Part shown: positions 1-64,000 of the stretch, one piece after another
Layout: the number at the start of each line of letters is the position of its first letter
Position numbering within the stretch: position 1 is the stretch's first letter
From: an uncultured Sphingomonadaceae bacterium
GTDB lineage: Bacteria > Pseudomonadota > Alphaproteobacteria > Sphingomonadales > Sphingomonadaceae
Assembly: GCA_937995515.1 (NCBI GenBank)
Contig: CALKJZ010000007.1
Coordinates: 12,004 to 76,003 of the forward strand
Reading direction: 5' to 3'
Length of the DNA: 64,000 bases
Notes under the pieces: generated by a model
The model's input: the letters and a program-made list of their open reading frames with translations, nothing else
Database searches by the model: none
What the model was told of the DNA's origin: nothing
Position numbers and translations under genes: made by a program

Positions 1-27
1 GCCCGTGGACGGAGACAGAGCTGCCGC

Positions 28-2358
28 TCATGCGAGAAGCTCGGCTGCCGCGTCGAGCACCGCCCCGGCATCGAGCCGGTAGTTGCGGGTCAGGTCGGGG
101 ATGTCGCCGCACTGGCCGAAGCGGTCGACGCCGAGCGGCACCACCCGGTGGCCGCGCACGGCGCCGAGCCACGAGAGGGTTGCCGGCGCGCCATCGACGA
201 GGGTGACGAGGCCCGCGCCCGGTGCAAGCCCGGCAAGCAGCCGGTCGACATGCGCGGGCACTGGCGCGGCTGCCGTCCAGCGGGCGGCGCGCGCGGCCAC
301 CCAGCCGCGGTGCAGGAGGCCGGGCGAGGTGACCTGCAGCAGCCCGACCCCGGGGATCTCCTCTGCCAGCAGGGCATGCGCCTCCAGCGCCTCGGGCATC
401 AGCGCGCCCATTGCCGCAATGGCAAGCGGCGCATCGGGCCGTGGCGCCACAAGCCAGCCACCACCGGCCAGTGCATCGGCCTTCCACTGCGTGCCATGCC
501 TGACCGGCTGGGCGATGCTGCGCGTGGAAAGCCTGAGGTAGACGCTTTCGCCATCCGGCGCCTGCAGCAGCCGAAAGGCCTCCTCGAGGAACAGCGCCAC
601 CTCGTCGGCATAGGCCGGCTCCCACCCGCGCAGGCCCGGCTGGCCCATGGCGATGAGCGGCGGGCTGATCGACTGGTGCGCGCCGCCTTCCGGCCCGAGC
701 AGCAGCCCGGACGGGGTGGCGACAAGGATGAAGCGCGCATCCTGGTAGCAGGCATAGGTCAGCGCATCGAGCCCGCGGGCGATGAACGGGTCGTAGACCG
801 TGCCGATGGGAAACAGGCGCTCGCCAAACAGCGGCGCGGCCAGGCCTGCGGCGGCAAGCATCAGGAACAGGTTGTTCTCGGCGATCCCCAGCTCGACATG
901 CTGGCCGGCCGGGGCGCCGCCCCATTTCTGCGCCGAGGGGATCCCGGCCAGCCGGAAGACGTCGGGCGTCTCCGTGCGCCGGAACAGCCCGCGCTGGTTC
1001 ACGAAGGCGCCAAGACTGGTGGAGACCGTGACATCGGGCGACGTCGTGAGGATGCGCGCGGCGAGCTCGCTCTCGCCCTTGGCGAGCTCGTGGAGGATCC
1101 GCCCGAAGGCGGCCTGGGTGGACTGCTCGGCGCCTGCGGGGGCTGGCACGGCGGGAACGGGGATCGGGCGCGCCGCGCGGTCGCCGCCCTTGCGCGCCAC
1201 GGGGGCTGCCTTCACGAAAGCCTCGAGCGCCTCTGCGACATTCGCCGCAAGCCCTGCCCATTTTTCCCATTCCCGGCCTTCCGGGATCCCAAGGCGCGCG
1301 CGCAGCTCGTGCATCTGCGCAGGTGTCATCAGCCCGGCGTGATTGTCCTTGTGGCCCTGGAAGGGCAGGCCGAAGCCCTTCACCGTATAGGCGATGATGA
1401 GCGTGTTGCGCGTGTCGGCAGCGGCGTCAAAGGCGGCGCACAGCGTCTCGACACAATGGCCGCCGAGGTTGGTCATCAGCCGGGCGAGCGCCTCATCGTC
1501 GTGCCCGGCCACGAGCGCGAGCGCCCTTGCATCATGAGCGAGATCGCGCGCAAGCCGCGCGCGCCATGCCGCCCCGCCCTGGTAGCTGAGCGCCGCAAAG
1601 TCGGCGTTGGGGCAGGAATCGATCCAGTCTCGCAGCGCCTGCCCGCCCGGGCGCGCGAAGGCCTCGCGCTGGCGGCGGCCGTGCTTCAGGGTCATCACGC
1701 GCCAGCCACAGGTCTCGAAGATGTCGTCGAAGCGGGAGAACATGCGGTCTGTGGTGGTCGCATCGAGCGACTGGCGGTTGTAGTCCACGATCCACCAGCA
1801 GTTGCGGATCTCGTGCTTGGCCGCCTCGATCAGGCATTCATAGATGTTGCCCTCGTCGAGCTCGGCATCGCCGAGGAGCGCGATCATCCGGCCGGCGCCT
1901 TCCGGCGCGCGCGCGCCATGGGCGATCAGCCAGTCCTGCACGAGGCTTGCAAAGGCGGTCACGGCAACTCCGAGACCCACCGAGCCGGTCGAGAAATCGA
2001 CCGGGATCCGGTCCTTGGTGCGGCTGGGGTAGCTCTGCGCGCCGCCGAGCGACCGGAAGCGTTCGAGCTGGTCCCGGGTCTGCTGGCCGAGCAGATAGTG
2101 GATGGCGTGCAGCACGGGTGCCGCGTGCGGCTTCACCGCCACCCGGTCATGCGGCCGGAGCGCGTGGAAATAGAGCGCGGCCATGATGGCCGTGATCGAG
2201 GCGCAGCTGGCCTGGTGGCCGCCCACCTTCAGCCCGTCGCGGCTGGGGCGCAGGTGGTTGGCGTGGTGGATGGTCCAGGCGGAAAGCCAGCGCAGCCGCG
2301 TGTCGATCAGCTCGAGGAGGGCCGTGCGGTCGAGCACGTCCGACGGTGCGGTGGTCAT
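28..2358 (-). CDS. TPP-dependent 2-oxoacid dehydrogenase E1-like / transketolase-family enzyme (AceE-like), about 776 aa
   Basis: Lies in ORF 28..2523(-). I place the start at ATG 2358 (MTTAPSDVLDR...), which overlaps the upstream stop as ATGA. AceE/transketolase-type signatures: GGHQASCAS, LGDAELDEGN (TPP/Mg motif), WIVDYNRQSLD, KGFGLPFQGHKDNHAG and C-terminal DRFGQCGD. No E2 or E3 gene is present in the window. Confidence 0.8.
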   Translation of the reverse strand: MTTAPSDVLDRTALLELIDTRLRWLSAWTIHHANHLRPSRDGLKVGGHQASCASITAIMAALYFHALRPHDRVAVKPHAAPVLHAIHYLLGQQTRDQLERFRSLGGAQSYPSRTKDRIPVDFSTGSVGLGVAVTAFASLVQDWLIAHGARAPEGAGRMIALLGDAELDEGNIYECLIEAAKHEIRNCWWIVDYNRQSLDATTTDRMFSRFDDIFETCGWRVMTLKHGRRQREAFARPGGQALRDWIDSCPNADFAALSYQGGAAWRARLARDLAHDARALALVAGHDDEALARLMTNLGGHCVETLCAAFDAAADTRNTLIIAYTVKGFGLPFQGHKDNHAGLMTPAQMHELRARLGIPEGREWEKWAGLAANVAEALEAFVKAAPVARKGGDRAARPIPVPAVPAPAGAEQSTQAAFGRILHELAKGESELAARILTTSPDVTVSTSLGAFVNQRGLFRRTETPDVFRLAGIPSAQKWGGAPAGQHVELGIAENNLFLMLAAAGLAAPLFGERLFPIGTVYDPFIARGLDALTYACYQDARFILVATPSGLLLGPEGGAHQSISPPLIAMGQPGLRGWEPAYADEVALFLEEAFRLLQAPDGESVYLRLSTRSIAQPVRHGTQWKADALAGGGWLVAPRPDAPLAIAAMGALMPEALEAHALLAEEIPGVGLLQVTSPGLLHRGWVAARAARWTAAAPVPAHVDRLLAGLAPGAGLVTLVDGAPATLSWLGAVRGHRVVPLGVDRFGQCGDIPDLTRNYRLDAGAVLDAAAELLA

Positions 2359-4154
2359 CGCATGGCCACCTGCACGCCTCGTGCCCGCGTCGCAAGTGCC
2401 GCCTTCTGGAGTGCCTCGAAGGTGGGTGCGCGCGCATCCGGGTGAAACCAGTGGCAGGTGGCGCAGGCGCCGGAGGCCTCTGCCTCCGGGTGGGCCGCGG
2501 CCCAGCGCGCATTGCCATGGCATTGCCGGCAGGTGCCGATCGGTGGCAGCAGCAGGTCCCCGGAGGTCGTGCTCGAAGGCGCCTTGTGGCAGCTGGAGCA
2601 GCGCATCTCCTCGTGGCGGCCGTGCGGGAACTGGCTTCTCGCATAGAAACGGCCTGCGAGGTGCACGGGGGCGATTGCGAAATCGAGCCGGCCCGGCGCG
2701 CTTTCGGCGCGGATCTCGTGGCAGTCGTGGCAGGCGCCGCCGGGGAGGAAGGGCGCCCGCGCCCGCGCAAGCGCCTCCGCGACCGCCCCGGAGCCCGCAG
2801 TGCCGGCGCCCGGAACCGTGCGCGGTGCGCCGGCCACGGCCGGGCGGGGCGCGGCAGGCGGCCGGAGCGCGATCAGCAGCGCCACCACTTTTTCTGGCTC
2901 GGCGTGCGGCAGGTCGAGGACCTGCTCCCCTGCGCCGGCCACGGCGAGGCTGTGGCAGGCGCCGCAGTCGCGCTCCATCTCGATCGGCCGGAAGCCGATC
3001 TCTGCCGCGTCCGCGCGGTGGCAGTCGGCGCAGCCGAGCGGCCGGCCATAGGCGGAGAGCCGCCCGGCCATCCGGGCAACGGCGTTGCGGCGCGACAGAT
3101 GCTGCGCGTGGCTGAAGACGAGGCCGTTGCGGTCCACAGGGCCTGCATCGAGCGCCACGCGCAGAAGGCGCGGACCGGCGTCGTCGAACCCGGCCACGAC
3201 GTGCGGGCGGAACTGCGGGTGGTCGCGCTGCCAGTCGCTGGCGTTGACGAGATCGGTATCGGGCAGCTTCGAGTCGAGCGCGGCGTGGCAGCCGGCGCAG
3301 TCGCTGGTGGCCGGGTTGTTGCGGAGCGCTGCCCCCTCATGTTCGGTATGGCAGGCGGTGCAGCGACCCGGCGGAAGACCGGCCATGGCGCGCGCGGCCG
3401 CGATCATGGGCGGGGGCGCCGCCATGCTGGCGAGAAGGCGCGCGGGCTCGGCATGGTCGTGGGCTGCGGCGTGGCAGCTGCGGCAGGTCGCGTCCGTCAC
3501 GCTGGTGAACGCCTGCTGGTGGCAGGCCTTGCAGTCTGTCACCAGCGGCCCGTGGACGGAGCTGAGCGGCCCGGAGTTCCACGCCCGGTCCGGGCCGAGG
3601 CCGGCCTCCTGATAGTGCGCCTCGGCTTCGAGGGCCCGCGCGGTCTCCGCGACAGGGGGCAGCGGCCGGGCGAGGAAGCCTGCAACCGGCAACGCAAGAA
3701 AGCCAAGGAGGATGGCGAGCGCCAGCGCCCACGAGGCGGCGCGGCGGCCTTTGACAGGCGGGGTGACCTTCTCGGGCGCCTCCTCCTCGGCATGGGCGCG
3801 CTCGAGGGTGAGACGGATTGTGCCCTGCGTCTCCGGATCCGGCGCAAGGCCGAGCCGAAAGCTGCCGAGCGCAAGCGTGCAGGCCCGGCCGGCCTCGAGC
3901 ACCACGCCCTGCGGCCCGAGCGGGCGCCCGTCGAAGAGCGTTGCCGCCCCGGCCGCGGGCGCGATCCGCACCTCGCCGGGCCCGGCAGCCGACAGGGTGA
4001 GGTGCAGCAGTGCGACGGCAAGATCGGGCACCTCAACATCGCAGTCCGTGCCGCGCCCCACCCGCACGGGGCCGGGCCCAAGATCGCGCTCGCGCACGAT
4101 CGCGCCACCGGAGACGCGCTGGCTGATCTGGCGCAGGCGGAACAGCGGGCTCAC
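2355..4154 (-). CDS. FHA domain / single TM helix / decaheme c-type cytochrome fusion protein (599 aa)
   Basis: Lies in ORF 2355..5039(-). The 5' part of that ORF overlaps the preceding gene out of frame, so I start at GTG 4154 (VSPLFRLRQ...), which forms a GTGA overlap with the upstream stop. It has an N-terminal FHA-like module (VRVGRGTDCDVEVPDLAVALLHLTL...LFDGRPL) and one TM helix (SWALALAILLGFLALPVAGFLA, about 3668-3740). Ten CxxCH motifs follow: CKACH, CRSCH, CTACH, CAGCH, CADCH, CGACH, CHDCH, CSSCH, CRQCH, CATCH. Confidence 0.8.
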   Translation of the reverse strand: MSPLFRLRQISQRVSGGAIVRERDLGPGPVRVGRGTDCDVEVPDLAVALLHLTLSAAGPGEVRIAPAAGAATLFDGRPLGPQGVVLEAGRACTLALGSFRLGLAPDPETQGTIRLTLERAHAEEEAPEKVTPPVKGRRAASWALALAILLGFLALPVAGFLARPLPPVAETARALEAEAHYQEAGLGPDRAWNSGPLSSVHGPLVTDCKACHQQAFTSVTDATCRSCHAAAHDHAEPARLLASMAAPPPMIAAARAMAGLPPGRCTACHTEHEGAALRNNPATSDCAGCHAALDSKLPDTDLVNASDWQRDHPQFRPHVVAGFDDAGPRLLRVALDAGPVDRNGLVFSHAQHLSRRNAVARMAGRLSAYGRPLGCADCHRADAAEIGFRPIEMERDCGACHSLAVAGAGEQVLDLPHAEPEKVVALLIALRPPAAPRPAVAGAPRTVPGAGTAGSGAVAEALARARAPFLPGGACHDCHEIRAESAPGRLDFAIAPVHLAGRFYARSQFPHGRHEEMRCSSCHKAPSSTTSGDLLLPPIGTCRQCHGNARWAAAHPEAEASGACATCHWFHPDARAPTFEALQKAALATRARGVQVAMR

Positions 4155-5017
4155 CAGTAGAAGAACACCGAGACGACATGGGCAAGGAGCGCCGCGAGCA
4201 GCCCGACGGTGGCCGGCACATGGACGAGCAGCCACAGCTGCAGCGTTGACTTCAGCTGCACATGCCGCCGCATCTGCGCGAGCAGGGCCGCGCGCGCCCC
4301 GAGCAGCGCGGCCACCGTCTCGAGTGCCGGGTCGGTCGCATCGAGACGGGCGCGCGCCGCGGCCGTGGCGCAGCGCCGCACGCGGCCGGAAAGCCGCTGC
4401 TCCAGCGTGGGGCCCACAGCGGGGCCGCGGATGGCTGCCTCCACCAGCGCCGCGCTCCGGTCGTCGAGCAGGCGCGCGGCCTCCTTGAGCGCGCGGTCGT
4501 TCTCGGCAAGCGTTGCCGCCATTGCCCGCTCGCTGGTTTCGGCCCGGTTGGCGGAGAGCCGGCGCGGCAGCCGGGCATAGAGCCAGACACCGAGAAGGCC
4601 GGAGAGGATCACCAGCAGCATGAGCCCATAGGCCAGGGTGTGGACATTCCAGCCGAACTGGAAGCCCGTGTGCAGGGTTGCGATCACGCCGAGTGCAAGG
4701 CCCAGCCACACATGCGCGGAAACCCAGGCCTTCAGCGACCATTGGCCATCGGTGTAGCGGCGCTTGCGCAAGCCGAGCAGCGACAGCCAGAGGATGAGGA
4801 GTGCGCCCGCCGTGCCCAGCGCATAGCCGAGCGCCGTGCCGCCGTTGGGCCGCGGCCACGGGTCGTCGAGCGCGTAGAGGAGGACGGCGGCCGCAGTGGC
4901 GAGCAGCGCCACCCACGCCCAGAAGAACCGGCGGTGCCCGAGGAAGCCTTCGTGCCGGGCGGTGCGCCGGCCTTCGGCAGGGGCGCGCATCGCGCCGGCA
5001 GGGATCGGCGCGTTCAC
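4151..5017 (-). CDS. Integral membrane protein with 5 predicted TM helices carrying several intramembrane His (possible heme-b carrier); family not recognised
   Basis: This is the 3' part of ORF 4151..5896(-). The start is GTG 5017 (GTGA overlap with the upstream stop) or ATG 4990. Hydrophobic helices: FFWAWVALLATAAAVLLYAL, ALGYALGTAGALLILWLSLLGL, AWVSAHVWLGLALGVIATLH, VHTLAYGLMLLVILSGLLGVWLYA and LWLLVHVPATVGLLAALLAHVVSVFFYW. An Ala/Arg-rich helical loop of about 100 aa lies between TM4 and TM5. Confidence 0.65.
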   Translation of the reverse strand: MNAPIPAGAMRAPAEGRRTARHEGFLGHRRFFWAWVALLATAAAVLLYALDDPWPRPNGGTALGYALGTAGALLILWLSLLGLRKRRYTDGQWSLKAWVSAHVWLGLALGVIATLHTGFQFGWNVHTLAYGLMLLVILSGLLGVWLYARLPRRLSANRAETSERAMAATLAENDRALKEAARLLDDRSAALVEAAIRGPAVGPTLEQRLSGRVRRCATAAARARLDATDPALETVAALLGARAALLAQMRRHVQLKSTLQLWLLVHVPATVGLLAALLAHVVSVFFYW

Positions 5018-7476
5018 GCGCCGCCCCGCGCAAGCGCAAGGAAGGCCTCGGGCGAAACCCGCAGTGCCGCGCCCGTGGGGCAGGCGCGCACGCAGGCCGG
5101 GCCGCCGGCCTTGCCCGCGCACATGTCGCACTTCACCGCCTTCTTGGCCGGCTCGGCCTCGCCCCTTGCCTTGCGCTCGGCCTTCACCCAGGCCTTCGGC
5201 GGCTCGCCCGGCCCCGGGCCACGGCCGAGAAGCATCCAGGACAGAAGCCCCGGCTTGGGTGGCGGCGGCGCATCCATGCGGATGACGCCATAGGGGCAGT
5301 AGCGCACGCAATTGCCGCAGCCGATGCAGCTCTCGTTGATCGAGACCTCGCCGTCGGCCCCGCGCTGGATGGCGTTGGGCGGGCAGTCGGTCATGCAGTG
5401 CGGGTGCTCGCAATGGCGGCAGGAGGTCGGCACGTGCAGATAGGCAAAGGTGCGCCCGGCCTCCCGGTCGAGCCGCGAGAGGCCGTCGTGGCTGTCGGCG
5501 CAGGCCTTCTCGCAATTGTCGCAGCCCACGCACAGCCGCTCGTCGATCAGCAGCATGTCGGTTGCTTCGCCGATCCCGTTTTCCATGAGGAAGGCCGCGG
5601 TCTCGCTGTAGAGATCGATTGCGCTTCCGAAGCGGTGCTTTTCCTGTTCGATGAAGGCGGTCAGCGACCGGCGCGCAGCCATGTCTGCAAGCATGCGCGC
5701 GCGCAGCTCCGGCCGGGTCTCGAACAGGGCGCGAAACTCCCGGCCTTCCAGCCGCAGCAGCTCCGAACGGATGGCCGCGCGCACCGTCGCCGTGCGCCTG
5801 CTGCCATCGATGACGGCCATTTCCCCGAAATAGGATCCGGCCGGCAGATAGTTGAGGAACACCTGCCGGCCGCCCAACTCCTTTTCCACCACGCACGAGC
5901 CGCGGCGGATCACGACCAGGCTGTCATCGGTATCGCCCTCGGCGATGATGCGCTCGCCGGCGCGCACCGTCTGCTGCTCGGCGCTGGCGAGGATCGGCGC
6001 GAGATCCTCCGCGCTGAGCCCCGACTGGAAGATCTGCAAGAGCAGCCGGGTGGTGGTGATCCGGTCCACTTCGGCGCGCGCTTGCGGCACGGTGCCGATG
6101 AGCCGCAGCGCGGCGTTGCGCGGCAGCTCCACCAGCGTTGCAGGCCCGTGCGCGCGCACCGTCGCCCCCCGCCTCCGGCCCGAGATGAGGCCCACCTCGC
6201 CCACGATCGAGCCGGTCTCGATGATCGCGGTGCGCCGCGGCGGGCCGGCGGCGATCTCCACCTCCACCTCGCCCTCGGCAATGGCGAACAGCGAGGCGCC
6301 GACATCGTTCTTCACAAACACCGTCTCGCCCGGGGCAAACTGCCGTACCCGGGCATCGAGCAGCAGTTCGCGCATCTGGAGCGGAGAGACATGGCGGAAG
6401 ATCGACACCTCGCGCCGGAACAGCGCAATCCATTCGGCCACGCTGCGCGCCGGGCTGAGGCCGCCGAGGCGCTGCTCGAGGATCGGCTCGTCGGCCGGCT
6501 TCAGCTCCGTGTTGCCGGCGATGAACTCGATGACGTCGTGGCCCTGGTTGAGACAGTGCTTGATGAGCGGATAGCCGGCCAGCGCGCCGATGATGTAGAG
6601 GCCGGGCACGCTTGTCTCGTAGGTGGGGGACAGCGTCGGAAACGCCTCGCGCGCTGCGGAGGCGAAGGCAACGCCCGCCTGTTCCACGAAGGCGCGCGGC
6701 GGCGCCGAGCCGAGCCGCGCGATCACCCGGTCGCAGCGCAGCCGTGCCTCGCCGTCGCGCGTGTCCACCACCATGTGACCGGGCTCCAGCCGGTTGGGCG
6801 AGGTTTCGGTCAAAACCGTCAGCCGGCCGGCATCTCGCGCTGCGAAAAGCGCCTTTACATTGGCATCCTTGGCCCTGGCGAAATCGGCCGAGCGGTTGAG
6901 GATGGTGACGTGGTTGCCCTGCACCGGATCGGCCGCCAGCCCCAGCGCATTCTCGATCCCGGCGTCGCCCGAGCCCACCACGATGATATGGGAGTCCACA
7001 TATTCGCCGGGATCGTCGAGCGTGTACTGGACAATGGGCATTCCCGGCTCGCCCACCCCTCTTGCGCGCAGAAGGTTGGGGTTGCCCTGGGTGCCGATTG
7101 CCAGCACCACATGCGCTGCGAGGATCGTCTCGCCGCCGGCGAGACCGAGGACGAAGGCACCCCGGCTGCCCGAGATCGATGTCACCTCGGCCTCGAGCCT
7201 TATGGCGATGCCCACCTCGGCGGCGTCGCGGTTCCAGCGGTCGAGCACGGCCTCGCGCGCGCCTGGCTCGAAGCCCACATCCGCACGCAGCAGCAGCTGC
7301 GCGGGCGTTGCCATCACATGCTTGCCCTTCTGGTAGCGATAGACGGTATCGCTCAGATGGTCGGTCTTCTCGAGCAGGAGGTGGCGCATGCCCCGCCGGG
7401 CGGCGCGCGCGGCCGCCGCAAGCCCCGCGGGCCCGGAGCCGATGATGGCCACATCAAGCCGTTCGTCCACCGCCAC
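5014..7476 (-). CDS. Fusion protein: FAD/NAD(P)-dependent pyridine-nucleotide-disulfide-type oxidoreductase + two cyclic-nucleotide-binding domains + DmsB/NrfC-type poly-[4Fe-4S] ferredoxin (820 aa)
   Basis: ORF as given, with a GTG start at 7476 preceded by GGAGAGG. It has two dinucleotide-binding folds (VAIIGSGPAGLAAA, IIVVGSGDAGIENA) and two cNMP modules (IVGEVGLISGRRRGATVRA, YFGEMAVIDGSRRTATVRA). It also has four Cys clusters: CVGCDNCEKAC, CRHCEHPHCMTDCP, CIGCGNCVRYCP and CDMC...CVRACP. Confidence 0.85.
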   Translation of the reverse strand: MAVDERLDVAIIGSGPAGLAAAARAARRGMRHLLLEKTDHLSDTVYRYQKGKHVMATPAQLLLRADVGFEPGAREAVLDRWNRDAAEVGIAIRLEAEVTSISGSRGAFVLGLAGGETILAAHVVLAIGTQGNPNLLRARGVGEPGMPIVQYTLDDPGEYVDSHIIVVGSGDAGIENALGLAADPVQGNHVTILNRSADFARAKDANVKALFAARDAGRLTVLTETSPNRLEPGHMVVDTRDGEARLRCDRVIARLGSAPPRAFVEQAGVAFASAAREAFPTLSPTYETSVPGLYIIGALAGYPLIKHCLNQGHDVIEFIAGNTELKPADEPILEQRLGGLSPARSVAEWIALFRREVSIFRHVSPLQMRELLLDARVRQFAPGETVFVKNDVGASLFAIAEGEVEVEIAAGPPRRTAIIETGSIVGEVGLISGRRRGATVRAHGPATLVELPRNAALRLIGTVPQARAEVDRITTTRLLLQIFQSGLSAEDLAPILASAEQQTVRAGERIIAEGDTDDSLVVIRRGSCVVEKELGGRQVFLNYLPAGSYFGEMAVIDGSRRTATVRAAIRSELLRLEGREFRALFETRPELRARMLADMAARRSLTAFIEQEKHRFGSAIDLYSETAAFLMENGIGEATDMLLIDERLCVGCDNCEKACADSHDGLSRLDREAGRTFAYLHVPTSCRHCEHPHCMTDCPPNAIQRGADGEVSINESCIGCGNCVRYCPYGVIRMDAPPPPKPGLLSWMLLGRGPGPGEPPKAWVKAERKARGEAEPAKKAVKCDMCAGKAGGPACVRACPTGAALRVSPEAFLALARGGA

Positions 7477-7570
7477 CTCTCCGCCGCCTCGCGGGCCCAG
7501 GGTCTGGCTCAGGGTCTAGCACAGCCATGCGGCAAGGCCAGCGCCCTTGCGCCTCTTGCCGCGGCAGGCC

Positions 7571-7640
7571 CCGGCGCGGCATGCCGGCGGCCGATGAAAA
7601 CGGCGGGCTCCGGCGCGGCAAGCCGGCGGCTGATGCAACC
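7571..7640. repeat. Two copies of a 31-bp direct repeat (27/31 identical, 39-bp period) in the divergent intergenic region
   Basis: Copy 1 is ccggcgcggcatgccggcggccgatgaaaac (7571-7601). Copy 2 is ccggcgcggcaagccggcggctgatgcaacc (7610-7640). They lie between the start of the 5014-7476 gene and ccmF. Confidence 0.6.
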
Positions 7641-7726
7641 GTCGGGCTGCGGCAACACTCGCCTTTACGGACCGCGCGCGATGCTCCTAAGGGTGGCGGA
7701 GGCGGGCGGCTGGAAGAGAGGGACTG

Positions 7727-9727
7727 GTGGAAGCGGAAATCGGCCATTTCGCCCTGTTGCTGGCGCTCGTGCTGGCAACCGTCCAGGCTGTCGCCGCGCC
7801 GGCCGGCGCGCGGCGGCTCGATCCGGCCCTCATGGCGGTCGGGCGGGTGGCGGCCATGCTGCAGGGCGGGCTCGTTCTTCTCGCCTTCCTCATCCTCATG
7901 CTGCTGTTTGCCCGGCTCGACTTCTCGGTCGAGCTGGTCGCGCAGCACGCCCACAGCCTGCAGCCGATGGTCTACCGCCTCTCTGCCACCTGGGGCAATC
8001 ACGAGGGCTCGATGCTGCTGTGGATCCTGATCCTCTCGGGCTTCGGGGCGATGGTGGCGGCCGGCGGCGCGGCGATGCGGCCCTCGTTCCACGCGCTGGT
8101 GGTCGGTCTCCTTGGTCTCATGTCGGTTGCGTTCCTTGCGTTCCTCCTTTTCACGTCGAACCCGTTCGGGCGGTTGTGGCCCGCGGCGGTCGAGGGCGCA
8201 GAGCTCAACCCCCTGCTGCAGGACCCTGGCCTCGCCCTTCATCCACCGATCCTCTATGTCGGCTATGTCGGCCTGTCGGTGGCCTTTGCCTTTGCCCTTG
8301 CAGCCCTCATCGAGGGGCGGGTCGATGCTGCCTGGGCGCGGACGGTCCGGCCGTGGATCCTCGCCTCCTGGTCTGCGCTGACCGCCGGCATCACGCTCGG
8401 GTCCTTCTGGGCCTATTATGAGCTTGGCTGGGGTGGCTGGTGGTTCTGGGATCCGGTCGAGAATGCCGCGCTCCTGCCCTGGCTGATCGCAACCGCGCTC
8501 CTCCATTCCGCGCTCGTGCTCGAGAAGCGCGGCAGCCTCGTGGGCTGGACCCTGCTGCTCTCGGTTGCGGCCTTCTCGATGAGCATGATCGGCACCTTCC
8601 TCGTGCGCTCGGGCGTCCTCACCTCGGTGCATGCCTTTGCCACCGATCCGGCGCGCGGCAGCTTCATCCTGGCGATCATTGCCGGCTTCACCGGTGTCGC
8701 CCTTGCGCTGTTTGCATGGCGTGCGCCCGGGCTGTCGCGCGGGCCGTCGTTCGGCCCGGTCAGCCGCGAATCCGGCATGGTGGCAAACAACCTGTTCCTG
8801 ATGGCGGCGACCTTCGCCGTCTTCCTCGGCACCTTCTGGCCGCTCATCGTCGACCTCGTGTCGGGCAACAAGATCTCCGTTGGCCCGCCCTACTACAACA
8901 TCACCTTCCTGCCGATCGTGGTGCCGCTCCTGTTCCTCGTGAGCCTCGGGCCCGTCTCGCGCTGGAAGACCGACCGGCCTTCCGAAGTGCTGCGCCGCCT
9001 CCGGCCGGCATCGGCCGTGGCGCTGCTCGTCATGGCGGCCGCTTTGGCGCTTTCGGTGTGGCAGGCCGGGTGGGATGCGCTCTTTGCCGCGCTGGGCTTC
9101 GGCCTTGCGGCGTGGCTGGTGGCCGGCGCCGGCGTGGCGCTGGCCCGCCGCTGGCGTGCGGCGGGCGAGGCGTTCAGCCTGCGCCTTGTCCGCACGACCC
9201 CTGCGGCCACGTGGGGCATGGCGATGGCCCATGCCGGGCTCGGCATCATGGCAGCGGGGATCACGGCCATGTCGCTGTTCACCGTCTCCGAGGTTGCCTC
9301 GCTCGCGCCCGGGGAGCGCACCGAGATTGCCGGCCGCACCCTCACGCTGACCCAGGTGGGGCCCGTCCGGGGGCCCAACTACGAGGCGCTGCAGGCACGC
9401 TTCTGGCTGCAGGAAGGGGCGAGCCTGCGCGAGGTGATCTCCGAGCGCCGGTTCTACCCGGCCAGCCGCCAAGGCACCACCGAGGCGGGGATCGATGTCG
9501 GCGTCTTCGGCAACACCTATGTCTCGATCGGCGACGTAACCGGCGGGCGGCTCGCGGTGCACAAGTGGCGCCATCCGCTGGTGGGCTGGATCTGGGCCGG
9601 CGCGCTCATCATGGCGCTGGGCGGCGCGGTCTCCATGGCAGACCGGCGGTTCCGGCTCCCGCGGGCGGCGCCGCCCGTGCCGGCGGCCGGGGCTCCGGCG
9701 TCTGCCGCCGCCCTGCCCGCGGAGTGA
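7727..9727 (+). CDS. ccmF: Cytochrome c-type biogenesis heme lyase subunit CcmF
   Basis: A 666-aa polytopic membrane protein with the WGGWWFWDPVEN (WWD) heme-handling motif. GTG start. It is followed directly by ccmG, ccmH and ccmI. Confidence 0.95.
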   Translation: MEAEIGHFALLLALVLATVQAVAAPAGARRLDPALMAVGRVAAMLQGGLVLLAFLILMLLFARLDFSVELVAQHAHSLQPMVYRLSATWGNHEGSMLLWILILSGFGAMVAAGGAAMRPSFHALVVGLLGLMSVAFLAFLLFTSNPFGRLWPAAVEGAELNPLLQDPGLALHPPILYVGYVGLSVAFAFALAALIEGRVDAAWARTVRPWILASWSALTAGITLGSFWAYYELGWGGWWFWDPVENAALLPWLIATALLHSALVLEKRGSLVGWTLLLSVAAFSMSMIGTFLVRSGVLTSVHAFATDPARGSFILAIIAGFTGVALALFAWRAPGLSRGPSFGPVSRESGMVANNLFLMAATFAVFLGTFWPLIVDLVSGNKISVGPPYYNITFLPIVVPLLFLVSLGPVSRWKTDRPSEVLRRLRPASAVALLVMAAALALSVWQAGWDALFAALGFGLAAWLVAGAGVALARRWRAAGEAFSLRLVRTTPAATWGMAMAHAGLGIMAAGITAMSLFTVSEVASLAPGERTEIAGRTLTLTQVGPVRGPNYEALQARFWLQEGASLREVISERRFYPASRQGTTEAGIDVGVFGNTYVSIGDVTGGRLAVHKWRHPLVGWIWAGALIMALGGAVSMADRRFRLPRAAPPVPAAGAPASAAALPAE

Positions 9728-9731
9728 GGCG

Positions 9732-10277
9732 GTGCGCCGCCTTCTCGCCTTCCTTCCGCTGGTGGCGCTCGCGGGGCTGCTCATCGCCTTCGGCTTCGGG
9801 ATGCAGCGCGACCCCAAGATCCTGCCCTCGCCGCTGGTGGGCGAGACCGTGCCGGGCTTTCAGCTCGCGGCCCTCGAGGAGGGCGGCGCGCCGCTCGATT
9901 CCGGCCTTCTTGCCCGCGATGGCGAGCCCAAGCTGCTCAACGTCTTCGCATCCTGGTGCGTGAGCTGCCGCGTGGAGCATCCCGTTCTCTTGCGGATTGC
10001 GGCCGAGGGCGTGCCGATCTACGGGCTCGACTGGAAGGACACCCCGGAAGACGGCCGCGCCTATCTTGCCGGCAAGGGCAACCCGTTCCGTGCCGTGGGC
10101 AGCGATCCAAACGGCCGGGCCGGGATCGAGCTCGGGGTCACCGGCACGCCCGAGACCTTCGTGATCGATGCGCGCGGCATCATCCGCCACCGCCATGTCG
10201 GCCCGATCACCGCCGAAGTCTGGGAACGGGAGCTGCGGCCGATGATCGAGCGGCTGCGCGCTGAGGCGGCGGCCTGA
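9732..10277 (+). CDS. ccmG: Thiol:disulfide interchange protein CcmG/DsbE
   Basis: Has an N-terminal membrane anchor, the thioredoxin-fold active site WCVSC, and GVTGTPETFVID. Starts 4 nt after the ccmF stop. Confidence 0.9.
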   Translation: MRRLLAFLPLVALAGLLIAFGFGMQRDPKILPSPLVGETVPGFQLAALEEGGAPLDSGLLARDGEPKLLNVFASWCVSCRVEHPVLLRIAAEGVPIYGLDWKDTPEDGRAYLAGKGNPFRAVGSDPNGRAGIELGVTGTPETFVIDARGIIRHRHVGPITAEVWERELRPMIERLRAEAAA

Positions 10278-10278
10278 G

Positions 10279-10710
10279 ATGCGCGGGCTGGGCCTCCTTG
10301 CTGCCCTGCTGCTCGCGGTGCTGCCCGCCCACGCCGTCGAGCCCGACGAGATGCTGGCCGACCCGGCGCTCGAGGCGCGCGCGCGGGCCATCTCCGCGGG
10401 TCTGCGCTGCGTGCAGTGCCAGAACCAGACCATCGACGAAAGCAACGCCCCGCTCGCGCGCGACCTGCGCCTTATCGTGCGCGAACGGCTGGAGGCGGGC
10501 GACAGCGACGCGGAAGTGATCGCCCATGTGCGCGCGCGCTATGGCGATTTCGTGCTCCTGAAGCCGCCGCTCAACGAGCAGACGCTGCTGATGTGGGCCG
10601 GCCCCTTCCTTGCGCTCCTCGGCGCGGGCGCCTTCCTCTTCTGGCGGATGCGGCGGCCGCCTGCCATGGACGAGGACGAGGCGGAGCTTCTGGAGCAGGA
10701 CAGGCCCTGA
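10279..10710 (+). CDS. ccmH: Cytochrome c-type biogenesis protein CcmH (CcmL)
   Basis: Has a signal peptide, the LRCVQCQNQTIDESNAP motif and a C-terminal TM helix. Starts 1 nt after the ccmG stop. Confidence 0.9.
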   Translation: MRGLGLLAALLLAVLPAHAVEPDEMLADPALEARARAISAGLRCVQCQNQTIDESNAPLARDLRLIVRERLEAGDSDAEVIAHVRARYGDFVLLKPPLNEQTLLMWAGPFLALLGAGAFLFWRMRRPPAMDEDEAELLEQDRP

Positions 10711-10711
10711 G

Positions 10712-11953
10712 ATGAGCGAGATCTGGCTGTGGGCAGCGCTCACGCTGCTCGTGGTGATGGCGGCCGTCACCCTCGTGTTCCCGCTTGCGGCGCGCAGCGC
10801 CGACGCGCGCGAGCTTGCCATTGCGGCCGAGCAGGCCCCCGTCTTGGCGGGGCTTGCCAATGAGCTGGCCAGCATCGACCGTCAGCTTGCCGAGGGTGCG
10901 CTCGCGCCCTCCGAGGCGGCTGCCCTGCGCGCCAGCATCCGCCGCCGCATGCAGGAAGAGGCCGCGCTCGTGGCCGATGTGCAGGGCCGGGCGGGCCGTG
11001 CCGGCGACGGCGGCACCCGCTGGCTCGCCTATGCCCTGGCCGCCTCGGTGACGGTGGGTGCCGCCGGCCTCTATGGCTGGATGGGCCGGCCCGACATTGC
11101 CCGCCAGGCGGGCGCGCCGCCGGGGCAGGTGGCGGTGGCAACGGGACCCGATGGCCAGCCGCTCGGCGCCAACCCGGAAGTGCAGCAGCTCGTCCGCCAG
11201 CTGGAGGCCCGGCTCGCCGCCGAGCCGGGCGATGCCGAGGGCTGGCGGATGCTGGGGTGGAGCCGCTTCGAGCTCGGCGATTTCCGGGGCTCGGCCGAGG
11301 CCTATGCGCGCGCCGTCGAGCTCCAGCCGGGCAATGCGCTCTACCTCTCCGCGCTCGGCGAGGCGCAGGTGATGGCCACCGGCGGCGAGATCACGCCGGC
11401 CGCCCGCGCGATTTTCGCCCGTGCCGTGGCTGCAGACCCGCGCGACGTGCGCGCCCGCTACTATCTTGCCGCCGCCCGCGACCAGGCCGGCGACACCCGG
11501 GGCGCGGTCGAGGACTGGCTGGCGCTCGTCGCCGAGGATCCTTCGGCTCCCTGGGTGGCGCAGCTGCGGCCGATCATCCTCGCGCGCGCCGAGGCGGCCG
11601 GCATGGACGTGCGCGCGCGCCTGCCGGCCGCGCCGGCCGCCTCGGCACCGGGCGTGCCGCCGGGCGTGCTTGCTGCGCCCAGCCCCGAACAGGTGGCCGA
11701 AGCCAATGCCATGTCGCCGGCCGACCGGCAGGCGATGATCCGCGGGATGGTCGACGGGCTGGAGGCGCGACTGCGCGAGAACCCGCAGGATCTCGAGGGC
11801 TGGCAGCGGCTGATCCGCGCCCGGATGGTGCTCGGCGAGGAAGACCGCGCCCGCCGCGCCTATGCCGATGCGCGGCGGGCCTTTGCCGGCAAGCCGGCGG
11901 AACTCGGCCAGCTGCAGAGCTTTGCGCGGCTGGTGAACCTGCCGGGCGCCTGA
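10712..11953 (+). CDS. ccmI: Cytochrome c-type biogenesis protein CcmI/CycH (2 TM + TPR)
   Basis: I start at ATG 10712 (MSEIWLWAALTLLVV...), just after the ccmH stop; the track ORF 10610.. begins inside ccmH. It has two TM helices and then TPR-like repeats (GWRMLGWSRFELGDFRGSAEAYARAVELQPGN). Confidence 0.8.
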   Translation: MSEIWLWAALTLLVVMAAVTLVFPLAARSADARELAIAAEQAPVLAGLANELASIDRQLAEGALAPSEAAALRASIRRRMQEEAALVADVQGRAGRAGDGGTRWLAYALAASVTVGAAGLYGWMGRPDIARQAGAPPGQVAVATGPDGQPLGANPEVQQLVRQLEARLAAEPGDAEGWRMLGWSRFELGDFRGSAEAYARAVELQPGNALYLSALGEAQVMATGGEITPAARAIFARAVAADPRDVRARYYLAAARDQAGDTRGAVEDWLALVAEDPSAPWVAQLRPIILARAEAAGMDVRARLPAAPAASAPGVPPGVLAAPSPEQVAEANAMSPADRQAMIRGMVDGLEARLRENPQDLEGWQRLIRARMVLGEEDRARRAYADARRAFAGKPAELGQLQSFARLVNLPGA

Positions 11954-11978
11954 GCGGGCCCGGCACCGGCCGCGCTCA
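11951..11978. terminator. GC-rich hairpin between convergent genes; both stop codons lie in the stem (possible bidirectional terminator)
   Basis: The sequence is tgagcgggcc-cggcacc-ggccgcgctca, a 10-bp stem with one bulge and a 7-nt loop. There is no U-tract. Confidence 0.4.
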
Positions 11979-12887
11979 GGGGCAGATGGTGCTGCCCGGC
12001 GGGCATTCCTTGGTGGCCGGGCGGGCGGGCAGGTCGGCGCTTGCCGGCAGAAGGTCGGTCACCTGCCGGTCGGCCGGTGACGCCTCGAGGGCCGCGGCGA
12101 ACACGGCCGCCGAGGGGATCGGCCACAGCTGCGCGTCCGTTTCCCCGTCGGGCGCGGTGCGCAGCAGGTCCGAGAAGCGGGCAAAGGCGCGGGCGGAAAG
12201 GGCAAAGGGCCCGACCGGTGGCTGGCCGGGGCCTGGCACCAGCAGGGCGAAGCCGGGCCGGTCGAGCGCCACCGTCTGCCCGGCCGCCGTCACGAACAGA
12301 CGGCCGGGCCGGTCGCGCCCGCGCGTCCGCGCGCCCGGCCCGCGCAGCACCACGAGTGTGGCCGACTGCGGGTCGAGCGCCGGGGTGGGCGGCGGCGCAT
12401 CGAGGAGCGCCATGATGGCGAGCACCTCCTCGCCGACCGTGCCTTCGAGAACCGTTCCGCGCACGCCGATGCTGGCAACCGGGGTGGAGACGGCTGCCGC
12501 GCCGCCCTGGCCGCGCACGGCCCGGCCCGACATGAAGCGGAAGGCGCCGCGCGCGACCGAGGCGGCCACCTCGCCCGTCGCCCGGTCCGGGTCGTAGACA
12601 AATCGGTCGATCGTCATGCGGGCATTGGCGCCGACGGTGAACACCGAACGGTCGACCAGGAGCACCTGCAGCTGGCTTGCGGCCGCGGTCGCCACCTGCG
12701 TGCCGAGGAACACCGGCTCGCGCAGCACCGCCGGGCGGAGCGCCCGATCGCGCCACGTCTGCACGGAGACACTGTTGCGGATGGCGCTGTTCACGCCAAC
12801 CGAGGGCGGAGGCGCGCCCTGCGCAAGCGCGGGCGCGGCGGCCAGCGCGGCGAAGGCGAGCAGGGAAACGGCGCCGGCGCGGCTCAT
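11976..12887 (-). CDS. FecR-domain protein with signal peptide (303 aa)
   Basis: Signal peptide MSRAGAVSLLAFAALAAAPALAQG. FecR-type core: VFLGTQVATAAASQLQVLLVDRSVFTVGANARMTIDRFVY...ARGAFRFMSG. The start overlaps the upstream stop as ATGA (12884-12887). Confidence 0.8.
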   Translation of the reverse strand: MSRAGAVSLLAFAALAAAPALAQGAPPPSVGVNSAIRNSVSVQTWRDRALRPAVLREPVFLGTQVATAAASQLQVLLVDRSVFTVGANARMTIDRFVYDPDRATGEVAASVARGAFRFMSGRAVRGQGGAAAVSTPVASIGVRGTVLEGTVGEEVLAIMALLDAPPPTPALDPQSATLVVLRGPGARTRGRDRPGRLFVTAAGQTVALDRPGFALLVPGPGQPPVGPFALSARAFARFSDLLRTAPDGETDAQLWPIPSAAVFAAALEASPADRQVTDLLPASADLPARPATKECPPGSTICP

Positions 12888-14398
12888 TCGCCGAACGACC
12901 AGATGAGCCGCACCTCGCCGCCGATATTGTCGTAATCGACATAGGGCGCGCGCGTCGTGCGGCCGGTGTAGGAGAGCGCGCCCTCGAGCGTGAGCCCCTC
13001 GCGCAGGTCTGCCGTGGCGCCGGCGTTGGTGAAGGCCGAAATGGGCGCGCCAAGTGCAGCGCGCGCAAAGCTGCGCGTCTCCTTGCGCACGGGCCCGCCC
13101 AGCACCGGGTCGGGCGCCTTGTAGGTCAAGAAGCGCAGGTTTCCGGCCAGCGCCGAATAGGCGCCGCGGCCCAGCTCGGTGCGGAACGAGGCAGCAACCC
13201 CCGGCCCGGAATAGGCAAGCGGGCGATGGTCGGCATCCTTGTCCTCATAGGCCACTTCGCCCGCGATGGTGCTGCGGCCCGAAAGCCGGTGCGAGACCCC
13301 GGCCGAGACCGCGATCCGCGCGCCCGAGCGGGCGTCCTCGGCAAGTCCGGGCACGAGCCCCGCGAGCAGCGGCTCCTCGAACGACTGGTGCATGGCCTCG
13401 GCGGCCGCATCGAGCGCTGTCAGGTGGGTGAGTCGGTGCGCCAGCGCCAGCCGGCCGCCCACCTCGGTGAGATAGGGATCGCCGAACAGGGACACGTGCC
13501 TGAGCAGGCCTGCCACCGACCAGATCGTGCGCGCGCCGATCTCGCCTGAAAGCCCGAGCGAAAGATCGGCGCGCAGGGTCTCGAGGGGCGGGCCGGAGAG
13601 CTCCTTGCGCCCCTGGGCGGAGGCAAGGAGCGTGAGCACCGTGCGGCTGTCCTGCCCCAGCCTCCAGGCAACCCGAAGCCGCCCGCCGCCGCCGAAGCCG
13701 AGGCCATCGTCGGTTGGCCCGCTGCCGAGGCCCACATCGATGAGGCTTGCAAGCGCGCCGGTTGCGTTGCTGTCGTAAAGGAGGCCGAGGTTCGCCGAGC
13801 CCGAGACGCTGACCAGCCGGTCGCGCCGGGCGATCGCCCGGCGATACTTGGCCGCCTCGGCGCGCTGCAGCGCCGTCAGCTCCACATCGTCGAGCAGGTC
13901 GAGCTCGCGCGCGGCGCCCTGATGGTCCTCCATGCGATAAAGGATGATGGCATAGAAGAGCCGCGCGGCGTGCCAGTTGGGCTGTTTCAGCAGCAGGCGC
14001 TCGAGTGCTGCGGCTGCCGAAAGCAGATCGCCCTGCGCTGCGGAGCGGCGGGCGAACCCGATGTTGAGCTCCGGATCGTCGGGCGCGCGCAGCACCGTGT
14101 CGAACAATCGGTCTCCCGACCCGGAAATCACGATGTCGCGGCCGTCCTTGCGCGCTTCAAGCGTCGCCTCGATCGAGATCTCCTCGTCGCGGGTCTGCGG
14201 CCGGTCGAAGCCGGCGAACGGATCCTCCGCGCCCGGCGCCTGCGCCAGGGCGGCTGCGGCCCGGAGGGCGCATGCAAGGCAGGCGAGCGCGGGCGCGCCA
14301 CGCCGCCATCCGGGTCTGCTGGGCCGGGCTCGTTCCCCCACTGCACGATTCCTTGCCGTGTCAGCCGTCTGTTCATCGTGCATCGTGCCGTTGTTCAT
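12884..14398 (-). CDS. Outer-membrane protein: N-terminal TPR region + C-terminal beta-barrel (Slam/DUF560-like or NsrA-like architecture)
   Basis: I start at ATG 14398 (MNNGTMHDEQ...), but the start is uncertain and a later GTG is possible. A signal-like segment (APALACLACALRAAAALAQA) is followed by TPR-like helices (GDLLSAAAALERLLLKQPNWHAARLFYAIILYRMEDHQGAAREL). Alternating beta-strand patterns follow (SANLGLLYDSNATG...) up to the C-terminus (...GEVRLIWSFGE). The family assignment is from memory of the architecture, not from a search. Confidence 0.65.
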   Translation of the reverse strand: MNNGTMHDEQTADTARNRAVGERARPSRPGWRRGAPALACLACALRAAAALAQAPGAEDPFAGFDRPQTRDEEISIEATLEARKDGRDIVISGSGDRLFDTVLRAPDDPELNIGFARRSAAQGDLLSAAAALERLLLKQPNWHAARLFYAIILYRMEDHQGAARELDLLDDVELTALQRAEAAKYRRAIARRDRLVSVSGSANLGLLYDSNATGALASLIDVGLGSGPTDDGLGFGGGGRLRVAWRLGQDSRTVLTLLASAQGRKELSGPPLETLRADLSLGLSGEIGARTIWSVAGLLRHVSLFGDPYLTEVGGRLALAHRLTHLTALDAAAEAMHQSFEEPLLAGLVPGLAEDARSGARIAVSAGVSHRLSGRSTIAGEVAYEDKDADHRPLAYSGPGVAASFRTELGRGAYSALAGNLRFLTYKAPDPVLGGPVRKETRSFARAALGAPISAFTNAGATADLREGLTLEGALSYTGRTTRAPYVDYDNIGGEVRLIWSFGE

Positions 14399-14412
14399 GC
14401 GAGAGTGCAAGC

Positions 14413-16704
14413 ATGTGGGGCATGAACCTTCTCGAACCGCCCGCCTCCCGCCCGGCGGGGCGCGCACGGGCGCGCAGGTGGCAGGCGGTCGGCCGGGCGG
14501 CTGCAGGCGTCGCACCGGGGATCGCCATGACGCTCCTTGTCGCCCTCCTGCACTGGAGCGATCTCGGCCCGCTGCGCCAGCTGGGCCTCTTGCTGTTCGA
14601 TGCCTACCAGAGGGCCGCACCACGGCCCTATGAGACGGTGCCGGTGCGTATCGTCGATATCGACGACGAGACGATCGCACGCCATGGCCAGTGGCCCTGG
14701 CCACGGCTCGAGACGGCGCGGCTCACCGAGACGCTTGCGCACGCCGGGGCGGCGGCCATCGCCTTCGACATCGTCTTCTCCGAGCCGGACCGCACCTCGC
14801 CCGCGCGGGTGGCCGCCGTGCTGGCTGCCAATCCCGAGGCACAGGGCGATTTCGCCGAGGTGCGCGCGCTTGCCGACCATGATTCGATCTTTGCCGCAAC
14901 GCTTGCCCGATCGCCTGCCGTGCTCGGCTTCTTCCTCGCCCGCGAGTCCGGTGCACCCCCGCCCGAGCGGCACGGCGGAATCGCAGTGGCCGGCTCCATC
15001 CCCGACACCATCCCCCGGTTTTCGGGCACGATCAGCCCGCTCGACCAGCTGGCGGACAGCGCCGCCGGGACCGGCTTTCTCACCATGACCGGAGACCGCG
15101 ACGGCATCGTGCGGCGCGCCCCGCTCCTCGGCCGGGTGGGCGACGAGCTCGTGCCCGCCCTCTCGGTCGAGGCGCTGCGGGTGGCGCAGGGGGCGGGCGC
15201 AATCCTCGTGCGCGCCTCCGATGCCAGCGGCGAGATGGGCGCCCGCGGCGGCGCGTCCGTGGTGCAGCTGCGCGTGGGCGATTTCGTGATGCCAACCGAT
15301 GCCGGCGGCGAGCTGTGGATGCACTATACCGCCCCGGTCCCGGCACGCATCGTGCCGGCGTGGAAGCTGCTCGAAAATGCGCTCACCGAGGCGGAGCTGC
15401 GCGCGCTGTTCGAAGGCCATGTCGTCTTTATCGGCACCGGTGCGCAGGGGTTGCGCGATCTCGTCTCGACACCGGTGCGCGACCGCGAGCTCGGCGTGAT
15501 GGTGCATGCCCAGGCCGTCGAGCAGATGATTCTCGGCCGCTTTCTCACCCGGCCGGACTGGGCGACGGGTGCCGAGCGGGCGCTTTTGCTGCTGTTCGGT
15601 CTCGGGCTGGCCCTGCTGCTGCCGCGCCTCGGCGCGGTGCGCAGCGGCATCCTTGGCGGGTTCGCCCTTGCCGGCACCTTCGGGCTCTCGTGGCTGGCCT
15701 TCCGCCAGTCCGGCCTGCTGCTCGACCCGGTCGCGCCCGCGCTTGCCGCCTCGGCAAGCTATGTCGCGGTCACCGCCGTCAGCTTCTGGCGCGAGGAACG
15801 GGCGCGCGCCTACATCCGCAACGCCTTCGACCGCTATCTCTCGCCCGAACTTGTGGAGCGGATCGCAGCCGACCCCGGCCAGCTCGAGCTCGGCGGCGAG
15901 GATCGCGACATGACGGTGATGTTCCTCGACGTGCGCGGCTTCTCCCGCCTCTCCGAGCAGATGGGCCCGCGCGATGTTATCGCCTTTCTCGTCGAGTTCC
16001 TCACCCCGATGACCGACATCCTGCTCGCCCACAGGGCGACCATCGACAAGTATATCGGCGATGCGATCCTCGCCTTCTGGAACGCGCCCGTCGACGACCC
16101 GGACCATGTGGCAAACGCCGCGCGGGCGACCCTTGCGATGGTGGACCGGCTCGCCCAGCTCAACGCCGAGAAGGCCGGCGGGCCCGGCCCCTGGCCGGGC
16201 GAGGTGCGCATCGGCATCGGGCTTAACACCGGCCTGTGCTGTGTTGGCAACATCGGCTCCGCGCAGCGGCTCAACTATTCCCTCATCGGCGACACGGTGA
16301 ACCTTGCCAGCCGCATCGAGGGGCAGACGAAGATCTATGGCGTCACAATCGCGCTCGGCGAGGAGACGGCGCGGCGTCTTGAGGGCTTTGCCACCCTCGA
16401 GCTCGACCGGCTGCGCGTGATCGGGCGCGACCGGCCGGAGACAATCTTCGCCCTGCTGGGCGACGAGGAGCTCGCCCGATCGGAGGGGTTCCTCGCGTTC
16501 CGGGGGATCCATTGCGAAATGCTGCAGGCCTACCGCGCGCAGCAGTGGGCCGAGGCCCTGCAGCATCTCGAGCAACTTTCGGCCCGGGCGGAGCCGCTGG
16601 GGCTCGGGAAACTGGTCGATCTCTACCGGCGCCGGGTCGCGCGCTTCTCGGTGGATCCGCCCGGCGAGGGCTGGGACGGGGTGGCCGATGCCGAGACCAA
16701 GTGA
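14413..16704 (+). CDS. CHASE2 sensor domain-containing class III adenylate (or guanylate) cyclase
   Basis: Starts at ATG 14413 or 14422. TM1 (GIAMTLLVALLHW) is followed by a CHASE2-type periplasmic region (VRIVDIDDETIARHGQWPWPR...FDIVFSEPDR) and further TM helices. The cyclase domain follows (MTVMFLDVRGFS...IDKYIGDAILAFWNAP...IGLNTG...IGDTVNLASRIEG). Confidence 0.9.
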   Translation: MWGMNLLEPPASRPAGRARARRWQAVGRAAAGVAPGIAMTLLVALLHWSDLGPLRQLGLLLFDAYQRAAPRPYETVPVRIVDIDDETIARHGQWPWPRLETARLTETLAHAGAAAIAFDIVFSEPDRTSPARVAAVLAANPEAQGDFAEVRALADHDSIFAATLARSPAVLGFFLARESGAPPPERHGGIAVAGSIPDTIPRFSGTISPLDQLADSAAGTGFLTMTGDRDGIVRRAPLLGRVGDELVPALSVEALRVAQGAGAILVRASDASGEMGARGGASVVQLRVGDFVMPTDAGGELWMHYTAPVPARIVPAWKLLENALTEAELRALFEGHVVFIGTGAQGLRDLVSTPVRDRELGVMVHAQAVEQMILGRFLTRPDWATGAERALLLLFGLGLALLLPRLGAVRSGILGGFALAGTFGLSWLAFRQSGLLLDPVAPALAASASYVAVTAVSFWREERARAYIRNAFDRYLSPELVERIAADPGQLELGGEDRDMTVMFLDVRGFSRLSEQMGPRDVIAFLVEFLTPMTDILLAHRATIDKYIGDAILAFWNAPVDDPDHVANAARATLAMVDRLAQLNAEKAGGPGPWPGEVRIGIGLNTGLCCVGNIGSAQRLNYSLIGDTVNLASRIEGQTKIYGVTIALGEETARRLEGFATLELDRLRVIGRDRPETIFALLGDEELARSEGFLAFRGIHCEMLQAYRAQQWAEALQHLEQLSARAEPLGLGKLVDLYRRRVARFSVDPPGEGWDGVADAETK

Positions 16705-16765
16705 GCTTGCGGCGCAACTTTGGCCCTGCAACAGTCGTTGAAGGACACGGCGGCGCGAGACGCCC

Positions 16766-16798
16766 GAGGGTCGCCAGAGGGTCGCCAGAGGGTCGCAA
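16766..16798 (+). promoter_or_regulatory. Three tandem 11-bp direct repeats (gagggtcgcca x2, gagggtcgcaa) upstream of the phosphodiesterase gene
   Basis: The units are at 16766-16776, 16777-16787 and 16788-16798. A fourth partial copy (agggtcgca) sits at 16819-16827, next to the start codon. The array is flanked by a perfect 12-nt inverted repeat: ctttggccctgc at 16718-16729 and gcagggccaaag at 16806-16817. Confidence 0.6.
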
Positions 16799-16829
16799 CA
16801 CGCAGGCAGGGCCAAAGCCAGGGTCGCAC

Positions 16830-17681
16830 ATGCGCATTGCCCAGATCACGGATCTCCACATCGGGTTTGAGCCCGGCAACCCGCAGGAGCAGAACAGCCG
16901 CCGGCTCGCTGCGGTTCTGGCGCGGCTGCGCGCCCTTGCGCCCGATCTCGTGCTGGCAACCGGAGACCTGACCGAGCGCGGCGACCGCGAGAGCTACTGG
17001 CAGCTGCGCATCCTGCTCGAGGCCTCCGGCCTGCCGTTCCGGCTTCTTGTCGGCAACCACGACCGGCGCGACGGTCTCGAGTCGGTCTTCCCCGGCTCCT
17101 GCGACAGGCTGGGCTTCGTCCACCAGGTGATCGAGCTCGACGGCCTGCGCGTGGTGGCGCTCGACACGCTGGAGGAGGGCCGCCACAGCGGCGCCTTCTG
17201 TGCCGCCCGCGCGGCCTGGCTCGACTCGGCGCTGGCGGCCGCGCCCGATGTGCCGACCCTCGTCGCGCTGCACCATCCGCCGCTCGAGACGGGGATCGCC
17301 TGGATGACCACACCGGCCGGCGCGCCCTGGACCCGGCGGCTCGAGGCCGTGCTCGAGCGCCACCCGCAGGTGCGCCTGCTGGTGGCGGGCCACATCCACC
17401 GCCCGATTGCGGCGGGCTTTGCCGGCCGGCCGCTGTTCGTCTGCCCGGCATCCGCGCCGCAACTGGCGCTCGATCTCAGCCCGCTTCCCGACAAGCCCGA
17501 TGGCCGCGCCATGGTGGTGGACGAGCCCCCCGGCTTTGCGCTCCACATCTGGAACGGCGCCCACTTCGTCTCGCACCTCGGCCTTGCCGACGCGGGCCCC
17601 ACCATCGTCTCCTACGATGCCGGCATGGCCCGTGCGATCGCGCCCATCCGCGCCGAGCACGCCGCCGACCGGCACGGCTGA
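16830..17681 (+). CDS. Class III cyclic-nucleotide phosphodiesterase-type metallophosphoesterase (CpdA/Icc/SpdA-like), 283 aa
   Basis: Starts at ATG 16830 (MRIAQITDLHIG...). Metallophosphoesterase motifs: DLH, ATGDLTERG, VGNHDRRD, LHHPP and AGHIHRP. Confidence 0.85.
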   Translation: MRIAQITDLHIGFEPGNPQEQNSRRLAAVLARLRALAPDLVLATGDLTERGDRESYWQLRILLEASGLPFRLLVGNHDRRDGLESVFPGSCDRLGFVHQVIELDGLRVVALDTLEEGRHSGAFCAARAAWLDSALAAAPDVPTLVALHHPPLETGIAWMTTPAGAPWTRRLEAVLERHPQVRLLVAGHIHRPIAAGFAGRPLFVCPASAPQLALDLSPLPDKPDGRAMVVDEPPGFALHIWNGAHFVSHLGLADAGPTIVSYDAGMARAIAPIRAEHAADRHG

Positions 17682-17698
17682 CGGGAAGCCCGCGTCAG
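17678..17698. terminator. Short hairpin between convergent genes with both stop codons in the stem
   Basis: The sequence is ctgacggg-aagc-ccgcgtcag, an 8-bp stem with one bulge. TGA at 17679-17681 ends the phosphodiesterase gene and TCA at 17695-17697 is the tpsA stop. Confidence 0.3.
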
Positions 17699-20600
17699 CG
17701 CGCCGCAGGCTCCCGGTCCCGGCGCTCCTCCTCCTCGTCGCGGCGCAGGAAGATCGCCCCATCCTCGACCCCGACCCGGAACGATGCCCGGTCGTCGAGC
17801 AGGAACAGGATCTCGCCCCGCAGCAGCCCGGCCTCGGGCGCCAGCGGGTCCTGCGGCGCGAACTGGTCGGGCCGGAAGCCGAGGCCCGGGTCGGCAAGCG
17901 GCGGCAGGCAGCTTCCTGTTCCGTTGATCGCGCAGCTGTTGAAGCGCGCCGTGCGGCTGGTGGCGGCAACCGCGCCCGAGCGGGCGGCCTGGGGCCCGAA
18001 GAAGGCCCGCCCGGCGCCATTGACCACCACGCCGGACAGGTCGACCACGCTGCCACCCGTCACGGTGAGCACCGTCGGCAGCCGCGGGCCCTGCTGCTGG
18101 TTGGCGAGCACCAGCCCGGCATAGCTGCCAGGTACCGAGCTCCTGTTCTGCGACACGATCCGCCCCGGTGCTGCCACCGACATGGTCTCGGCCACGACGA
18201 ACAGCCGGTCGTCGGCCGGGGAGGGCGGCAGGTCCGGCGTTCCCGCCTGGACGTCGATGGCCGCCGGGTCTGCAGCTGCAACCGCGGCCTGGAAGGCGGC
18301 ATCGCCGAAGATCACGTCGCCAAGCGCGGTGATGGCAAGATTCTCCAGCGGGAACAGGGCGACATAGCAATCCTGGAGGAACAGCTGGCCGGCGCCGAGG
18401 CTGCCCGAGACCAGCACCGTGCGCGGCGTCAGCCCCTCGACCGGATTGGCACCGAGGATGATCCGGCCGCCCGCCTCGACCGGCGCAATGTCGCCCACCA
18501 CCCGGATGCTGGCGCCCGGGCCGGCATAGAAGCCGAACTGCGCAACGGCTGCCGGATCGAAGCGGAAACTGTCGACCGAAAGGTCCGCGCTCCCGCCCAC
18601 GCCATATTGCGCCTCGAAGGCGGCGCTCGCCGGCCCCTGCGGCGTGGTCGCGCGGGGCACCGCCCCCGTCGAGGCCGAAATCCCGCCCGGCGCGGAGATG
18701 CGCGCAAGCGCATCGGCCGGAACGACGAACCCCCCGCCTCCGGCCGCGCCGCCGAAGCGCATCGGGCCGCTGGCCACGAACCGCACCTCGGCGGCCTCGA
18801 GCGTCCCATTCAGGGTGAAGCCACCGCCCGCGATGGTTGCAACCCCGCCGGCCTGTGCCGATCCAAGCGCGAGCGTGCCGCTTCCGGCCGCAAGCACGCT
18901 GTCGCGTCCTGCGGTTGCAGTGCTGGCGATCTGGAGGCTGCTGGTGAAGCGGGCGAGGATGTCGGTCGGGGCTTCGAGGGTCCCGAATGTGCCGGTGCCG
19001 CCGTCCATGCGGATGTTGAAGCCGTCGCCGTCGCGGTCGGGGCCGATGCCGGTTGCACGCACGAGGCCCACGCGGATGACCGGGCTTGCAAGGTCGACAT
19101 CATCGTCGGAGATGACCTCCTCGAGGTCGATCGTCGCGCTGCCAGTGCCGACCATCCGGACCGGGCCGCCCGCGGCGACGGCACCTCCGCCCGGTGCCGA
19201 CAGGATCGAGAAGGCGCGCGCGTCAACCACGCCACCCGCGGCGATCCGGCCGAGGCGGAGGATGCCGCCCGCCACCTCGGGCGCGCGGAGCAGGAGGTCG
19301 CCGCCGGTCGTGACGGTGCCGGGCAGGGCCAGTTCGCCCCCGACCGTCTCGAGGCTGGCCGCGCCGCCGACGGAGGCACTGGCAATTGCCATGCGCGCGG
19401 CGCGAGCGACGAGATTGCCCGGCGCGGTGATGGCGCCGGTCTCGAGGCTGCCTGCGGTCTCGAGGCTGGCGTTCCGACCGGCCACGAGCGCGGCCAGACG
19501 CAGGTCTCCCACCCCCTCGACCCGGATGTCGCGCCCAGCCGAAAGCGGGCCGGGAGCCGTGAAGCCGGTGCCGGTCGCGGTGATCAGAAGGTCTCGGCCG
19601 ATGCTGCTCCCCGCGCCGAGTGCGAGGCTCGCAGCCGTGACCCGTGCGTCGCGCACGGTCGTGATGGCCTCGACGGCAACCGCGCCGGCTGCTTCGGCGA
19701 GGAAATCCTGCGCGGCCGAGACAGGCCCGAGCGTGACCGTGCCCGTGCCCCCGCGCACCTCCATCACCGGCCCGTCCGCCTCCGGGTCCGGCCCGAGGCC
19801 GGTGGTGGTGAGCGCACCCGCGCGAACCCCCGCCGACCCGGCTGCAAGGCGCAGGTCGTCGCCCGCCGTGACCGGCCCGTCCACCCGGACGAGGCTCACG
19901 CGCGAGCGCAGGTCGACATCTGCCCCGGCGGAGATTCCGCCCTCGACCTTCACCAGAAGCAGCGCCTCGAGGCGGACCGACCCTTGCGCGGCGAGGTTGC
20001 CGGCGACCTCGAGCGTGCCAGTGGATGCCTCGGCGTCGAGGTTGCGGCCCACGCCGGCGAGATTCAGCCGGATGCCACTGCTGCGAACCACGAGGTCGCG
20101 CCCGGCCGTCAGGCCCGGCGCCACGGCTGCCCCGTCACGGAAACCGGCGAACACGGCATCCCGGCCCGAGAGCCGCATGTCCCCGGCCGATTCGCCGGCC
20201 GCGATCTCGACGAAATTGCCAAAGATGCCGACGGTGCTGCCGTCGCCCTCGTCGTCCGGCCCGAGGCCGGTCGTCAGCACCTCGTCTCCCAGCACCAGGT
20301 TGGCCCGGGACGTCACGCGGATGTCGTCGCCAGCGACGAGGCGGCCGAAGTTGATGCCGCGGTCGGTTGCGATGTCAATGTCGCGGCCGGCCTCGATCGT
20401 GGCCCGACGGGTGCCGATGAAGCCGGTGGCGGAAAGCCGCGCATCGCGGCCCGCGGCAACGCGCACACCGGAGCCGAGACCAATCTCGTCGCCGGAGATG
20501 GCAAGGTCGCGGCCGGCGGCAAGGCCCTGTCCGCCGACGTCCACGAAGTCCGCGGCGGCGCCGGTGAGCGCAAGGTCGCGGCCTGCGCGAACGAGCCCGG

Positions 20601-23600
20601 CCGTGAACAGGGGGCCGTCCGTCGCCCGGACCTCGACATCCACCTCGGCGGTCGCCCCGAGCGGCAGCTGAACTTCGGTGCCGGTGATGCGCAGGCTGCC
20701 GCCGGCCACGGGCGTGCCGAACGCCTCCACCGGGCCGCCTGCGGTGAGGTCGAGGTCGCCGGCGGCGGCCGAAGCCTCGAGCAAGGCCTGGCCGGCCGCC
20801 TCGGCGACGATCCGGCTGCCATCCCCTTCCAGGTCCTCGCCCGCGCCGGTCGTCGTCGCACCGAGGCGGAGGCTGCCGGCCGAGCGCACGCGGACGTCGT
20901 CGCCTGCCGTCGCGCGGACACTGACCGGCCCGGCCGTGGATTCGATGCGGACATCCCGTTCGGCAGCAATGATGAAGGGAAAGCCGAGCGGGCCGGTCAC
21001 CGAGCCGCCCCGCAGCTGCGCGTCGCGGCCGGCCGAGGCCGAATCGATGATCTCGAGGTCTCCGCCCGCTGCGAGGTCGAGGTCGCGCCCGGCCGCGGCG
21101 GTTAGGGCCTCGATCCGGCCGCTGGCGGCGAGCGCCAGGTCGCGCACGGCCGCGAACGCGGAGCCGATGATGTCTCCGGCCGTCGCGGTCAGGCGAAGGT
21201 CGCGGCCCGAGCTCGGCGCGGCAAGATCAAGGGTGGTGCCCGTGACCAGGAGATCGCGGCCGGCGGCGACACCGCCGCCCTGGCCGAGGACGGCAGGGCC
21301 GGTTGTGGAATCGATCACGATATCGCCGGGGGCGGCGAGCGCGAGCGCCTCGGCACCGGCGGCCACGATCCGGATGTTGCTGCCATCGCCCTCGAGGTCC
21401 GCGCCATCGCCCCGCGTCTCGACGGTGCCGAGCGTTGCGGCGCCGCCGGCCTCCATGGTCACGTCATCGCCGGCCGAGACGCGCCCGGCCTCGAGCGTCG
21501 TGGCTGCGACGAGCCGCGCGTCACGCCCGGCCACCAGCCCTGCCTGGCGTGGCTGGATGCGGATGCTGTCGGCCTCAAGATCGGCATCCCGGCCGGCGAT
21601 CGCATCGGCGATGCCAAGCGGGCCAGCCATGCGTGCGCGGATGTCGGTCGGCGCATCGATGGCGATGAACTCCCCGAGGCCGCCGACAAGGCGCACGTTG
21701 AAGCCGTCGCCATCCACGTCCGGCCCGAGTCCGGTCGAGCGGACGAACCCGACGCGGATGGAGGGACTGATGAGGTCCACATCGTCGTCGGAGACGACCT
21801 CCTCGAGGTCGATCGTTGCGCTGCCGGTGCCGACCATGCGCACCGGCCCTGCGGCGATGGCGGTGCCGCCGCCGGGCGCGGCGCGGATCGAGAAGGCGGT
21901 TGCGTCGAGCCGGCCTCCGGCTTCCACGCGGCCGATGCGCAGGATCCCGTCTGGAGCATCGGGTGCGGTGAGCTGCACATCGCCCCCGGCGGCCAGCGTG
22001 CCGGCCAGCAGCAGCTCGCCTGCGGTCGTCGTGAGCCTTGCCGCGCCGCCCACGCTTGCCTCTGCCGTGCGCAGGCTGCCTGCGGTTGCGACAAGCGCGC
22101 CGGGCGCGGCAAGCCGCCCGGTCTCCACGAGGCCAGCGCCGGCAAGGCCGATGTCGCGCCCGGCCAGCACCTCCCCGAGCCGCACATCGCCCGCGCCGGT
22201 CACCGCCACGTCGCGCCCGGCCGAAAGGGGCGAGGTCGCCTCGAACAGCCCGGCGGTCGCAGTGATCACAAGGTCGCGGCCGATGTCCGCCCCCGCCCCG
22301 AGGCTGAGCGCGCTCGCTGTCACCCGCGTGTCGCGCCCGGTTGCCAGCGCCTCGATGCCGAGCGTGCCGGCAAGCGCTGCATCGAAATCCGTGGCCGCAG
22401 ACACCGTGCCGAGCACGGCGTTCAGGCCCTCGAGGCGGATGTTCGCCCCGTCGCCCTCGCCATCCTCGCCAACGCCCGTGGTGCGCACGGCCGTTGCAAG
22501 GATGTCGCCGGCGCCGGCTGCAACCGCCAGATCATCGCCGGCCTCCATGGTTGCAAAGCGCACCGTGCCCCCGGCGGTCACCGTTGTATCGCGCCCGGCT
22601 GCAAGCGGCCCGCCGCCCTCGACGCCGCCGTCCGAGACGATCCGCACATCCCGCCCCGCCTCGGCGGAGAAGGCCGCCGAGCCCGACGGGCCGATCGATC
22701 CGGCACGGATGTCGATGTCGGTGCCGGCCGTGGCCGGCCCCGCGCCGAGCCGCCCGGCAGCCTCGACGAGAAGCCGGCCTGCTGCCGCCACGGCATCGAT
22801 CTCGAGATCGCCGCCCGAGCGCAGCGTGAGGTCGCGCCCGGCCGCAAGACGCCGGCGCAGGACCGACCCGCCCCCGGCAAGGTTGAGCGTGAGGTCGCGC
22901 CCGGCCTCGGCAAAGCCGATCGCCGCACCCCGGGCCTCGATCAGAAGGTCGCGCCCGGCCCCGGCGCGGCTGCCATCCGGCATCTGGAACAGGCCGCCGG
23001 CCGAGCGGACAGTCACATCGTCTGGCGCATCGAGCTCGCCGTCGGGGCCGGTGCCCACCGAAACGCCAGCCGGCGCGACGAGCCCGACATTGCGCCCGTC
23101 GCCCTCGCTGTCCTCGCCAAGGCCGGTCGAGCGGATGCGAAGGCTCGCGCGCACGCTGTCCGCTGCGATCCGCACATCGTCGCCGCCCTCCACGATGTCG
23201 GCAAGGAACGCGCCCGCAAGCGTGCCCGCAATGTCGCGCCCGGCCTCCACGCGCTGCGCCGACACCCCACCGCCGGACAGCCCCACGTCGCGCGTGGCGC
23301 GGATGAGATCCACCGCCACCTGCGTGCCCGCCGCAAGCACCGCGTCGCGCCCCGCGCGCACCTCCCCGGCCGACACGCCGGCCGATGCTGACAGCGACAC
23401 GTCGCGCACCGCGGAAAACAGCGGACCTGCAATCCCCCCAGCGCGGACCACCAGCACAAGATCCCGGCCGGCCTCAAAGTCGGAGGCCGACAGCGTGCCC
23501 GCATCGACGAGAATGTCCCGGCGTGCAGCCGTGGTGCCGGCGAGCGCGGTTTCGCCCGAGGTGGTGATGCGGATGTCGTCGGCCCCTTCAAGGCCGCTGG

Positions 23601-26304
23601 CGGCAAAGCTCGCCGCGGTTGCCACGATGTTGAATCCGTCGCCATCCTGGTCGGTGCCCGGCGTGACCGATGCAAGGTCGACCGTTGCCGCCCCGGGGGC
23701 GGCAAGCAGGATGTCGTCGCCGGCTGTCAGCACGCCGGCCTCGAGCCCGGCGGCCGACGCAAGCGCGATGGTGCCCGAAACCGAGAGCGTGTCGACTGCA
23801 AGACCGGCCTCGGTGGTGGTGAACCGGGCGTTGCGGATGGGGCCGGCGAGCCCCGAGGCGTCGAGGCTGGCCGCGGTCAGCGTCGCATCCCGGCCGGCGA
23901 GGGCCGAGACGATCGCAAGGGGTCCGGCGGTTGTGACCGAAAGATCGCGCCCGGCGCCCGATTCGAGGATTTCGACCGGATCCGGGCCGGTGAGGACGAC
24001 GGCGGCGTCGCGCCCGGCGAAGAAGGAAGGCGCGGCGATTGCCTCGGCGAGGATTTCAACGTCGAGCCCGGCGATGACGACGAGTTCGGGAAGGCGCGAC
24101 CCGGCCGCGACGAGGCGGACGCTTGCCGATTCGCTGTCGAGGGTGAGCAGGTCGAGGGTCTCGACTGCGCCCTCGAAGAGGATGTTCCCGCCAGGGGCGG
24201 CCGGAAAGCCGGGGTAGCCGGCAAGGGCGCGCAGGTCTGCCACGCGGCCGTTGCCCGGGACGTCGCGGTCGAACTCGGGGACGAGACGCGACGGATCGCC
24301 ATTGTCGAGGATCTCGTTGCCGGGCACGTCCGGGAAGCCGGCCTTCGAGGCGAGGGTCGTGCCGGTGTCGAGAATGATGCCGCGGCCGAGCGACTCGCGC
24401 CCGGAGATGGCGTAGAGGTCGTCGCCGAAGCGCAGGGTCGCATCGGGCGAGGTGCGCACGGCCCCCTGCCGGGCGATCAGGATGAGGTCGCCGTCGACAT
24501 CGGCGCCGCCCAGCGACACCGAGCCGGAATCGCTCACCAGCGCGAGCGAGCCGGGATTGCCGCGCAGCGCCTCGACCCGCGCGTCCCCGACAGAGACGTC
24601 GCCCGTGGCATCGATGCCGGCAAAGCCCGCTGCAACGAGCCGGTCGACAGAGAGGGAGCCCGAGGACCGAAGCCGCAGCGGCCCGGAGACGATCTCGCCA
24701 AGGCGGATGGACGGTCCGGGGCCCGGGAAGCTGTCGTCGAGGGCGATCCGGCTGGTGGACAGGAGATCGTCGCTGAAGGCGGAAAGCCCGCCGGCGAGGA
24801 ACTGGGCGGCCGTGCCGGTGCGGATGTCGATGTCGAAGGCCAGCGCGCTCAGCACCGAGCCCTGGGTAAAGCCGGTGACGAGGCCGGCCAGCTGCACCCG
24901 ATCCGCCTCCGACTGGAGGAAGATCGAGCGAATCGGCACGGACCCGCCGCTCGGGTCGGTCGCGTCGCTGTCGCGCGTGACGTCGGGGCCCTCGTTGCGG
25001 CTCTCGATGGTGGCATCGGGAGCGCCCGAAACGAGCGGACCGGCTGCAACCGCCACGATGTCGTCGCCGGCCGAGAGGCTGCCGAGCGCGACGGCTCCCC
25101 GGCTGCGGACGATGATGTCGGCGCCGGCGGTGAACGCCCCGAGGCCGAGCACGTCGCCGCCAACATCTGCCAGAATGCTGCCGCCCGCCTCCAGCGACCC
25201 GAGCGCGGCAGGCCCGGCCGGCACGGTCTGTCGCGTCTCGATGCGGATGTCGCCGCCGGCAAAGGCGGCCAGAAGCTCGCCTTCGTCCTGCCGGATGCGG
25301 ATGTCGCCGTCGGCGGCAAGATCGGCGAGTTCGGCGCGGATGCGCGTGGGGGCCGCATCCTGGGGCAGGCCGGGTTCGTTGCCTGCGATCCCGCTTCCGG
25401 CCGAGAGCACGATATGGCCCTGGTCGGCGGCGGCGGCCGTGGCAACCACGGTGCCGGTTGCGCGGATGATCGCCGAGGCGAGGTTGGAGGATCCCACGAT
25501 CGAGAGCCACACATTGGCGCCGGCAACGCTGCCCGACAGGTCGATCGGCGCGCCGCCGTCGAACGTGCCGCCGCCAGCGGGCACCTCAAACTCCACGAGG
25601 TCGAAATCGTTGCTGGCGTTCCGGGCGAGGCGGATGGTGTAGGTGTTGGCGGCGCCGACGAGAAGGGTTCCGCGGGCCGCGCGGATGCTGGTGCCGGCCT
25701 GTTGCTGGACATTCTGCGCGACGATGGCGAGCATGCCGCCAGCCGCCTCGACGCCCGCGCCCGAAAGGATGGCGATGCCCTGCGTCGAGAGGGGCGCAAG
25801 CAACGCCTCGATTGCGAACGCATCGTCGGCGAGCAGTGCCTGCCGGGTCGCGGGGCTGGTCAGCAGCTCGGGAAGGGCATTGGAGAGGAGGACGCCGCCG
25901 GCGGCGATCCGCCCGCCCTCGGCCACGAGGATCCCGTTGCGCGAGAAGAGCCACAGATTGCCCCCGAGCGGATCGGTGGCGGCGGGCCCCAGCCGCGCCT
26001 CGAGGGTGCCGAGCACCGCGAAGCCGCTGTCTGCGCGCAGGAGGGCGACGCCGCCCGGGCCGGGGCTGGCGAAGTTGAACCGCACGGTGGTACCGGTGGA
26101 CAGGAAGAACCCCTGCCCGTGGTCGAGATAGGTGCGCGGGGCGTTGAGGGTGAAGATGCGGGTGCTGCCGACATCGGTGATGGTCGGAAGGCTGCCGCCC
26201 GAGGTGACATCGACATCGGTCACGAACGGAAACTGCGCTGCCGCCGGCGGGCCGATCAGCGCTGCGGCGATTGCAGTGCCAAGAAGCAGGCGGGTGCGCG
26301 GCAT
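17695..26304 (-). CDS. Giant two-partner-secretion exoprotein (TpsA-like, filamentous-haemagglutinin-type beta-helix repeat protein), 2869 aa
   Basis: I start at ATG 26304 (MPRTRLLLGTAIAAALIGPPAAAQF...), which is preceded by GAAGGAAGG; the track ORF extends to 27042 only by running out of frame into tpsB. The N-terminus has a TPS/haemagglutination-activity-like domain (VALLRADSGFAVLGTLEA...GGNLWLFSRNGILVAEGG, a degenerate NPNGI). More than 2000 aa of roughly 20-residue repeats follow, punctuated by AGRD/AGDD turns. By my manual count there are about 29 GRD and 8 GDD. Confidence 0.85.
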   Translation of the reverse strand: MPRTRLLLGTAIAAALIGPPAAAQFPFVTDVDVTSGGSLPTITDVGSTRIFTLNAPRTYLDHGQGFFLSTGTTVRFNFASPGPGGVALLRADSGFAVLGTLEARLGPAATDPLGGNLWLFSRNGILVAEGGRIAAGGVLLSNALPELLTSPATRQALLADDAFAIEALLAPLSTQGIAILSGAGVEAAGGMLAIVAQNVQQQAGTSIRAARGTLLVGAANTYTIRLARNASNDFDLVEFEVPAGGGTFDGGAPIDLSGSVAGANVWLSIVGSSNLASAIIRATGTVVATAAAADQGHIVLSAGSGIAGNEPGLPQDAAPTRIRAELADLAADGDIRIRQDEGELLAAFAGGDIRIETRQTVPAGPAALGSLEAGGSILADVGGDVLGLGAFTAGADIIVRSRGAVALGSLSAGDDIVAVAAGPLVSGAPDATIESRNEGPDVTRDSDATDPSGGSVPIRSIFLQSEADRVQLAGLVTGFTQGSVLSALAFDIDIRTGTAAQFLAGGLSAFSDDLLSTSRIALDDSFPGPGPSIRLGEIVSGPLRLRSSGSLSVDRLVAAGFAGIDATGDVSVGDARVEALRGNPGSLALVSDSGSVSLGGADVDGDLILIARQGAVRTSPDATLRFGDDLYAISGRESLGRGIILDTGTTLASKAGFPDVPGNEILDNGDPSRLVPEFDRDVPGNGRVADLRALAGYPGFPAAPGGNILFEGAVETLDLLTLDSESASVRLVAAGSRLPELVVIAGLDVEILAEAIAAPSFFAGRDAAVVLTGPDPVEILESGAGRDLSVTTAGPLAIVSALAGRDATLTAASLDASGLAGPIRNARFTTTEAGLAVDTLSVSGTIALASAAGLEAGVLTAGDDILLAAPGAATVDLASVTPGTDQDGDGFNIVATAASFAASGLEGADDIRITTSGETALAGTTAARRDILVDAGTLSASDFEAGRDLVLVVRAGGIAGPLFSAVRDVSLSASAGVSAGEVRAGRDAVLAAGTQVAVDLIRATRDVGLSGGGVSAQRVEAGRDIAGTLAGAFLADIVEGGDDVRIAADSVRASLRIRSTGLGEDSEGDGRNVGLVAPAGVSVGTGPDGELDAPDDVTVRSAGGLFQMPDGSRAGAGRDLLIEARGAAIGFAEAGRDLTLNLAGGGSVLRRRLAAGRDLTLRSGGDLEIDAVAAAGRLLVEAAGRLGAGPATAGTDIDIRAGSIGPSGSAAFSAEAGRDVRIVSDGGVEGGGPLAAGRDTTVTAGGTVRFATMEAGDDLAVAAGAGDILATAVRTTGVGEDGEGDGANIRLEGLNAVLGTVSAATDFDAALAGTLGIEALATGRDTRVTASALSLGAGADIGRDLVITATAGLFEATSPLSAGRDVAVTGAGDVRLGEVLAGRDIGLAGAGLVETGRLAAPGALVATAGSLRTAEASVGGAARLTTTAGELLLAGTLAAGGDVQLTAPDAPDGILRIGRVEAGGRLDATAFSIRAAPGGGTAIAAGPVRMVGTGSATIDLEEVVSDDDVDLISPSIRVGFVRSTGLGPDVDGDGFNVRLVGGLGEFIAIDAPTDIRARMAGPLGIADAIAGRDADLEADSIRIQPRQAGLVAGRDARLVAATTLEAGRVSAGDDVTMEAGGAATLGTVETRGDGADLEGDGSNIRIVAAGAEALALAAPGDIVIDSTTGPAVLGQGGGVAAGRDLLVTGTTLDLAAPSSGRDLRLTATAGDIIGSAFAAVRDLALAASGRIEALTAAAGRDLDLAAGGDLEIIDSASAGRDAQLRGGSVTGPLGFPFIIAAERDVRIESTAGPVSVRATAGDDVRVRSAGSLRLGATTTGAGEDLEGDGSRIVAEAAGQALLEASAAAGDLDLTAGGPVEAFGTPVAGGSLRITGTEVQLPLGATAEVDVEVRATDGPLFTAGLVRAGRDLALTGAAADFVDVGGQGLAAGRDLAISGDEIGLGSGVRVAAGRDARLSATGFIGTRRATIEAGRDIDIATDRGINFGRLVAGDDIRVTSRANLVLGDEVLTTGLGPDDEGDGSTVGIFGNFVEIAAGESAGDMRLSGRDAVFAGFRDGAAVAPGLTAGRDLVVRSSGIRLNLAGVGRNLDAEASTGTLEVAGNLAAQGSVRLEALLLVKVEGGISAGADVDLRSRVSLVRVDGPVTAGDDLRLAAGSAGVRAGALTTTGLGPDPEADGPVMEVRGGTGTVTLGPVSAAQDFLAEAAGAVAVEAITTVRDARVTAASLALGAGSSIGRDLLITATGTGFTAPGPLSAGRDIRVEGVGDLRLAALVAGRNASLETAGSLETGAITAPGNLVARAARMAIASASVGGAASLETVGGELALPGTVTTGGDLLLRAPEVAGGILRLGRIAAGGVVDARAFSILSAPGGGAVAAGGPVRMVGTGSATIDLEEVISDDDVDLASPVIRVGLVRATGIGPDRDGDGFNIRMDGGTGTFGTLEAPTDILARFTSSLQIASTATAGRDSVLAAGSGTLALGSAQAGGVATIAGGGFTLNGTLEAAEVRFVASGPMRFGGAAGGGGFVVPADALARISAPGGISASTGAVPRATTPQGPASAAFEAQYGVGGSADLSVDSFRFDPAAVAQFGFYAGPGASIRVVGDIAPVEAGGRIILGANPVEGLTPRTVLVSGSLGAGQLFLQDCYVALFPLENLAITALGDVIFGDAAFQAAVAAADPAAIDVQAGTPDLPPSPADDRLFVVAETMSVAAPGRIVSQNRSSVPGSYAGLVLANQQQGPRLPTVLTVTGGSVVDLSGVVVNGAGRAFFGPQAARSGAVAATSRTARFNSCAINGTGSCLPPLADPGLGFRPDQFAPQDPLAPEAGLLRGEILFLLDDRASFRVGVEDGAIFLRRDEEEERRDREPAAR
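18901..19806 (-). repeat. Copy 2 of an internal duplication of about 0.9 kb within tpsA
   Basis: It aligns with 21590-22481 at an offset of about 2.68 kb. One example is GPVRMVGTGSATIDLEEVISDDDVDLASPVIRVGLVRATGIGPDRDGDGFNIRMDGG against GPVRMVGTGSATIDLEEVVSDDDVDLISPSIRVGFVRSTGLGPDVDGDGFNVRLVGG. At DNA level, ctcctcgaggtcgatcgt.gcgctgcc.gtgccgaccat occurs at about 19117-19154 and about 21800-21837. Confidence 0.75.
21590..22481 (-). repeat. Copy 1 of an internal duplication of about 0.9 kb within tpsA
   Basis: See the partner entry at 18901-19806. The boundaries are approximate and were set by eye from the protein alignment. Confidence 0.75.
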
Positions 26305-26321
26305 GGCGGGCCTTCCTTCGC

Positions 26322-28070
26322 CTAGAAGCCGATCGTTGCGTTCACGAGAACGCGGTCGGGCGGGCGCGGGTTTCCAAGCGCGCCCTCGAACGGCCGCGCA
26401 TAGGCGATGTCGAGCACCAGCCGTCCGGGCAGCCGGGCGGTCACCCCCACGCCGCCGGAGGACAAGGTCTGCGAGAAGCCGCCGCGGTCCCGGTTCGAGA
26501 CATGGCCGACATCGAAGAAGCCATAGGGGCTGATGGCCACCCCCCGGCCGAGGGCAAAGGGGCCGAGCCGCGCATCGAAGGCAGCCAGCACCCCCTCGTC
26601 GCCAGCCACGATCGCCGGGTCGTAGCCACGCCCGACGCTGAGATTGCCGACCGTCAGCTCCTCGAAGGCCAGCAGCGGCCTCGAGGCGAGCTGCGCGGTG
26701 CCGCGCGCGGCGATGCCGAGCATGGCGCCAAGCGGCACTTCGGCGCGCGCGCCAAAGCGCGCCACGAAGGTGTCGGCCCGCCCGTCGAGCCGCGAGAGGA
26801 ACGGGTCTCCGGGGCGGCTTGCGCCAAGGCCCGAAAGCCCCTGGCGCAGCTGCACCTCGCCCCCCACCTGCCCGAGCCGCGGGCCGGCGCGAAAGCGGTG
26901 CAGGGCGGCCGCGCGCGCGAACAGCACGCGCAACTGGTCCTCGACGATCCGGCCGAAGCCGGGCCCGAGCGTGCGCTGCGAGACGATGTCGAGCCCGCCG
27001 GCGAGTTCGACCTCGGTCATCCGGGTCTTGACCAGCGGCCACGCCAGCTCGGCCGTGCCCACCACCGAGGTGGAGCGCAGGTTCAGGGGCTCGAGCAGGT
27101 CGCCCGGCCGCGTCTCGCCATAGGAGAGGCCGGCCGAGAGCCTGAGGCCGTCTCCACCGAGCCGCAGCGTCTCGCGGCCCTGCACCACGAACTGCTCGTT
27201 GTCGGGCAGCGTGCGATAGACGAGGAGCGTCGTCTGCTCTCCGAGCGCCGTCATGCCGTTGGCGTCAACCCGCGCAAGCGCTGCCCACCGGCCGGTCTGG
27301 CGGCTCTGCAGGTTCTGCACGTTCGCGACCGCCTGCAGCGGATCGCGCTCGACCAGCATCTCGATGTCGATCGCCCCCCTGCGGCCGGAGGCACCCGGCC
27401 GGATGACGGTGCGCAACCGGACGCCCGGAATCTCGGAGGCGAGCAGGAGCGCCCGCTGCGCCTGCCTCAGATCGAACGGGTTCATCCCGCGGATCTGCGC
27501 GGCATAACGGTCCACCTTGTGGGTGACCGGCCCGGCCACGCCGATCACGCGCACATTCTCCACCCGCGCCTCGATGATTTCCAGCTGCACCTGGCCATCG
27601 GCGATCCGCTGCTCGGGGATTTCCACGCGTGCCAGCCGGCCGGCGTTGAACAGGGCGGCCGCCGCCCTGTCGCGGATGGTGCACAGGGTCTCAAGCGGCA
27701 CCGTCTGCCCGAGATGTTCGCGGTAGCTTTCCTCGAGGATGGCAAGGAGGCGCGCCTCCGCGCGCGGGCTGGGTTCCGGGCGGCGGCCCGTGAAGCGCAC
27801 CGACTCGAGCCGGAAACTGAGGTCCGAGCCGCGGAACGGGCAGGGCGCAGGCACAGGCGGCTGGAAGAGGTCCGCCCGGTCTGCCGCGCGCGCGGTGCGG
27901 GCTGCAAGATCGAGCTCCTCGCGCGTGGGAAGCGGCGGCGCCGGGGCGGTCTGCGCGGCGGCAACAGCCGGCAGCAGCACGAGGCCGGCTGCCACTGCGA
28001 GGCTGCACGGCGCGGGCCGGGGCTGCGTCGGCCCGTCGCGAAAAGATCTGAACGCGTTGCGCGCGCGCAT
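26322..28070 (-). CDS. TpsB-type outer-membrane translocator (ShlB/FhaC/HecB family, Omp85 superfamily), 582 aa
   Basis: Starts at ATG 28070 (MRARNAFRSF...). It has a signal peptide (LAVAAGLVLLPAVAAAQT) and a POTRA-like region (VRFTGRR...QVQLEIIEARVENVRVIG). It also has the conserved loop-6 RGY motif (NLSVGRGYD) and a C-terminal ...VNATIGF. Its stop lies 17 nt upstream of the tpsA start. Confidence 0.9.
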   Translation of the reverse strand: MRARNAFRSFRDGPTQPRPAPCSLAVAAGLVLLPAVAAAQTAPAPPLPTREELDLAARTARAADRADLFQPPVPAPCPFRGSDLSFRLESVRFTGRRPEPSPRAEARLLAILEESYREHLGQTVPLETLCTIRDRAAAALFNAGRLARVEIPEQRIADGQVQLEIIEARVENVRVIGVAGPVTHKVDRYAAQIRGMNPFDLRQAQRALLLASEIPGVRLRTVIRPGASGRRGAIDIEMLVERDPLQAVANVQNLQSRQTGRWAALARVDANGMTALGEQTTLLVYRTLPDNEQFVVQGRETLRLGGDGLRLSAGLSYGETRPGDLLEPLNLRSTSVVGTAELAWPLVKTRMTEVELAGGLDIVSQRTLGPGFGRIVEDQLRVLFARAAALHRFRAGPRLGQVGGEVQLRQGLSGLGASRPGDPFLSRLDGRADTFVARFGARAEVPLGAMLGIAARGTAQLASRPLLAFEELTVGNLSVGRGYDPAIVAGDEGVLAAFDARLGPFALGRGVAISPYGFFDVGHVSNRDRGGFSQTLSSGGVGVTARLPGRLVLDIAYARPFEGALGNPRPPDRVLVNATIGF

Positions 28071-28259
28071 CCCCGTCCCCCTGAAAAGGCTCCGGCGCAC
28101 AGGGGGTTGACCCCCCCCTTTCCAACCGGCCCCGGCATGCAGGTTACCGGCCTTTGCCGCGGCAGACAAGCAACAGCCGGGCCAACTTGGTGCAGTTCCG
28201 CCTTGCCGGGCGTGCGCCCGCTGGCGTAGCCTTCGCGGCGGCAAGGAGGCAAAGGGGGA

Positions 28260-29657
28260 ATGACGGGCCAGCCGTCGGCATCTTTGCAGGTCAAACCCGG
28301 CCGGGCGTGCAGGTCGGCCGTCTCCGGCCTTCTGGCCTTCGTCGCGGCGGCGCTGGCCGCCGCACCTCTTCCGGCCCAGGTGCACGAGGGCGTGGCGAGC
28401 TGCGGTGGGGCCACCTGCCATGGCCGCCAGGCTGCGACGGGCGCCGCGGTGCGGCAGAACGAGCTTTCCACCTGGCAGGATCCGGCAAGCCCGGCCGGCG
28501 CCCACAGCCGCGCCTTCCGCGTGCTGCTTGCGCCCGAAAGCGCCCGCATGGCCCGCCGGCTGGCGCTCGGCGCGGCCGAAGAGGCGCCGATGTGCCTCTC
28601 GTGCCACAGCGATTATGTGCCCGCGGCGCGCCGCGGCGCCCGCTTCCGGCTGGAGGATGGGGTGGGCTGCGAGGCCTGCCATGGCGGCTCCGGCGCGCGG
28701 CCCGGTGGCGCCCCCGGCTGGCTCGCCAGCCACGCCGCAGTCGGCAACAGCCATGCCGCCAATGTGGCGGCCGGCCTGTTCCCGGCCACAGACCTCATCG
28801 CGCGCGCGAACATGTGCCTCGACTGCCATTTCGGCAGCATCCGGCCCGGCCAGTTCGTCACCCACCGGATCATGGCGGCCGGCCATCCGCGGCTTACCTT
28901 CGAGCTCGATCTGTTCACCGCGCTGCAGGCGCACCACGACGAGGATGCCGATTACCGGGCGCGCAAGCCTGCCCATGGGGCGCTCAAGGCCTGGGCGGTC
29001 GGGCAGGCGCTGGCCTCGGCGCGCCAGCTGCGGCTGTTCGCCCAGCGCGGAACCGATGGCGCGCTGCCCGAGTTCAGCTTCTTCGACTGCCGCACCTGCC
29101 ACCGCACCTTCACCGACCAGCGCGGGCTGAAGCCGCTGTCGCGCGCGGGCCAGTGGCGCCCGCTTCCGGCCGGATTTCCCGCCTTTGCCGACGAGAATCT
29201 GATCCTGCTCGATGCGGCCGCCCGGGTGCTCGCAGCGGCCGAGGCGGGCGAGGTGCGCCAGCGTTCGGCGGCCTTCCACCGCGCCTTTGCGGAAAGCCGC
29301 CCGGCGGCCGAGGCGGCGGCCCTTGCCCTCGCCGAGAGCGCGGAGCGGGTCGCCCGCCGGGTCGCCGGCGCCCGCCTCGAGCCCGGCGCTGCGCTGCGGA
29401 TCGTCGCGGCGATCACCGAGCCGCAGCACCTCCAGCGCGTCTCCGAGTACCAGGGCGGGGCGCAGACGCTGATGGCGGTCGAGACGCTGGTCTCGGCGGC
29501 CGTCAGTTCGGGCCTCGTGTCCGAGGCGCGGGCGCGGGGCCTCAGGCCCGCGCTCGACGAGGCGCACGCGCTCCTCAAGGATGCCAACCGCTGGGACGAG
29601 GAGGCCTTTGCCCGGGCCATGATCCGGCTTGGAGCCGCCGCCCGGACCATGCTGTGA
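28260..29657 (+). CDS. Periplasmic multiheme c-type cytochrome (4 CxxCH + 1 CxxxxCH-like site) with C-terminal helical domain, 465 aa
   Basis: ATG 28260 is preceded by AAGGAGG...GGGGGA. It has a signal peptide (LLAFVAAALAAAPLPAQV). Heme motifs: CLSCH, CEACH, CLDCH and CRTCH, plus CGGATCH. The C-terminal half is Ala-rich and helical. Confidence 0.8.
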   Translation: MTGQPSASLQVKPGRACRSAVSGLLAFVAAALAAAPLPAQVHEGVASCGGATCHGRQAATGAAVRQNELSTWQDPASPAGAHSRAFRVLLAPESARMARRLALGAAEEAPMCLSCHSDYVPAARRGARFRLEDGVGCEACHGGSGARPGGAPGWLASHAAVGNSHAANVAAGLFPATDLIARANMCLDCHFGSIRPGQFVTHRIMAAGHPRLTFELDLFTALQAHHDEDADYRARKPAHGALKAWAVGQALASARQLRLFAQRGTDGALPEFSFFDCRTCHRTFTDQRGLKPLSRAGQWRPLPAGFPAFADENLILLDAAARVLAAAEAGEVRQRSAAFHRAFAESRPAAEAAALALAESAERVARRVAGARLEPGAALRIVAAITEPQHLQRVSEYQGGAQTLMAVETLVSAAVSSGLVSEARARGLRPALDEAHALLKDANRWDEEAFARAMIRLGAAARTML

Positions 29658-31585
29658 TGCGGCCCGCCTTGCCTGCTGCCGTGCTGGCCCTGCTGCTTGC
29701 CGGATGCGGCGGCGGCAGCGGGGAGGGCTCGCCAGGCAAGCCGCCGGCCGCTGCCCCCGTGCCGCCGCCGCCGGCGCCCGGCCCCGCGCGCCTGTTCACG
29801 GACCCGGCGCCCGAGTTCCTGACCGAGACGGATGTGCGCCAGATCATCGCGCAGGCGGCAGGCGAGGCGCTGGCGCGCAACCTGCCCGTGGTGATTGCCG
29901 TGACCGACCGGGTGGGCAATGTCCTTGCCGTCTTCCGCATGGCCGGTGCGCGCGCGACGGCGCGGCTGCGCGATGGCCCGGGCGGCAACTTCGACGCCCA
30001 GGGGGTCGAGGTGCCTGCCGAGGCGGCCGCCATCGCCAAGGCGATCACGGGCGCCTATCTGTCGTCGGCTGGCAATGCCTTTTCCACCCGCACGGCGAGC
30101 ATGATCGTGCAGGAGCATTTTCCGCCTTCGGCCGTGGCCCGGGGGCTCGAATCCGGCCCGCTGTTCGGCGTGCAGTTCAGCCAGCTGCCCTGTTCGGACG
30201 TGGCCGCGCGCCTGCCGGGCACCGGGGTTGGGCCGAAACGCTCGCCGCTGGGGCTGGCTGCCGATCCGGGTGGCTTCCCGCTCTACAAGGCCGGCGTGCT
30301 CGTGGGCGGCATCGGCGTGATGGGCGATGGCGACTATGGCTTCGACCCGGAGGTGCGCGACATCGACACCGACGACGAGGAGCTGATCGCGCTGGCCGGC
30401 ACCTCGGGCTTTGCTGCCCCGCGCGAGATCGAGGCCGACCGCATCTCCGTCGATGGCACCACGCTGCGCTTCCGCGACCGGGGCACCGAGGCGCTGCGTT
30501 CCAGCCCGGCCTCGCCGCCGCCGTTCGCATCGCTTGCCGGCGCGCTCGTGGTGGTGCCGGGCTACAGCGATGGCAGCCTGCGCGCCGGCACGGCCTATGG
30601 CAGCGAGGCATCGGGCATCCGCCGCGCCCGTGCCGACGAGAGCGCCAACCCCGATCACTATGTGCTGAGCGACGGCACGGGCCTGCGGCGGTTCGAGCCG
30701 GCGCCGGCAAGCGATGGCGGCCTGACAGCCGCCGAGGTGCGGCGGCTGCTCGATTCCGCCTTCGAGGTGATGGCGCGTGCCCGCGCGCAGATCCGCCGCC
30801 CGCTCGAGAGCCGGGCCCAGGTCTCGATTGCGGTTGTCGATACCAATGGCCGGGTGCTGGGCCTCGTGCGCGCGCCCGATGCGCCGGTCTTCGGCATCGA
30901 CGTGGCCGTGCAGAAGGCGCGCTCGGCGATGTTCCTGTCGTCTGCCAGGGCCGCCTCCGAGCTCGGGGCGCACCCGAACCCGGCCGTGGCCGGCGTGGTG
31001 GCCGCCACCCGCACCTTCCTCGCCGATCCGCAGGCGCTCACCGGCCAGACGGCCATTTCGGCGCGGGCCATCGGCAACCTTGCCCGGCCCTTCTTCCCCG
31101 ATGGCGAGCTCGGCCGGCCCCCCGGGCCGTTCGGCCGGGCAATCGGCAGCTTTTCGCCCTTTGCCAACGGCCTGCAATCCGCGCTCGTCATCGGCGACAT
31201 CGCCGCCCATCTCGGCTTTCTCGCCGGCCAGAACCCCGACCCGCCGCCGGGCTGCGGCGGCCTGCCGCCCGCCGACGAAGGGCGCGGGCGGCTGGCCAAC
31301 GGGCTCCAGATCTTCCCCGGCGGGATCCCGCTCTATCGCCATGGGGTGCTGGTGGGCGGAATCGGCGTCTCCGGCGACGGGATCGACCAGGATGACATGG
31401 TGGCCTTCCTCGGCACCGACGGGGTCGCCGGCACGGGCGGCGTCGGCAACGCCGCCCCGGCAATCCGCTCGGACCGGGTGGAGGTGCCGCTCGCCGACGG
31501 CCGCCGCGTGCGGCTCCGCTGGATTGTCTGCCCCTTTGCGCCCTTCCTCGGCGATGCGGCGCAGAATGTGTGCGCGGGGCGGTGA
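29657..31585 (+). CDS. Lipoprotein with two GlcG/HbpS-like (DUF336) domains, 642 aa
   Basis: ATG 29657 overlaps the upstream TGA (TGATG). It has a lipobox (LLLAGCGG) and a Pro/Ala linker. Two DUF336-type cores are present: IIAQAAGEALARNLPVVIAVTDRVGNVLAVFRMAGA...AIAKAITGAYL and RAQVSIAVVDTNGRVLGLVRAPDAPVFGIDVAVQKARSAMFL. Confidence 0.75.
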   Translation: MRPALPAAVLALLLAGCGGGSGEGSPGKPPAAAPVPPPPAPGPARLFTDPAPEFLTETDVRQIIAQAAGEALARNLPVVIAVTDRVGNVLAVFRMAGARATARLRDGPGGNFDAQGVEVPAEAAAIAKAITGAYLSSAGNAFSTRTASMIVQEHFPPSAVARGLESGPLFGVQFSQLPCSDVAARLPGTGVGPKRSPLGLAADPGGFPLYKAGVLVGGIGVMGDGDYGFDPEVRDIDTDDEELIALAGTSGFAAPREIEADRISVDGTTLRFRDRGTEALRSSPASPPPFASLAGALVVVPGYSDGSLRAGTAYGSEASGIRRARADESANPDHYVLSDGTGLRRFEPAPASDGGLTAAEVRRLLDSAFEVMARARAQIRRPLESRAQVSIAVVDTNGRVLGLVRAPDAPVFGIDVAVQKARSAMFLSSARAASELGAHPNPAVAGVVAATRTFLADPQALTGQTAISARAIGNLARPFFPDGELGRPPGPFGRAIGSFSPFANGLQSALVIGDIAAHLGFLAGQNPDPPPGCGGLPPADEGRGRLANGLQIFPGGIPLYRHGVLVGGIGVSGDGIDQDDMVAFLGTDGVAGTGGVGNAAPAIRSDRVEVPLADGRRVRLRWIVCPFAPFLGDAAQNVCAGR

Positions 31586-33381
31586 GGCGCGCATTCCTCG
31601 CCCTGCTCCTCGCCCCGGCCGTGGCCGGGGCGCAGGAGGCGGAACGGCCGGAGGCCGGCCCGCCCATCGAGCGGCGCGTGCCCGGCATCCGCGCGGAGGT
31701 GGAAGCGCCGGTGCCGCCGACCGACAATCCAGGCGCCGTGCCACCGCCCGAGGCCTGGCCGGCCGACCATCTCCCCGTCCCCGACCGCTGGCGGATCCTC
31801 GACAGCCTCGAGGCGTGGAAAATCCCCTATTTCCGCGACGTGCTCGGGGTGCGGCGCGCGCGCACCCTCGACCCCTACAACCAGAACCTCCTGAAGGGCG
31901 ACAAGCCGCTTCCCGGCACGCAGGACTGGTTCCTCCTGCTTGCTGCGATCTCGGACACCGTCCTCGAGCCGCGCACCTTCCCCATTCCCGTCGGCATCCA
32001 GACCAGCGAGCGGCCAGACGAGCTCGACGTGTTCGGCGGCACGCGCTCCACCGTCGTTGCGCAGACCGTCATCCTTTCCGCCTCGTTGTTCCAGGGCTCC
32101 ACCCTGTTCAAGCCGGTGGAGCAGGAGCTGAAGGTCGCGCTGGCCTTCCAGTTCAACCATGTGACCGTGCCCGAGCGGCGGGTGCTGCTGGTCGAGCCGA
32201 GCCGCGGGCCGGAGCGCTCGGATGCCTTCGTCGGCGTGCAGGAATTGTTCTACGACCGGCACCTGCGCGATGTCTCCGACCGCTATGATTTCGATTCCGT
32301 CCGCATCGGGATCCAGCCGTTCACCGCCGATTTCCGCGGCTTCCTCTTCCAGGACACCCCGCTCGGCATCCGCCTGTTCGGCACCCGCGACGACAACCGC
32401 GTGCAATACAATCTCGCCGCCTTCGTGCGGCTGGAGAAGGACAGCAACACCGGCCTCAACGCCATCCTGCGCAGCCCACGGCAGGATTATGTGCTGGCAG
32501 CCAACCTCTACCGGCAGGATTTTCCGTGGCCCGCGCTCACCTCGCAGGTGGTCGTGCTGTGGAACATCAACCGCGAGGCCGACGATGTGCAGGTGGATAC
32601 CAACGGCTTTCCCGTCCGGCCCGCGCTCATCGGCAACCTGCGCGGGCGCGATTATGACGCCGTCTATCTTGGCTACAACGCCGACGGGCGGATCGGCCGC
32701 CTGAACCTGTCCGCCTCGGCCTATCTGCTGCTTGGCGAGGAGCGCAACAGCGTGTTCACCGGCGATCGGGCGAAGATCCGTGCCGCCTTCCTCGCCGCCG
32801 AGCCCTCGATCGATTCCAACTGGGTGCGCCTGCGCGGCAGCCTGCTGTTTGCAAGCGGCGATGGCAACCCGTTCGATTCCACCCATCAGGGCTTTGATGC
32901 CGTGTTCGAAAACCCGCTCTTTGCCGGGGCGGACACGAGCTTCTGGATCCGCCAGTCGATCCCCCTTGCCGGTGGCGGCCGGGTGATTGCCATCAATGGC
33001 CGCAACGGCATTCTGAACACGCTGCGCCCGTCGAAGGAGCAGGGCCAGTCCAGCTTCGTGAACCCGGGCACGATCCTCGTGGGCGCAGGCGCCGATTTCG
33101 ACGTTCTTCCGACGCTTCGCATTTCGGCCAATGCGAACCATCTGTGGTTCCACCGCACGGCGGTGCTGGAAACCCTGCGCCAGCAGGGCGGGCTTCAACC
33201 CGAGATCGGCTTTGATCTTTCTGCCGCGGCAATCTTCCGGCCGTTCATGCACCAGAATGTCGTGCTGCGCGGCTCGGCTGCGGTGCTGGTGCCGGGCCGT
33301 GGCTTCCGGCAGCTGTTCGTGGCCGAGAACCGCCGCCGGGCCTTCACATCGGTCCTCCTCAACCTCGTGCTGAGCTACTGA
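31570..33381 (+). CDS. Predicted outer-membrane beta-barrel protein (about 600 aa), family not recognised
   Basis: The start is GTG 31570 or GTG 31582; the latter overlaps the upstream stop as GTGA. It has a signal peptide (FLALLLAPAVAGAQE). Long stretches show alternating hydrophobic/polar strand patterns with Gly/Asn/Asp turns. The C-terminus is aromatic (...VLLNLVLSY). Confidence 0.6.
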   Translation: MRGAVRRAFLALLLAPAVAGAQEAERPEAGPPIERRVPGIRAEVEAPVPPTDNPGAVPPPEAWPADHLPVPDRWRILDSLEAWKIPYFRDVLGVRRARTLDPYNQNLLKGDKPLPGTQDWFLLLAAISDTVLEPRTFPIPVGIQTSERPDELDVFGGTRSTVVAQTVILSASLFQGSTLFKPVEQELKVALAFQFNHVTVPERRVLLVEPSRGPERSDAFVGVQELFYDRHLRDVSDRYDFDSVRIGIQPFTADFRGFLFQDTPLGIRLFGTRDDNRVQYNLAAFVRLEKDSNTGLNAILRSPRQDYVLAANLYRQDFPWPALTSQVVVLWNINREADDVQVDTNGFPVRPALIGNLRGRDYDAVYLGYNADGRIGRLNLSASAYLLLGEERNSVFTGDRAKIRAAFLAAEPSIDSNWVRLRGSLLFASGDGNPFDSTHQGFDAVFENPLFAGADTSFWIRQSIPLAGGGRVIAINGRNGILNTLRPSKEQGQSSFVNPGTILVGAGADFDVLPTLRISANANHLWFHRTAVLETLRQQGGLQPEIGFDLSAAAIFRPFMHQNVVLRGSAAVLVPGRGFRQLFVAENRRRAFTSVLLNLVLSY

Positions 33382-33383
33382 CG

Positions 33384-36300
33384 ATGCGCCGGGCGGCCTC
33401 CTTCCTTCTCCTGCTCCTGTGGATCTCGGCGCCCGCAGGCCTCCGGGCGGCAGGCGAGGAGCGGCCGGTTTCCCGCACCTACGTCTTCACCCCGCCCGCG
33501 CCCCGTTCCCAGACCTGGGCCGAGGCAGAGGCGAAATCCGCCGGCTGCGAGACCTGCCACACGGCGACCGACCACCGCACCATGCACGCTTCGCCGGCGG
33601 TCGTGCTCGGCTGCACCGATTGCCACGGCGGCGATGCCGGCGTGCGCGTGCCGCCCGGCACGGCGCCCGATGCGCCTGCCTACCGAGCGGCGCTTGCGCG
33701 CGCGCACGTGCTGCCGCGCTTTCCCAGGGCGTGGAACTGGCCCTCCTCGGCCAATCCGAAGCGGAGCTACGCGCTTCTCAACCGGGAAGCGCCGGAGTTC
33801 GTGCGGTTCGTCAACCCATCCGACTACCGGGCCGCGCGGGCGGCCTGCGGCGCCTGCCACCTCGCCGTGATCGAGGCGGCCGAGCGCTCGCTGATGGCAA
33901 CGGGCGCCATGCTCTGGGGCGGGGCAGCCTACAACAACGGCATCCTCCCGTTCAAGCGCACCCTCGTCGGGGAGGCCTACACGCCCGATGGCAGGCCGGC
34001 GCGCATCGTCTCGCCCGGGCCGGTCTCCGATGCGGCGCGGGCGCGCGGCGTGCTCGAGGCGCTCTATCCGCTGCCGACGTGGCATGTGACGGCGCCCGCC
34101 GACGTGTTCCGCGTGTTCGAGCGCGGGGGGCGCAACATTAACTCCAACTTCCCCGAAATCGGCATCCCCAACGTGCTGGGGCAGATCCAGCGGCTGGAGG
34201 AGCCGGGCCGGCCCGACATCCGGCAGTCGAACCGCGGGCCGGGCACGGGCCAGCGGGTCGCCATCCCGGTGCTCAACATCCACAAGACGCGCCTCAACGA
34301 TCCCTTTACCTGGTTCATGGGCACCAACGACCAGCCCGGAGACTATCGCCACTCCGGATGCGCCGCCTGCCATGTCGTCTATGCCAACGACCGGGAGCCG
34401 CGCCATTCCCTCACCTGGGCGCGCTACGGCCGCGACGGCGAGACGGCGACCGCCGACCCGACCATTCCGAGGGGCCGCAGCGGCCACCCGGTGCGCCATG
34501 CCTTCACACGCGCCATCCCCACCAGCCAGTGCATGAACTGCCACATGCACCAGCCCAACATCTTCCTGAACTCCTATCTCGGCTATACCATGTGGGATTA
34601 TGAGGTGGACGCGCCCGTCATGTGGCCGGAGCGGCAGGCCTATCCCGATGCGGCGGCGATGCGGAAGGTGCTCGACCGCAATCCGGAAGGCGCCTCGGTG
34701 CGCGGCCGGTGGGCAGACCTCGATTTCCTGCGCAATGTCTACGAGCTCAACCCCCAGCTCCGGCACACCCAGTTTGCCGACTATCACGGGCATGGCTGGA
34801 ACTTCCGCGCCATCCTGAAACGCGACCGCGAGGGCCATCTCCTCGATTCCGAGGGCAACCGGGTCGACCCGGGGGATCCGGAGCGCTGGCGGCGGGCGGG
34901 CGAGGGCCAGTTCGTGCCGCCCGGCATCAACCCGGGCAAGACGGTGCACATGATGGACATCCACGCCGAGGTGGGCATGCAGTGCGCCGACTGCCATTTC
35001 GCGCAGGACAGCCACGGCACCGGCAACATCCACGGCGAGGTGGCCGACGCCGTCGAGATCGCCTGCAGGGACTGCCACGGCACGGCCGATGCGCTGCCGA
35101 CGCTGCGCACCTCGAATGTCGCCGCCCGGCCGGGGGGCACCGATCTCAGCCTGTTGCGCAACCCCGACGGCCAGCGCCGGTTCGAGTGGACCATGGAGGG
35201 CGGCCGCCGCGTGCTGCTGCAGCGGTCGATCATCGATCCGGGCCTCGTCTGGCGGGTGAGCCTCGTGCGCGACTCGGTCGATCCAGCCTCGCCGGAGTTC
35301 AACCTGAAGGCCGCCCGTGCCAAGCTGATGGGCCGGACCGGTGCCGAGACCGGCCGCTTCCTGTTCGGCGCCGGCGTGCCGGCCGCCGAGCGGGCGCACC
35401 GCGACGATTCGATGACCTGCTACACCTGCCACCTCGCCTGGACGACGAGCTGCGGCGGCTGCCATCTTCCCATCGAGGCCAACTGGAAGACCGAGGTGCA
35501 CCGCTACGAGGGCAAGACCACGCGCAACTGGGCCAGCTACAACCCGCAGGTGGTGCGCGACGACATGTTCCAGCTCGGCCTGCACCAGACCAGCAAGGGC
35601 AACATCATCGCGCCCGTGCGCTCCTCCTCGGCGCTGGTGCTGACCTCGACCAACGCCAACCGCGAGCGCATCTACGTGCAGCAGCCGCCAATCTCGGCGA
35701 TCGGCTTTTCCTCCCAGGCCTTCGCCCCGCACTTCCCGCACACGGTCCGGAAAACCGAGACCAAGACCTGCACGGACTGCCACCTCTCGGCTGCCGACGA
35801 CAACAATGCCTGGATGGCGCAGCTGCTGCTGCAGGGCACCAACTTCGTGAACTTCATCGGCCTTTATGCCTACACGGGCGGCGAGGGCGGGCTTTCGGCG
35901 ATCCGCGTGACCGAGTTTTCCGAGCCGCAGGCCGTGCTCGGCTCCTACCTCCACCGCTATGCCTACCCGGACTACTGGCGCTGGTTTGTCGGGCAGCAGG
36001 GCCGCGAACTGAAGACCGCCCGCCGCGGCCGCGCGGTCATCGGGCGCTTTTCCAGTGCCACCGACAGCGCCGAGGAGTTCCGCAACATCCACAAGCAGAC
36101 GCAAGGCGCGGTCGGCTGTCTGCAGCACCGCGGCGAATATCTGTTCGTGGCCGAGGGCGCGGGCGGCTTGCGCGCCTATGACATCGCAAGCATTGCAAAC
36201 AAGGGCGTCTCGGAACCGATCCTGACTGGCCCCTTCTCGCGCCTCGGCCACCAGACGCACGTGCCCTCGCGCCATGCCACCTGCGTTGCGCTTCCCACCA

Positions 36301-37286
36301 ACCAGCCGATCGCGCCCTCCCGCAACACGCCCGAGATGCGCGCGCTGAACGCCGAGCAGCCGTTCCACCCGATCTATCACTATGCCGTCGTCACCGATGC
36401 CGAGGAGGGGCTCATCCTCGTCGATGTCGACACGCTCGCCGACCGCGAGCCGCGCAACAACAGGCTCCGCCGCGCGCTCACCTGGAACCCCGACGGCCTG
36501 CTCCGCGGCGCGCGCCACATCACCCTTGCGGGCTCCGTCGCCTATGTGGCGGCCGATGCCGGACTGGTGGTGGTCGACCTTGCGGACCCGCTCGCGCCGC
36601 GGGTTGCAGCACGCGTGCCGCTTCCCGGCCTGCGCGCCACCGCGCTCCAGTTCCGCTATCTCTTCGCCACCACCGCGCGCGGGCTCGAGGTGCTCGATGC
36701 GACAGACCTGCACCAGCCGGTGCCCGTGCCCGGCGCGCTGCTTCCGCTTGCCGATGCGCGCCGTGTCTATGTCGCGCGCACCTATGCCTATGTCGCCGCC
36801 GGCGCACAGGGGCTGGTGATTGCCAATGTCACCAACCCCGAACGGCCGCGGCTGCACAGGGCGGTCACCCTCGAGGGGGGCCTCGATGATGCCTCCGACG
36901 TGGTGGTGGCCTCCACCAATGCATCGCTCTTCGCCTATGTGGCCGACGGCCGCAACGGGCTGAAGGTGCTGCAGCTGACCTCGCCCGACAGCCAGCCGAA
37001 CTTCTACGGCTTCTCGCCCGCCCCCGTGCCCGAGCTCATCGCATTTGCACGCACGCCCTGGCCCCTGCGCGCCGTCTCCAAGGGGCTGGACCGCGACCGG
37101 GCGGTGGACGAGACGGGCGGGCAGATCGCCATCTTCGGCCGCTATGGTTCAAGGCCCTTCACCGCTGCCGAGATGCAGCGCTTCTACCGGAACCGGCAGG
37201 GCCTCGTGTGGAAGGTGCGCGACGAGGCCGACATGGCCGACTGGGTGGGCCCGCGCCCGCCGCTTCGGACGGCCGCTGCGCCCTAG
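33384..37286 (+). CDS. Secreted decaheme c-type cytochrome fused to a C-terminal LVIVD-repeat beta-propeller (1300 aa)
   Basis: The ATG lies 2 nt after the upstream stop, and a signal peptide is present (FLLLLLWISAPAGLRAAG). Ten CxxCH motifs span about 33540-35790: CETCH, CTDCH, CGACH, CAACH, CMNCH, CADCH, CRDCH, CYTCH, CGGCH, CTDCH. At least 6 LVIVD-like blades follow at about 36100-37050: GLRAYDIASIANKG, GLILVDVDTLADREP, GLVVVDLADPLAP, GLEVLDATDLHQP, GLVIANVTNPERP and GLKVLQLTSPDSQP. Confidence 0.85.
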   Translation: MRRAASFLLLLLWISAPAGLRAAGEERPVSRTYVFTPPAPRSQTWAEAEAKSAGCETCHTATDHRTMHASPAVVLGCTDCHGGDAGVRVPPGTAPDAPAYRAALARAHVLPRFPRAWNWPSSANPKRSYALLNREAPEFVRFVNPSDYRAARAACGACHLAVIEAAERSLMATGAMLWGGAAYNNGILPFKRTLVGEAYTPDGRPARIVSPGPVSDAARARGVLEALYPLPTWHVTAPADVFRVFERGGRNINSNFPEIGIPNVLGQIQRLEEPGRPDIRQSNRGPGTGQRVAIPVLNIHKTRLNDPFTWFMGTNDQPGDYRHSGCAACHVVYANDREPRHSLTWARYGRDGETATADPTIPRGRSGHPVRHAFTRAIPTSQCMNCHMHQPNIFLNSYLGYTMWDYEVDAPVMWPERQAYPDAAAMRKVLDRNPEGASVRGRWADLDFLRNVYELNPQLRHTQFADYHGHGWNFRAILKRDREGHLLDSEGNRVDPGDPERWRRAGEGQFVPPGINPGKTVHMMDIHAEVGMQCADCHFAQDSHGTGNIHGEVADAVEIACRDCHGTADALPTLRTSNVAARPGGTDLSLLRNPDGQRRFEWTMEGGRRVLLQRSIIDPGLVWRVSLVRDSVDPASPEFNLKAARAKLMGRTGAETGRFLFGAGVPAAERAHRDDSMTCYTCHLAWTTSCGGCHLPIEANWKTEVHRYEGKTTRNWASYNPQVVRDDMFQLGLHQTSKGNIIAPVRSSSALVLTSTNANRERIYVQQPPISAIGFSSQAFAPHFPHTVRKTETKTCTDCHLSAADDNNAWMAQLLLQGTNFVNFIGLYAYTGGEGGLSAIRVTEFSEPQAVLGSYLHRYAYPDYWRWFVGQQGRELKTARRGRAVIGRFSSATDSAEEFRNIHKQTQGAVGCLQHRGEYLFVAEGAGGLRAYDIASIANKGVSEPILTGPFSRLGHQTHVPSRHATCVALPTNQPIAPSRNTPEMRALNAEQPFHPIYHYAVVTDAEEGLILVDVDTLADREPRNNRLRRALTWNPDGLLRGARHITLAGSVAYVAADAGLVVVDLADPLAPRVAARVPLPGLRATALQFRYLFATTARGLEVLDATDLHQPVPVPGALLPLADARRVYVARTYAYVAAGAQGLVIANVTNPERPRLHRAVTLEGGLDDASDVVVASTNASLFAYVADGRNGLKVLQLTSPDSQPNFYGFSPAPVPELIAFARTPWPLRAVSKGLDRDRAVDETGGQIAIFGRYGSRPFTAAEMQRFYRNRQGLVWKVRDEADMADWVGPRPPLRTAAAP

Positions 37287-37568
37287 CGGGCCGCCGCGGC
37301 AGGGCGCGAGGTCAGCCGGCGCGCCGGCCCGGCATCGGCCGGAACGCCGCCTGACCGTGGGCGCAGGAGGGGGGCGGTGCCGGCGGGGCCCGTCAGCGGC
37401 CGCAGGAGGGGAAGGCGCCGCGGCCCTCGGGGCTGCCCGGTCGGGCTCGTGGGGCGTGGCTTGCCGGGCCGCGCGGGCGGCCCCTGCCCGAGGCCATCGT
37501 CGCATCATCTGGCAGGCTCGCCGATCCGTCACCTCCGAGGCGTGGGCTCCGCCGCCCGCCGTGCCGCG

Positions 37569-38924
37569 CTAGACGACGCCATAGGCGAGCATCGCATCGG
37601 CCACCTTCTTGAACCCGGCGATATTGGCCCCCTTCACATAGTCGACGTGGCCGTCGGCCTGGGTTCCCCAGCGCACGCAGCGGTCGTGGATGCCTTTCAT
37701 GATGTCCTTCAGCAGCGTCTGCAGCTGCTCTTCCGTCCAGCTGATCCGCGCCGAGTTCTGGCTCATCTCCAGGCCCGAGACGGCCACGCCGCCGGCATTG
37801 GCCGCCTTGCCGGGCGCGAACAGCACGCGTGCGGCCTTCAGATAGTGGGTGGCCTCGAGCGTCGTTGGCATGTTCGCACCCTCGACGACCGCCACCACGC
37901 CATTGGCCACCAGCCGGCGTGCATCCTCCTCGTCAAGCTCGTTCTGGGTTGCACACGCAAGCGCCACGTCGCAGGCCACGCCCCAGGGCCGCGCCCCGGG
38001 GTGGTAGGTCGCGCCGGCGAACCGCTCGGCATATTCGGCGATCCGCCCGCGCCGCCGCGTCTTCAGATCCTTCACCCAGTCGATCTTTTCCTGGTCGAGC
38101 CCTTGCGGGTCGTGGATGAAGCCGTCGGAATCCGAAAGCGTGACTGGCCGGGCGCCCAGCATCACGAGCTTTTCCGCCGCGTGGATCGCCACATTGCCCG
38201 AGCCGGAGATGGCGCACACCAGCCCCTCCACCCCGCGCCCCTGGTGCGCCAGCATGTTCTCGAGGAAGTGGACGGCGCCATAGCCGGTCGCCTCGGTGCG
38301 GATGAGCGAGCCGCCGAACTCCAGCCCCTTGCCGGTGAGCACGCCGGTGAAATGGTTGGTGATCCGCTTGTACTGGCCGAACATGTAGCCGATTTCGCGC
38401 GCGCCCACGCCAATGTCGCCGGCAGGCACGTCCACATCGGCGCCGACGTGGCGGTAGAGCTCGGTCATGAAGCTCTGGCAGAAGCGCATCACCTCGCGGT
38501 CGGACTTGCCGCGCGGGTTGAAGTTCGCGCCACCCTTGCCGCCGCCCATCGGCAGCCCGGTGAGCGCATTCTTGAAGGTCTGTTCAAAGGCCAGGAACTT
38601 CAGCACGGATTCGGTGACCGACGGGTGGAAGCGCAGCCCGCCCTTGTAGGGGCCGATGGCATTGTTGTTCTGCACCCGCCAGCCGCGCTGGACGCGGATG
38701 TCGCCCTTGTCGTCTTCCCAACAGACCCGGAAGGAGACCACCCGGTCGGGCTCGGCAATCCGCCTGAGGATCTGCTCGGAATGATACTCCTCGTGGGACT
38801 CGAAGAAGTCGTAGATGTCTTCTGCCACTTCCTGCACGGCCTGCACGAACTCCGGTTGGCCCGGGTTGCGCCGCCTCACGCCCTCCATGAAGCCGGCAAG
38901 ATCCACATGCTCGCCTCGCGCCAT
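37569..38924 (-). CDS. gdhA: NADP-specific glutamate dehydrogenase
   Basis: Starts at ATG 38924 (MARGEHVDLAGFMEGVRRRNPGQPEFVQAVQEV...), preceded by GGAGA. Signatures: GPYKGGLRFHP, GLPMGGGKGG and CAISGSGNVA. 451 aa. Confidence 0.95.
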   Translation of the reverse strand: MARGEHVDLAGFMEGVRRRNPGQPEFVQAVQEVAEDIYDFFESHEEYHSEQILRRIAEPDRVVSFRVCWEDDKGDIRVQRGWRVQNNNAIGPYKGGLRFHPSVTESVLKFLAFEQTFKNALTGLPMGGGKGGANFNPRGKSDREVMRFCQSFMTELYRHVGADVDVPAGDIGVGAREIGYMFGQYKRITNHFTGVLTGKGLEFGGSLIRTEATGYGAVHFLENMLAHQGRGVEGLVCAISGSGNVAIHAAEKLVMLGARPVTLSDSDGFIHDPQGLDQEKIDWVKDLKTRRRGRIAEYAERFAGATYHPGARPWGVACDVALACATQNELDEEDARRLVANGVVAVVEGANMPTTLEATHYLKAARVLFAPGKAANAGGVAVSGLEMSQNSARISWTEEQLQTLLKDIMKGIHDRCVRWGTQADGHVDYVKGANIAGFKKVADAMLAYGVV

Positions 38925-39053
38925 CGCCTGTCTCCCCATCTCCCCGACGGTGGCACAATAGCTGCAAAAGGGCCGGCTGAACATGCCCGGTGCTTGTGCG
39001 GATGCTCCGGGGCCGCCACACATGGCGCAGGCACGGATGATGAGGGCAAGGCC

Positions 39054-40580
39054 ATGGCGGTTCGGGCGCGCGGGATCCTGGGGATGGTGCTGGCAGCAGC
39101 GGTGGTGGTGGCCGCATCCGCGCCGGCCGCGGCGGCGGAAGCGGCAGCGCCCCTGCCGGCGGCCGCGCTCGGCGAGATCCGCCAGCTGTTCGACGACTGG
39201 AAGCGCGACGCGCGCGCGCCGGGCCTGGTCTGGGGGGTCGTGCAGGGCGGCCGTCTCGTGGCGCTCGGGGCCGATGGCATCGCTGACGTGCGCACGGGCC
39301 GGCCCGTGACGGCCGACACCGCCTTCCGCATCGCCTCGATGAGCAAGGCGTTCACCGCGCTTGCCATCCTGATGGAGCGCGACGCCGGGCGGCTGCGGCT
39401 CGACGATCCGGCCCAGGCCCATGTGCCCGAGATGCGCAGCTGGCCGCCGGCGACCCCGGACAGCCCGCCGATCACCGTGCGCGATCTCCTGCACCACACC
39501 TCTGGCCATGTGACCGACAACCCCTGGGGCGATCGCCAGCAGGCCATGCCGGAGGCCGAATTTTCGGCCTATCTCGAAAAGGGGTTCCCGCGGTCGCGGG
39601 CCACGGGCACGGCCTATGAATATTCGAATGTCGGCTATGCGACCCTCGGGCGGATCGTGCAGAACAGCGCCGGCCGGGATTTCGCGCTCCATGTCGGCGA
39701 AACGCTGCTGAAGCCGCTCGGCATGGCCTCCACCACCTACGAGGTGCGAGCCGTGCCCAGAGACCGGCTGGCCCGCGGCTATCGCTGGCAGGATGCGCGC
39801 TGGGTTGAGGAGCCGGAAATGCCGCACGGCGCCTTTGGCGCCATGGGGGGGCTTGTGACAACGGCGAACGACTATGCGCGCTGGATCGCCTTCCTGCTGT
39901 CCGGATGGCCCGCAGGCGAGGTGCGCAAGACCGGGCCGGTCAGGGCCTCGACCCTGCGCGAGATGATGCAGGGCAACGGGTTTCCGGAATCGCGCCCCCG
40001 GCCGGGCCGCACGGCCGCGACCGGCTGCCGGCTGGCTGCCGTCTATGGCATGGGCCTTCGCGTTGCGCAGGATTGCGACCTCGGGCTCACCCTGTCGCAC
40101 GGCGGCGGCTATCCCGGCTATGGCTCGTTCATGCTCCTGCTGCCCGGGGCAGGGGTCGGCATCTTCGCCTTCTCCAACCGCACCTATGGCGCGCCGGCCG
40201 GGCCGGTCTGGGATGCAGCGCTCGTGCTGTTCCGCCACGGCCTGCTGAAGCCAGAGCCCATCCCCGTCTCGCCCATGCTCGCCGGCGCCTATGCGGCGGT
40301 TGCGCGCGTGTGGGCGCGTGCCGACATCGAGGCGGCCGGGCCGGAGCTTGCTATGAACATGCTGCTCGACAAGCCGGCGCGCATCTGGCGTGCGGAGCTG
40401 CAGGCGATGAAGGCCGATGCCGGGGCCTGCGACACCTCGGCGCCGATCCGGCCGACGGGTGCCCTTTCGGGCACATTCCTGTGGCGCTGCGCGACCGGGC
40501 GGATCACGGGCGAGCTGCTGCTCTCGCCCGAGGCAAGGCCCCGCATCCAGGAGCTTCGCCTCCGGCCCATGGCGCCCTGA
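39054..40580 (+). CDS. Secreted serine hydrolase (beta-lactamase / PBP4*-like family)
   Basis: Starts at ATG 39054 and has a signal peptide (GMVLAAAVVVAASAPAAAA). It carries an SxxK motif (IASMSKAFTA) and a YxN motif (YEYSNVGY). Confidence 0.85.
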   Translation: MAVRARGILGMVLAAAVVVAASAPAAAAEAAAPLPAAALGEIRQLFDDWKRDARAPGLVWGVVQGGRLVALGADGIADVRTGRPVTADTAFRIASMSKAFTALAILMERDAGRLRLDDPAQAHVPEMRSWPPATPDSPPITVRDLLHHTSGHVTDNPWGDRQQAMPEAEFSAYLEKGFPRSRATGTAYEYSNVGYATLGRIVQNSAGRDFALHVGETLLKPLGMASTTYEVRAVPRDRLARGYRWQDARWVEEPEMPHGAFGAMGGLVTTANDYARWIAFLLSGWPAGEVRKTGPVRASTLREMMQGNGFPESRPRPGRTAATGCRLAAVYGMGLRVAQDCDLGLTLSHGGGYPGYGSFMLLLPGAGVGIFAFSNRTYGAPAGPVWDAALVLFRHGLLKPEPIPVSPMLAGAYAAVARVWARADIEAAGPELAMNMLLDKPARIWRAELQAMKADAGACDTSAPIRPTGALSGTFLWRCATGRITGELLLSPEARPRIQELRLRPMAP

Positions 40581-40620
40581 CGGGGCGGCGCCCATTGCGC
40601 GAGCGGGGCTGCAATCCGAC

Positions 40621-42090
40621 ATGGGGCTGATGAGGACCGACCCTCTCGCCCCGGCCGGCCCGGGCTTTGCGTTCGACAACAGCTATGCGCGCCTGCCGGA
40701 AGGCCTCTATGCGCGCGTGGCGCCCACGCACGTCCGGGCGCCGCGCCTCGTGCTTCTGAACGAGGCGCTTGCCCACGCACTCGGCCTCGATGCCGACTGG
40801 CTTGCCTCTCCCGAAGGCGTGGCCGTGCTTGCCGGCAATGCGCCGGCACCGGGCGGGGCGCCGATCGCCCAGGCCTATGCCGGGCACCAGTTCGGCCACT
40901 TTGCCATGCTGGGCGACGGCCGCGCGCACCTTCTTGGCGAACAGATCGCCCCCGATGGCCGCCGCTTCGACATCCATCTGAAGGGCTCGGGCCAGACCCC
41001 CTTCTCGCGCAGCGGCGACGGGCGGGCGGCCCTCGGGCCGATGCTGCGCGAATATCTGGTCTCGGAGGCCATGCACGCGCTCGGCATTCCGACCACGCGC
41101 AGCCTTGCCGTGATTGCCACCGGCGAGCCGGTGCTGCGCGACGCTGTCCTGCCGGGCGCCATCCTGGTCAGGGTTGCCGCCTCGCATATTCGGGTGGGCA
41201 CCTTCCAGTTCGCGCGCGCAACCGGCCAGCGGCCCCTTCTTGAGGCCCTGCTGTCCCACGCGATTGCCCGCCACGACCCGGAGCTTGCCGGCGCCGCCCG
41301 GCCGGCGCTTGCCTTCCTCGAGGCAGTGATGGCGCGCCAGGCGGCTCTGGTTGCGCGCTGGATGGCGGTCGGCTTCGTCCACGGCGTGATGAACACCGAC
41401 AACATGGCCGTCTCCGGCGAGACGATCGACTACGGACCGTGCGCCTTCATCGACCGCTTCGACCCGGCGACCGTCTTTTCCTCGATCGATCGCGGCGGCC
41501 GCTATGCCTATGCCAACCAGCCGCGGATCGCGCACTGGAACCTCGCGCGGCTGGCCGAAGCCCTGCTGCCGCTTGTCGACCCCAACGAGGCGCGCGCGGT
41601 CGAGCTGGCAACAGAGGCGATCCACCGTTTCCCAGCGCTGTTCGAAGCCGAATGGCTGGCCCTGTTCCGCGCCAAGCTTGGGCTTGCCGGCGCCGAGGCG
41701 GAAGACCGGCTGCTTGCCGAGGATTTTCTGGCGGGCCTGCACGCGGGCGGGCTGGATTTCACGGCCTCGTTTGCCGAACTGGCCCGCGGCCGGCCGCCCG
41801 CGCATCCGGCGCTCGCAGACTGGGTCGGGCGCTGGGAGGCGCGGCTTTCGCGTGCGCAAGAGCCGCGCGCTGCGGCGCTGCAGCGGATGCAGGCGGCAAG
41901 CCCGGCGGTGATCCCGCGCAACCATGCCGTGGAGGCGGCGCTTGCAGCGGCCGCCGCGGGCGATCTCGCGCCGGCGCACAGGCTCCTTGCCGCGCTCGCA
42001 AGGCCCCACGACCACGAGGGCGCTGACCCAGCACTTGCGGCTGCGCCGCCCGCGCCCGCCCAGCCCTACCGCACCTTCTGCGGCACCTGA
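40621..42090 (+). CDS. selO: Protein adenylyltransferase SelO (YdiU family)
   Basis: Starts at ATG 40621. Signatures: FDNSYARLPE, AQAYAGHQFGHFAMLGDGRAHLLGE, HLKGSGQTPFSR, LREYLVSEAMHALGIPTTRSLAV, VRVAASHIRVGTFQ and HGVMNTDNMAVSGETIDYGPCAF. Confidence 0.9.
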   Translation: MGLMRTDPLAPAGPGFAFDNSYARLPEGLYARVAPTHVRAPRLVLLNEALAHALGLDADWLASPEGVAVLAGNAPAPGGAPIAQAYAGHQFGHFAMLGDGRAHLLGEQIAPDGRRFDIHLKGSGQTPFSRSGDGRAALGPMLREYLVSEAMHALGIPTTRSLAVIATGEPVLRDAVLPGAILVRVAASHIRVGTFQFARATGQRPLLEALLSHAIARHDPELAGAARPALAFLEAVMARQAALVARWMAVGFVHGVMNTDNMAVSGETIDYGPCAFIDRFDPATVFSSIDRGGRYAYANQPRIAHWNLARLAEALLPLVDPNEARAVELATEAIHRFPALFEAEWLALFRAKLGLAGAEAEDRLLAEDFLAGLHAGGLDFTASFAELARGRPPAHPALADWVGRWEARLSRAQEPRAAALQRMQAASPAVIPRNHAVEAALAAAAAGDLAPAHRLLAALARPHDHEGADPALAAAPPAPAQPYRTFCGT

Positions 42091-42407
42091 TCAGCCGGGG
42101 CCCCGCCCGCGCCGGTACGCAGCGCCTTGATGGCCGCCTTGGAGAGCACGTGCGCCACGACCGGCGCGGTGATGAACAGGAACAGGGAGATCGCAAGCTC
42201 GCCGAGCTTGGCCTGCCCGGCCACCGCGCTCGAATGGACGAGGAGCGCCACCACCACCGAGCCGACGCCCAACGTTGTGGCCTTGGTGGGGGCATGAAGG
42301 CGCATGAAGAAATCCGGCAACCTTGCAAGGCCGATCGAGCCGACCAGCGCAAAGAAACCGCCGACGAGGAGAAGCGCCGAGACAAGGAGTTCGACCCAGA
42401 GGCTCAT
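42066..42407 (-). CDS. phaG: Monovalent cation/H+ antiporter subunit G
   Basis: Starts at ATG 42407 (MSLWVELLVSALLLVGGFFALVGSIGLARLPDFFMRLHAPTKATTLG...). It is the last gene of the pha/mrp operon and its 3' end overlaps selO convergently by 25 nt. Confidence 0.85.
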   Translation of the reverse strand: MSLWVELLVSALLLVGGFFALVGSIGLARLPDFFMRLHAPTKATTLGVGSVVVALLVHSSAVAGQAKLGELAISLFLFITAPVVAHVLSKAAIKALRTGAGGAPADQVPQKVR

Positions 42408-42673
42408 TCGATGATGTCTCCGCCGAGCAGGAACTTGGAAAGGGCAACGGTGCCGACAAAGCCCATCATCGCAATCAGCAGCGCGGCCTCGAAATAGACC
42501 TTGGTGCCGATCGCGATGCCGAGCAGCATCACGATGCCGATCACATTGATGGTGAGCGTGTCGAGCGCGAGGATCCGGTCGACGGCATCGGGTCCGCGCA
42601 CCAGCCGCCAGAGGTTCAGGAGGATCGCGCCGGCCAGCATCGCATAGGTGAGCGGCACGACGATCGTCAGCAT
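42404..42673 (-). CDS. phaF: Monovalent cation/H+ antiporter subunit F
   Basis: An 89-aa protein with 3 TM helices (RLVRGPDAVDRILALDTLTINVIGIV...). It overlaps both neighbouring genes by a few nt. Confidence 0.85.
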   Translation of the reverse strand: MLTIVVPLTYAMLAGAILLNLWRLVRGPDAVDRILALDTLTINVIGIVMLLGIAIGTKVYFEAALLIAMMGFVGTVALSKFLLGGDIIE

Positions 42674-43176
42674 CCGAAGATCTCCATAAGGGGCGCCTCA
42701 TAGCGGGCCTTGATGTTGGCGATGGTTGCCGCCTCATCCTCGACATTGAGCCCGTGGACGAAGAGGTGCGTGGCCCGGCCCTCGGCATCGCGGACGATCT
42801 CGACCGAAACCGTGCCCGGCGTGAGCGAGACCGTGCTGCCGAGCAGGGTTGCCACGAACGGATGGCGGACATCGAGCGGCACGGTGAAGAAGCGCGGGTG
42901 GATGCGCGAGACGGGCCCCAGCACGAGGCGCGCGACGTCCCAGTTGGCCACGACAATGTCGCCGCACACCTTCAGGAAATGCAGGGCCGCAAGGCCCGGC
43001 CGGCGCAGGCGCGGCCGGTCAGGCCAAAACGAATCGGTCAGGATTGGCAGCAGGATGCCGAGCGCGACTGCCATCACAAGGCTGTTGAGGGTGAACCGCG
43101 ATGCAAGCACCAGCCACAGCCCGGCAACCGCAACGCTGAGGGCAGGTGCCGGAAACAGGCGCGCGGCAAGGCTCAT
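42667..43176 (-). CDS. phaE: Monovalent cation/H+ antiporter subunit E
   Basis: Starts at ATG 43176 (MSLAARLFPAPALSV...). Contains VANWDVARLVLGP...TLLGSTVSLTPGTVSVEI, typical of MnhE/PhaE. Confidence 0.85.
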   Translation of the reverse strand: MSLAARLFPAPALSVAVAGLWLVLASRFTLNSLVMAVALGILLPILTDSFWPDRPRLRRPGLAALHFLKVCGDIVVANWDVARLVLGPVSRIHPRFFTVPLDVRHPFVATLLGSTVSLTPGTVSVEIVRDAEGRATHLFVHGLNVEDEAATIANIKARYEAPLMEIFGC

Positions 43177-44738
43177 GGCGCGGTCCTTTCCGGCTCGGGC
43201 GTGGGGCGCGTCTCGCGCTGGACCGGCCCGGTGCCGGCCACCACCGCCTCGAGGTAGGGGGTGCGGGCATGGAGTTCCACGGCCGTTGCGCGCGCGAAGG
43301 CCGAGACGGGTGCGGCGGCAAAGGTGAGGACCGGGCTTGCAGCCACCAGCAGGATGAGGGCAAGGCTTGCGACGGGCCCGATCCGCTGGGTTTCCACCGC
43401 CGAAGCCTGGTGCCCCTCCGGCTCCCAGAACAGGGTGCTGGCCACCCGCGCGAGCACAAGCGCGACGCCGAGGCCCGAGACCAGCAGCGTTGTCCACCAC
43501 GCCGCCTGCCAGCCCGGTGCGGCCGCGCCCTGGAGCAGCATGAGCTTTCCGATGAAGCCGGAAAGCGGCGGCAGGCCGGAGGCTGCGACAGCCATCACGA
43601 GGAAAGCAAAGCCGAGCGCCCACCGCCCGGCGATCACCGGCCCGCGCACCAGATGGTCTGCGATCGCCCCGCGCCGCAGCGCAATCGCGCCGGCAAGAAG
43701 GAAGAAGCCGCCGGTCACCAGCGTGGTGTGCGGCAGATAGTAGAGAAGGGCAGCGGTGGCCGCCTCGTCGGCCATGGCGATCGCAAACAGCAGCGTGCCC
43801 GAGGAGATCACCACCAGGTGGGCCACGACTGTGGCAAGCCGCCGCGCGGCGAAGGCGCCGATGGTGCCAAGCGCAATGGTGCCGAGCGCGAGCAGCGGCA
43901 GCCAGGGCAGGAACAGCCTTGCCGCCGCCCCGGCATCGCCAAGCGCCACGACCGAGACGCGCAGCAGCGCCACGATTCCCACCTTGGTCATCACGGCAAA
44001 GAGGATGGCGACCGGAACGGTTGCTGCCGCATAGACATGCGGCAGCCAGAAGCCGAGCGGCATGAGCGCCCCCTTCAGCAGGAAGACCAGCATCAGCAGC
44101 ATCAGCCCGGTGCGGACGAGCGGCAGGTCTTCGGCCGGCACGGCAGGCAGCAGCAGGGCCATGTCGGCAATGTTGAGCGTGCCCAGCGTGCCGTAGAGAA
44201 TGGCGATGGCCACGAGGAACATGGTCGAGCCGACGAGGTTCAGCACCACGTAGGAAAGGCCGGCACGCGCCCGCTCGGCGCCGCCGCCATGGACGAGCAG
44301 CGCATAGGAGGCAAGCAGCAGGATCTCGAAGCAGACAAACAGGTTGAAGATGTCGCCGGTCAGAAAGGCGCCGGCAAGGCCCGCAAGCTGCAGCTGGAAG
44401 ACCGTGTGGAAATGGCGGCCGCGCGCGTCGAAGCTGCCACCGCCTGCCGCCATCAGCAGCGCCGGCACGGCGAGCAGGAACACGAGGAGCACCATCAGCG
44501 CCGCCAGCCGGTCGACCACCAGCACGATGCCATAGGGCGGCGGCCAGTTGCCAAGCGCATAGACCGACATCACCCCGCCGGCTGCCTGGTGCAGCAGCAG
44601 CAGCGCGGCCGCGAGGCCGGCGAGCGTGCCGCCCATCGACACCGAGCGCTGCACGGCAAGCGGATGGCCGTGCAGCAGCATGAGCAGCGCCGCGGCAAGG
44701 AGCGGCACCAGGAACGGCAGGATGGGCAGGTGGCTCAT
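43173..44738 (-). CDS. phaD: Monovalent cation/H+ antiporter subunit D (NuoN/NuoM-like)
   Basis: Starts at ATG 44738 (MSHLPILPFLVPLL...). It is a polytopic protein with GDIFNLFVCFEILLLASYALL. Confidence 0.9.
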   Translation of the reverse strand: MSHLPILPFLVPLLAAALLMLLHGHPLAVQRSVSMGGTLAGLAAALLLLHQAAGGVMSVYALGNWPPPYGIVLVVDRLAALMVLLVFLLAVPALLMAAGGGSFDARGRHFHTVFQLQLAGLAGAFLTGDIFNLFVCFEILLLASYALLVHGGGAERARAGLSYVVLNLVGSTMFLVAIAILYGTLGTLNIADMALLLPAVPAEDLPLVRTGLMLLMLVFLLKGALMPLGFWLPHVYAAATVPVAILFAVMTKVGIVALLRVSVVALGDAGAAARLFLPWLPLLALGTIALGTIGAFAARRLATVVAHLVVISSGTLLFAIAMADEAATAALLYYLPHTTLVTGGFFLLAGAIALRRGAIADHLVRGPVIAGRWALGFAFLVMAVAASGLPPLSGFIGKLMLLQGAAAPGWQAAWWTTLLVSGLGVALVLARVASTLFWEPEGHQASAVETQRIGPVASLALILLVAASPVLTFAAAPVSAFARATAVELHARTPYLEAVVAGTGPVQRETRPTPEPERTAP

Positions 44739-45079
44739 GGCCGCTCGTCCCCGTCGCCGGCCCGGCCGTCGATCCGGTCCGTGCCGGTGTCGCCGAGCGC
44801 CCTGAGCGCGAGCGCGACCAGATAGGCGGTCATGCCGAAGCTGATGACGATGGCTGTCAGCACCAGCGCCTGCGGCAGCGGGTCCGCCCATCCCGAAGTG
44901 CCCTTGAGCGTGAGCGGCGGCGAGGTGCGGTCGATCCGGCCGGCCACGAAGATGAGAAAGTTGATCGCATAGGCCATGAGCGTGAGCCCGAGCACCACGG
45001 AAAAGCTGGTCGGCCGGAGCACGAGCCACGCGCCTGCACCCATGAGCAGGCCGACGCCGAGCGAGACGATCGTCTCCAT
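44735..45079 (-). CDS. phaC: Monovalent cation/H+ antiporter subunit C (NuoK-like)
   Basis: Starts at ATG 45079 (METIVSLGVGLLMGAGAWLVLRP...ALVLTAIVISFGMTAYLV). Confidence 0.9.
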   Translation of the reverse strand: METIVSLGVGLLMGAGAWLVLRPTSFSVVLGLTLMAYAINFLIFVAGRIDRTSPPLTLKGTSGWADPLPQALVLTAIVISFGMTAYLVALALRALGDTGTDRIDGRAGDGDERP

Positions 45080-45083
45080 GGGC

Positions 45084-47981
45084 TCAGCTCCCCCCGGCGA
45101 CGGCGGCAACCGGTGCCGCCGCGGGCTGGGCCTCCCGGTCGTGAGGCACAGGTGCGGGCGCGCCGGGTTCGGGCGCGGGTGCGGCCTCGTGCGCCTCGCG
45201 GGTCGACATCTGGCCGAGCTCGGTCAAAACCAGCACGATCGAGGCGATGACGACGAGATAGATGCCGAGATCGAACACCAGCGCGGAGGCCAGCTCCACC
45301 GGCTCCATCAGCGGCGGATAGACGTAGGTGAAGCCGCTCGTCAGGAAGGGCAGGCCGAGAACCATGCTCGCAATCCCGGCAAGCGAGGCAATGCCGAGCC
45401 CTGCGCCCAGCATGCGCACAAAATCGGCGCGCACGCGCTCCTGTGCGAAGGCGATCCCGGCTGCGAGATACTGGAGCACGATGGCGACCGCTGCGATCAG
45501 CCCGGCGATGAAGCCGCCGCCCGGCAGGTTGTGCCCGCGCAGGAAGATGTAGACCGAAACCGCAAGCACGAGCGGCAACATGGGCTGCATCATCTGTCGC
45601 AGCATCACCGGCAGGCGGTCGGCATCGCCTTGCGCATTGCCGACGCGCGGCCTGAGGCTGAGGCCGGCGAGCAATGCCTGCGCGCCGAGCGCGGCGATGG
45701 CGAGCACCGCAATCTCGCCCAGCGTGTCGAAGCCGCGGAAATCGACAAGGATCACGTTGACAACGTTGGTGCCGCCGCCGAGGGGCTTGGCCGCGGCCAG
45801 GTGATAGGCGGAGATGGTCTCGAACGGGCGGGTGAGCATCGCATAGGACAGCGCGGCTGTGCCACCGCCGATGCCGGCGGCAAGCCAGCCGTCGCGCCAG
45901 GCGCGCTGGCCGTCGGCCTCGGGGCCTGCCTGTTGCGGAAGGTAGCGAAGCGCCAGCAGCAGGAGCATGATCGCGGCGACCTCGACCGACAGCTGGGTGA
46001 GCGCGAGATCGGGCCCCGAGAAGCGCACGAAGGCCAGCGCGACGATGAGGCCTGCCACCGAGAGGAAGACGATGGCGGCCAGCCGCTGCCGGTGCAGCAC
46101 AGCAACGCCAAGCGTGCCCACCACGAGTGCGGCAAAGGCCAGGAGTGCCGGCGCATCCGGTGCCGTGGGGGCAAGCGGGCCGGCAAGCCCGCGCAGCCCG
46201 CCCGCACCAACCAGCCACGCCCAGGCGCCAAGCGCAAGGCCGGCTGCCAGCACGAGACCGACATACTGGCGCGGGCTGTTGCGGTCGAGGCGGGCCATCG
46301 CCAGCGCGGCTGCGCCGCTCAGGCGGGCATAGAGCCGCTCGAAGGCAACCGGGCTCGAGATCTCGAGCGCGAAGCGCTCGTGCAGCGTCATCACCCGGTC
46401 GCGGCTCCAGTAGTAGAAAAGGCCGCCGCCCAGTGCCACGATGCTCATCACCAGCGGCAGGTTGAAGCCGTGCCAGATGGCGAGCTTGATGGGGGGCAGG
46501 TCGGTCTGCAGCACCGCGGCCGAGGCCGCCTTCAGGAGATCGCCCACGATCAGCTGCGGGAGAATGCCGACTGCGAGCACGAGGACCACCAGCAGCTCGA
46601 CCGGCAGGCGCATGAACCGGGGCGGCTCCTTCGGGGTCTTGGGCAGGTCCACCGGCTCGCCGTTGTAGAACACGTCGTGCACGAAGCGGGCCGAATAGGC
46701 GACCGACATCAGCCCGCCGACCACGCCGACGGCTGGCAGGATCAGGGCGCCCACGCCCTCGAAGGCCGGGTGCGCGACCGTTTCGGCAAAAAACATCTCC
46801 TTCGAGAGGAATCCGTTCAGGAACGGCACGCCGGCCATGGAGGCTGCGGCCACGATGCCGAGCGCTGCCGTGACCGGCATGTATTTTGCAAGGCCGTTGA
46901 TCTTGCGCATGTCGCGCGAGCCGGTCTCGACGTCGATGATCCCGGCGGCCATGAACAGCGAGGCCTTGAAGACGGCGTGGTTGATGATGTGAAAGACTGC
47001 CGCAACCGCGCTCGTCGGCGTGTCAAGGCCAAGCATCAGGGTGATGAGGCCGAGGTGGCTGATCGTCGAATAGGCGAGCAGACCTTTGAAATCATGCTTC
47101 AGGAGCGCAAGATAGGCACCGAGGAGGAAGGTGATGGCACCTGTCGTCACCACCAGCCCGAACCACAGCTCGTTGCCCGAGAGCGCAGGGTAGAGCCGCG
47201 CGAGCAGGAACACGCCGGCCTTCACCATGGTTGCCGAGTGGAGATAGGCCGAAACCGGGGTGGGCGCCGCCATCGCATTGGGCAGCCAGAAGTGGAAGGG
47301 AAACTGCGCCGACTTGGTGAAGGCCCCCAGCAGCACCAAAACCAGCATCAGCGGGAAGCGCGGGTCGGCACGCAGCGCCTCGCCAGAGGCAAGGATCACG
47401 GACAGCTCGTAGGAGCCGGCCATGTCGCCGAGGATCAGAAGGCCGGCAAGGAGCGCGAGCCCGCCGCCGCCAGTTACGGCGAGCGCCATGCGGGCGCCGA
47501 TCCGGCTGTCGTGATACTGCGACTTGTAGGCGATGAGCAGGAAGGAGGTGAGGCTCGTCACTTCCCAGAACAGCAGCATCAGCAGCACATTCTCGGCGAG
47601 CACCACCCCCAGCATGCCGCCAGCGAAGGCAAGGAGGGTGCCGAGAAAGCGCGCCAGCCGGTCGGTCTGCGGCAGGTAATAGGCGGCATAAAGCACGATC
47701 AGGATGCCGATGCCATAGATGAGAAGTGCGAAGAGGAAGCTGAGGCCGTCCATCCTGAGCGCAAGGTCAAGCCCCCATTCCGGAAGCCAGGGCTCGGCAA
47801 CGACGAGCGTTTCGCCCGCCAGAACGGCGGGCGCAAACCATGCAAGAAGCGCCACCCCGGCGGCCATCGCGAGGCCGGCCACGATCGCAACCGCCTGCCG
47901 CCCCGCGGGTGCCACCGCGACGACGACCGGCACCGCCAGGAACGGCAGGAGCAGGAGCAGGGCGAGCGGAACGGACGACAT
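45084..47981 (-). CDS. phaAB: Fused monovalent cation/H+ antiporter subunits A and B
   Basis: A 965-aa protein with a NuoL-like N-terminal part (WEVTSLTSFLLI, YLHSATMVKAGVFLLARL). The C-terminal MnhB-like part follows (GGTNVVNVILVDFRGFDTLGEI). Confidence 0.9.
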   Translation of the reverse strand: MSSVPLALLLLLPFLAVPVVVAVAPAGRQAVAIVAGLAMAAGVALLAWFAPAVLAGETLVVAEPWLPEWGLDLALRMDGLSFLFALLIYGIGILIVLYAAYYLPQTDRLARFLGTLLAFAGGMLGVVLAENVLLMLLFWEVTSLTSFLLIAYKSQYHDSRIGARMALAVTGGGGLALLAGLLILGDMAGSYELSVILASGEALRADPRFPLMLVLVLLGAFTKSAQFPFHFWLPNAMAAPTPVSAYLHSATMVKAGVFLLARLYPALSGNELWFGLVVTTGAITFLLGAYLALLKHDFKGLLAYSTISHLGLITLMLGLDTPTSAVAAVFHIINHAVFKASLFMAAGIIDVETGSRDMRKINGLAKYMPVTAALGIVAAASMAGVPFLNGFLSKEMFFAETVAHPAFEGVGALILPAVGVVGGLMSVAYSARFVHDVFYNGEPVDLPKTPKEPPRFMRLPVELLVVLVLAVGILPQLIVGDLLKAASAAVLQTDLPPIKLAIWHGFNLPLVMSIVALGGGLFYYWSRDRVMTLHERFALEISSPVAFERLYARLSGAAALAMARLDRNSPRQYVGLVLAAGLALGAWAWLVGAGGLRGLAGPLAPTAPDAPALLAFAALVVGTLGVAVLHRQRLAAIVFLSVAGLIVALAFVRFSGPDLALTQLSVEVAAIMLLLLALRYLPQQAGPEADGQRAWRDGWLAAGIGGGTAALSYAMLTRPFETISAYHLAAAKPLGGGTNVVNVILVDFRGFDTLGEIAVLAIAALGAQALLAGLSLRPRVGNAQGDADRLPVMLRQMMQPMLPLVLAVSVYIFLRGHNLPGGGFIAGLIAAVAIVLQYLAAGIAFAQERVRADFVRMLGAGLGIASLAGIASMVLGLPFLTSGFTYVYPPLMEPVELASALVFDLGIYLVVIASIVLVLTELGQMSTREAHEAAPAPEPGAPAPVPHDREAQPAAAPVAAVAGGS

Positions 47982-48063
47982 GGCCCGACGCCAGCTAGGT
48001 CAGCCGAGGCCGTTCGTCGAGGGGAACCGCTCGCAAATCAGAGGGTTTGGCCCCGATTTTTCG

Positions 48064-48978
48064 CTACCGGCCGGTTTGCCCGGCGCCGGCGAGGAAATCG
48101 GCGGCGCCATCCGGTATCGGGCAGGGCGGCTGGCTTTCGACCGGAATGGCCGACAGAACCCGGCCGTGGCCGAGCGCGCGCAGCTGGTGCCTGACCCCGT
48201 GCCCGCCGAGGATGTGGCCGCTGCCCATCACGGCGACAATCCGCGCCTCCGGCCGCTCGGCCAGCGCTTTGGCAATGCCTTCGGCCATCGCGCGGTCCCA
48301 GCTCGCCTGGGCCAGGACGAAGCGCGCAAGGAGGTCTTCGTCAGGCGCCTTGCCGTGCATGGCAAAGGCGCCGCGCAGCATCTCCACATAGGCCGGCGGG
48401 GGCGGCGCCGGGCGGCCGATCGGCGCCCCGTGCGCGGCGCTTGCAGCCTCGAACCCCTCGCGGGCGACCGTGCGCACGAAGGCGCGATCGACATTGACCG
48501 CGCGCATTGGGAGCCTCCGGGCACGCGCAAGCGCGAACAGCGGGCGGTATGCCCCGAAATCATGGCCCCACGTCCGCTGCCAGTCGCTCGCCTCGAGAAA
48601 GGCCGCCTCGTCGAGCCGCCCTTCGACCCAGGCATCGAGCGCCGGCTGGGCCGCGCGCGGCAGCTGTTCGAGCGCAACGACAAGCGGCCGGCCATCGGCT
48701 GCGAGCGCGGCCACGACATCGGCCTGCCAGCGATGGTGCGCGGGCGTTGCGTGCGTCTCTCCCAGCAGCACCACCCGCGCCTGCGCCAGCGCCGCAAGCG
48801 CCTCTGCAGCCGGAACCTCGCGCCCGTCCGCTGCCACCCAGGCGCCCTCGGGCGCGCACCGGCCGGAAGCGGCCGCGGCAGGCCCTGCAAGGTCGGCCGC
48901 GCGGGCGGCCTGTGTGCCACCCACCGTGCCAACCTGGGCGCCAAGGACGAGAAGGGCTGCGAGCAGGGAACGGATCAT
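48064..48978 (-). CDS. ChaN-family (Tiki/erythromycin-esterase-like) periplasmic protein, possibly heme/iron related
   Basis: Has a signal peptide (LLAALLVLGAQVG). ChaN-type motifs: VVLLGETHATPAHHRWQ, RAVNVDR and VAVMGSGH. Confidence 0.7.
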   Translation of the reverse strand: MIRSLLAALLVLGAQVGTVGGTQAARAADLAGPAAAASGRCAPEGAWVAADGREVPAAEALAALAQARVVLLGETHATPAHHRWQADVVAALAADGRPLVVALEQLPRAAQPALDAWVEGRLDEAAFLEASDWQRTWGHDFGAYRPLFALARARRLPMRAVNVDRAFVRTVAREGFEAASAAHGAPIGRPAPPPPAYVEMLRGAFAMHGKAPDEDLLARFVLAQASWDRAMAEGIAKALAERPEARIVAVMGSGHILGGHGVRHQLRALGHGRVLSAIPVESQPPCPIPDGAADFLAGAGQTGR

Positions 48979-49064
48979 GCCCCACTATCGGCCGGCCGGG
49001 GCGCCCGGGCAATGTTCCTTCACAGCATTGTGGCAGGGTGTGATCGCAGCTGAGGAGACGGGAC

Positions 49065-50400
49065 ATGGGAAACGCAAAGGCCGCCTCGGAGGGCACGGCC
49101 GACCTTGCGCGTCGCTTCCGCTGCGTGCGGGCGGCAACCGAGGCGCTCGTCGCCCCGCTTTCGGAGGAGGACTGCACGGCCCAATCCATGCCCGATGCCA
49201 GCCCGGTCAAATGGCATCTGGCCCACACGCCCAGGTTCTTCGAGACATTCGGCCGGTTGCGCGCGTGCCGGGCGCGCATCCGTTCGATTCCGGCCATGGG
49301 CTCCTGCTCAACCCCTGCTACAAGGGCGTGGCCACGGATATTGCCGCGCGCGCCGGGGCTGATCACCCGGCCGGGGCTGGCCGAGGTGCGCGCCTTCCGC
49401 GCCCATTCCGCGCCCATTCCGCGCCTATTCCGCGCCTATTCCGCGCCCAAGTGGACCGGCAGATGGAAACGCTTCTCGCCCGGCCGCGGCTCGATCCGGC
49501 CGTCCACGCGCTCGTCAAGCTGGGCCTGGTCCACAGGGAGCAGCCCGGGAGCTGATCCGTGCCGACCTGAAACACCTCCCCGCGCGGAACCCGGCCCTGC
49601 CGGCCTATGCCGGGCGCTGGCCGCGTGCGCCGGTGGCGCCGGTGGCGCGCGCAGGGGTGGCCTTCCCGGGCGGCCTGTGCGCCATCGGCCACGCAGGCGG
49701 GGGCTTCGCCCTCGACAATGAAAGCCCGCGGCACCACGTCTGGCTCGGGCCCTGTGCGCTGGCCTCGCACCCGGTCACCAACGCCGACTGGATGGGCTTC
49801 ATCGCCGATGGCGGCTATTGACGGCCCGGGCTCTGGCTTGCCGACGGCTGGGCGGCACGGGTGGCCCATGGCTGGACGGCGCCCTTCGACTGGCGCGAGG
49901 CCGATGGCGGGTGGCGCTGCTTTGCCCTGCACGGCGAGACACAGGTGGGCCCGAACGCGCCGGTGATCCACATCAGCCTCTACGAGGCCGAGGCCTTTGC
50001 GCGCTGGGCGGATGCGCGCTTTCCCACCGAGGCGGAGTGGGAGGCGGCCGCAGCGCCGCTGCCGGTGGCCGGCAACTCCGCCGACAGCGGGGCCTTCCAC
50101 CCGCTGGCAGCCCAGGCGCCAGCCGCCGATGGCACGCTTGCGCAGATGTTCGGCGATGTATGGGAACAGACCCGCTCGGCTTACGATCCCTGTCCGGGCT
50201 GTGTGCCGCAGGCCGGGACCGTGGGCGAAGACAATGGCAAGCTGATGAGCGGCCAGCAGGTGCCGCACGGCGGCTCGTGCGCCTCGCCGCCCGGCCATGT
50301 GCGGGCGAGCTACCGCAAATTCTTGCCGGCCGGAGGCCCGCTGGCAGTTCGCGGGCCCGCGCCTTGCGCGCGATGCCGGCCGCGCCGACGGCAGGGGGCC
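49065..50400 (+). pseudogene. egtB: Ergothioneine biosynthesis sulfoxide synthase EgtB, disrupted (multiple frameshifts, an in-frame TGA and a 44-bp repeat expansion)
   Basis: EgtB-like segments are spread over all three frames. They are SPVKWHLAHTPRFFETF; HPFDSGHGLLLNPCYKGV; LITRPGLAEVRAFRA; QVDRQMETLL...LVKLGLVHREQ; and FALDNESPRHHV...VTNADWMGFIADGGY followed by TGA (49819-49821) and then RPGLWLADGW...HISLYEAEAFARWA. MFGDVWEQT...GGSCASPPGHVRASYRKF follows, and after another shift, RWQFAGPRLARD. The start codon and its SD (GAGGAG) are intact. The 3' end is approximate. Confidence 0.75.
49395..49449 (+). repeat. Five tandem copies of an 11-bp unit (ttccgcgccca/ttccgcgccta) inside the egtB pseudogene
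   Basis: The units are at 49395, 49406, 49417, 49428 and 49439. Collapsing them to one copy restores the reading EVRAFRAQVDRQME. The four extra copies (44 bp) shift the frame. Confidence 0.9.
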
Positions 50401-50435
50401 GCGAACGCCCCGCTTCATAGACCCGCTTCATAGAC

Positions 50436-51366
50436 TTGAACGCGAACAAGGACCCGGTGTCGGCAATCGCTGAGGGGCTTCTTGAACAGTCGGCCCGGAT
50501 TGCCTCCGGCCTCTTCTGCGATGCGCCTGGCTCGCGGCTGTTCGAGGCGATCACCCTCCTTGCCGAATATGGCCTCACCCGCGCCGAGGCCGCGCTCCTT
50601 GCCGCCCATGGGCCCGCAATGGCCGCCGCCGCCCGCGCGCGGCTCGGCCCCGGCTTCCCGCTGGTCGACCGCGGCGCCGGCAGCTGTGCCAAGGCCGGGG
50701 AGCTGATCCCCATCTTGCTCCCGCGCGCTGTGTGGACCTCGACATCTCCGCCGACCATGTCCCCACATCGCTTGGCCGCGTGCAGGCGCGCTTTCCCCCT
50801 GCTCGAGATCGTGGGGGGGTGGGCCAGGATTTCGCCCACTCGTTCGAGCGTTCGCACGAGCTTTCAGACCGGCCAACCCTCTGTTTCTTCCCCGGTTCCG
50901 GCATCGGCCAGTTCACGCCTGCCGGGGCCGAGGCCTTTCTCGGCCGCCTGCACGCCGCCCTGCAGGAGCCCGCGGCGCTGCTGGCCGGCTTTGCCTCGTG
51001 CGCGAGGCCGCAGCGCTCGAAGCCGCCTATGACGACGCGCTGGGCGTCGCCGCCGCCTTCAACCGCACCATCCTCCGGGATGGGAACCGGCTGATCGGCG
51101 CGGACTTTGTGCCCGGCGCGTGGCGGCACGTGGCGCTGTGGCAAGCTGATCCTGCGCGGATTGAGATGCATCTCGAGGCCTTGCACGCGCAGACGGTGCG
51201 CTGGCCGGGCGGGGCACGGCATTACGCTGCCGGCGGGCGGATCCGGACCGAGATGTCCACCAAATGGACGGTCGCAGGGCTGGCGGCCCTCTACGCTGCG
51301 GCCGGGTTCGCAGCCCCCACCCTCTCGGAAGACCCGCAATCAGCCTTTGCCGTCGCGCCCGGCTGA
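50436..51366 (+). pseudogene. egtD: L-histidine N-alpha-methyltransferase EgtD, disrupted by several frameshifts
   Basis: EgtD-like segments alternate between frames: GLFCDAPGSRLFEAITLLAEYGLTRAE...LVDRGAGSCAKAGELIP; VDLDISADHV; RAFPLLEIVGG; VGQDFAHSFE...RPTLCFFPGSGIGQFTPAGAEAFL; and LEAAYDDALGVAAAFNRTILRDGNRLIGADF...IEMHLEA...RIRTEMSTKW. One switch coincides with a G7 run at 50813-50819. Confidence 0.75.
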
Positions 51367-52815
51367 GCGGAGCGCGAGGAGGAGGACGACCGTGTGCCCG
51401 GCGAGGATGAGCGGATAGGGCAGGGCGCCGAGAATCGCCATGCCGCGCACAACCTCGACGCTTGCCACTGCCATCAGCCCGGCTGCCAGCAGCAGCAGCG
51501 CGCCCAACAGCAGCCGGATTGCAACCGGCGGAACGGCCCTGCCTCCGGTTGACATCATGCCGAGCACGTAAGCCGCCGAATCGGTCGAGGTGATGAGGAA
51601 GATGGCAAGCAGCAGGAGAGCCGCCCAAGAGAGGGCCGGGCCGGGCGGGACGCTTGCCAACAGCCAGAAGAGCGCAGCGATGGGCTCGGCGAGCGCGGCC
51701 GTGGCGACTGGTCCGGCCGGATCGGTGGCGATCGCGCGAAGGCCGCTTTCGCCGATCATGGCAAACCACAGGTACGAGCCGAGCGCGGGGGCAAGGATGA
51801 CACCGGCGAGAAAGGCGCGCACCGTGCGCCCGCGGCTGATGCGCGCGATGAACACGCCCACGAACGGCCCCTACGCAAGCCACCAGAGGAAGCAGGTGAG
51901 CGTCCAGTCGCGGGTCCACTGCCCATCGCCGCCGAACGGCCTGAGGGTGACCGAGAGCCCCGGAAGGGCCACGAGACAGTCCGCAAGCGCGCGGGCAAAG
52001 CCGGCCATGAGCCCGGCCGATGGGCCGAAGAGCAGCACGTACGCCATCAGCCCGAGCGCCAGCACGATGTTGATGTCGGAAAGGATGCGGATGCCCCGCC
52101 CGAGCGGGGTGGCGGCCGAGGCGAGCGCAATGGCGCCGATGGTGGCAAGCCAGACCAGCAGGGCTGCCGCGCCCGCGGGCGGAGCCCCCAGGGCGCCGAG
52201 GCCGGAGCGGATGGCGAGCATGCCCATGGCCAGCGTGCCGGCGAGCCCGAACAGCACGGCGAGGATCCCGACACTGTCGGCCATCGTTCGGACCATGCGC
52301 GCGGCCACCAGCACCGAGCCCGTCGAAAGGGGCGGAAACGGTCATCGGACGGCCCCGGCGGAACGCGAACCACGCAAACACCAGCGCCGACCGCCATAGA
52401 TGGCCCAGGCATGCGGGCCCCAGCTGAGGAAGGTGAGCACCATGGCCTGCCGCATCGAGGCCGGCGAGAGCCCGCCGCCGCCTGGTGGTGCGAGCGCGTG
52501 GGTCGCCGGTTCGGCCGCCCCCCACACCACGAGCCCGGTCCCCATGCCGGCCGCAAACAGCATCGCGATCCACGAGAGCATTCGGAACTCCGGCTGCGCG
52601 GTGGCAGGGCCCAGCCGCTTGCCGCCGTGCGGCCCGAGCGCGAGCCAGGCGCACAGGATGAGCGCGCCGGTCGCCATGGCGAGGATCGCCCCGCCAAAGG
52701 TGCCAAGCGTCGCCGAGGTGAGCGCAAGCGCAAGCCCGGCAAGGCTGGCCGGCTGCACCAGCCCCGAGGCGGCAAGCACGGCCGCGGCGGGCAGGGCCAA
52801 GGGGCAGCGGCGCAT
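51340..52815 (-). pseudogene. BCCT-family (betaine/carnitine/choline-type) transporter, disrupted (at least 2 frameshifts and an in-frame TAG)
   Basis: BCCT segments are split across frames: SWIAMLFAAGMGTGLVVWGAAEP...WGPHAWAIYG; ALVFAWFAFRRGRPMTVS; and SVGILAVLFGLAGTLAMG...WTLTCFLWWLA. A TAG at 51871-51873 sits where Trp is expected, and GPFVGVFIARISRGRTVRAF follows. Confidence 0.75.
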
Positions 52816-52854
52816 TCGGGCGCATGCCTTCGCGCCCGCGCCGCGCCCTTCCCG

Positions 52855-52899
52855 CTGCGGCCCCTGCGGCCCCTGCGGCCTGTGCGGCCTGTGCGGCCT
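52855..52899. repeat. Five tandem 9-bp units (ctgcggccc x2, ctgcggcct, gtgcggcct x2)
   Basis: The array lies in the divergent intergenic region between the BCCT pseudogene start and the acyltransferase gene. Confidence 0.85.
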
Positions 52900-52940
52900 G
52901 TCTTTCCCTTGCCCCTCCCATCGCCTAGGACCCTAGGCCG

Positions 52941-54167
52941 ATGCCGGACGCAAGGTCGCAAGTCGCAATGCCGCAAGACCCAATGCCGCAAGAGACCGAG
53001 GAGAGGCCTGCCCGCACGCCGGGGCCCGCGGCGTCATCCGTCGGGCGCATGGTCTATCTCGACGCGCTGCGCGCCTTTGCGATGTTCTACGGCATCCTCG
53101 TGCACAGCGCGAGCATGGACACCTCGCGCAGCCACCTGCTGCTGCGGCTGGTCGGCGAGTCGAGCGACCTGTTCCGCATGGCGACCTTCTTTCTTATCTC
53201 GGGCTTCTTCACGGCCATGGCCTGCTCGCGCATGTCCACGGGCGCCTACCTCCAGAGCCGTGCCTTCGTGCTTGCCGTGCCCCTGGCCTCGAGCCTCCTC
53301 CTGCTCGCGCCGGTGACCAACTGGCTGATCCACCGCTTTCACAACGGGCCGGTCGGCCTTGTCGATTACCTTTCGGGCGGCTGGCGGGCGCCGACGGCCG
53401 GCAACGATGTCTGGCACCTTCATTTCTGGTTTCTGTTTTCGCTCATCGCCTTTGCGCTTCTCACGCCCCTCCTGCTTGCCCTTGCCCGCTCGCCGGCCAT
53501 CCTGGGCCCGCTGGGGCGCCTCGCCGCGGCGCGCCCGCGCGGCCTGTTCTGGCTCACCATCCTGCTTGTGGGCCTCGCTTCCATGCTGGGCTCGGGCACC
53601 TATGTGGTGGGGCTCAAGCCGATCGTCGAAGGCGGCCCGTTTGCATGGATCGCGCGCGCGACCCTCTTCTATTTCCCCTTCTTCCTGATCGGTCTCGTCG
53701 GGTTTGTCTGCACGCCCTGCTTCCGGGCCCTGCACCGGGCCGATCCGCTCGCGCTGGCGCTCTTTGGCACGCTCTTCGCCGCCGTCTCGTTCGGGCGGGA
53801 CACGCTGCCGCCGGCCCTGGGCGGGCTTCTGGCCGCCTTCTCCAAGGCCGCGCTCGTCGCAGCGATCGTGATGGCGCTTCTCCAGCTCTTCGAGCGGGTG
53901 GCGCGTGCCCCGAGCCGTCTCGTCACCCAGGCCGTCGGCAGCGCCTATACCGTCTACCTCTTCCACATGACGGTGATCTATGCGCTCGCCAACCTGTTGC
54001 TTCCGGTCACCGACGACCGGCTGATCCTGTTCCTGATCGTGGTGCCGGTGGCAACCGTCCTCCTCGTCCAGCTCCACCTGCGGGTGATCGCACCGAGCCC
54101 GACGCTGCGCTTCCTGTTCAACGGCCGCACCACCGCGCGCGGCCAGCCGGCGGTCCGCCCGTCCTGA
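52941..54167 (+). CDS. Acyltransferase family 3 (OpgC/OafA-like) membrane protein
   Basis: A polytopic protein with the family-3 N-terminal signature (RMVYLDALRAFAMFYGILVHS). The start is uncertain: the track uses 52941, and a later ATG (MVYLDALR) at about 53049 is plausible. Confidence 0.75.
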   Translation: MPDARSQVAMPQDPMPQETEERPARTPGPAASSVGRMVYLDALRAFAMFYGILVHSASMDTSRSHLLLRLVGESSDLFRMATFFLISGFFTAMACSRMSTGAYLQSRAFVLAVPLASSLLLLAPVTNWLIHRFHNGPVGLVDYLSGGWRAPTAGNDVWHLHFWFLFSLIAFALLTPLLLALARSPAILGPLGRLAAARPRGLFWLTILLVGLASMLGSGTYVVGLKPIVEGGPFAWIARATLFYFPFFLIGLVGFVCTPCFRALHRADPLALALFGTLFAAVSFGRDTLPPALGGLLAAFSKAALVAAIVMALLQLFERVARAPSRLVTQAVGSAYTVYLFHMTVIYALANLLLPVTDDRLILFLIVVPVATVLLVQLHLRVIAPSPTLRFLFNGRTTARGQPAVRPS

Positions 54168-54200
54168 CCTTCGGCTGGGTGTGCAACCCGGCGCGGGTTG

Positions 54201-54404
54201 TCAGCGCACCTTGCGCGCGCGTTCGAGCACCGGCCTCTGTCCCTCGGCATCGAGCGCGCCGGACGGCGGCGTGTCGGGCCTTGGGGTTTCGCTCGGCCCC
54301 TGGCGCGGGGTCCTCGCGTTGTGCGGATACACGGGCGCCTGCGCGGCCATCTTCTGCCTGAGCGCCTGTTCGGCCAGCTCGGCCTGGGTCCTGCTGCCGG
54401 TCAT
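54201..54404 (-). CDS. Small hypothetical protein (67 aa)
   Basis: ATG 54404 is preceded by a strong SD (AAGGAGAA, about 6 nt spacing). The protein reads MTGSRTQAELAEQALRQKMAAQAPVYPHNARTPRQG... No family was recognised, and it lies directly downstream of purA. Confidence 0.45.
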   Translation of the reverse strand: MTGSRTQAELAEQALRQKMAAQAPVYPHNARTPRQGPSETPRPDTPPSGALDAEGQRPVLERARKVR

Positions 54405-54466
54405 GCGGGGTTCTCCTTGCCCTCCGGTTGGCACGGCTGCGCTCAAGGTCAAGGGGCTGCAGCGGC

Positions 54467-55756
<1,290 letters not shown>

Positions 55757-55760
55757 GGGT

Positions 55761-56864
55761 TCAGCCCTCCAGCGGCCTCGGCTCGCCGTCCAGCAGGATG
55801 TGGGAGCAGTCGCGGGGCCCGGCCCCCTCGCACAGCGCCGCCACCGTGGCCCACCCCTGTGCGCGCAACCGCGCGGCCTCTGCACGCGGTGTGCCCCAGG
55901 GAAGGAACAGCCGCGCGCGGCGGCTGACCCCAAGGCCGGCATCCACCAGCGGGTCGAGATAGAGCGAGAAGCCGCAGGCCGGCTCCGCAGCGCGGCCCTG
56001 CCGCCGGATGGCATAGGCGCCGCCGCGGCCGATCTCGCCGCGCAGCGGCACGCCGCCCACGCGTCCGAACAGCGAGAAGCCGAGCGACTGATATTCGAAA
56101 CCGTGCCGCTCGGTCGGGTCGATGGTCACCCGCGCCGTGCCGAGCGCAAGCAGCGTATCGGTGACCGCCCGGAGCACGGCGCAGGTCGGCGCCACCGCCT
56201 CGCCGAGCGTTGAGAGGCGCGCAAGCGCCTCTTCCGCCGGGCCGGCAGCCTCGAGCAGCACGGCATAGGCAGAAGCGCCAAGGGCGGTGAGCGCGCCGGC
56301 ATCCTTGGCATCGAGCGCACGGGCGACCTCCTGCGGCTCGGCAACGGGAAGCGGGCCGGCGGCGAGCGCGGCGACGAGGCCGGGCACCGTCAGGTCGACC
56401 GAGAGATCGGCGACCCCCGCGGCCGCAAGGGCCTCGAGCGCCACCTCCAGCACCTCGGCGAGCGCTGTTTCGTCGTCTGCCCCGATCAGCTCGGCGCCTG
56501 CCTGCACCAGCTCCCGCTCGGGCGCAAGCTGCGTGCCGCGGCCGCGCAGCACCGGCCCGCCATAGGCCAGCCGCAGCGGCCGCGGGGCACCGGCAAGGCG
56601 GGTGGCGGCGATCCGGGCCACCTGGGCGGTGATGTCGGGCCGGAGCACGAGCGCCGCGCCCGTCACCGGGTCGGCTGCGCGCATGAGGTCGCGTTCCCGG
56701 CTGGTGAGCCAGCGGGCGAGATCCTCCTCATGCTCGGCGAGCGGCGGCTGCACCCGCTGGTAGCCGTGCGCGGCCGCGGTATCGACCACGGTGCGCAGCA
56801 GCGCGGCCATGGCCTCGGCTTCCGGCGGGAGCCGGTCGCGGAAGCCCTGGGGCAGCGGCGCCAC
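55761..56864 (-). CDS. hisZ: ATP phosphoribosyltransferase regulatory subunit HisZ
   Basis: A HisRS-like paralogue with [26 protein letters not shown] and [11 protein letters not shown] place the start at GTG 56864, downstream of the serA stop. The track ORF start at 56942 would overlap serA. Confidence 0.8.
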
Positions 56865-56884
56865 GGTCTCGGCCCGGGCCGGCC

Positions 56885-58480
56885 TCAGGCGAACAGCAGC
56901 GACTTCACCGTCTTCACGCCCGGAAGCCGGCAGATGTCCCACAGGAGCGGTTCGTCAATGGCCTGGTCGACCGAAAGCAGCAGGATCGCCTCGCCGCCCG
57001 CAGTCCGTCGGCCGAGGTGGAAGGTGCCGATGTTGACCCCGGCCTCGCCCAGCCGTGTGCCCAGCCGGCCGATGAAGCCGGGCTTGTCCTCGTTCACGAT
57101 GAACAGCATGCGCTCGGCAAAGTCCGCCTCCACGTGGATGCCGAACATCTCGACGAGGCGCGGCGTGGCCGCCCCGAACAACGTGCCGGCCACCGACCGC
57201 TCGCCGTCCGGCGTGCGCACGGTCACGCGCAGGAGTGTCTGGTAGTCGGTATCCCGGTCGTGGCGCACCTCGGTGATGCCGATGTTGCGCTCGCGCGCAA
57301 GGAACGGCGCGTTGACCATGTTGACCGTGTCCGAGAACGCCCGCATCAGCCCGGCAAGCACGGCGGCGGTGAGCGGCTTGATGTTGAGCGCTGCCGCCGC
57401 GCCCTCGGCCTCCACGCGCACCTCGCGGATCTCGCCTTCCTCCACCTGCCCGAGCAGCGCGCCCAGATGCCCGGCGAGCGCCATGTAGGGCTTGACGCGC
57501 GGCGCTTCATCGGCCGTGAGCGAGGGCATGTTGAGCGCATTCTGCACTGCGCCCGTCAGCAGATAGTCGGCCATCTGTTCCGCCACCTGGATGGCGACAT
57601 TGACCTGCGCCTCCTCCGTGGAGGCGCCAAGGTGCGGCGTGGAGATGAAGTTGGGCGTCCCGAACAGCGGCGAGGCGCGCGCCGGCTCCTCGGCGAACAC
57701 GTCGAGCGCTGCGCCGGCCACGTGGCCGGAATCGAGAAGCTCCTTGAGCGCCGTCTCGTCGATGAGGCCGCCACGCGCGCAGTTGACGATCCGCACGCCC
57801 CGGCGGGTCTTCAGGAGATTCTCGCGCGAGAGGATGTTGCGGGTGGAATCCGTCAGCGGCGTGTGCAGCGAGATGAAGTCCGCCCGGCCGAGGAGCTCGT
57901 CGAGCGTCACCTTCTCCACGCCGATCTCGGTCGCCCGCTCGGGCGTCAGGAAGGGATCGTGGGCGATCACCTTCATGCCGAGCCCCAGCGCCCGGTTGGC
58001 GACGATCGAGCCGATGTTGCCGCAGCCGATGAGGCCGAGCGTCTTGTTGAACAGCTCCACGCCCATGAAGCGGTTCTTTTCCCACTTGCCGGCCTGGGTT
58101 GAGGCATCGGCCTCGGGCAGCTGCCGCGCGAGCGCGAACATCAGCGCGATCGCATGTTCGGCCGTGGTGATCGAGTTGCCAAACGGCGTGTTCATCACGA
58201 CAACGCCGCGGGCGGAGGCGGCGGGCACGTCCACATTGTCGACCCCGATGCCGGCCCGGCCGATCACCTTGAGCCGTGGCGCATGGGCAAGGAGCGCCGG
58301 TGTCACCTTCGTCGAGGACCGGATGGCAAGCCCGTCGTAATCGCCGATGATGGCGGCGAGCTCGTCGGGCGACAGGCCGGGCTTCTCGTCAACCTCGATC
58401 CCGCGCGCGCGGAAGATCTCGGCTGCGCGCGGGCTCATCTTGTCGGAAATGAGCACCCGTGGCGCGTGGCTCCTCGGCAC
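56885..58480 (-). CDS. serA: D-3-phosphoglycerate dehydrogenase (long form with ACT domain)
   Basis: 531 aa, with VLISDKMSP, LGLIGCGNIGS, FISLHTPLT and ARGGLIDE. The GTG start lies 3 nt after the serC stop. Confidence 0.95.
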   Translation of the reverse strand: MPRSHAPRVLISDKMSPRAAEIFRARGIEVDEKPGLSPDELAAIIGDYDGLAIRSSTKVTPALLAHAPRLKVIGRAGIGVDNVDVPAASARGVVVMNTPFGNSITTAEHAIALMFALARQLPEADASTQAGKWEKNRFMGVELFNKTLGLIGCGNIGSIVANRALGLGMKVIAHDPFLTPERATEIGVEKVTLDELLGRADFISLHTPLTDSTRNILSRENLLKTRRGVRIVNCARGGLIDETALKELLDSGHVAGAALDVFAEEPARASPLFGTPNFISTPHLGASTEEAQVNVAIQVAEQMADYLLTGAVQNALNMPSLTADEAPRVKPYMALAGHLGALLGQVEEGEIREVRVEAEGAAAALNIKPLTAAVLAGLMRAFSDTVNMVNAPFLARERNIGITEVRHDRDTDYQTLLRVTVRTPDGERSVAGTLFGAATPRLVEMFGIHVEADFAERMLFIVNEDKPGFIGRLGTRLGEAGVNIGTFHLGRRTAGGEAILLLSVDQAIDEPLLWDICRLPGVKTVKSLLFA

Positions 58481-58483
58481 AGG

Positions 58484-59713
58484 TCAGGCCTCCTGCGCGG
58501 CGTGGAAGGCCCAGTCGAGCCAGGGTGTGAGCGCGACGATGTCGGCCGTCTCGACGGTGGCGCCGCACCAGATGCGCAGACCCGGCGGCGCGTCGCGGTA
58601 GGCGCCGATGTCGAACGCCACCCCCTCGGCCTCGAGCAGCGCGGCCATCGTCTTCGGCAGCTCCGGCGGGCCGTCGACCACGAGGCAGACGCTGGTGTTG
58701 GAACGGGTCTCGGGCATCCGGGCGAGGTGGCTGACCCAGGGGGTCGATGCGACCCAGCGGTCGAGCGCGGCAAAGTTCGCATCTGCCCGCGCGCACAGCG
58801 CCTCGAGCCCGCCGACGGACTCCGCCCAGGCGAGCGCATCGAGATAATCCTCCACGCAGAGCATCGAGGGGGTGTTGATCGTCTCGCCGGCGAAGATGCC
58901 CTCGATGAGCTTGCCGCCTTTGACGAGCCGGAAGATCTTCGGCAGCGGCCACGGGGGCGTGTGGCTCTCCAGCCGGGCGACGGCGCGCGGGGAGAGGATG
59001 AGCACGCCGTGCGCGCCCTCGCCGCCGAGCACCTTCTGCCACGAGAAGGTGACGACATCGAGCTTCGCAAACGGCAGCGGCTGGGCAAAGGCGGCAGATG
59101 TGGCGTCGCACAGCGTCAGGCCTTGCCGGTCATCCGGGATCCAGTCGCCATCGGGCACCCGCACGCCGGAAGTGGTGCCGTTCCAGGTGAAGAGCACGTC
59201 GTGCGCGAAATCGACGGCGCCAAGGTCGGGCAGTTCGCCATAGTCGGCGCGCAGCACCACCGGGTCGAGCCTCAGCTGCTTGACGGCATCCGTCACCCAG
59301 CCCTCGCCGAAACTCTCCCAGGCAAGCGCCGTCACCGGCCGCGCTCCAAGCAGCGTCCACATCGCCATCTCATAGGCCCCGGTATCGGATGCCGGCACGA
59401 TCCCGATCCGGTAGTCGTCGGGTACGCGCAGCAGCCGGCGGGTCTGGTCGATGGCAGCCCTGAGCCGGGCCTTGCCGATCTTCGAGCGGTGCGAGCGGCC
59501 GAGCGAATCGGTCGGCAGTGCGCAAAGCGCATAGCCCGGCCGCTTGGCGCAGGGGCCCGACGAGAAGTGCGGCCGCGCCGGCCGGGTCACGGGGCGTGGC
59601 ACCTCGCCGGCTGCGGACGTGCCGCCGGCGGATGTCCGGGTCTTGGCTTCGGGATGGCGCGGCGCACTATGGCCGGCAGGCGCGCCGAGGGGCGCGGGGG
59701 CGGTGGCAGTCAT
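58484..59713 (-). CDS. serC: Phosphoserine aminotransferase
   Basis: ATG 59713 is preceded by GGAAGGAGAG. Signatures: [24 protein letters not shown] and [14 protein letters not shown]. Confidence 0.9.
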
Positions 59714-59837
59714 GACTTCTCTCCTTCCAGAGAGCGCGCGCCGCGTTGGGGCGGCGTGGCCCGCGACCGCCATGGCCGGGCGCGCCCGCGCCGTCAAGCG
59801 GCTAGGAGCGGGCGCGCCTTGCGTCTATGCCGCGGCC

Positions 59838-60719
59838 ATGAACGACCATCGAGACGTGGTGCGCGCACCGGCGGCCGACGAGCCGACCTCCGGCCGCCGC
59901 TTCCATCCCGCGCGTGAAGAGGCGCCGCTTGCCGCGCGGCCGACGCCCACCCCGCAGACCGAGCACCCGGCCTATCGGCTGGCCTTCCAAGATCTCGATT
60001 TCCTGCTGCGGCCCGATCTGCGCCCGGTGCGCTTCCAGCTGGAACTGCTGAAGCCCGAGCTGATGCTGGCCGAGGCCGGCATTGCGTCTACCTTCGTCTT
60101 TTACGGCTCGGCGCGGATCCCGGCTCCCGGGGAGGCCGAGGCCCTGCGGGCTGCGGCAGGCTGCGAGCGGACGCGCGCGGTCGCCGAGCGGCTGATCGCC
60201 AAGTCCCGCTATTACGAGGAGGCGCGCAGGCTCGCCTATCTCGCCTCCTCGGCCCCGTGCAGCCGCCACGGGCGCGAGTTCGTCGTCTGCTCGGGCGGCG
60301 GGCCCTCGATCATGGAGGCCGCCAACCGGGGCGCGTTCGAGGCCGGGGCGCCGTCGATCGGGCTCAACGTGGTGCTGCCACACGAGCAGGTGCCCAACCC
60401 GTTCGTGACCCCGGGGCTCAGTTTCCAGTTCCACTATTTCGCGCTGCGCAAGATGCACTTCCTGATGCGCGCGCGGGCGGTCGCGGTGTTCCCCGGTGGC
60501 TTTGGCACCTTCGACGAGCTGTTCGAGCTGCTCACCCTCGTGCAGACGCGGAAGATGGAGCCCGTGCCGATCCTGCTCTTCGGGCGCGAGTTCTGGAGCC
60601 GGGTGGTCAGCTTCGAGGCGTTGGTGGACGAGGGCGTGATCAGCCCGGGCGATCTCGACCTGTTCGTGATCGTCGAGACGGCCGAGGAGGCCTGGCAGAT
60701 CGTCTGCCAGACGGCCTGA
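59838..60719 (+). CDS. LOG-family nucleotide phosphoribohydrolase (TIGR00730-type, PpnN/lysine-decarboxylase-like)
   Basis: Starts at ATG 59838. Contains VVCSGGGPSIMEAANRGA and the PGGxGTxxE motif (FPGGFGTFDELFE). Confidence 0.85.
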   Translation: MNDHRDVVRAPAADEPTSGRRFHPAREEAPLAARPTPTPQTEHPAYRLAFQDLDFLLRPDLRPVRFQLELLKPELMLAEAGIASTFVFYGSARIPAPGEAEALRAAAGCERTRAVAERLIAKSRYYEEARRLAYLASSAPCSRHGREFVVCSGGGPSIMEAANRGAFEAGAPSIGLNVVLPHEQVPNPFVTPGLSFQFHYFALRKMHFLMRARAVAVFPGGFGTFDELFELLTLVQTRKMEPVPILLFGREFWSRVVSFEALVDEGVISPGDLDLFVIVETAEEAWQIVCQTA

Positions 60720-60740
60720 GCCGGCGCCCCCGCGCTCAGG
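60715..60740. terminator. GC-rich hairpin between convergent genes with both stop codons in the stem
   Basis: The sequence is cctgagccgg-cgccc-ccgcgctcagg, a 10-bp stem with one bulge. It shares the TGAGC.GG...CCGCGCTCA arms with the hairpin at 11951-11978. Confidence 0.4.
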
Positions 60741-61356
60741 CCTCGGACGGTTGGGCCTCCGCCGGTTGGGCCTCGGCCGGCGCCTCCTCCGGCGGTGGCG
60801 CGGGCAGGGACGGCGGGTTTGGATCCTGGCTTGCGAGGAAGGCCATGATGTCCGCCCGCTCCTGGGCCCGGCTGATGCCGGCAAAGGCCATCGACGTGCC
60901 CGGGATGTAGGCGCGCGGGTTCTTCAGCCAGTTGTTCATGGCCTCCCAGTCCCACAGCTTGTCGGCGGTTGCGGCCATGGCCGAGGAATAGGAGAAGCCA
61001 GCGCGCTGGGCGTGGCGCTCCATCATGATCCCGTGCAGGTTGGGACCGATGCCGTTCGCCCCCCCGGCCTCGATCGAGTGGCAGGCGGCGCACTTGCGGA
61101 ACGCAGCCGCGCCCCGCTCCACGCTGGCCTGCGCGAGATAGAAGGCGATCGGCCGTTCGGCTTCCGCCTCGGCCGCTGCCGTTTCGGTCTCGACCCCCTC
61201 GACCACATAGGCCTGTTTTGCAAGCGGCTGGGGTATGAACATGTAGCCGGTGATGATGGTGAGCCCCAGCAGGACGATCAGCGCTGCAAGTGCGGCGCCG
61301 GCAATCCGGTTCCACTCGTAACTGTCCACCTCGGCCTTCCTCCGTGCATCGGGCAA
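60736..61356 (-). CDS. Membrane-anchored mono-heme cytochrome c (CycM / cytochrome cy type)
   Basis: It has an N-terminal TM anchor (IAGAALAALIVLLGLTIITGY), an Ala/Glu linker and a class I cytochrome c domain (FRKCAACHSIE...GPNLHG...M). A Pro-rich tail follows. The start is ATG 61356 or a nearby GTG. Confidence 0.85.
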   Translation of the reverse strand: MPDARRKAEVDSYEWNRIAGAALAALIVLLGLTIITGYMFIPQPLAKQAYVVEGVETETAAAEAEAERPIAFYLAQASVERGAAAFRKCAACHSIEAGGANGIGPNLHGIMMERHAQRAGFSYSSAMAATADKLWDWEAMNNWLKNPRAYIPGTSMAFAGISRAQERADIMAFLASQDPNPPSLPAPPPEEAPAEAQPAEAQPSEA

Positions 61357-61551
61357 GTGGCACGGGGATGCCCGGCCAGACCCGGGCCGGGCCCGAAGGC
61401 GCCCGCCGGGTCGCCGCGCTCATAGGGACAAGCCCCGGGCCTTGGCAATGGCTTGGCGCGCCGCGCCTTGTCGCACGGGGATGCGCCGGCCGCCCCGGCA
61501 CGCACCTTGGCCGTTGACGCGGGCCCAACGCGCGGCAATGCCCCCGCGGCC

Positions 61552-62448
61552 ATGGAAAGCTACCCAGCCCCGGCACGGACCATCGTCGAGACCCTGCGCG
61601 CCGCCGCCCGGGCTGCGCCCGAGCGCGCGGCCGCCTTCCAGGGCGCGCCGGGCGCCTATTCCCACCAGGCCGTGCGCCGGGCGCTGCCCGATGCCCTGCC
61701 GCTGCCCTGCTTCACCTTCGAGGAGACGATCGAGGCGGTTGTCGAGGGGCTTGCTGCGCACGCGGTTATCCCGGTCGAGAACAGCCTCTACGGCCGGGTT
61801 GCCGACGTGCATGTGCTGCTGCCCGAATCCGGGCTGTTCATCGTTGGCGAAACCTATGTGAAGGTCGAGCACTGCCTGCTCGGCCTGCCGGGCACGCCGC
61901 TTGCCGCGGTCAGCGAGGCGCTGTCCCACCCGCAGGCGCTCGGCCAGTGCCGGCACCGGCTGAAGGCGCTTGGCCTGCGGCCGGTGGCGCACGCGGATAC
62001 GGCAGCGGCCGCGGCTGCTGTGGCCGAGGCGGGCCAGCCGCAGGTCGCCGCCATTGCCTCGCGGCTCGCCGGCGAGCTCTACGGCTGCGACCTCCTCGTC
62101 GAGGGCCTGCAGGATGCCGACCACAATTGCACCCGCTTCCTCATCCTCGCGCGCACGCCGCGTCCGCTCGAGGGCGACGGGCCGCTCAAGACCAGCCTTG
62201 CCTTCGAGGTGAAGAACGTGCCCGCCGCGCTCTACAAGGCGCTGGGCGGCTTTGCCACCAACGGGGTCAATCTCACCCGGCTGGAAAGCCACCTGCGCGG
62301 CGGGCGGTTCACGGCAGCCGAGTTCGTGGCCGACATCGAGGGCGCGCCCGACCTGCCGCCAGTCCAGCGCGCGCTGGAGGAACTGGCCTTCCACTCGAAG
62401 TGGGTGCGCCTGCTCGGCACCTATCCCGCAGCCGCCCTCGAACCCTAG
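61552..62448 (+). CDS. pheA: Prephenate dehydratase (PDT + ACT domains)
   Basis: Starts at ATG 61552. Contains FQGAPGAYSHQA, IPVENSLYGRV, SHPQALGQC, NCTRFLIL and the ACT region LAFEVKNVPAALYKALGGF. Confidence 0.9.
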   Translation: MESYPAPARTIVETLRAAARAAPERAAAFQGAPGAYSHQAVRRALPDALPLPCFTFEETIEAVVEGLAAHAVIPVENSLYGRVADVHVLLPESGLFIVGETYVKVEHCLLGLPGTPLAAVSEALSHPQALGQCRHRLKALGLRPVAHADTAAAAAAVAEAGQPQVAAIASRLAGELYGCDLLVEGLQDADHNCTRFLILARTPRPLEGDGPLKTSLAFEVKNVPAALYKALGGFATNGVNLTRLESHLRGGRFTAAEFVADIEGAPDLPPVQRALEELAFHSKWVRLLGTYPAAALEP

Positions 62449-62451
62449 GGC

Positions 62452-62477
62452 GGCCGGGGCGCTTAAAGCCCCGGGCC
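62452..62477 (+). terminator. GC hairpin just after the pheA stop
   Basis: The sequence is ggccggggc-gcttaaa-gccccgggcc, a 9-bp stem with one bulge and a 7-nt loop. No U-tract follows. Confidence 0.35.
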
Positions 62478-62527
62478 TGCGGCCGTGGATGCCATGGCGG
62501 GTTCCGGCAGGCCCGGGCAGCACGGCC

Positions 62528-62578
62528 CGGGCAGCGAGATCCCGGACAGCGAGATCCCGGGCAGCGAGATCCCGGGCA
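62528..62578 (+). repeat. Tandem 15-bp repeat (cgggcagcgagatcc), 3 full copies plus a partial one
   Basis: The units are at 62528-62542, 62543-62557 (one mismatch) and 62558-62572, with a partial copy to 62578. Confidence 0.85.
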
Positions 62579-62637
62579 AGGCAAGGTCCTGCGAGGTTCC
62601 GGCAGCTGCAGGTCGGGCCGGCCGGGCCGGGTTGCCG

Positions 62638-62682
62638 GAGGATCGTTGGCGCGAGGATCGAAGGCAGGAGGATGGACAGAAG
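62638..62682 (+). repeat. Three 15-bp-phased units beginning GAGGAT(C/G)G
   Basis: The units are gaggatcgttggcgc, gaggatcgaaggcag and gaggatggacagaag. Confidence 0.6.
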
Positions 62683-62743
62683 ACGCAACGCAAGGCCCGG
62701 GTCCGGCACGTCTGCCGGGAAGCGAGGGATGGCGCGGCGGCCC

Positions 62744-62773
62744 CTGTTCGGCAGCAATCTGTTCGGCAGCAAT
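62744..62773 (+). repeat. Two perfect tandem copies of ctgttcggcagcaat (15 bp)
   Basis: The copies are at 62744-62758 and 62759-62773, about 30 nt upstream of the ATG at 62803. Confidence 0.85.
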
Positions 62774-62802
62774 CGCCGCGCCGCTGCCGGAGCGCGCTCG
62801 AG

Positions 62803-64000
62803 ATGAGCTTCCAGTTCAAGCCGCCCGTTGCCAGCGAGGCCAGGGTCCACTGGCGCGAGCTCGTCACGCTGGGGCCGGAGGATGATCCGTTCTGGCGCCG
62901 GGTGCGCACCGCGCAGCTCGATTTCCTCTCGCGGTACCTGCCCATCAATGTCGCAGTTGTGACCGGCAACATGGCGGTCGTGCTGGCCGCGCTCGCCGAA
63001 GAAGCCTCGCCCTTTGTGCTCGCGGCCTGGTTTTTCGTCCAGGCGGCGGCGCTTCTCATCTGGGTGCCGCGCTTCTTCCACGAGGCGCGCCACGGCGCGA
63101 CACCGGCGACCCGCGCCCATGTGCGGCAGGTGATCGGCGAGTTGTTCGTCGTCGGCGCGGCCTGGGCGGTCCTGTTTGTCGACGTGCTCTCGAAGACGAC
63201 GCCGTCGAACGGCATGCTGGTGGTGGCCATGACGATGGCTGCCATCAGTGTCACGGCCTTTACGACCGCCATCTTTCCGCTCGGTGCGCTCGCGCTCTCG
63301 GGGCCGATCCTTGCCGGCACCGTCTACGGCCTTATCGCCAACAACTGGCCGGGGATCTGGATGCTGCAGATCGTGATGGCCAGCTTCCTGATCGTGATCG
63401 TGCGGGGCAACATGCTGACCACCTTTGCCTTCCTTGCCCGGCTGAAGACGCAGGACCGGCTGCTCGAGCAGGAGGAGGTGGTCCGCCTGCTCCTCACCGA
63501 GTTCGAGGCCAATGGCACGGACTGGCTGTTCGAATATGATGCCGACGGCCGGCTGACCTTTGCCTCGGCCCGCTTTGCGGAGGCGCTGCGCCGGCCGGTC
63601 GAGGAGGTGGTTGGCAGCCACTGGACCAGTTTCCTGAAGGATCCCGAGGCGCGCGCGCGCTTCCGCGAGATCGTGCGCAACGGCCAGCCCTATCGCGACG
63701 TGCTGCTGCGCGTGGAAATCGAGGGCGAGACCCGCTGGTGGCAGCTTTCCGGCACGCCCAAGTTTGGCCCCGACGGCCGGCTTGCGGGCTATCGCGGCGT
63801 CGGCTCTGACGTGACCGACCGCGAGCGCTCGGCGGCGCGGATCGCCGAGCTTGCGACCTTCGACACGCTGACCGGCCTCGTCAATCGCCGCATCATCCAT
63901 GCGACCCTCACCGAAGGCCTGCGCAGCCCCGATGGCGTTTCGCTCCTGTTCGTCGACCTCGACCGGTTCAAGGCCGTCAACGACAGTCTCGGCCATGGTG
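62803..64000 (+). CDS. Membrane-bound PAS-GGDEF signalling protein (diguanylate cyclase family), 3'-truncated by the window end
   Basis: This gene is absent from the ORF track because there is no stop codon before the window end. My own translation from ATG 62803 begins MSFQFKPPVASEARVHW. Several TM helices follow (INVAVVTGNMAVVLAAL, FVLAAWFFVQAAALLIWV, LFVVGAAWAVLFV, MLVVAMTMAAISVTAFTTAIF). A PAS-like module comes next (WLFEYDADGRLTFASARFAEAL...WWQLSGTPKF...GYRGVGSDVTDRE). The start of a GGDEF domain is then visible (FDTLTGLVNRR...LLFVDLDRFKAVNDSLGHG). Confidence 0.8.
   Translation, partial: MSFQFKPPVASEARVHWRELVTLGPEDDPFWRRVRTAQLDFLSRYLPINVAVVTGNMAVVLAALAEEASPFVLAAWFFVQAAALLIWVPRFFHEARHGATPATRAHVRQVIGELFVVGAAWAVLFVDVLSKTTPSNGMLVVAMTMAAISVTAFTTAIFPLGALALSGPILAGTVYGLIANNWPGIWMLQIVMASFLIVIVRGNMLTTFAFLARLKTQDRLLEQEEVVRLLLTEFEANGTDWLFEYDADGRLTFASARFAEALRRPVEEVVGSHWTSFLKDPEARARFREIVRNGQPYRDVLLRVEIEGETRWWQLSGTPKFGPDGRLAGYRGVGSDVTDRERSAARIAELATFDTLTGLVNRRIIHATLTEGLRSPDGVSLLFVDLDRFKAVNDSLGHG

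Follow-up and report, generated by a model that had tools for sequence, protein, structure and literature searches.

A three-gene cassette in an uncultured Sphingomonadaceae bacterium belongs to a widely conserved core. Its products (g1, g2 and g3) probably form a three-subunit conduit in the inner membrane, of the ptdEFG or 'NHC' type, that draws electrons from cytoplasmic NAD(P)H and exports them into the periplasm, controlled by a cyclic nucleotide (cNMP). The cassette was found in a stretch of 64,000 nucleotides (CALKJZ010000007.1:12004-76003), referred to here as the window, in which the following genes lie on the minus strand, listed in the order of transcription:

5014-7476, minus strand: g1, an 820-residue cytoplasmic flavo-iron-sulfur subunit (Pfam, NCBIfam and PDB sequence matches)
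4151-5017, minus strand: g2, a 288-residue membrane subunit with five transmembrane (TM) helices, candidate di-haem cytochrome b (hydropathy, His positions)
2355-4154, minus strand: g3, a 599-residue protein with an FHA-fold domain, a TM helix and a decahaem c domain (CxxCH motifs, AF2, Foldseek)
28-2358, minus strand: g4, a 776-residue AceE-like TPP E1 of the homodimeric type (family matches)
1-31, minus strand: the start only of a fifth co-oriented gene, joined to the g4 stop codon by an ATGA overlap

The initial annotation described four consecutive minus-strand genes with overlapping stop and start codons, and all three of these overlaps are present: GTGA at 5014-5017 between g1 and g2, GTGA at 4151-4154 between g2 and g3, and ATGA at 2355-2358 between g3 and g4. 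A further overlap, ATGA at 28-31, leads into the fifth gene, which had been missed; its product begins MSGSSVSVHG and the gene leaves the window, while its counterpart in the closest relative, locus L087, is an SNF-family transporter. Four-base stop/start overlaps are frequent in high-GC operons. Because g1-g3 are conserved in more than 80 genomes, they are real genes and not chance ORFs.

The comparison covered 80 loci from Sphingomonadales, and neighbors were counted over the 50 full loci. Wherever a Sphingomonadales locus extends far enough, the order g1-g2-g3 is strictly colinear. Relatives of g3 are encoded in at least 470 species genomes, most of the hosts found being aerobic heterotrophic Sphingomonadales, and the cassette is also present in distant Proteobacteria. 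In three such distant operons (L082, L084 and L086) the genes are again colinear, with 44-47% identity for g1, 40-53% for g2 and 27-32% for g3; for L084 against the window, tblastn gave 46%, 46% and 29%, respectively. The suggestion of a self-contained cytoplasm-to-periplasm module is supported for g1-g3, which are colinear and have invariant redox ligands and a fitting topology, but not for g4.

As the initial annotation supposed, no system of this composition has been characterized, although the composition itself already appears in two preprints, the only places where the matching clusters are named. The ptdABCDEFG operon encodes a cNMP/FeS protein (PtdE), a 'ferric reductase-like' membrane protein (PtdF) and a decahaem protein (PtdG) (bioRxiv 10.1101/2023.11.21.568154). 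The window cassette matches a three-gene module of the ptdEFG/NHC type, the likeness to Ptd being drawn through L084 and the published description. The three-gene core has the identical order in both, and the ptd layout is seen in full at L084 (penta-haem, porin-like, tetrahaem, tetrahaem, g1, g2, g3). The ptd operon differs in its PtdA-type pentahaem and PtdB-type porin, both absent beside g1-g3 in the window, where genes 21 kb away encode an HbpS-like lipoprotein, a barrel-like protein and an LVIVD decahaem instead. In Sphingomonadales the conserved partners are a phosphodiesterase-like gene and ccmI; the hosts also differ from the saline-environment organisms of the ptd paper, which lists a separate FAD/NAD(P) oxidoreductase, whereas the FAD domain in the window is fused to the cNMP/FeS protein. 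The second relative is the 'NHC' cluster of Ferrigenium straubiae, which consists of an FHA and nonahaem cytochrome, a 5-TM protein and a [4Fe-4S] protein (bioRxiv 10.64898/2026.01.22.701106). As in the window, the multihaem cytochrome there has a single TM helix and an FHA domain in the cytosol, a 5-TM protein and a cytosolic FeS protein are encoded next to it, and signal peptides are absent. Unlike the window, the Ferrigenium cytochrome has nine haems and not ten, and the cluster belongs to a betaproteobacterial Fe(II) oxidizer, in a context with nirK and an SHP-like gene.

The first subunit had been read as a fusion of two dinucleotide folds, two cNMP modules and four Cys clusters, and both Pfam scores and conserved motifs agree with this. 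Pyr_redox_2 was matched at 90.7 bits, along with several 4Fe-4S dicluster families, and the profile search for the cNMP modules gave 114.6 bits for cNMP_binding (PF00027; two modules), above the cut-off of 27.5. Among 75 homologues, the two dinucleotide motifs (GSGPAG and GSGDAG) and the phosphate-binding cassettes (Gly-Glu ... Arg-x-Ala; GEVGLISGRRRGAT and GEMAVIDGSRRTAT) are conserved, and all 16 cysteines of the four ferredoxin motifs, which start at Cys649, Cys686, Cys717 and Cys783, are invariant (75/75). PDB sequence searches matched the flavin part to YpdA/TrxR and aligned the tandem cNMP modules to PKA regulatory subunits. The best matches to the C-terminal FeS domain were HycB (E 5.9e-20) and HycB3/4, which are cytoplasmic electron wires of formate hydrogenlyase and HDCR; unlike g1, these are stand-alone hydrogenase/formate dehydrogenase subunits, unfused to flavoprotein or cNMP modules. 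The protein is thus made up of a TrxR/YpdA-like FAD and NAD(P)H part, tandem cNMP modules and a HycB/DmsB-like ferredoxin with four [4Fe-4S] clusters. Assignment as a thioredoxin reductase (TIGR01292) was rejected, with 57 bits versus a cut-off of 343 and no CxxC in the FAD region, where only the isolated Cys248 and Cys308 occur. The flavin domain resembles YpdA and TrxR-like enzymes without the disulfide. This fold points to NAD(P)H as the donor, and some other substrate may be used.

From NAD(P)H, at about -320 mV, to low-potential FeS clusters and bis-His haems the path is downhill, and the membrane potential favors electron export. The topology is consistent with such a path, as g1 is without a signal peptide and, in g3, the TM helix separates the preceding FHA domain from the haem domain that follows. 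An inward conduit, in which g3 would be reduced from the periplasm or the cell exterior (by Fe(II), reduced metals or other cytochromes, for example) and pass the electrons through g2 and g1 to NAD(P)+ or the quinone pool, is a less convincing reading and we regard it as unlikely. TrxR-like flavoenzymes are reversible, and relatives of the cassette occur in Sulfuriflexus and in Methylococcales MAGs. A homologous cluster is expressed in F. straubiae, where the authors propose that it connects Fe(II) oxidases of the outer membrane with the inner membrane, note that the TM protein lacks a redox motif and favor inward flow to quinone (bioRxiv 10.64898/2026.01.22.701106). However, inward flow would oppose the membrane potential and be uphill towards NAD(P)+, requiring an energy input for which a coupling subunit is absent; no quinone-site family was detected in g2, either by Pfam or by family-wide profile matches, and the hosts found are mostly aerobic heterotrophic Sphingomonadales.

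The periplasmic end of the proposed export path is g3, for which the initial annotation placed an FHA module on the cytoplasmic side of a single TM helix and ten CxxCH hemes on the other side. Topology, motif counts and fold all agree: the FHA-fold domain (residues 1 to about 120) is followed by basic residues, a single TM helix at 143-161 and the decahaem c domain. The ten CxxCH motifs, together with another ten His of g3, are invariant among 22 homologues. The match to the DmsE family is weak (27.4 bits). By profile, the N-terminal module of the window protein falls below the Pfam thresholds (16.9 versus 20.7 for FHA, PF00498; 27.1 versus 33.2 for Yop-YscD_cpl), but the FHA fold is confirmed by structure prediction, and many homologues carry precomputed PF00498 matches. 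The AlphaFold (AF2) model of the module has a pLDDT of 91.9, and the 50 matches listed by Foldseek against the PDB are all FHA or FHA-like (YscD-type) at a probability of 1.00, with target TM-scores of 0.6-0.7 versus PDB FHA domains. Of the FHA signature residues, Gly33-Arg34 are present in 49 of 49 homologues and His51 in 45 of 49. At the canonical Ser position, the window protein has Ala (in the family, A in 25, T in 6 and S in 6 of the 49), and at the canonical Asn position it has Asp (N in 33, D in 11). The phosphothreonine-binding Ser and Asn thus appear to be without conservation, an observation that is new here. With these residues replaced in the window, and no kinase or phosphatase genes found near the cassette, the case for gating by Ser/Thr phosphorylation is weak; a role of the FHA domain in docking, to g1 or to the insert that g2 has in the cytoplasm, is more likely than the reading of phosphothreonine. 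The fusion of FHA to a multihaem cytochrome, which the initial annotation called unusual, is found in a large family of 1853 clusters at 50% identity (E<=1e-30). Membrane-anchored periplasmic multihaem c domains are likewise present in inner-membrane modules of metal respirers (CymA, ImcH, CbcL and the DmsE family), and CbcL also combines its multihaem c domain with a b-type domain in the membrane. However, CymA, ImcH and CbcL draw on the quinol pool, whereas the window system has a cytoplasmic flavo-FeS donor, no recognized quinol site, and additional FHA and cNMP modules.

The remaining genes of interest in the window are encoded on the plus strand:

7727-11953, plus strand: cytochrome c maturation genes ccmF-ccmG-ccmH-ccmI, divergent from g1 (ORFs; Pfam on the L087 and L088 equivalents)
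14272-16704, plus strand: adenylate/guanylate cyclase with a CHASE2 sensor (Pfam CHASE2 182.8 bits, Guanylate_cyc 79.1 bits)
16830-17681, plus strand: class-III (CpdA/SpdA-like) metallophosphoesterase, 52% identical to the downstream gene of L003
28260-29657, plus strand: c554-like periplasmic cytochrome with 4 CxxCH and 1 CX4CH (Pfam Cytochrome_C554)
29657-31585, plus strand: lipoprotein with three HbpS/GlcG-like domains (three stretches matching Pfam HbpS-like; lipobox LAGC)
31570-33381, plus strand: secreted 603-residue protein, candidate outer-membrane barrel (signal peptide, C-terminal ...LSY)
33384-37286, plus strand: secreted 1300-residue decahaem cytochrome with C-terminal LVIVD beta-propeller repeats (ten CxxCH, Pfam LVIVD)

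The real conserved partners of g1-g3 are the phosphodiesterase-like gene, ccmI and the second cytochrome cluster (28.3-37.3 kb). In 48 of the 50 loci ccmI adjoins g1, and in all 50 the phosphodiesterase-like gene is found downstream of g3 in the same orientation. In the window, this gene is 9 kb from the cassette and beside the CHASE2 cyclase, the pair lying 7-10 kb from g1. Its scores are below the family cut-offs (SpdA, 150.6 versus 400 bits; CpdA, 78.8 versus 225 bits) and its L003 homologue matches Metallophos at 75.7 bits, so that it can be placed in the class-III phosphodiesterase family at the superfamily level only, as a candidate cNMP phosphodiesterase. The cyclase, which just one of 50 other loci has at a distance of less than 10 kb from the cassette, is a candidate source of the cNMP ligand of g1. 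Cyclic-nucleotide control, as first proposed, gains support from the conserved cassettes of g1, the phosphodiesterase-like gene present in 50 of 50 loci and the cyclase near g1 in the window.

The second cytochrome cluster is 21 kb from the cassette in the window, within 10 kb in 20 of the 50 loci, and in one same-strand operon with g1-g3 in L082. Its c554-like cytochrome is the PtdC/D-like tetrahaem partner, a component shared by ptd and the window, and has relatives of 40-47% identity encoded immediately before g1 in L084 and L086. Homologues of the HbpS-like lipoprotein adjoin g3 in L082 and L086. No family match was found for the 603-residue protein, which is a candidate outer-membrane barrel from its signal peptide and C-terminus; its homologues are 57-65% identical in 20 of the 50 loci and 52% in L082. 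The LVIVD decahaem has homologues of 63-70% identity in 20 of the 50 loci, and of 59% in L082, in the same operon as g1-g3.

Instead of a bulk electron pathway, the complex could be a redox sensor, in which the periplasmic haems would report redox state and the FHA and cNMP modules, with the phosphodiesterase, would convert it to a second-messenger signal. The redox subunits themselves contain domains of regulatory type (FHA and two CNB modules), the phosphodiesterase-like gene is kept in the operon, a CHASE2 cyclase is near the cassette in the window, and the HbpS family has been linked to redox-stress sensing in Streptomyces. We nevertheless consider a sensor improbable, as about 16 redox centers in series (FAD, 4 FeS, 2 b, 10 c), together with multihaem partners, are far above what is usual for sensors, and no output domain (kinase, DNA-binding domain or GGDEF) was found fused or conserved nearby.

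A conduit requires electrons to cross the membrane, and here g2 is the relevant subunit. Hydropathy and His positions bear out the description of a five-helix protein with five His across TM3-TM5: His102 and His116 are in TM3, His126 at the start of TM4, and His266 and His280 in TM5, with a cytoplasmic helical insert of about 110 residues between TM4 and TM5. The intramembrane His are indeed conserved, all five being invariant among 33 homologues with identity down to 41%. The pairs 102/116 and 266/280 have i/i+14 spacing on two helices, as is typical of two-helix bundles that bind two b haems, for example in the NOX/FRD family and in bc1 cytochrome b. This pattern, new here, suggests that g2 is a candidate di-haem b subunit. 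Matches to PF01292 (prokaryotic b561) occur in 30 of the 33 family members at E<0.1 (best 4.8e-8), weak matches to PF01794 (ferric reductase) in 11 of 33 (E<0.1), and UniRef names the homologues 'Ferric reductase like transmembrane component'. For the window protein, PF01292 scores 18.0 bits, below the threshold of 30.1. The AF2 model has a pLDDT of 73.5, with only moderate confidence in the TM region, and gave no Foldseek match in the PDB with E<=0.001; a PDB profile search returned nothing relevant, and hhalign found no relationship between the family and MsrQ or YodB of E. coli (probability 0.3%). Given the sub-threshold Pfam score, the lack of a PDB fold match and the negative hhalign result, it is the His pattern itself that points to haem b binding.

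In NOX/FRD enzymes, electrons from an NAD(P)H-flavin dehydrogenase in the cytoplasm cross the membrane by way of two bis-His b haems, whose ligands are paired His on two helices with a spacing of about 13-14 residues. The g1-g2 pair is alike in outline, with a flavin dehydrogenase followed by putative transmembrane b haems, and the weak PF01794 matches fit this likeness. In the window, however, the dehydrogenase is a different polypeptide from the membrane protein, cNMP modules and an FeS wire of four clusters come between the two, the proposed acceptor is a decahaem cytochrome instead of O2 or Fe(III), and neither MsrQ nor any PDB entry resembles g2 significantly in sequence or fold. The absence of such matches, the moderate confidence of the TM model and the empty InterPro result for the Ferrigenium g2 homologue (bioRxiv 10.64898/2026.01.22.701106) would be expected if g2 were a haem-free scaffold that carries no electrons, with g1 and g3 having separate functions or g3 exchanging electrons with quinones like NapC/CymA. 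This is doubtful in view of five invariant His in or at the ends of TM helices, two i/i+14 pairs, weak family-wide matches to two distinct di-haem b Pfam families, and the location of g1 and g3 on opposite sides of the membrane, always encoded flanking g2.

For g4, family matches agree with the AceE/transketolase-type E1 of the initial annotation, although the score for AceE itself (TIGR00759) is 159 bits, below the cut-off of 860, and no E2 homologue was found within the 64 kb window. Its alignment to E. coli E1 begins at E. coli residue 80, so that the N-terminal (E2-binding) segment is missing. The gene directly follows g3 only in the window and in L087; it is absent from all 50 full loci, from L088 and from Thermaurantiacus tibetensis. 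Conversely, none of the 80 loci holding g4 relatives (62-72% identical) contains g1-g3, and a lipoyl E2 is downstream in 8 of 28. The four families thus do not travel together, although three of them do, and g4 is a lineage-specific neighbor outside the conserved module, even though it is translationally coupled to g3 here. It is also coupled to a downstream SNF transporter, likewise a lineage-specific addition. The four-gene model, in which the E1-like enzyme would oxidize a 2-oxoacid and feed g1 as part of a 2-oxoacid:periplasm oxidoreductase, is largely refuted by these co-occurrence data and very improbable, despite the g3/g4 overlap in two loci and the presence among the g3 fold matches of GarA/OdhI, FHA proteins that bind 2-oxoglutarate dehydrogenase E1; a 2-oxoacid entry point is further unlikely because AceE-type E1 enzymes hand electrons to lipoyl-E2, not ferredoxins.

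In the export conduit that we favor for g1-g3, the FAD of g1 would be reduced by cytoplasmic NAD(P)H, and electrons would then move along its four [4Fe-4S] clusters. They would cross the membrane via two bis-His b haems between TM3 and TM5 of g2, with His102-His266 as ligands of the haem nearer the cytoplasm and His116-His280 as ligands of the one nearer the periplasm, and would be received in the periplasm by the ten bis-His c haems of g3. Because the cNMP modules of g1 sit between its flavin and FeS domains, ligand binding could gate FAD-to-FeS transfer, with the cNMP level set by the candidate class-III phosphodiesterase, whose gene is part of the operon in most Sphingomonadales and has moved beside the CHASE2 cyclase in the window. 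The next acceptors would most likely be the c554-like cytochrome and the set of LVIVD decahaem, barrel and HbpS-like proteins.

Four minus-strand genes in the window (G+C ~71%) follow one another with overlapping stop and start codons (GTGA between g1 and g2, GTGA between g2 and g3, ATGA between g3 and g4), exactly as the initial annotation had described:

5014-7476, minus strand: g1, open reading frame for a flavo-FeS protein with cNMP-binding modules
4151-5017, minus strand: g2, open reading frame for a 5-TM protein
2355-4154, minus strand: g3, open reading frame for an FHA-decahaem cytochrome
28-2358, minus strand: g4, open reading frame for an AceE-like E1

A fifth gene (1-31, minus strand) shares another ATGA overlap with the g4 stop at 28-31 and continues past the window edge; its counterpart in the closest relative, metagenome contig L087, encodes an SNF-family Na+-dependent transporter, with gatCAB next in line. 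A scan of positions 1-8000 gave no promoters, and terminators there were at chance expectation. The domain calls for g1 to g4 agree with profile searches, though g2 and the FHA domain of g3 score below threshold.

The conserved unit is smaller than the four-gene operon originally proposed. Searching with the g3 protein recovered some 100 full-length relatives, most of them Sphingomonadaceae proteins, and a genome scan with an alignment of 9 sequences placed relatives in at least 470 species genomes, from which 80 loci were fetched. Wherever a locus extends far enough upstream, g3 has g1 and g2 homologues ahead of it, with order and strand unchanged; identities to the window across Sphingomonadales loci are 57-81% for g1, 46-70% for g2 and 34-66% for g3. 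None of these loci has g4, and none of 80 metagenome loci bearing 62-72% identical g4 relatives has g1-g3. The nearest relative (g3 73% identical) does share the g1-g2-g3-g4-SNF layout of the window, whereas Thermaurantiacus tibetensis, the closest named relative (64% identical), has g1-g2-g3 and lacks g4. Because g4 is missing from the cassette loci and the cassette from the g4 loci, the conserved unit comprises three genes, and we reject a four-gene operon as the functional unit on co-occurrence in both search directions. Recurrence of all four families elsewhere thus held for g1-g2-g3 and failed for g4, one quarter of the original finding. The latter gene is a lineage-specific neighbour belonging to its own widespread E1 family. 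It matches Transketolase_N, Transket_pyr and PDH_E1_M, and reaches 159 bits with AceE, whose cut-off is 860. Of 28 full-length loci, 8 place a lipoyl-domain E2 acyltransferase behind the g4 relative (for example, L101, 8338-9618), which suggests that the family is a genuine 2-oxoacid dehydrogenase E1 with its E2 often encoded elsewhere.

The g1 protein lacks a signal peptide and matches Pyr_redox_2/3, two cNMP_binding modules and several 4Fe-4S dicluster families. Kept across 75 homologues are the FAD motif GSGPAG, the NAD(P)H motif GSGDAG, both cNMP phosphate-binding cassettes (GEVGLISGRRRGAT and GEMAVIDGSRRTAT) and all 16 ferredoxin Cys. There is no thioredoxin reductase CxxC. Two Cys of the flavin domain, Cys248 and Cys308, are kept in 74/75 and 75/75 homologues, respectively, and form no CxxC. 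The closest PDB sequences to g1 are HycB-type cytoplasmic FeS wires and YpdA/TrxR-like flavoproteins, and those closest to its tandem CNB modules are PKA regulatory subunits.

Five hydrophobic helices make up g2, and the five His pointed out in them (102, 116, 126, 266 and 280) proved invariant when conservation was checked in 33 homologous sequences, at identities down to 41%. Four form pairs with a 14-residue spacing, His102/His116 on TM3 and His266/His280 on TM5; by the positive-inside rule, one His pair taken across the two helices sits towards the cytoplasm and the other towards the periplasm. Two-helix di-haem b bundles, as in bc1 cytochrome b and the NOX/FRD family, show the same His arrangement. 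Profile searches with the window g2 gave no family above threshold, only a weak match to prokaryotic cytochrome b561; weak PF01292 matches occur in 30 of the 33 family members (best E 4.8e-8) and PF01794 matches in 11. The AF2 model has a pLDDT of 73.5 (>90 in a cytoplasmic insert); its fold search against the PDB returned nothing significant, only long-helix proteins such as BAR domains, and the family profile had no relevant match among PDB sequences. Comparison by hhalign with E. coli MsrQ and YodB also came out negative for the g2 family, and we therefore assign g2 to no specific di-haem family. The His pattern, rather than demonstrated family membership, suggests that g2 binds haem b; the alternative reading is that it is a haem-free scaffold.

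The g3 protein carries ten CxxCH motifs and one TM helix, and matches multihaem families. Ten further His are invariant, a count that would fit ten bis-His haems. Its FHA-clan matches fall below threshold; the FHA module originally called on g3 finds its backing in structure: the N-terminal 120 residues adopt an FHA fold (model pLDDT 91.9), and all 50 listed Foldseek matches are FHA or FHA-like (YscD-type) domains. Of the FHA signature residues, Gly-Arg never varies and His seldom does. At the position of the phosphate-binding Ser the window has Ala, and just 6 of 49 relatives have Ser; at the Asn position the window has Asp. Neither a Ser/Thr kinase nor a PP2C gene was found among the scanned window ORFs or the conserved cassette neighbours. 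These changes, and the lack of a nearby kinase or phosphatase, make docking without phosphorylation more likely than phosphothreonine reading, and weaken the case for the Ser/Thr-phosphorylation gating previously envisaged. Among the fold matches are the FHA proteins GarA/OdhI, known to bind 2-oxoglutarate dehydrogenase E1, and the E1-like g4 directly follows g3 in the window's lineage; this may be coincidence. By profile search (E<=1e-30) the g3 family spans 1853 clusters at 50% identity, the best 150 nearly all full length, and its Gammaproteobacteria members are annotated as 'FHA domain-containing protein'.

To define conserved neighbours, the ORFs of one Sphingomonas reference locus and the window proteins were compared with 50 loci having full 10-kb flanks. 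A metallophosphoesterase gene, co-oriented with g3, is found downstream of it in 50/50 loci, a CcmI-type TPR protein adjoins the cassette in 48/50, and a second cytochrome cluster stands tail-to-tail with the phosphodiesterase gene in 20/50. The window has these genes as follows, together with a complete ccmFGHI set divergent from g1:

14272-16704, plus strand: CHASE2-sensor adenylate/guanylate cyclase, with the phosphodiesterase-like gene directly after
16830-17681: metallophosphoesterase, 52% identical to the homologue downstream of g3; top models are the cyclic-nucleotide phosphodiesterases SpdA and CpdA, both below cut-off
28.3-37.3 kb: second cytochrome cluster, encoding a c554-like cytochrome, a lipoprotein with three HbpS-like domains, a 603-aa barrel-like protein and a 1300-aa LVIVD-repeat decahaem protein

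Neither the LVIVD decahaem nor the c554-like protein matched PDB sequences. The c554-like cytochromes of the window (28260-29657, plus strand) and of comparison loci L084 (3864-6626) and L086 (2341-3774) share an extra CX4CH near the N-terminus which, added to four CxxCH, may give five haems.

Between the two cytochrome clusters, a ShlB/FhaC-type TpsB transporter gene (26325-28100, minus strand) is upstream of a giant ORF (region 17698-28100), rich in Ala, Gly and Asp and up to 3115 aa long, with an internal signal peptide, a TPS-like N-terminus and no Pfam match at E<1e-5; the two are probably a two-partner secretion pair. A FecR-domain protein (11976-12887, minus strand) and a 605-aa protein without a family match (12884-14704, minus strand) are divergent from the CHASE2 cyclase, and this pair also adjoins ccmI in T. 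tibetensis. From 37.5 to 64 kb the window encodes a gdhA-like glutamate dehydrogenase, SelO, Mrp antiporter subunits, purA, prephenate dehydratase, a mono-haem cytochrome c and a PAS-GGDEF protein, housekeeping content that points to a chromosomal setting rather than a mobile element.

In three distant operons (g3 27-32% identical) g1-g2-g3 are still together. L082 has co-oriented HbpS-like, barrel-like and LVIVD decahaem genes after the trio; in L086 the trio is flanked by a c554-like gene ahead of g1 and an HbpS-like gene behind g3. L084 (pentahaem, porin-like, tetrahaem, tetrahaem, g1, g2, decahaem) shares its gene order with the ptdABCDEFG operon. The preprint naming that operon, with function unknown (bioRxiv 10.1101/2023.11.21.568154), describes PtdE as binding cNMP and carrying 4Fe-4S clusters, PtdF as a membrane protein resembling ferric reductases and PtdG as a decahaem. 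The L084 architecture, and homology to it, tie the window cassette to ptd. In Ferrigenium straubiae a similar trio joins an FHA-nonahaem cytochrome ('NHC') with a 5-TM and a [4Fe-4S] protein; the authors describing it recognised no redox motif in the 5-TM subunit and thought the FHA-multihaem fusion previously unreported (10.64898/2026.01.22.701106). The cassette core is therefore of the ptdEFG/NHC kind, described but never characterised: no characterised system has this composition, as first supposed, although two preprints had already noticed it. Literature searches found nothing on the cluster in Sphingomonadales, an unrelated Tenderiales paper on LVIVD with multihaem, and nothing further on FHA with decahaem. 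The Sphingomonadales form differs in having a phosphodiesterase-like gene in the operon, ccmI linked to the cassette, and an LVIVD-decahaem, HbpS-like and barrel set in place of the pentahaem and porin of ptd. Its hosts are aerobic heterotrophs of non-saline habitats, whereas ptd/NHC clusters occur in ocean oxygen-deficient zones and Fe(II) oxidisers.

We consider it fairly probable that g1-g3 form a cNMP-gated conduit from cytoplasmic NAD(P)H to periplasmic c haems and on to c554-like/LVIVD partners; we infer each of its flow direction, donor, gating and final acceptor. Electrons would pass from NAD(P)H to the FAD and then the four [4Fe-4S] clusters of g1, cross the membrane through two b haems of g2 to the ten c haems of g3, and leave to the c554-like cytochrome and LVIVD-decahaem partners. 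A sensing or signalling role is a rival account of the same cassette. Inward flow, as suggested for the Ferrigenium cluster, is disfavoured, because reducing NAD(P)+ would call for energy coupling, for which the cassette has no subunit, while outward flow is downhill and aided by the membrane potential. The initial annotation's model, in which the E1 enzyme feeds 2-oxoacid electrons to g1, is largely refuted by co-occurrence; its self-contained cytoplasm-to-periplasm module survives as the colinear g1-g3 cassette, shorn of that entry point.

A bolder and rather doubtful extension is that aerobic Sphingomonadales and many other Proteobacteria may export electrons by a NOX-like machine that a second messenger gates and that sidesteps the quinone pool. 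Only upon cyclic nucleotide binding would electrons from NAD(P)H pass the FAD, four FeS, two b and ten c haem centres, and an outer LVIVD decahaem/barrel complex would reduce metals or organic oxidants, or produce superoxide. The FHA fold would be a phospho-independent clamp joining the cytoplasmic and membrane subunits, and in the window's lineage might also bind the E1-like g4, much as the FHA protein GarA binds KGD.

The cassette is widespread, unusual in design and testable. The invariant His pairs of g2 offer a concrete, testable route for electrons across the membrane, a point left open in both preprints, and the presence of the cassette in aerobic soil and water heterotrophs (Sphingomonas, Sphingobium and Novosphingobium) provides genetically tractable hosts that could reveal what the ptd/NHC clusters do. 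If the proposal is true, it would be a very widespread and so far uncharacterised quinone-free route for cytoplasmic reducing power over the inner membrane, with the breadth of the genome and cluster counts given for g3, and a rare example of a cyclic nucleotide directly switching a respiratory-type electron wire.

Follow-up and report, generated by a model that had tools for sequence, protein, structure and literature searches.

A conserved seven-gene multihaem cytochrome system with a predicted AlgE-like outer-membrane barrel in a Sphingomonadaceae genome

Do four closely packed genes of an uncultured Sphingomonadaceae bacterium, encoding multihaem cytochromes and an outer-membrane barrel, represent an undescribed porin-cytochrome conduit, as the original prediction proposed, or a part of some other redox system? 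The genes lie on the plus strand of a 64,000-nucleotide stretch of DNA (the window) and encode a 465-aa secreted c-type cytochrome, c554/c7-like, with five haem sites (g1, 28260..29657), a 642-aa lipoprotein with two GlcG/HbpS-like halves (g2, 29657..31585), a 599-aa outer-membrane beta-barrel (g3, 31582..33381), and a secreted 1300-aa c-type cytochrome of decahaem type that ends in an LVIVD beta-propeller (g4, 33384..37286). These genes are real and translationally coupled, and the tight packing ascribed to them is present: g1 and g2 overlap in TGATG at 29655-29659, and a 2-nt gap separates the end of g3 at 33381 from the g4 start at 33384. The start of g3 is either GTG 31570 (603 aa) or GTG 31582 (NCBI model, 599 aa), the latter giving a GTGA overlap with the g2 stop at 31582-31585. 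A Shine-Dalgarno sequence AAGGAGG stands ahead of the g1 ATG, and the search for terminator-like sites on the plus strand within the g1-g4 block found none. Signal peptides on all four products were borne out when judged by eye, and the N-terminus of g1 could alternatively be an uncleaved anchor.

The arrangement and motif counts of g1-g4 are far beyond chance, because in loci from other genomes g3 is directly upstream of g4 in 70/72 cases and g2 is upstream of g3 in 63/65, while the haem-motif counts are conserved. The synteny survey thus confirmed that the four genes are kept together across genomes, with the g3-g4 pair as the invariant core, the adjacency of which persists at 26-28% and 37-40% identity. 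Members of the family are present in the genomes of at least 584 bacterial species, mostly aerobic, among which Sphingomonadales and Caulobacterales predominate; in aerobic Sphingomonadales the system is close to the core gene set, and no functional names were found among the family members. The assumption that the four genes form the whole unit had to be abandoned, since in Rhodospirillaceae, Gamma- and Betaproteobacteria, and Acidobacteriota one block comprises seven genes, for a flavo-FeS protein, a transmembrane (TM) protein, an FHA-decahaem cytochrome, g2, g3, g4, and g1, the latter following g4 and not preceding g2 in these distant lineages. In Sphingomonadales the input module of three additional genes and the g1-g4 module abut, and 27 of the 39 loci with full flanks contain the whole set of seven within +/-10 kb.

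In the present window the input-module genes are located on the minus strand at 2355-7476, ~21 kb from g1-g4, and translational coupling by TGATG or GTGA overlaps is found in both modules. The first product is an 820-aa cytoplasmic flavo-FeS protein (5014..7476) with a TrxR/YpdA-like domain for FAD and NAD(P)H that lacks CxxC, followed by two cNMP-binding domains and a DmsB/HybA-like ferredoxin; it matches Pfam Pyr_redox_2, cNMP_binding (in two stretches) and Fer4 families as well as NCBIfam YpdA (112 bits) and CRP-like models, and its four groups of four Cys, read in the sequence, are predicted to hold four [4Fe-4S] clusters. In distant lineages its gene and g2-g4 share one block. The second product is a 288-aa inner-membrane protein with five TM segments (4151..5017), whose gene has GTGA overlaps with both neighbours. 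Two pairs of its His residues with a spacing of 14, H103/H117 on TM3 and H267/H281 on TM5, are conserved at 95% or more, and these H-x13-H pairs, a classic dihaem-b pattern, mark it as a candidate dihaem-b transmembrane electron carrier. The similarity to cytochrome b561/FdnI (Pfam Ni_hydr_CYTB) is weak (E 0.003, below cut-off); that family binds quinones, and therefore quinol input to this protein or output from it to the quinone pool is possible. The third product is a 599-aa FHA-anchored decahaem cytochrome (2355..4154) with an FHA domain at the N-terminus in the cytoplasm, a single TM segment at 140-168, and a periplasmic decahaem domain, matching Pfam Cytochrome_C7, Paired_CXXCH_1, Cytochrom_c3_2, and Yop-YscD_cpl/FHA; ten CxxCH are present here and in 49/49 orthologues. 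The TM protein and the anchored cytochrome presumably resemble a split CbcL, in which a dihaem-b HydC/FdnI-like domain is fused to a multihaem c domain; however, CbcL is quinol-linked and works without a cytoplasmic flavo-FeS partner, which the present system possesses.

The predicted haem sites of g1, four CxxCH (112, 137, 186, 277) and one CxxxxCH-like site (CGGATCH, Cx4CH, at 48), were all found, and four CxxCH plus one Cx3-4CH are kept in 53/53 orthologues. Together with the Pfam matches Cytochrome_C554 (38.6 bits) and Cytochrome_C7 and the conserved candidate distal residues H82, H158, H202, H209, H225, and H340, they characterize g1 as probably a periplasmic electron shuttle. The ten CxxCH expected in g4 were likewise counted and recur in 77/82 orthologues. 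This protein consists of a haem domain (about 1-810) and an LVIVD beta-propeller (about 820-1300), with Pfam matches to LVIVD (53 bits) and Cytochrome_C7; 11 invariant or nearly invariant non-motif His would be enough to make all ten haems bis-His-ligated, and the propeller contains neither conserved Cys nor conserved His. More than 7200 homologues exist, with best-segment identity of 59-87% in the genome loci, but the search for PDB relatives by sequence found none and the AF2 model of the haem domain is poor (pLDDT 51). A lipobox is absent from g4 in this lineage and from 119/120 closest homologues; some distant homologues are lipoproteins with a lipobox, like surface cytochromes, and one distant homologue has 28 haem motifs.

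For g3 the anticipated barrel character and aromatic C-terminal residue were both found: it has an AxA-type signal peptide, no Cys, and the terminus ...LVLSY, and the strand prediction gave an 18-strand barrel rather than a soluble or non-barrel protein. Confidence in this AF2 model is moderate (strand pLDDT mostly 70-87, mean 61.7). In the Foldseek comparison with the PDB the top 17 matches were all AlgE (3rbh, 4afk, and others; E about 1e-14, TM about 0.6-0.66 normalised to AlgE), followed by 16-18-strand Occ, chitoporin, and other porins, and MtrB was not among the 50 matches listed. The protein shares with AlgE the 18 strands and a charged conserved lumen, the strands being amphipathic with the polar, lumen-facing side as the conserved one (9 Arg, 7 Asp, 2 Glu); however, sequence identity is about 10%, Pfam Alginate_exp matches the family weakly in 6/34 homologues, no alginate or polysaccharide biosynthesis genes were found near g3, and AlgE has no counterpart of the conserved N-terminal region (~95 aa past the signal peptide, to residue ~115, predicted unstructured) or of the conserved 72-aa loop between strands 13 and 14. 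With no Cys and only one invariant His, g3 itself cannot carry a cofactor. Judging from the model, its lumen probably lacks the width to enclose a multihaem protein, and the 18 strands, the AlgE top matches, and the lack of MtrB among those listed make a cytochrome-in-barrel wire unlikely. Geobacter Pcc barrels are predicted at only about 20 strands, so that the small strand number is not decisive; moreover, ~170 conserved residues outside the model could form extra strands, and the strictly conserved 72-aa loop, predicted by topology on the extracellular side, is also compatible with surface-docked g4.

The lipoprotein g2 has the two GlcG-type domains and the lipobox (LLAGC, with Gly at +2) that were ascribed to it: the Pfam HbpS-like model matches in three stretches (80 bits versus a cut-off of 25), the halves align with each other (E 6e-12) and a Pro-rich linker of ~40 aa is present. 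In the PDB it matches EfgA (2e-9) and the PduO-like protein 5cx7 (2e-6). Among its 138 residues conserved at 95% or more there are 4 Cys and no His, and therefore the haem binding assumed from the GlcG/HbpS background is doubtful. In two divergent variants of the system (L084, L085) g2 was sought and is absent.

Apart from these g2 matches the PDB sequence and profile searches were empty, in agreement with the expectation that no characterised enzyme system is homologous, and the seven-gene system is uncharacterised. With MtrCAB, MtoAB, and PioAB it has in common that one operon encodes a barrel of the outer membrane together with a multihaem cytochrome of the periplasm and a large decahaem protein, each of them secreted. 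In contrast to the 26-strand MtrB barrel that of g3 has 18 strands, an MtrA/DmsE-family member is absent (17 versus 192 bits for the NCBIfam DmsE family), g4 is neither a lipoprotein nor similar to MtrC in sequence, and the CymA/NapC quinol dehydrogenase input is replaced by a predicted NAD(P)H-linked flavo-FeS protein and b-type TM protein. Likeness to the Geobacter Pcc/Ext complexes is limited to weak c3-type similarity of g4 to NCBIfam ExtM, ExtN, and HmcA at about a tenth of the family cut-offs (ExtM 74 bits versus 800), and rhodanese-like, ExtI, and OmbB homologues are not found here. The components are thus, as had been stated, not equatable with Mtr, Pio/Mto, or Pcc/Ext proteins. The NAD(P)H-flavin-b-haem order with two stacked b-haems on paired His of two TM helices and an outside acceptor recalls NOX/FRE and MsrQ/Fre, although Pfam Ferric_reduct does not match the TM protein, and here four FeS clusters would be interposed, the chain would extend via 25 c-haems, and gating by cNMP and FHA domains is proposed.

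The only related description found in the literature is a preprint on the putative porin-cytochrome cluster ptdABCDEFG, which is bioinformatic and assigns no function (bioRxiv 10.1101/2023.11.21.568154). This cluster is reported from marine and saline organisms and occurs in aerobic members of the Alpha- and Gammaproteobacteria as well as in other phyla (bioRxiv 10.1101/2023.11.21.568154), whereas the present family is mainly found in Sphingomonadales and Caulobacterales. Compared by descriptions and not by sequences, the two are nearly equal on the input side and in the periplasm (a cNMP-binding protein with 4Fe-4S clusters, a ferric-reductase-like transmembrane protein, a periplasmic decahaem cytochrome, and a porin), and the Ptd "tetrahaem" cytochrome, so named by CxxCH count, corresponds to g1, which also has four CxxCH. 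They differ in that PtdA is a pentahaem protein with a beta-sandwich, a relative of NrfA-family COG3303, while g4 is a decahaem protein fused to an LVIVD propeller; Ptd lacks the GlcG/HbpS lipoprotein, and its FAD and cNMP/FeS functions are in separate genes, being fused here in the 820-aa protein. Hence "undescribed" stands as regards functional name and Mtr/Pio/Pcc identity, but the architecture itself has a described parallel.

Two signalling genes of the window, both on the plus strand, are recurrent neighbours of the system in Alpha- and Betaproteobacteria. A CHASE2-domain adenylate/guanylate cyclase (14413..16704, start codon uncertain; Pfam CHASE2 183 bits, Guanylate_cyc 79 bits) stands beside it in about 11 loci (including L004, L014, L019, L020, L025, L036, L040, L041, L067, and L074), with orthologues at 54-60% identity in Alphaproteobacteria and 34-35% in Limnobacter. 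The cyclic-nucleotide phosphodiesterase-like metallophosphoesterase (16830..17681; NCBIfam SpdA 151 and CpdA 79 bits, both below their cut-offs) is present in 37/82 loci, where its usual place is between the FHA-decahaem gene and g4. In one divergent member a Ser/Thr kinase gene adjoins the system.

The reading that we tentatively prefer considers g1-g4 as the distal half of an electron-export chain that is encoded by seven genes, fed by NAD(P)H, and gated by a second messenger, with g4 in the periplasm near the outer membrane and g3 as a channel or dock. Electrons would probably pass from cytoplasmic NAD(P)H via about 27 haems to the outer-membrane protein pair: NAD(P)H would be oxidised at the FAD domain of the 820-aa protein, whose four [4Fe-4S] clusters would feed the dihaem-b membrane protein; beyond the inner membrane the anchored decahaem cytochrome would receive the electrons, and soluble pentahaem g1 would carry them across the periplasm to the decahaem domain of g4 as the endpoint. 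Because the conserved His suffice for all-bis-His ligation, g4 may serve as a wire or capacitor and not as a haem enzyme with catalytic activity; it would be held against the outer membrane by its propeller, docked to g3, to the tethered g2, or to both. With its conserved charged lumen the AlgE-like g3 would be a specific channel or dock, and not a cytochrome sheath, letting oxidant in or product out, and g2 a likely ligand-binding or catalytic partner. Gating may be achieved by cNMP bound to the two cNMP domains, with the CHASE2 cyclase as source and the phosphodiesterase for removal, while the FHA domain could contribute phospho-threonine signalling. We infer this path entirely from domain content and topology, and cofactor occupancy, flow direction, and g4 location are inferred as well. 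The synteny and translational coupling of the two modules, the cofactor motifs of the input module, the AlgE-like barrel with its conserved polar side, the persistent g3-g4 adjacency, the His pattern of g4 with its propeller, the kinase beside the divergent member, the cyclase/phosphodiesterase linkage, and the finding of no quinol dehydrogenase gene among the conserved genes were counted for the export chain; the below-threshold b561/FdnI match, the moderate confidence of the barrel model, the strand number of the Geobacter Pcc barrels, the 72-aa loop, the lipoprotein g4 homologues of distant lineages, and the gene context, which gave no candidate substrate, were counted against it.

A conserved envelope redox system with an outer-membrane barrel is supported by synteny, motifs, and the barrel model, and its gene content, conservation, and barrel fold class are shown by the analysis. 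Of the conduit logic the conserved union of a barrel with a periplasmic and a large multihaem cytochrome stands, but not the barrel type or, in this lineage, a g4 lipobox. A true conduit, in which part of g1, of g4, or of the anchored decahaem cytochrome would lie with its haems inside g3, and g4 on the surface would reduce insoluble or extracellular acceptors, for example Fe(III)/Mn(IV) oxides, humics, or O2 (to superoxide), is therefore considered unlikely: the barrel is AlgE-like with no MtrB among the 50 matches and without a cofactor of its own, nearly all closest g4 homologues (119/120) lack a lipobox, no member reaches the Mtr, DmsE, or Ext cut-offs, and among the conserved neighbours there is no secretion gene for a haem protein of this size (140 kDa). 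The invariant g3-g4 adjacency, the predicted extracellular strand 13-14 loop, LVIVD repeats linked with cell-surface proteins (as cited in a preprint), the distant g4 homologues with lipoboxes or 28 haem motifs, and the view of the Ptd authors that a similar cluster is a porin-cytochrome complex speak for it.

The reverse direction, with g4, possibly together with g2, oxidising a reductant of the periplasm or the cell exterior (for example Fe(II), Mn(II), reduced sulfur, or reduced organic matter) and passing electrons to the b-type TM protein and the quinone pool, or to NAD(P)+ via the flavo-FeS protein, seems quite improbable. Reduction of NAD(P)+ calls for a donor of very low potential or for an input of energy, and an energy-coupling subunit is absent; if the quinone pool were the sink, the strictly conserved NAD(P)H/FAD/FeS protein would be left without a role. 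By their organism names the hosts look heterotrophic rather than like known lithotrophs, and no catalytic, non-bis-His haem is indicated in g4. This direction would agree with the weak resemblance of the TM protein to the quinone-reactive FdnI/b561 family, with the c554 match of g1, as c554-type cytochromes are electron acceptors of oxidising enzymes, with the TrxR-like flavo-FeS protein, as TrxR-type ferredoxin:NADP+ reductases are reversible, and with aerobic hosts, inferred from taxa, that offer a terminal oxidase as sink. A periplasmic defence or repair system like MsrPQ/Fre, supplying signal-triggered reducing power against peroxide, hypohalite, tellurite, selenite, or chromate or for repair of the oxidised envelope, with g2 as sensor or active site, is distinctly unlikely. 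HbpS-family proteins are reported to act in haem- and iron-linked oxidative-stress sensing, and the cNMP, FHA, cyclase, and phosphodiesterase elements, the near-core status in aerobic Sphingomonadales, and the weak match (74 bits) between g4 and ExtM, which belongs to a selenite/tellurite-reduction operon, fit such a role; however, g2 has no conserved His, twenty-five c-haems far exceed the redox capacity of known repair systems, the system includes neither a regulator of stress responses nor a known detoxifying enzyme domain, and the ExtM score reaches a tenth of the cut-off.

The window also contains cytochrome c maturation genes on the plus strand at 7727..11953, namely CcmF (7727-9727), assigned by reading the translation and supported by CcmF-like matches in other loci, and a CcmI/CycH-like TPR protein (10712-11953). 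The TPR_CcmH_CycH gene is present in 28/82 loci, adjoins the system in the loci L001 and L002, and is linked with it throughout Sphingomonadales.

The four genes of the cluster are located on the plus strand as g1 (28260–29657; 465 aa), g2 (29657–31585; 642 aa), g3 (31582–33381; 599 aa, or 31570–33381; 603 aa) and g4 (33384–37286; 1300 aa). The close packing and the junctions claimed in the original prediction were present as described and the coordinates were confirmed: g1 and g2 share a TGATG overlap, g2 and g3 share a GTGA overlap provided that g3 starts at the GTG at 31582 (the identical g3 protein in the NCBI model has 599 aa), and g3 is separated from g4 by a 2-nt gap. Upstream of g1 there is a good Shine-Dalgarno sequence, and no terminator-like sites were found on the plus strand within the g1–g4 block; the GC content of the window is high, about 0.67–0.75. 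The predicted list of products (a five-site cytochrome, a lipoprotein, a barrel, and a decahaem protein) agrees with the motif counts and Pfam; g1 possesses four CxxCH motifs and one CGGATCH, that is, five haem sites, and matches Pfam Cytochrome_C554/C7. The closest named relative is Thermaurantiacus tibetensis (87% identity for g4). On replicon pMSHV of Sphingobium herbicidovorans the PGAP names of the cluster are all generic: “cytochrome c family protein” for g1, “heme-binding protein” for g2, “hypothetical protein” for g3, and “multiheme c-type cytochrome” for g4.

The functional unit includes seven genes rather than g1–g4 alone. In Sphingobium YBL2 and Erythrobacter THAF29 the cluster is followed by the genes of a metallophosphoesterase, a ~600-aa FHA-like multihaem cytochrome, and a ~290-aa membrane protein, and further on by those of a ~800-aa protein with Pyr_redox, cNMP-binding, and 4Fe-4S domains and a CcmH/CycH-like TPR protein; all of these trailing genes are also present in the window, where they are shifted upstream. 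When the window proteins were compared by tblastn with 82 loci, g3 immediately preceded g4 in 70 of 72 loci and g2 lay upstream of g3 in 63 of 65, and all seven genes were found within ±10 kb in 27 of the 39 loci having full flanks. In distant lineages the genes form a single block, in the order flavo-FeS protein, transmembrane (TM) protein, FHA-decahaem, g2, g3, g4, g1, or in a second order with the flavo-FeS gene at the end (TM, FHA-decahaem, g2, g3, g4, g1, flavo-FeS). Even very divergent g4 relatives (37–40% identity) have a g3-like barrel (26–28% identity) immediately upstream, and therefore the pair of barrel and decahaem-propeller protein is the invariant core; one such locus, devoid of g1 and g2, has a cNMP-binding gene together with those of the anchored cytochrome and the TM protein.

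In a scan of one genome per species the g4 relatives were encoded in at least 584 species genomes, with a best-segment identity of 59–87%. The hosts are mostly ordinary aerobic heterotrophs of soil, freshwater, and sea and include Sphingomonadales, Caulobacterales, Rhodospirillaceae, and Elsteraceae, the gammaproteobacterial Fontimonas, Oceanococcus, Haliea, Arenimonas, and Lysobacterales, the betaproteobacterial Limnobacter and Burkholderiales, and also Acidobacteriota. The breadth of the family is seen as well in a representative-library search, which returned 889 clusters at E<1e-30. Many short “relatives” in this search were frameshifted assemblies and were discarded, and apparent homologues with the haem domain only, potentially PtdA-like, were rejected for the same reason.

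The remaining three genes of the unit, here termed the input module, are located on the minus strand upstream of g1–g4 and are joined by two GTGA overlaps: a 599-aa anchored decahaem (2355–4154), a 288-aa TM protein (4151–5017), and an 820-aa flavo-FeS protein (5014–7476). The 820-aa protein has no signal peptide and combines a TrxR/YpdA-like FAD and NAD(P)H domain without the CxxC motif (Pyr_redox_2), two cNMP-binding domains, and a ferredoxin domain (Fer4) that is DmsB/HybA-like and whose Cys fall into four groups of four. The 288-aa protein has five TM segments, and its His residues conserved at ≥95% form the pairs H103/H117 on TM3 and H267/H281 on TM5, the partners being 14 residues apart, as is classical for a stacked pair of b-haems in cytochrome b and NOX-type proteins. 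Its only Pfam match is a sub-threshold one to cytochrome b561/FdnI (Ni_hydr_CYTB), and no match to Ferric_reduct was obtained in Pfam. The 599-aa protein consists of an FHA domain, one TM helix, and a region with ten CxxCH motifs, all ten of which are kept in 49 of 49 orthologues. The cofactor load inferred for the whole system comprises FAD, 25 haems c, two haems b, and four [4Fe-4S] clusters.

Several recurrent neighbours belong to signalling and cytochrome c maturation. A CHASE2 adenylate/guanylate cyclase and an SpdA/CpdA-like phosphodiesterase (the metallophosphoesterase, at 16830–17681 in the window) recur beside the system in Alpha- and Betaproteobacteria. All-against-all ORF clustering for extra conserved neighbours indicated the CcmI-like TPR gene as the only widely recurrent one, the remaining neighbours being lineage-specific metabolic genes; this CcmI/CycH-like TPR gene (10712–11953, plus strand) adjoins ccmF and accompanies the system in 28 of 82 loci. 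In the window the cytochrome c maturation genes (CcmF and the TPR protein; 7727–11953, plus strand) adjoin the flavo-FeS gene, and their proximity fits the heavy demand of the system for c-haem. The genes of a FecR-domain protein (11976–12887, minus strand) and of an adjoining TPR plus Slam/DUF560-like outer-membrane protein (12884 to about 14200, minus strand; sub-threshold Pfam matches only) are arranged head-to-head with the CHASE2 cyclase (region 11976–16704), and this arrangement may represent a sensor module that feeds the cNMP gate. Among loci from other genomes, a divergent g3-g4 pair adjoins a Ser/Thr protein kinase with a PEGA domain in L085 (7889–9466), and another adjoins a cNMP-binding gene and DUF4127 in L084 (18553–18843), which hints that phospho-threonine/FHA and cNMP control reach the remote relatives.

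An AF2 model of g3 built from 34 homologues (mean pLDDT 61.7, strands mostly 70–87) contains 18 strands between residues 116 and 598; the conserved stretches left unmodelled are the N-terminal region to residue ~115 (about 95 aa past the signal peptide) and 72 aa lying between strands 13 and 14. In Foldseek comparison with PDB the best 17 of the 50 matches listed were all to AlgE, the 18-strand alginate exporter (E 1.4e-14 to 1.7e-12), followed by chitoporins, Occ/OprD, and other 16–18-strand porins, and MtrB was absent among the 50 matches listed. The strands are amphipathic with the polar face being the conserved one, on which 9 Arg, 7 Asp, and 2 Glu are kept at ≥90%. The protein has no Cys, ends with ...LSY, gave no Pfam or NCBIfam match, and shows a mean column identity of 63% with 205 invariant positions, unusually high for a porin. 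Judged from this model, g3 is truly a barrel of the outer membrane, and the non-barrel outcome named as counting against the original prediction did not occur; it is also predicted to be of the small, specific-channel type, unlike the wide sheath that defines Mtr-type conduits. The charges conserved in the lumen balance each other (9 Arg versus 9 Asp/Glu), so that an anion-selective, electropositive lumen as in AlgE is not proposed.

The ten CxxCH motifs of g4 are retained among homologues down to 41% identity, eleven more His are invariant or near-invariant, which is sufficient for bis-His ligation of ten haems, and the propeller contains no conserved Cys or His. This combination speaks for g4 as a wire or capacitor that bears a binding domain, and against a catalytic haem or metal centre. 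In Pfam g4 matches LVIVD repeats and c7/c3 motifs. The AF2 model of its haem domain (27-sequence alignment) reached only pLDDT 51 and pTM 0.36, the Foldseek matches of this domain were meaningless (best E 1.9), and no fold was assigned; a search of PDB with the g4 homologue profile gave nothing significant (NrfA-family at E 0.2). A lipobox is absent from g4 of the window and occurs in 1 of the 120 closest homologues and in 4 of 16 distant ones. One distant homologue, P0254 (1648 aa, 28 CxxCH), has the same decahaem-propeller scaffold with an N-terminal extension that adds about 18 haems.

In the lipoprotein g2 the lipobox is LLAGC (Gly at +2), and a Pro-rich linker of about 40 aa is also present. 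It exceeds the gathering score of the Pfam HbpS-like family (PF03928; 80 bits versus a cut-off of 25, in three stretches), and its two halves have a common GlcG C-terminal signature and form an internal repeat (E 6e-12). Its PDB relatives are exclusively GlcG-family proteins: EfgA, a PduO-like protein (5cx7), and NahX. There are 138 residues conserved at ≥95%, four Cys among them; because no His is included in this set, binding of haem or tetrapyrrole by g2 cannot be assumed from its sequence.

The Mtr-type and Geobacter Ext/Pcc conduits do not correspond to this cluster. In MtrCAB a 26-strand barrel of the MtrB/PioB family encloses a decahaem, while g3 has 18 predicted strands; the periplasmic decahaem belongs to the MtrA/DmsE family, while g1 has five haem sites and scores 17 bits on TIGR03508 versus a cut-off of 192; and the surface decahaem is a lipoprotein of the MtrC/OmcA family, while g4 has no lipobox and no MtrC/MtrF domain match in Pfam at E≤0.01. 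The NCBIfam scores were far under every family cut-off, at the equivalog level for Geobacter Ext/Pcc proteins (ExtM 74 versus 800 bits; ExtN/ExtO about 24 versus 200) and also for HmcA (20 versus 400 bits). Sequence and profile searches of PDB gave GlcG-family matches for g2 alone and nothing for g1, g3, and g4, and therefore HAO, ONR, OTR, MccA, NrfA, and MtrC were rejected as families at the sequence level. The g3 model shares the 18-strand fold with AlgE but not its family or context: Pfam Alginate_exp (PF13372) matched weakly 6 of 34 g3 homologues (best E 2.8e-4) and not g3 of the window, and no alg or other export genes were found among the conserved neighbours.

The closest likeness is to “ptdABCDEFG”, named in a preprint on oxygen-deficient-zone Alphaproteobacteria, where PtdA is a pentahaem with a beta-sandwich, PtdB a porin, PtdC an FAD/NAD(P) oxidoreductase, PtdD a tetrahaem, PtdE a cNMP-binding protein with 4Fe-4S clusters, PtdF a ferric-reductase-like TM protein, and PtdG a decahaem, and where the function “remains completely unknown” according to its authors (10.1101/2023.11.21.568154). 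The input-side architecture and the porin are common to both systems; by architecture only, the cNMP/4Fe-4S and FAD/NAD(P) functions correspond to the single 820-aa protein, and by count only the decahaem and the “tetrahaem” (by CxxCH) correspond to the anchored protein with 10 CxxCH and to g1 with 4 CxxCH and 1 Cx4CH. For the ferric-reductase-like TM protein of Ptd, the possible counterpart described here has 5 TM segments, two H-x13-H pairs, and only the sub-threshold Ni_hydr_CYTB match. Unlike in Ptd, the cytochrome adjoining the barrel is a decahaem with an LVIVD propeller, a GlcG/HbpS lipoprotein is added, and the FAD and cNMP/FeS functions are fused. A plasmid tblastn search aimed at Ptd clusters returned Sphingobium secondary replicons only. 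The claim that the machine is undescribed stands in so far as no description of g1–g4 or of the seven-gene cluster was found in the literature searched, but has to be narrowed, since ptd had already been named; ptd was the sole related description found, with no further work on it, and nothing was found linking LVIVD with a g4-type cytochrome.

According to these data an outward electron-export chain is the best-supported reading, in which electrons would pass from NAD(P)H via FAD, FeS clusters, and dihaem b to the anchored decahaem and then to g1 and g4, the flow being gated by cNMP and phospho-threonine signalling. An 18-strand g3 without cofactor ligands cannot conduct electrons and is an unlikely holder of a haem domain. 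We therefore favour a periplasmic g4 located at the outer membrane, for which g3 would serve as the dedicated channel or dock; g2 would be a tethered partner that binds a ligand. A true conduit with g4 exposed on the surface would accord with the invariant g3-g4 pairing, the conserved g3 loop predicted to be extracellular, and the lipoboxes in some distant g4 homologues; weighed against the barrel size it appears unlikely. The redox-machine proposal is therefore retained in part: this is an uncharacterised envelope system with conserved synteny, but probably not one with an Mtr-like sheath, which the 18-strand AlgE-like g3 makes improbable, and its unit exceeds the four genes proposed.

A signal-gated periplasmic system of detoxification or repair would make use of the same cNMP and FHA control and is improbable, and an inward chain of oxidation or uptake, feeding the quinone pool via the b-type protein, is considered slightly less probable again. 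A role in iron acquisition is unlikely, because the system itself requires about 27 haems and 16 FeS irons.

Within the preferred outward reading, the system could be a bacterial second-messenger-gated counterpart of NADPH oxidases and ferric reductases, a speculative idea for which we see a rather small chance: a cAMP/cGMP signal would send NAD(P)H electrons via ~27 haems to the outer membrane of strictly aerobic heterotrophs such as Sphingomonadales and Caulobacterales, where the external acceptor would be humic matter, Fe(III)/Mn(III,IV), or O2 reduced to superoxide. If true, this would mean widespread quinone-independent extracellular electron transfer in organisms not considered electroactive and the use of an AlgE-type barrel unlike any known conduit. 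Trans-envelope multihaem systems have been characterised mainly in metal-respiring or iron-oxidising specialists, and all of them, to our knowledge, exchange electrons with the quinone pool and use large MtrB-like barrels. The wiring proposed here is distinct, being NAD(P)H-linked via a flavo-FeS protein and a candidate dihaem-b carrier, with electron carriers that themselves bear cNMP-binding and FHA domains and a decahaem-propeller protein paired with a small AlgE-like barrel. Once solved, the function would account for about 12 kb of the near-core genome of Sphingomonadales and could bear on activities of aerobes that lack an explanation, such as extracellular superoxide production, metal/metalloid reduction, and anoxic survival; several hosts (Sphingomonas, Sphingobium, Novosphingobium, and relatives of Caulobacter) are believed to be genetically tractable.

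Between the input module and g1–g4 the window contains a two-partner-secretion pair (17695–28070, minus strand), which includes a repeat-rich exoprotein ORF of 3115 aa (17695–27042) and a ShlB/FhaC-family transporter (about 26322–28070; Pfam ShlB) divergent from g1. In Sphingobium YBL2 and S. herbicidovorans, too, g1 is flanked by genes of large exoproteins, in one case together with a ShlB gene, and the exoprotein cluster was seen in about 5 of 82 loci only; since the recurrence of the secretion system is limited to a few Sphingobium loci, the pair was treated as lying outside the system. Downstream of g4 (37569–42090) a minus-strand glutamate dehydrogenase gene is followed by a putative beta-lactamase-family serine hydrolase and a SelO/YdiU-like protein, both read from translations; the glutamate dehydrogenase (ELFV_dehydrog) gene is linked to the system in many Sphingomonadales loci, and none of the genes in this region looks connected to it. 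The region 42000–48200, where GC is lower and the AT skew reaches values of +0.27 to +0.30, encodes Mrp/Mnh-type cation:proton antiporter genes on the minus strand (Proton_antipo_M, MnhB, MbhD/E), and its skew is a compositional effect of membrane-protein coding and no anomaly. The sole Rfam match at gathering threshold in the whole window is a serC leader RNA (59714–59766, minus strand; RF00517, 53 bits).

What the first reader, a model, noticed from the sequence alone, without database searches (positions are those of the whole stretch)
33384..37286. Covalent fusion of a decaheme module with an LVIVD-repeat beta-propeller
Seen: ten CxxCH motifs are spread over about 750 residues (about 33540-35790). 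At least six blade-like units with the LVIVD-type signature follow at about 36100-37050: G-L-x-[VI]-[VLA]-D/N-[VLIA]-x-[DNST]-x-x-x-P.

Established: LVIVD repeats (Pfam PF08309) occur in bacterial and archaeal surface proteins of unknown function.

Inference: a heme wire attached to a propeller platform suggests a substrate- or surface-binding redox protein. From memory I know of no characterised example of this architecture. The heme spacing is sparse (about 75 residues per heme) compared with MtrA/OmcA-type proteins. That hints at an enzyme-like fold rather than a pure wire.
Basis: partly seen in the sequence, partly recalled or inferred. Interest (0 to 1): 0.7.

Follow-up and report, generated by a model that had tools for sequence, protein, structure and literature searches.

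The report
Decaheme cytochrome fused to beta-propeller
This gene encodes a real ten-heme cytochrome fused to a beta-propeller; it is the end piece of a widespread, conserved and uncharacterised gene set that appears to carry electrons across the cell envelope of many ordinary aerobic bacteria.

Summary
ORF 33384-37286 (+) encodes a 1300-aa secreted protein with exactly ten CxxCH motifs, against about 0.01 expected by chance. It also has six LVIVD-type units (Pfam PF08309, E=1.7e-14). AlphaFold models these units as a very confident beta-propeller packed against the heme module (pTM 0.89).

The fusion is not rare. More than 7,000 protein clusters and at least 525 species representatives carry it, with all ten heme motifs invariant. 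They span Alpha-, Beta- and Gammaproteobacteria, Acidobacteriota, KSB1 and others.

The gene always follows an AlgE-like outer-membrane barrel of about 18-20 strands. In Pseudomonadota a double HbpS-like lipoprotein gene precedes the barrel gene. A c554-like pentaheme cytochrome is encoded nearby.

In most loci, and at 2355-7476 of this window, there is also an input module with three proteins:
- an FAD/NAD(P)H flavoprotein with cNMP-binding and 4Fe-4S domains;
- a five-helix membrane protein with two invariant W-x3-H-x13-H motifs, inferred to bind two b hemes;
- an FHA-anchored decaheme cytochrome.

I read the protein as the terminal redox subunit of this envelope electron-transfer system. 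No member is characterised. One 2026 MAG survey noted the "large decaheme + ~20-strand porin" pair without mentioning the propeller. Substrate, direction of electron flow and cellular location remain inferred.

The parts
33384..37286 (+). g4: 1300-aa precursor with a Sec-type signal peptide (aa 1-~22), a decaheme c-type module (aa ~23-880) and an LVIVD beta-propeller with a conserved C-terminal tail (aa ~905-1290).
   Evidence: More than 7,000 near-full-length homologues.
33546..35783 (+). Span holding the ten CxxCH heme-attachment motifs. First bases: 33546, 33612, 33846, 34359, 34530, 34983, 35064, 35418, 35451, 35769.
   Evidence: All are invariant in alignments A1 and A2; in some homologues the third motif is Cx4CH. 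Shuffle control.
36117..37034 (+). Six LVIVD-type blade units: aa 912-952, 992-1034, 1045-1084, 1085-1125, 1126-1166 and 1175-1217. Flanking strands and the conserved tail 'GLDRDRAVDExGxQ..FGRxGSRPF' (aa 1234-1258) probably close the ring as a seventh blade. That closure is inferred from the strand pattern only.
   Evidence: Pfam PF08309, unit listing, DSSP strands and pLDDT mostly 90-98 over aa ~970-1270, tail conservation.
31570..33381 (+). g3: 603-aa outer-membrane beta-barrel of the AlgE/OprD structural class (~18-20 strands). Its stop codon lies 2 nt before the g4 start. In every locus with enough upstream sequence it sits immediately upstream of g4.
   Evidence: AF2 model pLDDT 73.7. Foldseek to AlgE E=2e-15, TM 0.60-0.68 normalised to AlgE. 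Synteny. hhalign E=1.5e-92 and 3.3e-89 to the Acidobacteria and KSB1 neighbours.
29657..31585 (+). g2: 642-aa predicted lipoprotein (LLAGC lipobox) with a duplicated HbpS-like/GlcG (DUF336) domain. Its ATG overlaps the g1 stop codon (TGATG).
   Evidence: Conserved next to g3. RefSeq name 'heme-binding protein'. No conserved His was found, so heme binding is not established.
28260..29657 (+). g1: 465-aa c554-family cytochrome with five conserved heme motifs (Cx4CH plus 4 CxxCH) and an N-terminal signal or anchor.
   Evidence: Pfam PF13435 E=2.1e-9, motifs, conservation in 61 orthologues. It lies upstream in Sphingomonadales and just downstream of g4 in Beta- and Gammaproteobacteria.
5014..7476 (-). 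B1: 820-aa cytoplasmic flavoprotein. It has a TrxR/YpdA-like FAD-NAD(P)H oxidoreductase domain, two cNMP-binding domains and a HydN/DmsB-like 4Fe-4S ferredoxin domain.
   Evidence: Found within 10 kb of g4 in 51 of 86 loci.
4151..4987 (-). B2: ~270-aa inner-membrane protein with five helices, two W-x3-H-x13-H motifs and an SGxxG motif. It is inferred to be a di-heme b transmembrane electron carrier. The start codon is uncertain (4987 or 4960).
   Evidence: The four histidines are 100% conserved in 49 orthologues. Weak match to PF01292 cytochrome b561, E=4e-3. The signature is the one defined for the PCC3/PCC4 'IMP' in PMC5566968.
2355..4154 (-). B3: 599-aa protein with a cytoplasmic FHA domain, one transmembrane helix and a periplasmic decaheme cytochrome.
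   Evidence: Ten CxxCH and ten further conserved His in 53 orthologues.
7727..11953 (+). ccmF, ccmG, ccmH and ccmI/cycH: System I cytochrome c maturation genes, lying between the two halves of the system in this genome.
   Evidence: Adjacency is not conserved elsewhere: ccmF appears in 3 loci.
11976..16704 (.). Candidate regulatory genes: a FecR-domain protein (11976-12887, -), an unassigned 606-aa ORF (12884-14704, -) and a CHASE2 adenylate/guanylate cyclase (14272-16704, +). The last two ORF calls overlap, so their starts are uncertain.
   Evidence: The CHASE2 cyclase lies near g4 in 18 loci, including Acidobacteria locus L084. cNMP-binding domains sit on B1. The functional link is inferred.

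Best explanation
g4 is a Sec-exported decaheme c-type cytochrome whose last hemes are held rigidly against a 6-7-bladed LVIVD beta-propeller. It is the terminal, outer-membrane-proximal redox subunit of a conserved envelope electron-transfer system.

Proposed path:
1. NAD(P)H reduces FAD and then the 4Fe-4S clusters of B1 (cytoplasm, gated by cyclic nucleotide).
2. Electrons pass to two b hemes in B2 (inner membrane).
3. They continue to the decaheme B3 (periplasm, FHA-anchored).
4. They continue to the pentaheme g1.
5. They enter the ten hemes of g4 at its N-terminal end.
6. They reach an acceptor bound at the propeller.

I place g4 on the periplasmic side, docked to the AlgE-like barrel g3. 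By analogy with the 26-strand MtrB, that barrel is too narrow to sheathe a heme wire. It therefore most likely passes a soluble substrate, product or shuttle across the outer membrane.

Shown here: domain content, heme-motif and histidine conservation, the barrel and propeller folds, and synteny.

Inferred: the order of carriers, outward direction of flow, periplasmic location, that the propeller is the acceptor site, and the identity of the acceptor (unknown).
For: - Ten invariant heme motifs in 146 homologues.
- Compact two-domain model, pTM 0.89, with a propeller fold.
- g2-g3-g4 are contiguous in that order in the loci with enough upstream sequence, and g1 is adjacent.
- g3 is conserved at ~40% identity into Acidobacteria and KSB1 and has an AlgE-like fold.
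- B1, B2 and B3 lie within 10 kb of g4 in 51, 50 and 56 of 86 loci respectively, across phyla, and are present in this window.
- B2 has four invariant transmembrane histidines arranged as H-x13-H twice.
- B3 has ten conserved extra histidines for ten hemes, which is wire-like.
- Variants P0137 and P0176 carry extra hemes only at the N-terminus of the core, consistent with electron entry there.
- A MAG survey independently noted the large decaheme, a ~20-strand porin and an FNR-like gene together (PMC13264449).
Against: - No experiment exists on any member.
- No multimer model of g3-g4 was made.
- B1 could be a regulator rather than the electron donor, and B2 could instead exchange electrons with quinones, as He et al. 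2017 propose.
- LVIVD repeats are typical of cell-surface proteins. One homologue is named LPXTG-anchored and another ends in an LPTG-like tail, which favours a surface location.
- In this genome the two halves of the system are 21 kb apart.
Confidence: 0.4

Rival explanations
1. Classical porin-cytochrome conduit for extracellular electron transfer. In this reading g4 sits on the cell surface like MtrC/OmcA, and its propeller binds minerals, humics or partner proteins. g3 would be the porin through which electrons cross the outer membrane.
For: - The gene order (periplasmic MHCs, barrel, large MHC) resembles PCC clusters. Two papers read such clusters this way (PMC13264449; PMC5566968).
- Separate NHL propellers accompany MHCs in other putative EET clusters.
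- There is a sub-threshold match to MtrC/MtrF domain II/IV.
Against: - g3 matches the 18-strand AlgE/OprD class, not MtrB; no MtrB appears in the top 50 hits.
- No small MtrA-like cytochrome that could thread a barrel is present.
- g4 has no lipobox.
- PF22113 scores 14.4 bits against a cut-off of 30.
- Hosts are mostly aerobic heterotrophs.
Confidence: 0.25
2. Electron flow runs inward. g4 would be an oxidase for an extracellular or periplasmic reductant such as Fe(II), Mn(II), reduced sulfur or nitrogen species, or reduced organics. Electrons would pass through g1 and B3 to B2, and from there to the quinone pool or respiratory chain, as HAO passes electrons to c554.
For: - g1 belongs to the c554 family.
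- He et al. 2017 proposed inward flow to quinones through the same type of inner-membrane protein in PCC3/PCC4 of iron oxidisers.
- There are weak profile hits to the NrfA/ONR enzyme family.
- There is a surplus of conserved histidines in g4.
Against: - B1, an NAD(P)H-type flavoprotein with Fe-S clusters, lies directly upstream of B2 in most loci. That fits an electron donor better than an acceptor in heterotrophs.
- Most hosts are not known lithotrophs. In one survey only 3 of 36 PCC-bearing MAGs, counting all PCC types, had carbon fixation (PMC13264449).
Confidence: 0.2
3. g4 is a true multiheme enzyme of the NrfA/ONR/OTR/HAO kind, with one open-coordination catalytic heme. The propeller would shape the substrate channel, as in cytochrome cd1 or hydrazine synthase. 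It would act on a small soluble molecule admitted by g3. This overlaps the best explanation but adds catalysis at a heme.
For: - Profile matches to octaheme nitrite reductase (E=1.5e-4) and NrfA (E=4e-3).
- Highly conserved non-heme motifs, for example LWGxAxYNNG..P.K (aa 176-191) and FADYHGHGW (aa 464-472).
- Rigid domain packing.
- Sequence conservation of 46-72% across phyla.
Against: - The matches cover only two short di-heme stretches of ~45-60 residues.
- There is no CxxCK motif.
- Enough conserved His and Met residues exist for all ten hemes to be six-coordinate.
- No heme-domain hit appears in the top 50 Foldseek results, which are all propellers.
Confidence: 0.2

Closest known systems
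'Group 1' porin-cytochrome clusters of Sterkfontein MAGs (FEMS Microbiol Ecol 2026, PMC13264449)
   Same: The paper describes a large decaheme gene of 4-5 kb next to a ~20-strand porin, with a ferredoxin-NADP reductase-like gene nearby in 7 of 11 clusters. One of my related loci, L031 (Sphingosinicella sp. SAR43), has an isolate name in that study's SAR/SAW style and may derive from it; I did not verify this.
   Different: The paper gives only a genomic description. It has no propeller or LVIVD annotation ('propeller' occurs 0 times). It does not describe the di-heme-b protein, the HbpS-like lipoprotein or the c554-like partner, and it reports no function.
PCC4 (and the inner-membrane protein of PCC3/PCC4) of He et al. 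2017, PMC5566968
   Same: - B2 has five helices, W-x3-H-x13-H on helices 3 and 5, and SGxxG on helix 4, exactly as defined there.
- PCC4 subgroup II has a PF13247 Fe-S gene upstream of that protein, as B1 has here.
- PCC4 also has a porin and periplasmic multiheme cytochromes, including a decaheme.
   Different: PCC4 is described with 4-, 5- and 10-heme cytochromes and no second large decaheme or propeller. The paper's tables are held only as images, so identity with this system could not be tested. PCC3 cytochromes have 21-85 hemes and very large porins.
MtrCAB / OmcA outer-membrane conduit (Shewanella)
   Same: It includes a decaheme cytochrome of similar heme density. It has paired CxxCH motifs, which g4 also has at aa 679 and 690. 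It is a barrel-plus-cytochrome gene cluster.
   Different: - There is no MtrA-type threaded cytochrome.
- The barrel is AlgE-like with ~18-20 strands, not 26.
- g4 is not a lipoprotein.
- PF22113 is below threshold.
- g4 has a propeller instead of the beta-barrel domains I and III.
Cytochrome-plus-propeller enzymes (cytochrome cd1 nitrite reductase, hydrazine synthase, quinohemoprotein dehydrogenases)
   Same: A c-type cytochrome domain is rigidly attached to a beta-propeller that forms the active site. cd1 is among the Foldseek hits (1dy7, E=1.2e-6).
   Different: Those enzymes carry one or two hemes c and a specific propeller cofactor (heme d1, PQQ) or propeller heme. No cofactor-binding signature was identified here. 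The propeller match is generic: WD40, YWTD, AztD and BamB score equally.
Separate NHL/beta-propeller proteins in putative EET clusters (Tenderia Uet, Acidobacteriota 'EET1', Desulfovibrio ferrophilus)
   Same: A secreted propeller is genetically coupled to multiheme cytochromes and a porin.
   Different: In those clusters the propeller is a separate NHL/DUF5128 protein, and the porin is MtrB-like. Here the propeller is of LVIVD type and is covalently fused to the cytochrome.

Membership tests
Multiheme c-type cytochrome | Several CxxCH heme-attachment motifs in an exported protein, conserved in homologues. | tested here: met
   Ten motifs, invariant in 14 and in 146 homologues. N-terminal signal peptide. 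ccm maturation genes are in the window. Heme attachment itself was not testable.
LVIVD repeat / beta-propeller (Pfam PF08309) | Profile match above the Pfam gathering score, and a propeller fold. | tested here: met
   53.3 bits against a cut-off of 20.2. PF08309 is precomputed on all 120 listed homologues in each of two searches. The AF2 propeller blocks over aa ~970-1270 have pLDDT mostly 90-98. Foldseek probability 1.00 to propellers.
MtrC/OmcA outer-surface decaheme family | Match to the MtrC/MtrF domain II/IV profile above threshold. | tested here: not met
   PF22113 scores 14.4 bits against a cut-off of 30, E=0.029.
MtrC/OmcA outer-surface decaheme family | Lipoprotein signal, and a partner pair made of an MtrB-type ~26-strand barrel and an MtrA-type periplasmic decaheme. 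| tested here: not met
   There is no Cys near the signal-peptide cleavage region. The partner barrel matches AlgE/OprD 18-strand porins. No ~300-aa MtrA-like gene is in the cluster.
NrfA / octaheme nitrite reductase / HAO-type multiheme enzymes | Family-level sequence or fold match over the catalytic core, with a catalytic heme that has an open or unusual axial position (for example CxxCK). | tested here: inconclusive
   Profile-versus-PDB hits at E=1.5e-4 (TvNiR) and 4e-3 (NrfA) cover only two short di-heme segments. There is no CxxCK. Axial ligation could not be assigned without model coordinates.
ExtM (NCBIfam NF040943, Geobacter selenite/tellurite operon cytochrome) | Score above the curated equivalog cut-off. 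| tested here: not met
   74 bits against a cut-off of 800.
PCC3/PCC4-type inner-membrane di-heme-b protein (for B2) | Five transmembrane helices, W-x3-H-x13-H on helices 3 and 5, and SGxxG on helix 4 (PMC5566968). | tested here: met
   The motifs are read directly in B2. The four histidines are 100% conserved in 49 orthologues, and G130 and G133 of SGxxG are >=95% conserved. Heme b binding itself was not testable.
AlgE-like / OprD-like 18-strand outer-membrane barrel (for g3) | Barrel fold match to solved members. | tested here: met
   Foldseek to AlgE E=2e-15, TM 0.60-0.68 normalised to AlgE, followed by OccK/OccD porins. There is no Pfam hit, so sequence-family membership is not shown.

The most novel reading that the evidence does not exclude
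The system would be a cyclic-nucleotide- and phospho-threonine-gated envelope electron-export machine built like a split NADPH oxidase. Its parts would be an NAD(P)H flavoprotein with Fe-S clusters, a di-heme-b membrane protein and 25 c-type hemes. The terminal decaheme-propeller would be a previously unknown kind of periplasmic multiheme enzyme or shuttle reductase. Its substrate or product would cross the outer membrane through a dedicated AlgE-like channel. Such a system would give common aerobic soil and water heterotrophs (sphingomonads, Caulobacterales, Acidobacteriota) an unrecognised way to dump or deliver reducing power outside the cytoplasm.
Probability: 0.3. Interest if true: 0.85.

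Novelty: new variant of a known kind. Interest (0 to 1): 0.62.

Why it matters
Multiheme electron conduits are understood almost entirely from a few metal-respiring anaerobes. This family is very large, strongly conserved across at least seven named phylum-level groups, and sits in everyday aerobic heterotrophs, yet it is annotated only as "hypothetical", "LVIVD repeat" or "multiheme cytochrome". If it exports or imports electrons, that would change how redox exchange between aerobic bacteria and their surroundings (iron, manganese, humics, oxygen radicals) is viewed. It would also add a new structural solution: a heme chain fused to a propeller, paired with a narrow barrel and apparently fed by an NAD(P)H-type flavoprotein. 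The system occurs in cultured, genetically tractable genera such as Sphingobium, Novosphingobium, Sphingopyxis and Qipengyuania, so the question can be tested directly.

Tried and rejected
- Sequence search of g4, g3 and g1 against PDB chains gave no significant hit.
- Foldseek of the g4 model was swamped by generic propellers, so the fold of the heme module could not be classified. Model coordinates are not exposed, so I could not measure heme-site geometry, count blades directly or map invariant residues.
- Eight literature searches found no characterised member. The Tenderiales LVIVD protein is a separate, heme-free protein. The peat 'EET1' cluster uses a separate NHL propeller and an MtrB-like porin. 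FoxY is unrelated. PCC3 is unrelated in heme number and porin size.
- An apparent g3-g4 'Rosetta-stone' fusion (P0236) is a frameshift-riddled read-through and was rejected.
- Apparent heme-poor or propeller-less representatives (P0164, P0190) align in broken pieces and were not trusted.
- The two-partner-secretion pair next to the cluster was considered as a core component. It was rejected because it recurs in only about 10 loci.
- ccm adjacency was rejected as a conserved feature because ccmF appears in only 3 loci.
- Supplementary tables of He et al. 2017 are held only as images, so identity with PCC4 could not be settled.

Full report
**1. The observation**

The window has ~71% G+C throughout. 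ORF 33384..37286 (+) has the codon-position GC pattern of a real gene, 0.68/0.52/0.90. It translates to 1300 aa with a hydrophobic N-terminal signal sequence.

It contains exactly ten CxxCH motifs, at aa 55, 77, 155, 326, 383, 534, 561, 679, 690 and 796. These use 20 of its 22 cysteines. Shuffling the residues 20,000 times gave a mean of 0.013 motifs and never more than one.

Six units of the type [YF]-A-[YF]-V-A-x(2-4)-G-L-x-[VI]-[VLA]-[DN] lie at aa 912-1217, nt 36117-37034. Pfam LVIVD (PF08309) is matched at 53.3 bits against a cut-off of 20.2.

**2. Structure**

- The AlphaFold2 model has mean pLDDT 83.4 and pTM 0.89. Ten-residue pLDDT blocks are mostly 90-98 over aa ~970-1270.
- The strand pattern gives six four-stranded blades that coincide with the six LVIVD units.
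- Extra strands before the first unit, together with the strongly conserved tail (aa 1234-1258), probably close the ring as a seventh blade. This is my inference from the strand list.
- The high pTM for a 1200-residue two-domain chain means the propeller is modelled in a fixed position against the heme module, not on a flexible tether.
- A beta-sheet insert (aa ~687-782) lies between hemes 9 and 10. One loop (aa 237-291) is unstructured in the monomer model.
- Foldseek against the PDB returned only beta-propellers (LRP6 YWTD, AztD, WD40 proteins, BamB, cytochrome cd1) at E~1e-7. The fold is confirmed, but nothing specific is learned from it, and the heme module was not classified.
- Coordinates are not exposed, so heme geometry was not examined.

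**3. Homologues**

- The protein has more than 7,200 relatives among 90%-identity clusters. Nearly all of the 120 listed are full-length (~1290-1410 aa) and carry PF08309. They are ~70% identical across Sphingomonadales, and the closest is Thermaurantiacus at 87-100%.
- A profile search added relatives at 46-64% identity from Acidobacteriota, KSB1, Calditrichota, Wallbacteria, Methylomirabilales and Desulfobacterota.
- The heme module alone finds 2,863 representatives of 50%-identity clusters, 603 of them at E<=1e-30.
- All ten heme motifs are invariant in both alignments. The third motif is Cx4CH in some members.
- About 14 further histidines are conserved: H68, H108, H341, H368, H372, H389, H468, H470, H522, H527, H544, H672, H786 and H868. 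Several methionines, including M171, are conserved too. All hemes could therefore be six-coordinate, with histidines to spare.
- The propeller carries many invariant polar residues, among them E918, D933, K940, E991, D1005, D1020, N1025, N1026, N1035, R1091, R1237, R1239, D1242 and Q1247; E1008 is nearly invariant.
- Source names are only 'hypothetical protein', 'LVIVD repeat protein' or 'multiheme c-type cytochrome'.

The architecture is therefore common, but no function has been assigned to it.

**4. Immediate context**

g4 is the last gene of a tightly packed four-gene unit on the + strand.
- **g1** (28260-29657) is a c554-family cytochrome with five conserved heme motifs.
- **g2** (29657-31585) has an ATG that overlaps the g1 stop. 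It is a lipoprotein with a duplicated HbpS-like/DUF336 domain.
- **g3** (31570-33381) ends 2 nt before g4. It has no Pfam match.

The AF2 model of g3 is a beta-barrel. Its best structural matches are the alginate exporter AlgE (E=2e-15, TM 0.60-0.68 normalised to AlgE), followed by 18-strand OccK/OccD porins.

tblastn over 83 related loci gave these results:
- g2, g3 and g4 are contiguous in that order wherever the contig reaches far enough, apart from L016, where g2 was not detected between g1 and g3.
- g1 lies upstream in Sphingomonadales.
- g1 lies immediately downstream of g4, on either strand, in most other Alpha-, Beta- and Gammaproteobacteria loci.

The barrel is conserved at ~40% identity in the Acidobacteria and KSB1 loci, again directly upstream of g4 (hhalign E=1.5e-92 and 3.3e-89).

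**5. A second module**

Loci from distant phyla and from Sphingobium showed further recurrent neighbours. The same genes are in this window on the - strand.
- **B1** (5014-7476) has a TrxR/YpdA-like FAD-NAD(P)H oxidoreductase domain, two cNMP-binding domains and a HydN/DmsB-like 4Fe-4S domain.
- **B2** (~4151-4987) has five hydrophobic helices, W-x3-H-x13-H twice, and SGxxG. It has a weak cytochrome b561 match. Its four histidines are 100% conserved in 49 orthologues.
- **B3** (2355-4154) has a cytoplasmic FHA domain, one transmembrane helix and ten CxxCH motifs, with exactly ten further conserved histidines.

B1, B2 and B3 lie within 10 kb of g4 in 51, 50 and 56 of 86 loci respectively, although many contigs are short. 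In other phyla B1 is split into a flavoprotein with a cNMP domain and an Fe-S protein with a cNMP domain.

A CHASE2 adenylate/guanylate cyclase (14272-16704) and a FecR-domain protein (11976-12887) lie between the two modules here. The cyclase recurs near g4 in 18 loci, including an Acidobacteria locus. ccmFGHI (7727-11953) also lies between the modules, but that adjacency is not conserved.

**6. How it most likely works**

The parts list reads as a chain from the cytoplasm to the outer membrane:
1. an NAD(P)H-type flavoprotein with Fe-S clusters;
2. a di-heme-b membrane protein of the ferric-reductase/NOX-like H-x13-H type;
3. a membrane-anchored periplasmic decaheme;
4. a pentaheme;
5. the decaheme-propeller, next to a barrel.

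Variants with extra hemes carry them at the N-terminus of the g4 core: P0137 has 18 extra motifs followed by the full core, and P0176 is similar. That fits electron entry at the N-terminal end, with the propeller at the far end.

From my own knowledge, MtrB needs 26 strands to sheathe MtrA. An 18-20-strand AlgE/OprD-like barrel is unlikely to hold a heme wire. I therefore favour a periplasmic g4 docked to g3, with g3 passing a soluble substrate, product or shuttle.

The cNMP-binding domains on B1, the nearby cyclase and the FHA domain on B3 suggest that signalling switches the flow on or off.

The domain content, conservation and synteny are shown by the analysis. The order of carriers, the direction of flow, the location of g4 and the acceptor are inferred. 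I put about 0.4 on this reading. The alternatives, scored separately and partly overlapping, are:
- a surface-exposed MtrC-like terminal reductase in a classical porin-cytochrome conduit (0.25);
- inward flow from an oxidised substrate (0.2);
- a true multiheme enzyme with a catalytic heme (0.2).

**7. Comparison with what is known**

- No PDB chain matches g4 by sequence. A profile of the family gives only weak hits to octaheme nitrite reductase (E=1.5e-4) and NrfA (E=4e-3), over the heme 1-2 and heme 6-7 segments.
- NCBIfam ExtM scores 74 bits against a cut-off of 800. The MtrC/MtrF domain scores 14.4 against 30. Neither membership is met.
- He et al. 2017 (PMC5566968) defined an inner-membrane protein of 'PCC3/PCC4' clusters by five helices, two W-x3-H-x13-H motifs and SGxxG. 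B2 fits this definition. PCC4 subgroup II also has a PF13247 Fe-S gene upstream of that protein, as B1 has here.
- PCC4 is described with 4-, 5- and 10-heme cytochromes and no propeller. Its tables are held only as images, so I could not test identity with this system.
- A 2026 MAG survey (PMC13264449) describes 'group 1' clusters with a large 4-5 kb decaheme next to a ~20-strand porin, and an FNR-like gene nearby in 7 of 11. My locus L031 (Sphingosinicella sp. SAR43) has an isolate name in that study's naming style and may come from it; this was not verified. That paper does not mention a propeller and offers no function.
- Other putative EET clusters pair cytochromes with separate NHL propellers.
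Typical multiheme cytochromes have ~60-70 +/- 30 residues per heme (Sharma 2010, as cited in PMC5566968).

**8. Verdict**

The finding is real and correctly described. The fusion belongs to a very large, strongly conserved and experimentally untouched family. That family is the terminal component of a conserved, multi-gene envelope redox system. A survey has noticed the gene pair but has not analysed it. I rate it a new variant of a known kind (multiheme envelope electron-transfer systems), with interest 0.62.

Noticed in passing
window 17695-28100 (- strand): A two-partner-secretion pair lies divergent from g1. It comprises a ShlB/FhaC-type TpsB (about 26322-28100) and a giant ORF of ~2,900-3,100 aa with no Pfam domain. 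Similar giant Gly/Thr/Ser-rich ORFs, with or without a TpsB, sit next to the cytochrome cluster in about 10 other Sphingomonadales/Caulobacterales loci (for example L003, L009, L014, L025, L028, L045, L089) but not elsewhere.
   Followed up: partly
window 51340-52815 (- strand): A BCCT betaine/carnitine/choline transporter gene is split into three consecutive ORFs covering profile positions 8-139, 174-314 and 319-483. It is either a pseudogene or the result of assembly frameshifts.
   Followed up: no
window 11976-16704: A FecR-domain protein, an unassigned 606-aa ORF and a CHASE2 adenylate/guanylate cyclase lie here. ORF calls 12884-14704 (-) and 14272-16704 (+) overlap by ~430 nt, so at least one start is wrong. 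A FecR + CHASE2-cyclase pair also lies upstream of the g4 homologue in Acidobacteria locus L084.
   Followed up: partly
window 2355-4154 (- strand); L085 2926-6200: The inner-membrane-anchored decaheme B3 carries a cytoplasmic FHA (phospho-threonine-binding) domain. In the KSB1 locus, FHA domains occur instead on a separate protein and on the flavoprotein. A Ser/Thr kinase gene lies nearby in L085 and L087.
   Followed up: no
P0137 and P0176 (representatives): Family members carry extra N-terminal heme arrays. P0137 has 28 CxxCH in 1648 aa, made of 18 extra motifs plus the complete decaheme-propeller core. P0176 has about 6 extra motifs before a truncated core.
   Followed up: partly
P0236 (representative): A 1284-aa 'protein' joins the g3 barrel C-terminus to g4. 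It is full of Arg-rich out-of-frame stretches, so it is a frameshifted read-through gene call and not a real fusion.
   Followed up: yes
window 36020-36095 (g4 aa ~880-905): A ~22-residue insertion (RGRAVIGRFSSATDSAEEFRNI) sits between the heme module and the first blade. Within the 14-sequence alignment A1 it occurs only in this protein and the Sphingoaurantiacus homologue. It is modelled with low confidence.
   Followed up: no
L089 (Sphingobium herbicidovorans pMSHV) and 12 other plasmid records: In Sphingobium and Sphingopyxis the whole cluster lies on 0.4-1.3 Mb replicons catalogued as plasmids (megaplasmids or secondary chromosomes). Two of them are typed as conjugative.
   Followed up: no
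window 37572-47981 and 49861-50433: The surroundings are ordinary: glutamate dehydrogenase (-), a beta-lactamase-fold protein (+), SelO (+) and Mrp/Mnh-type antiporter subunits (-). There is also a 190-aa ORF that matches only part of the FGE-sulfatase domain (positions 82-238 of 255) and may be truncated.
   Followed up: no
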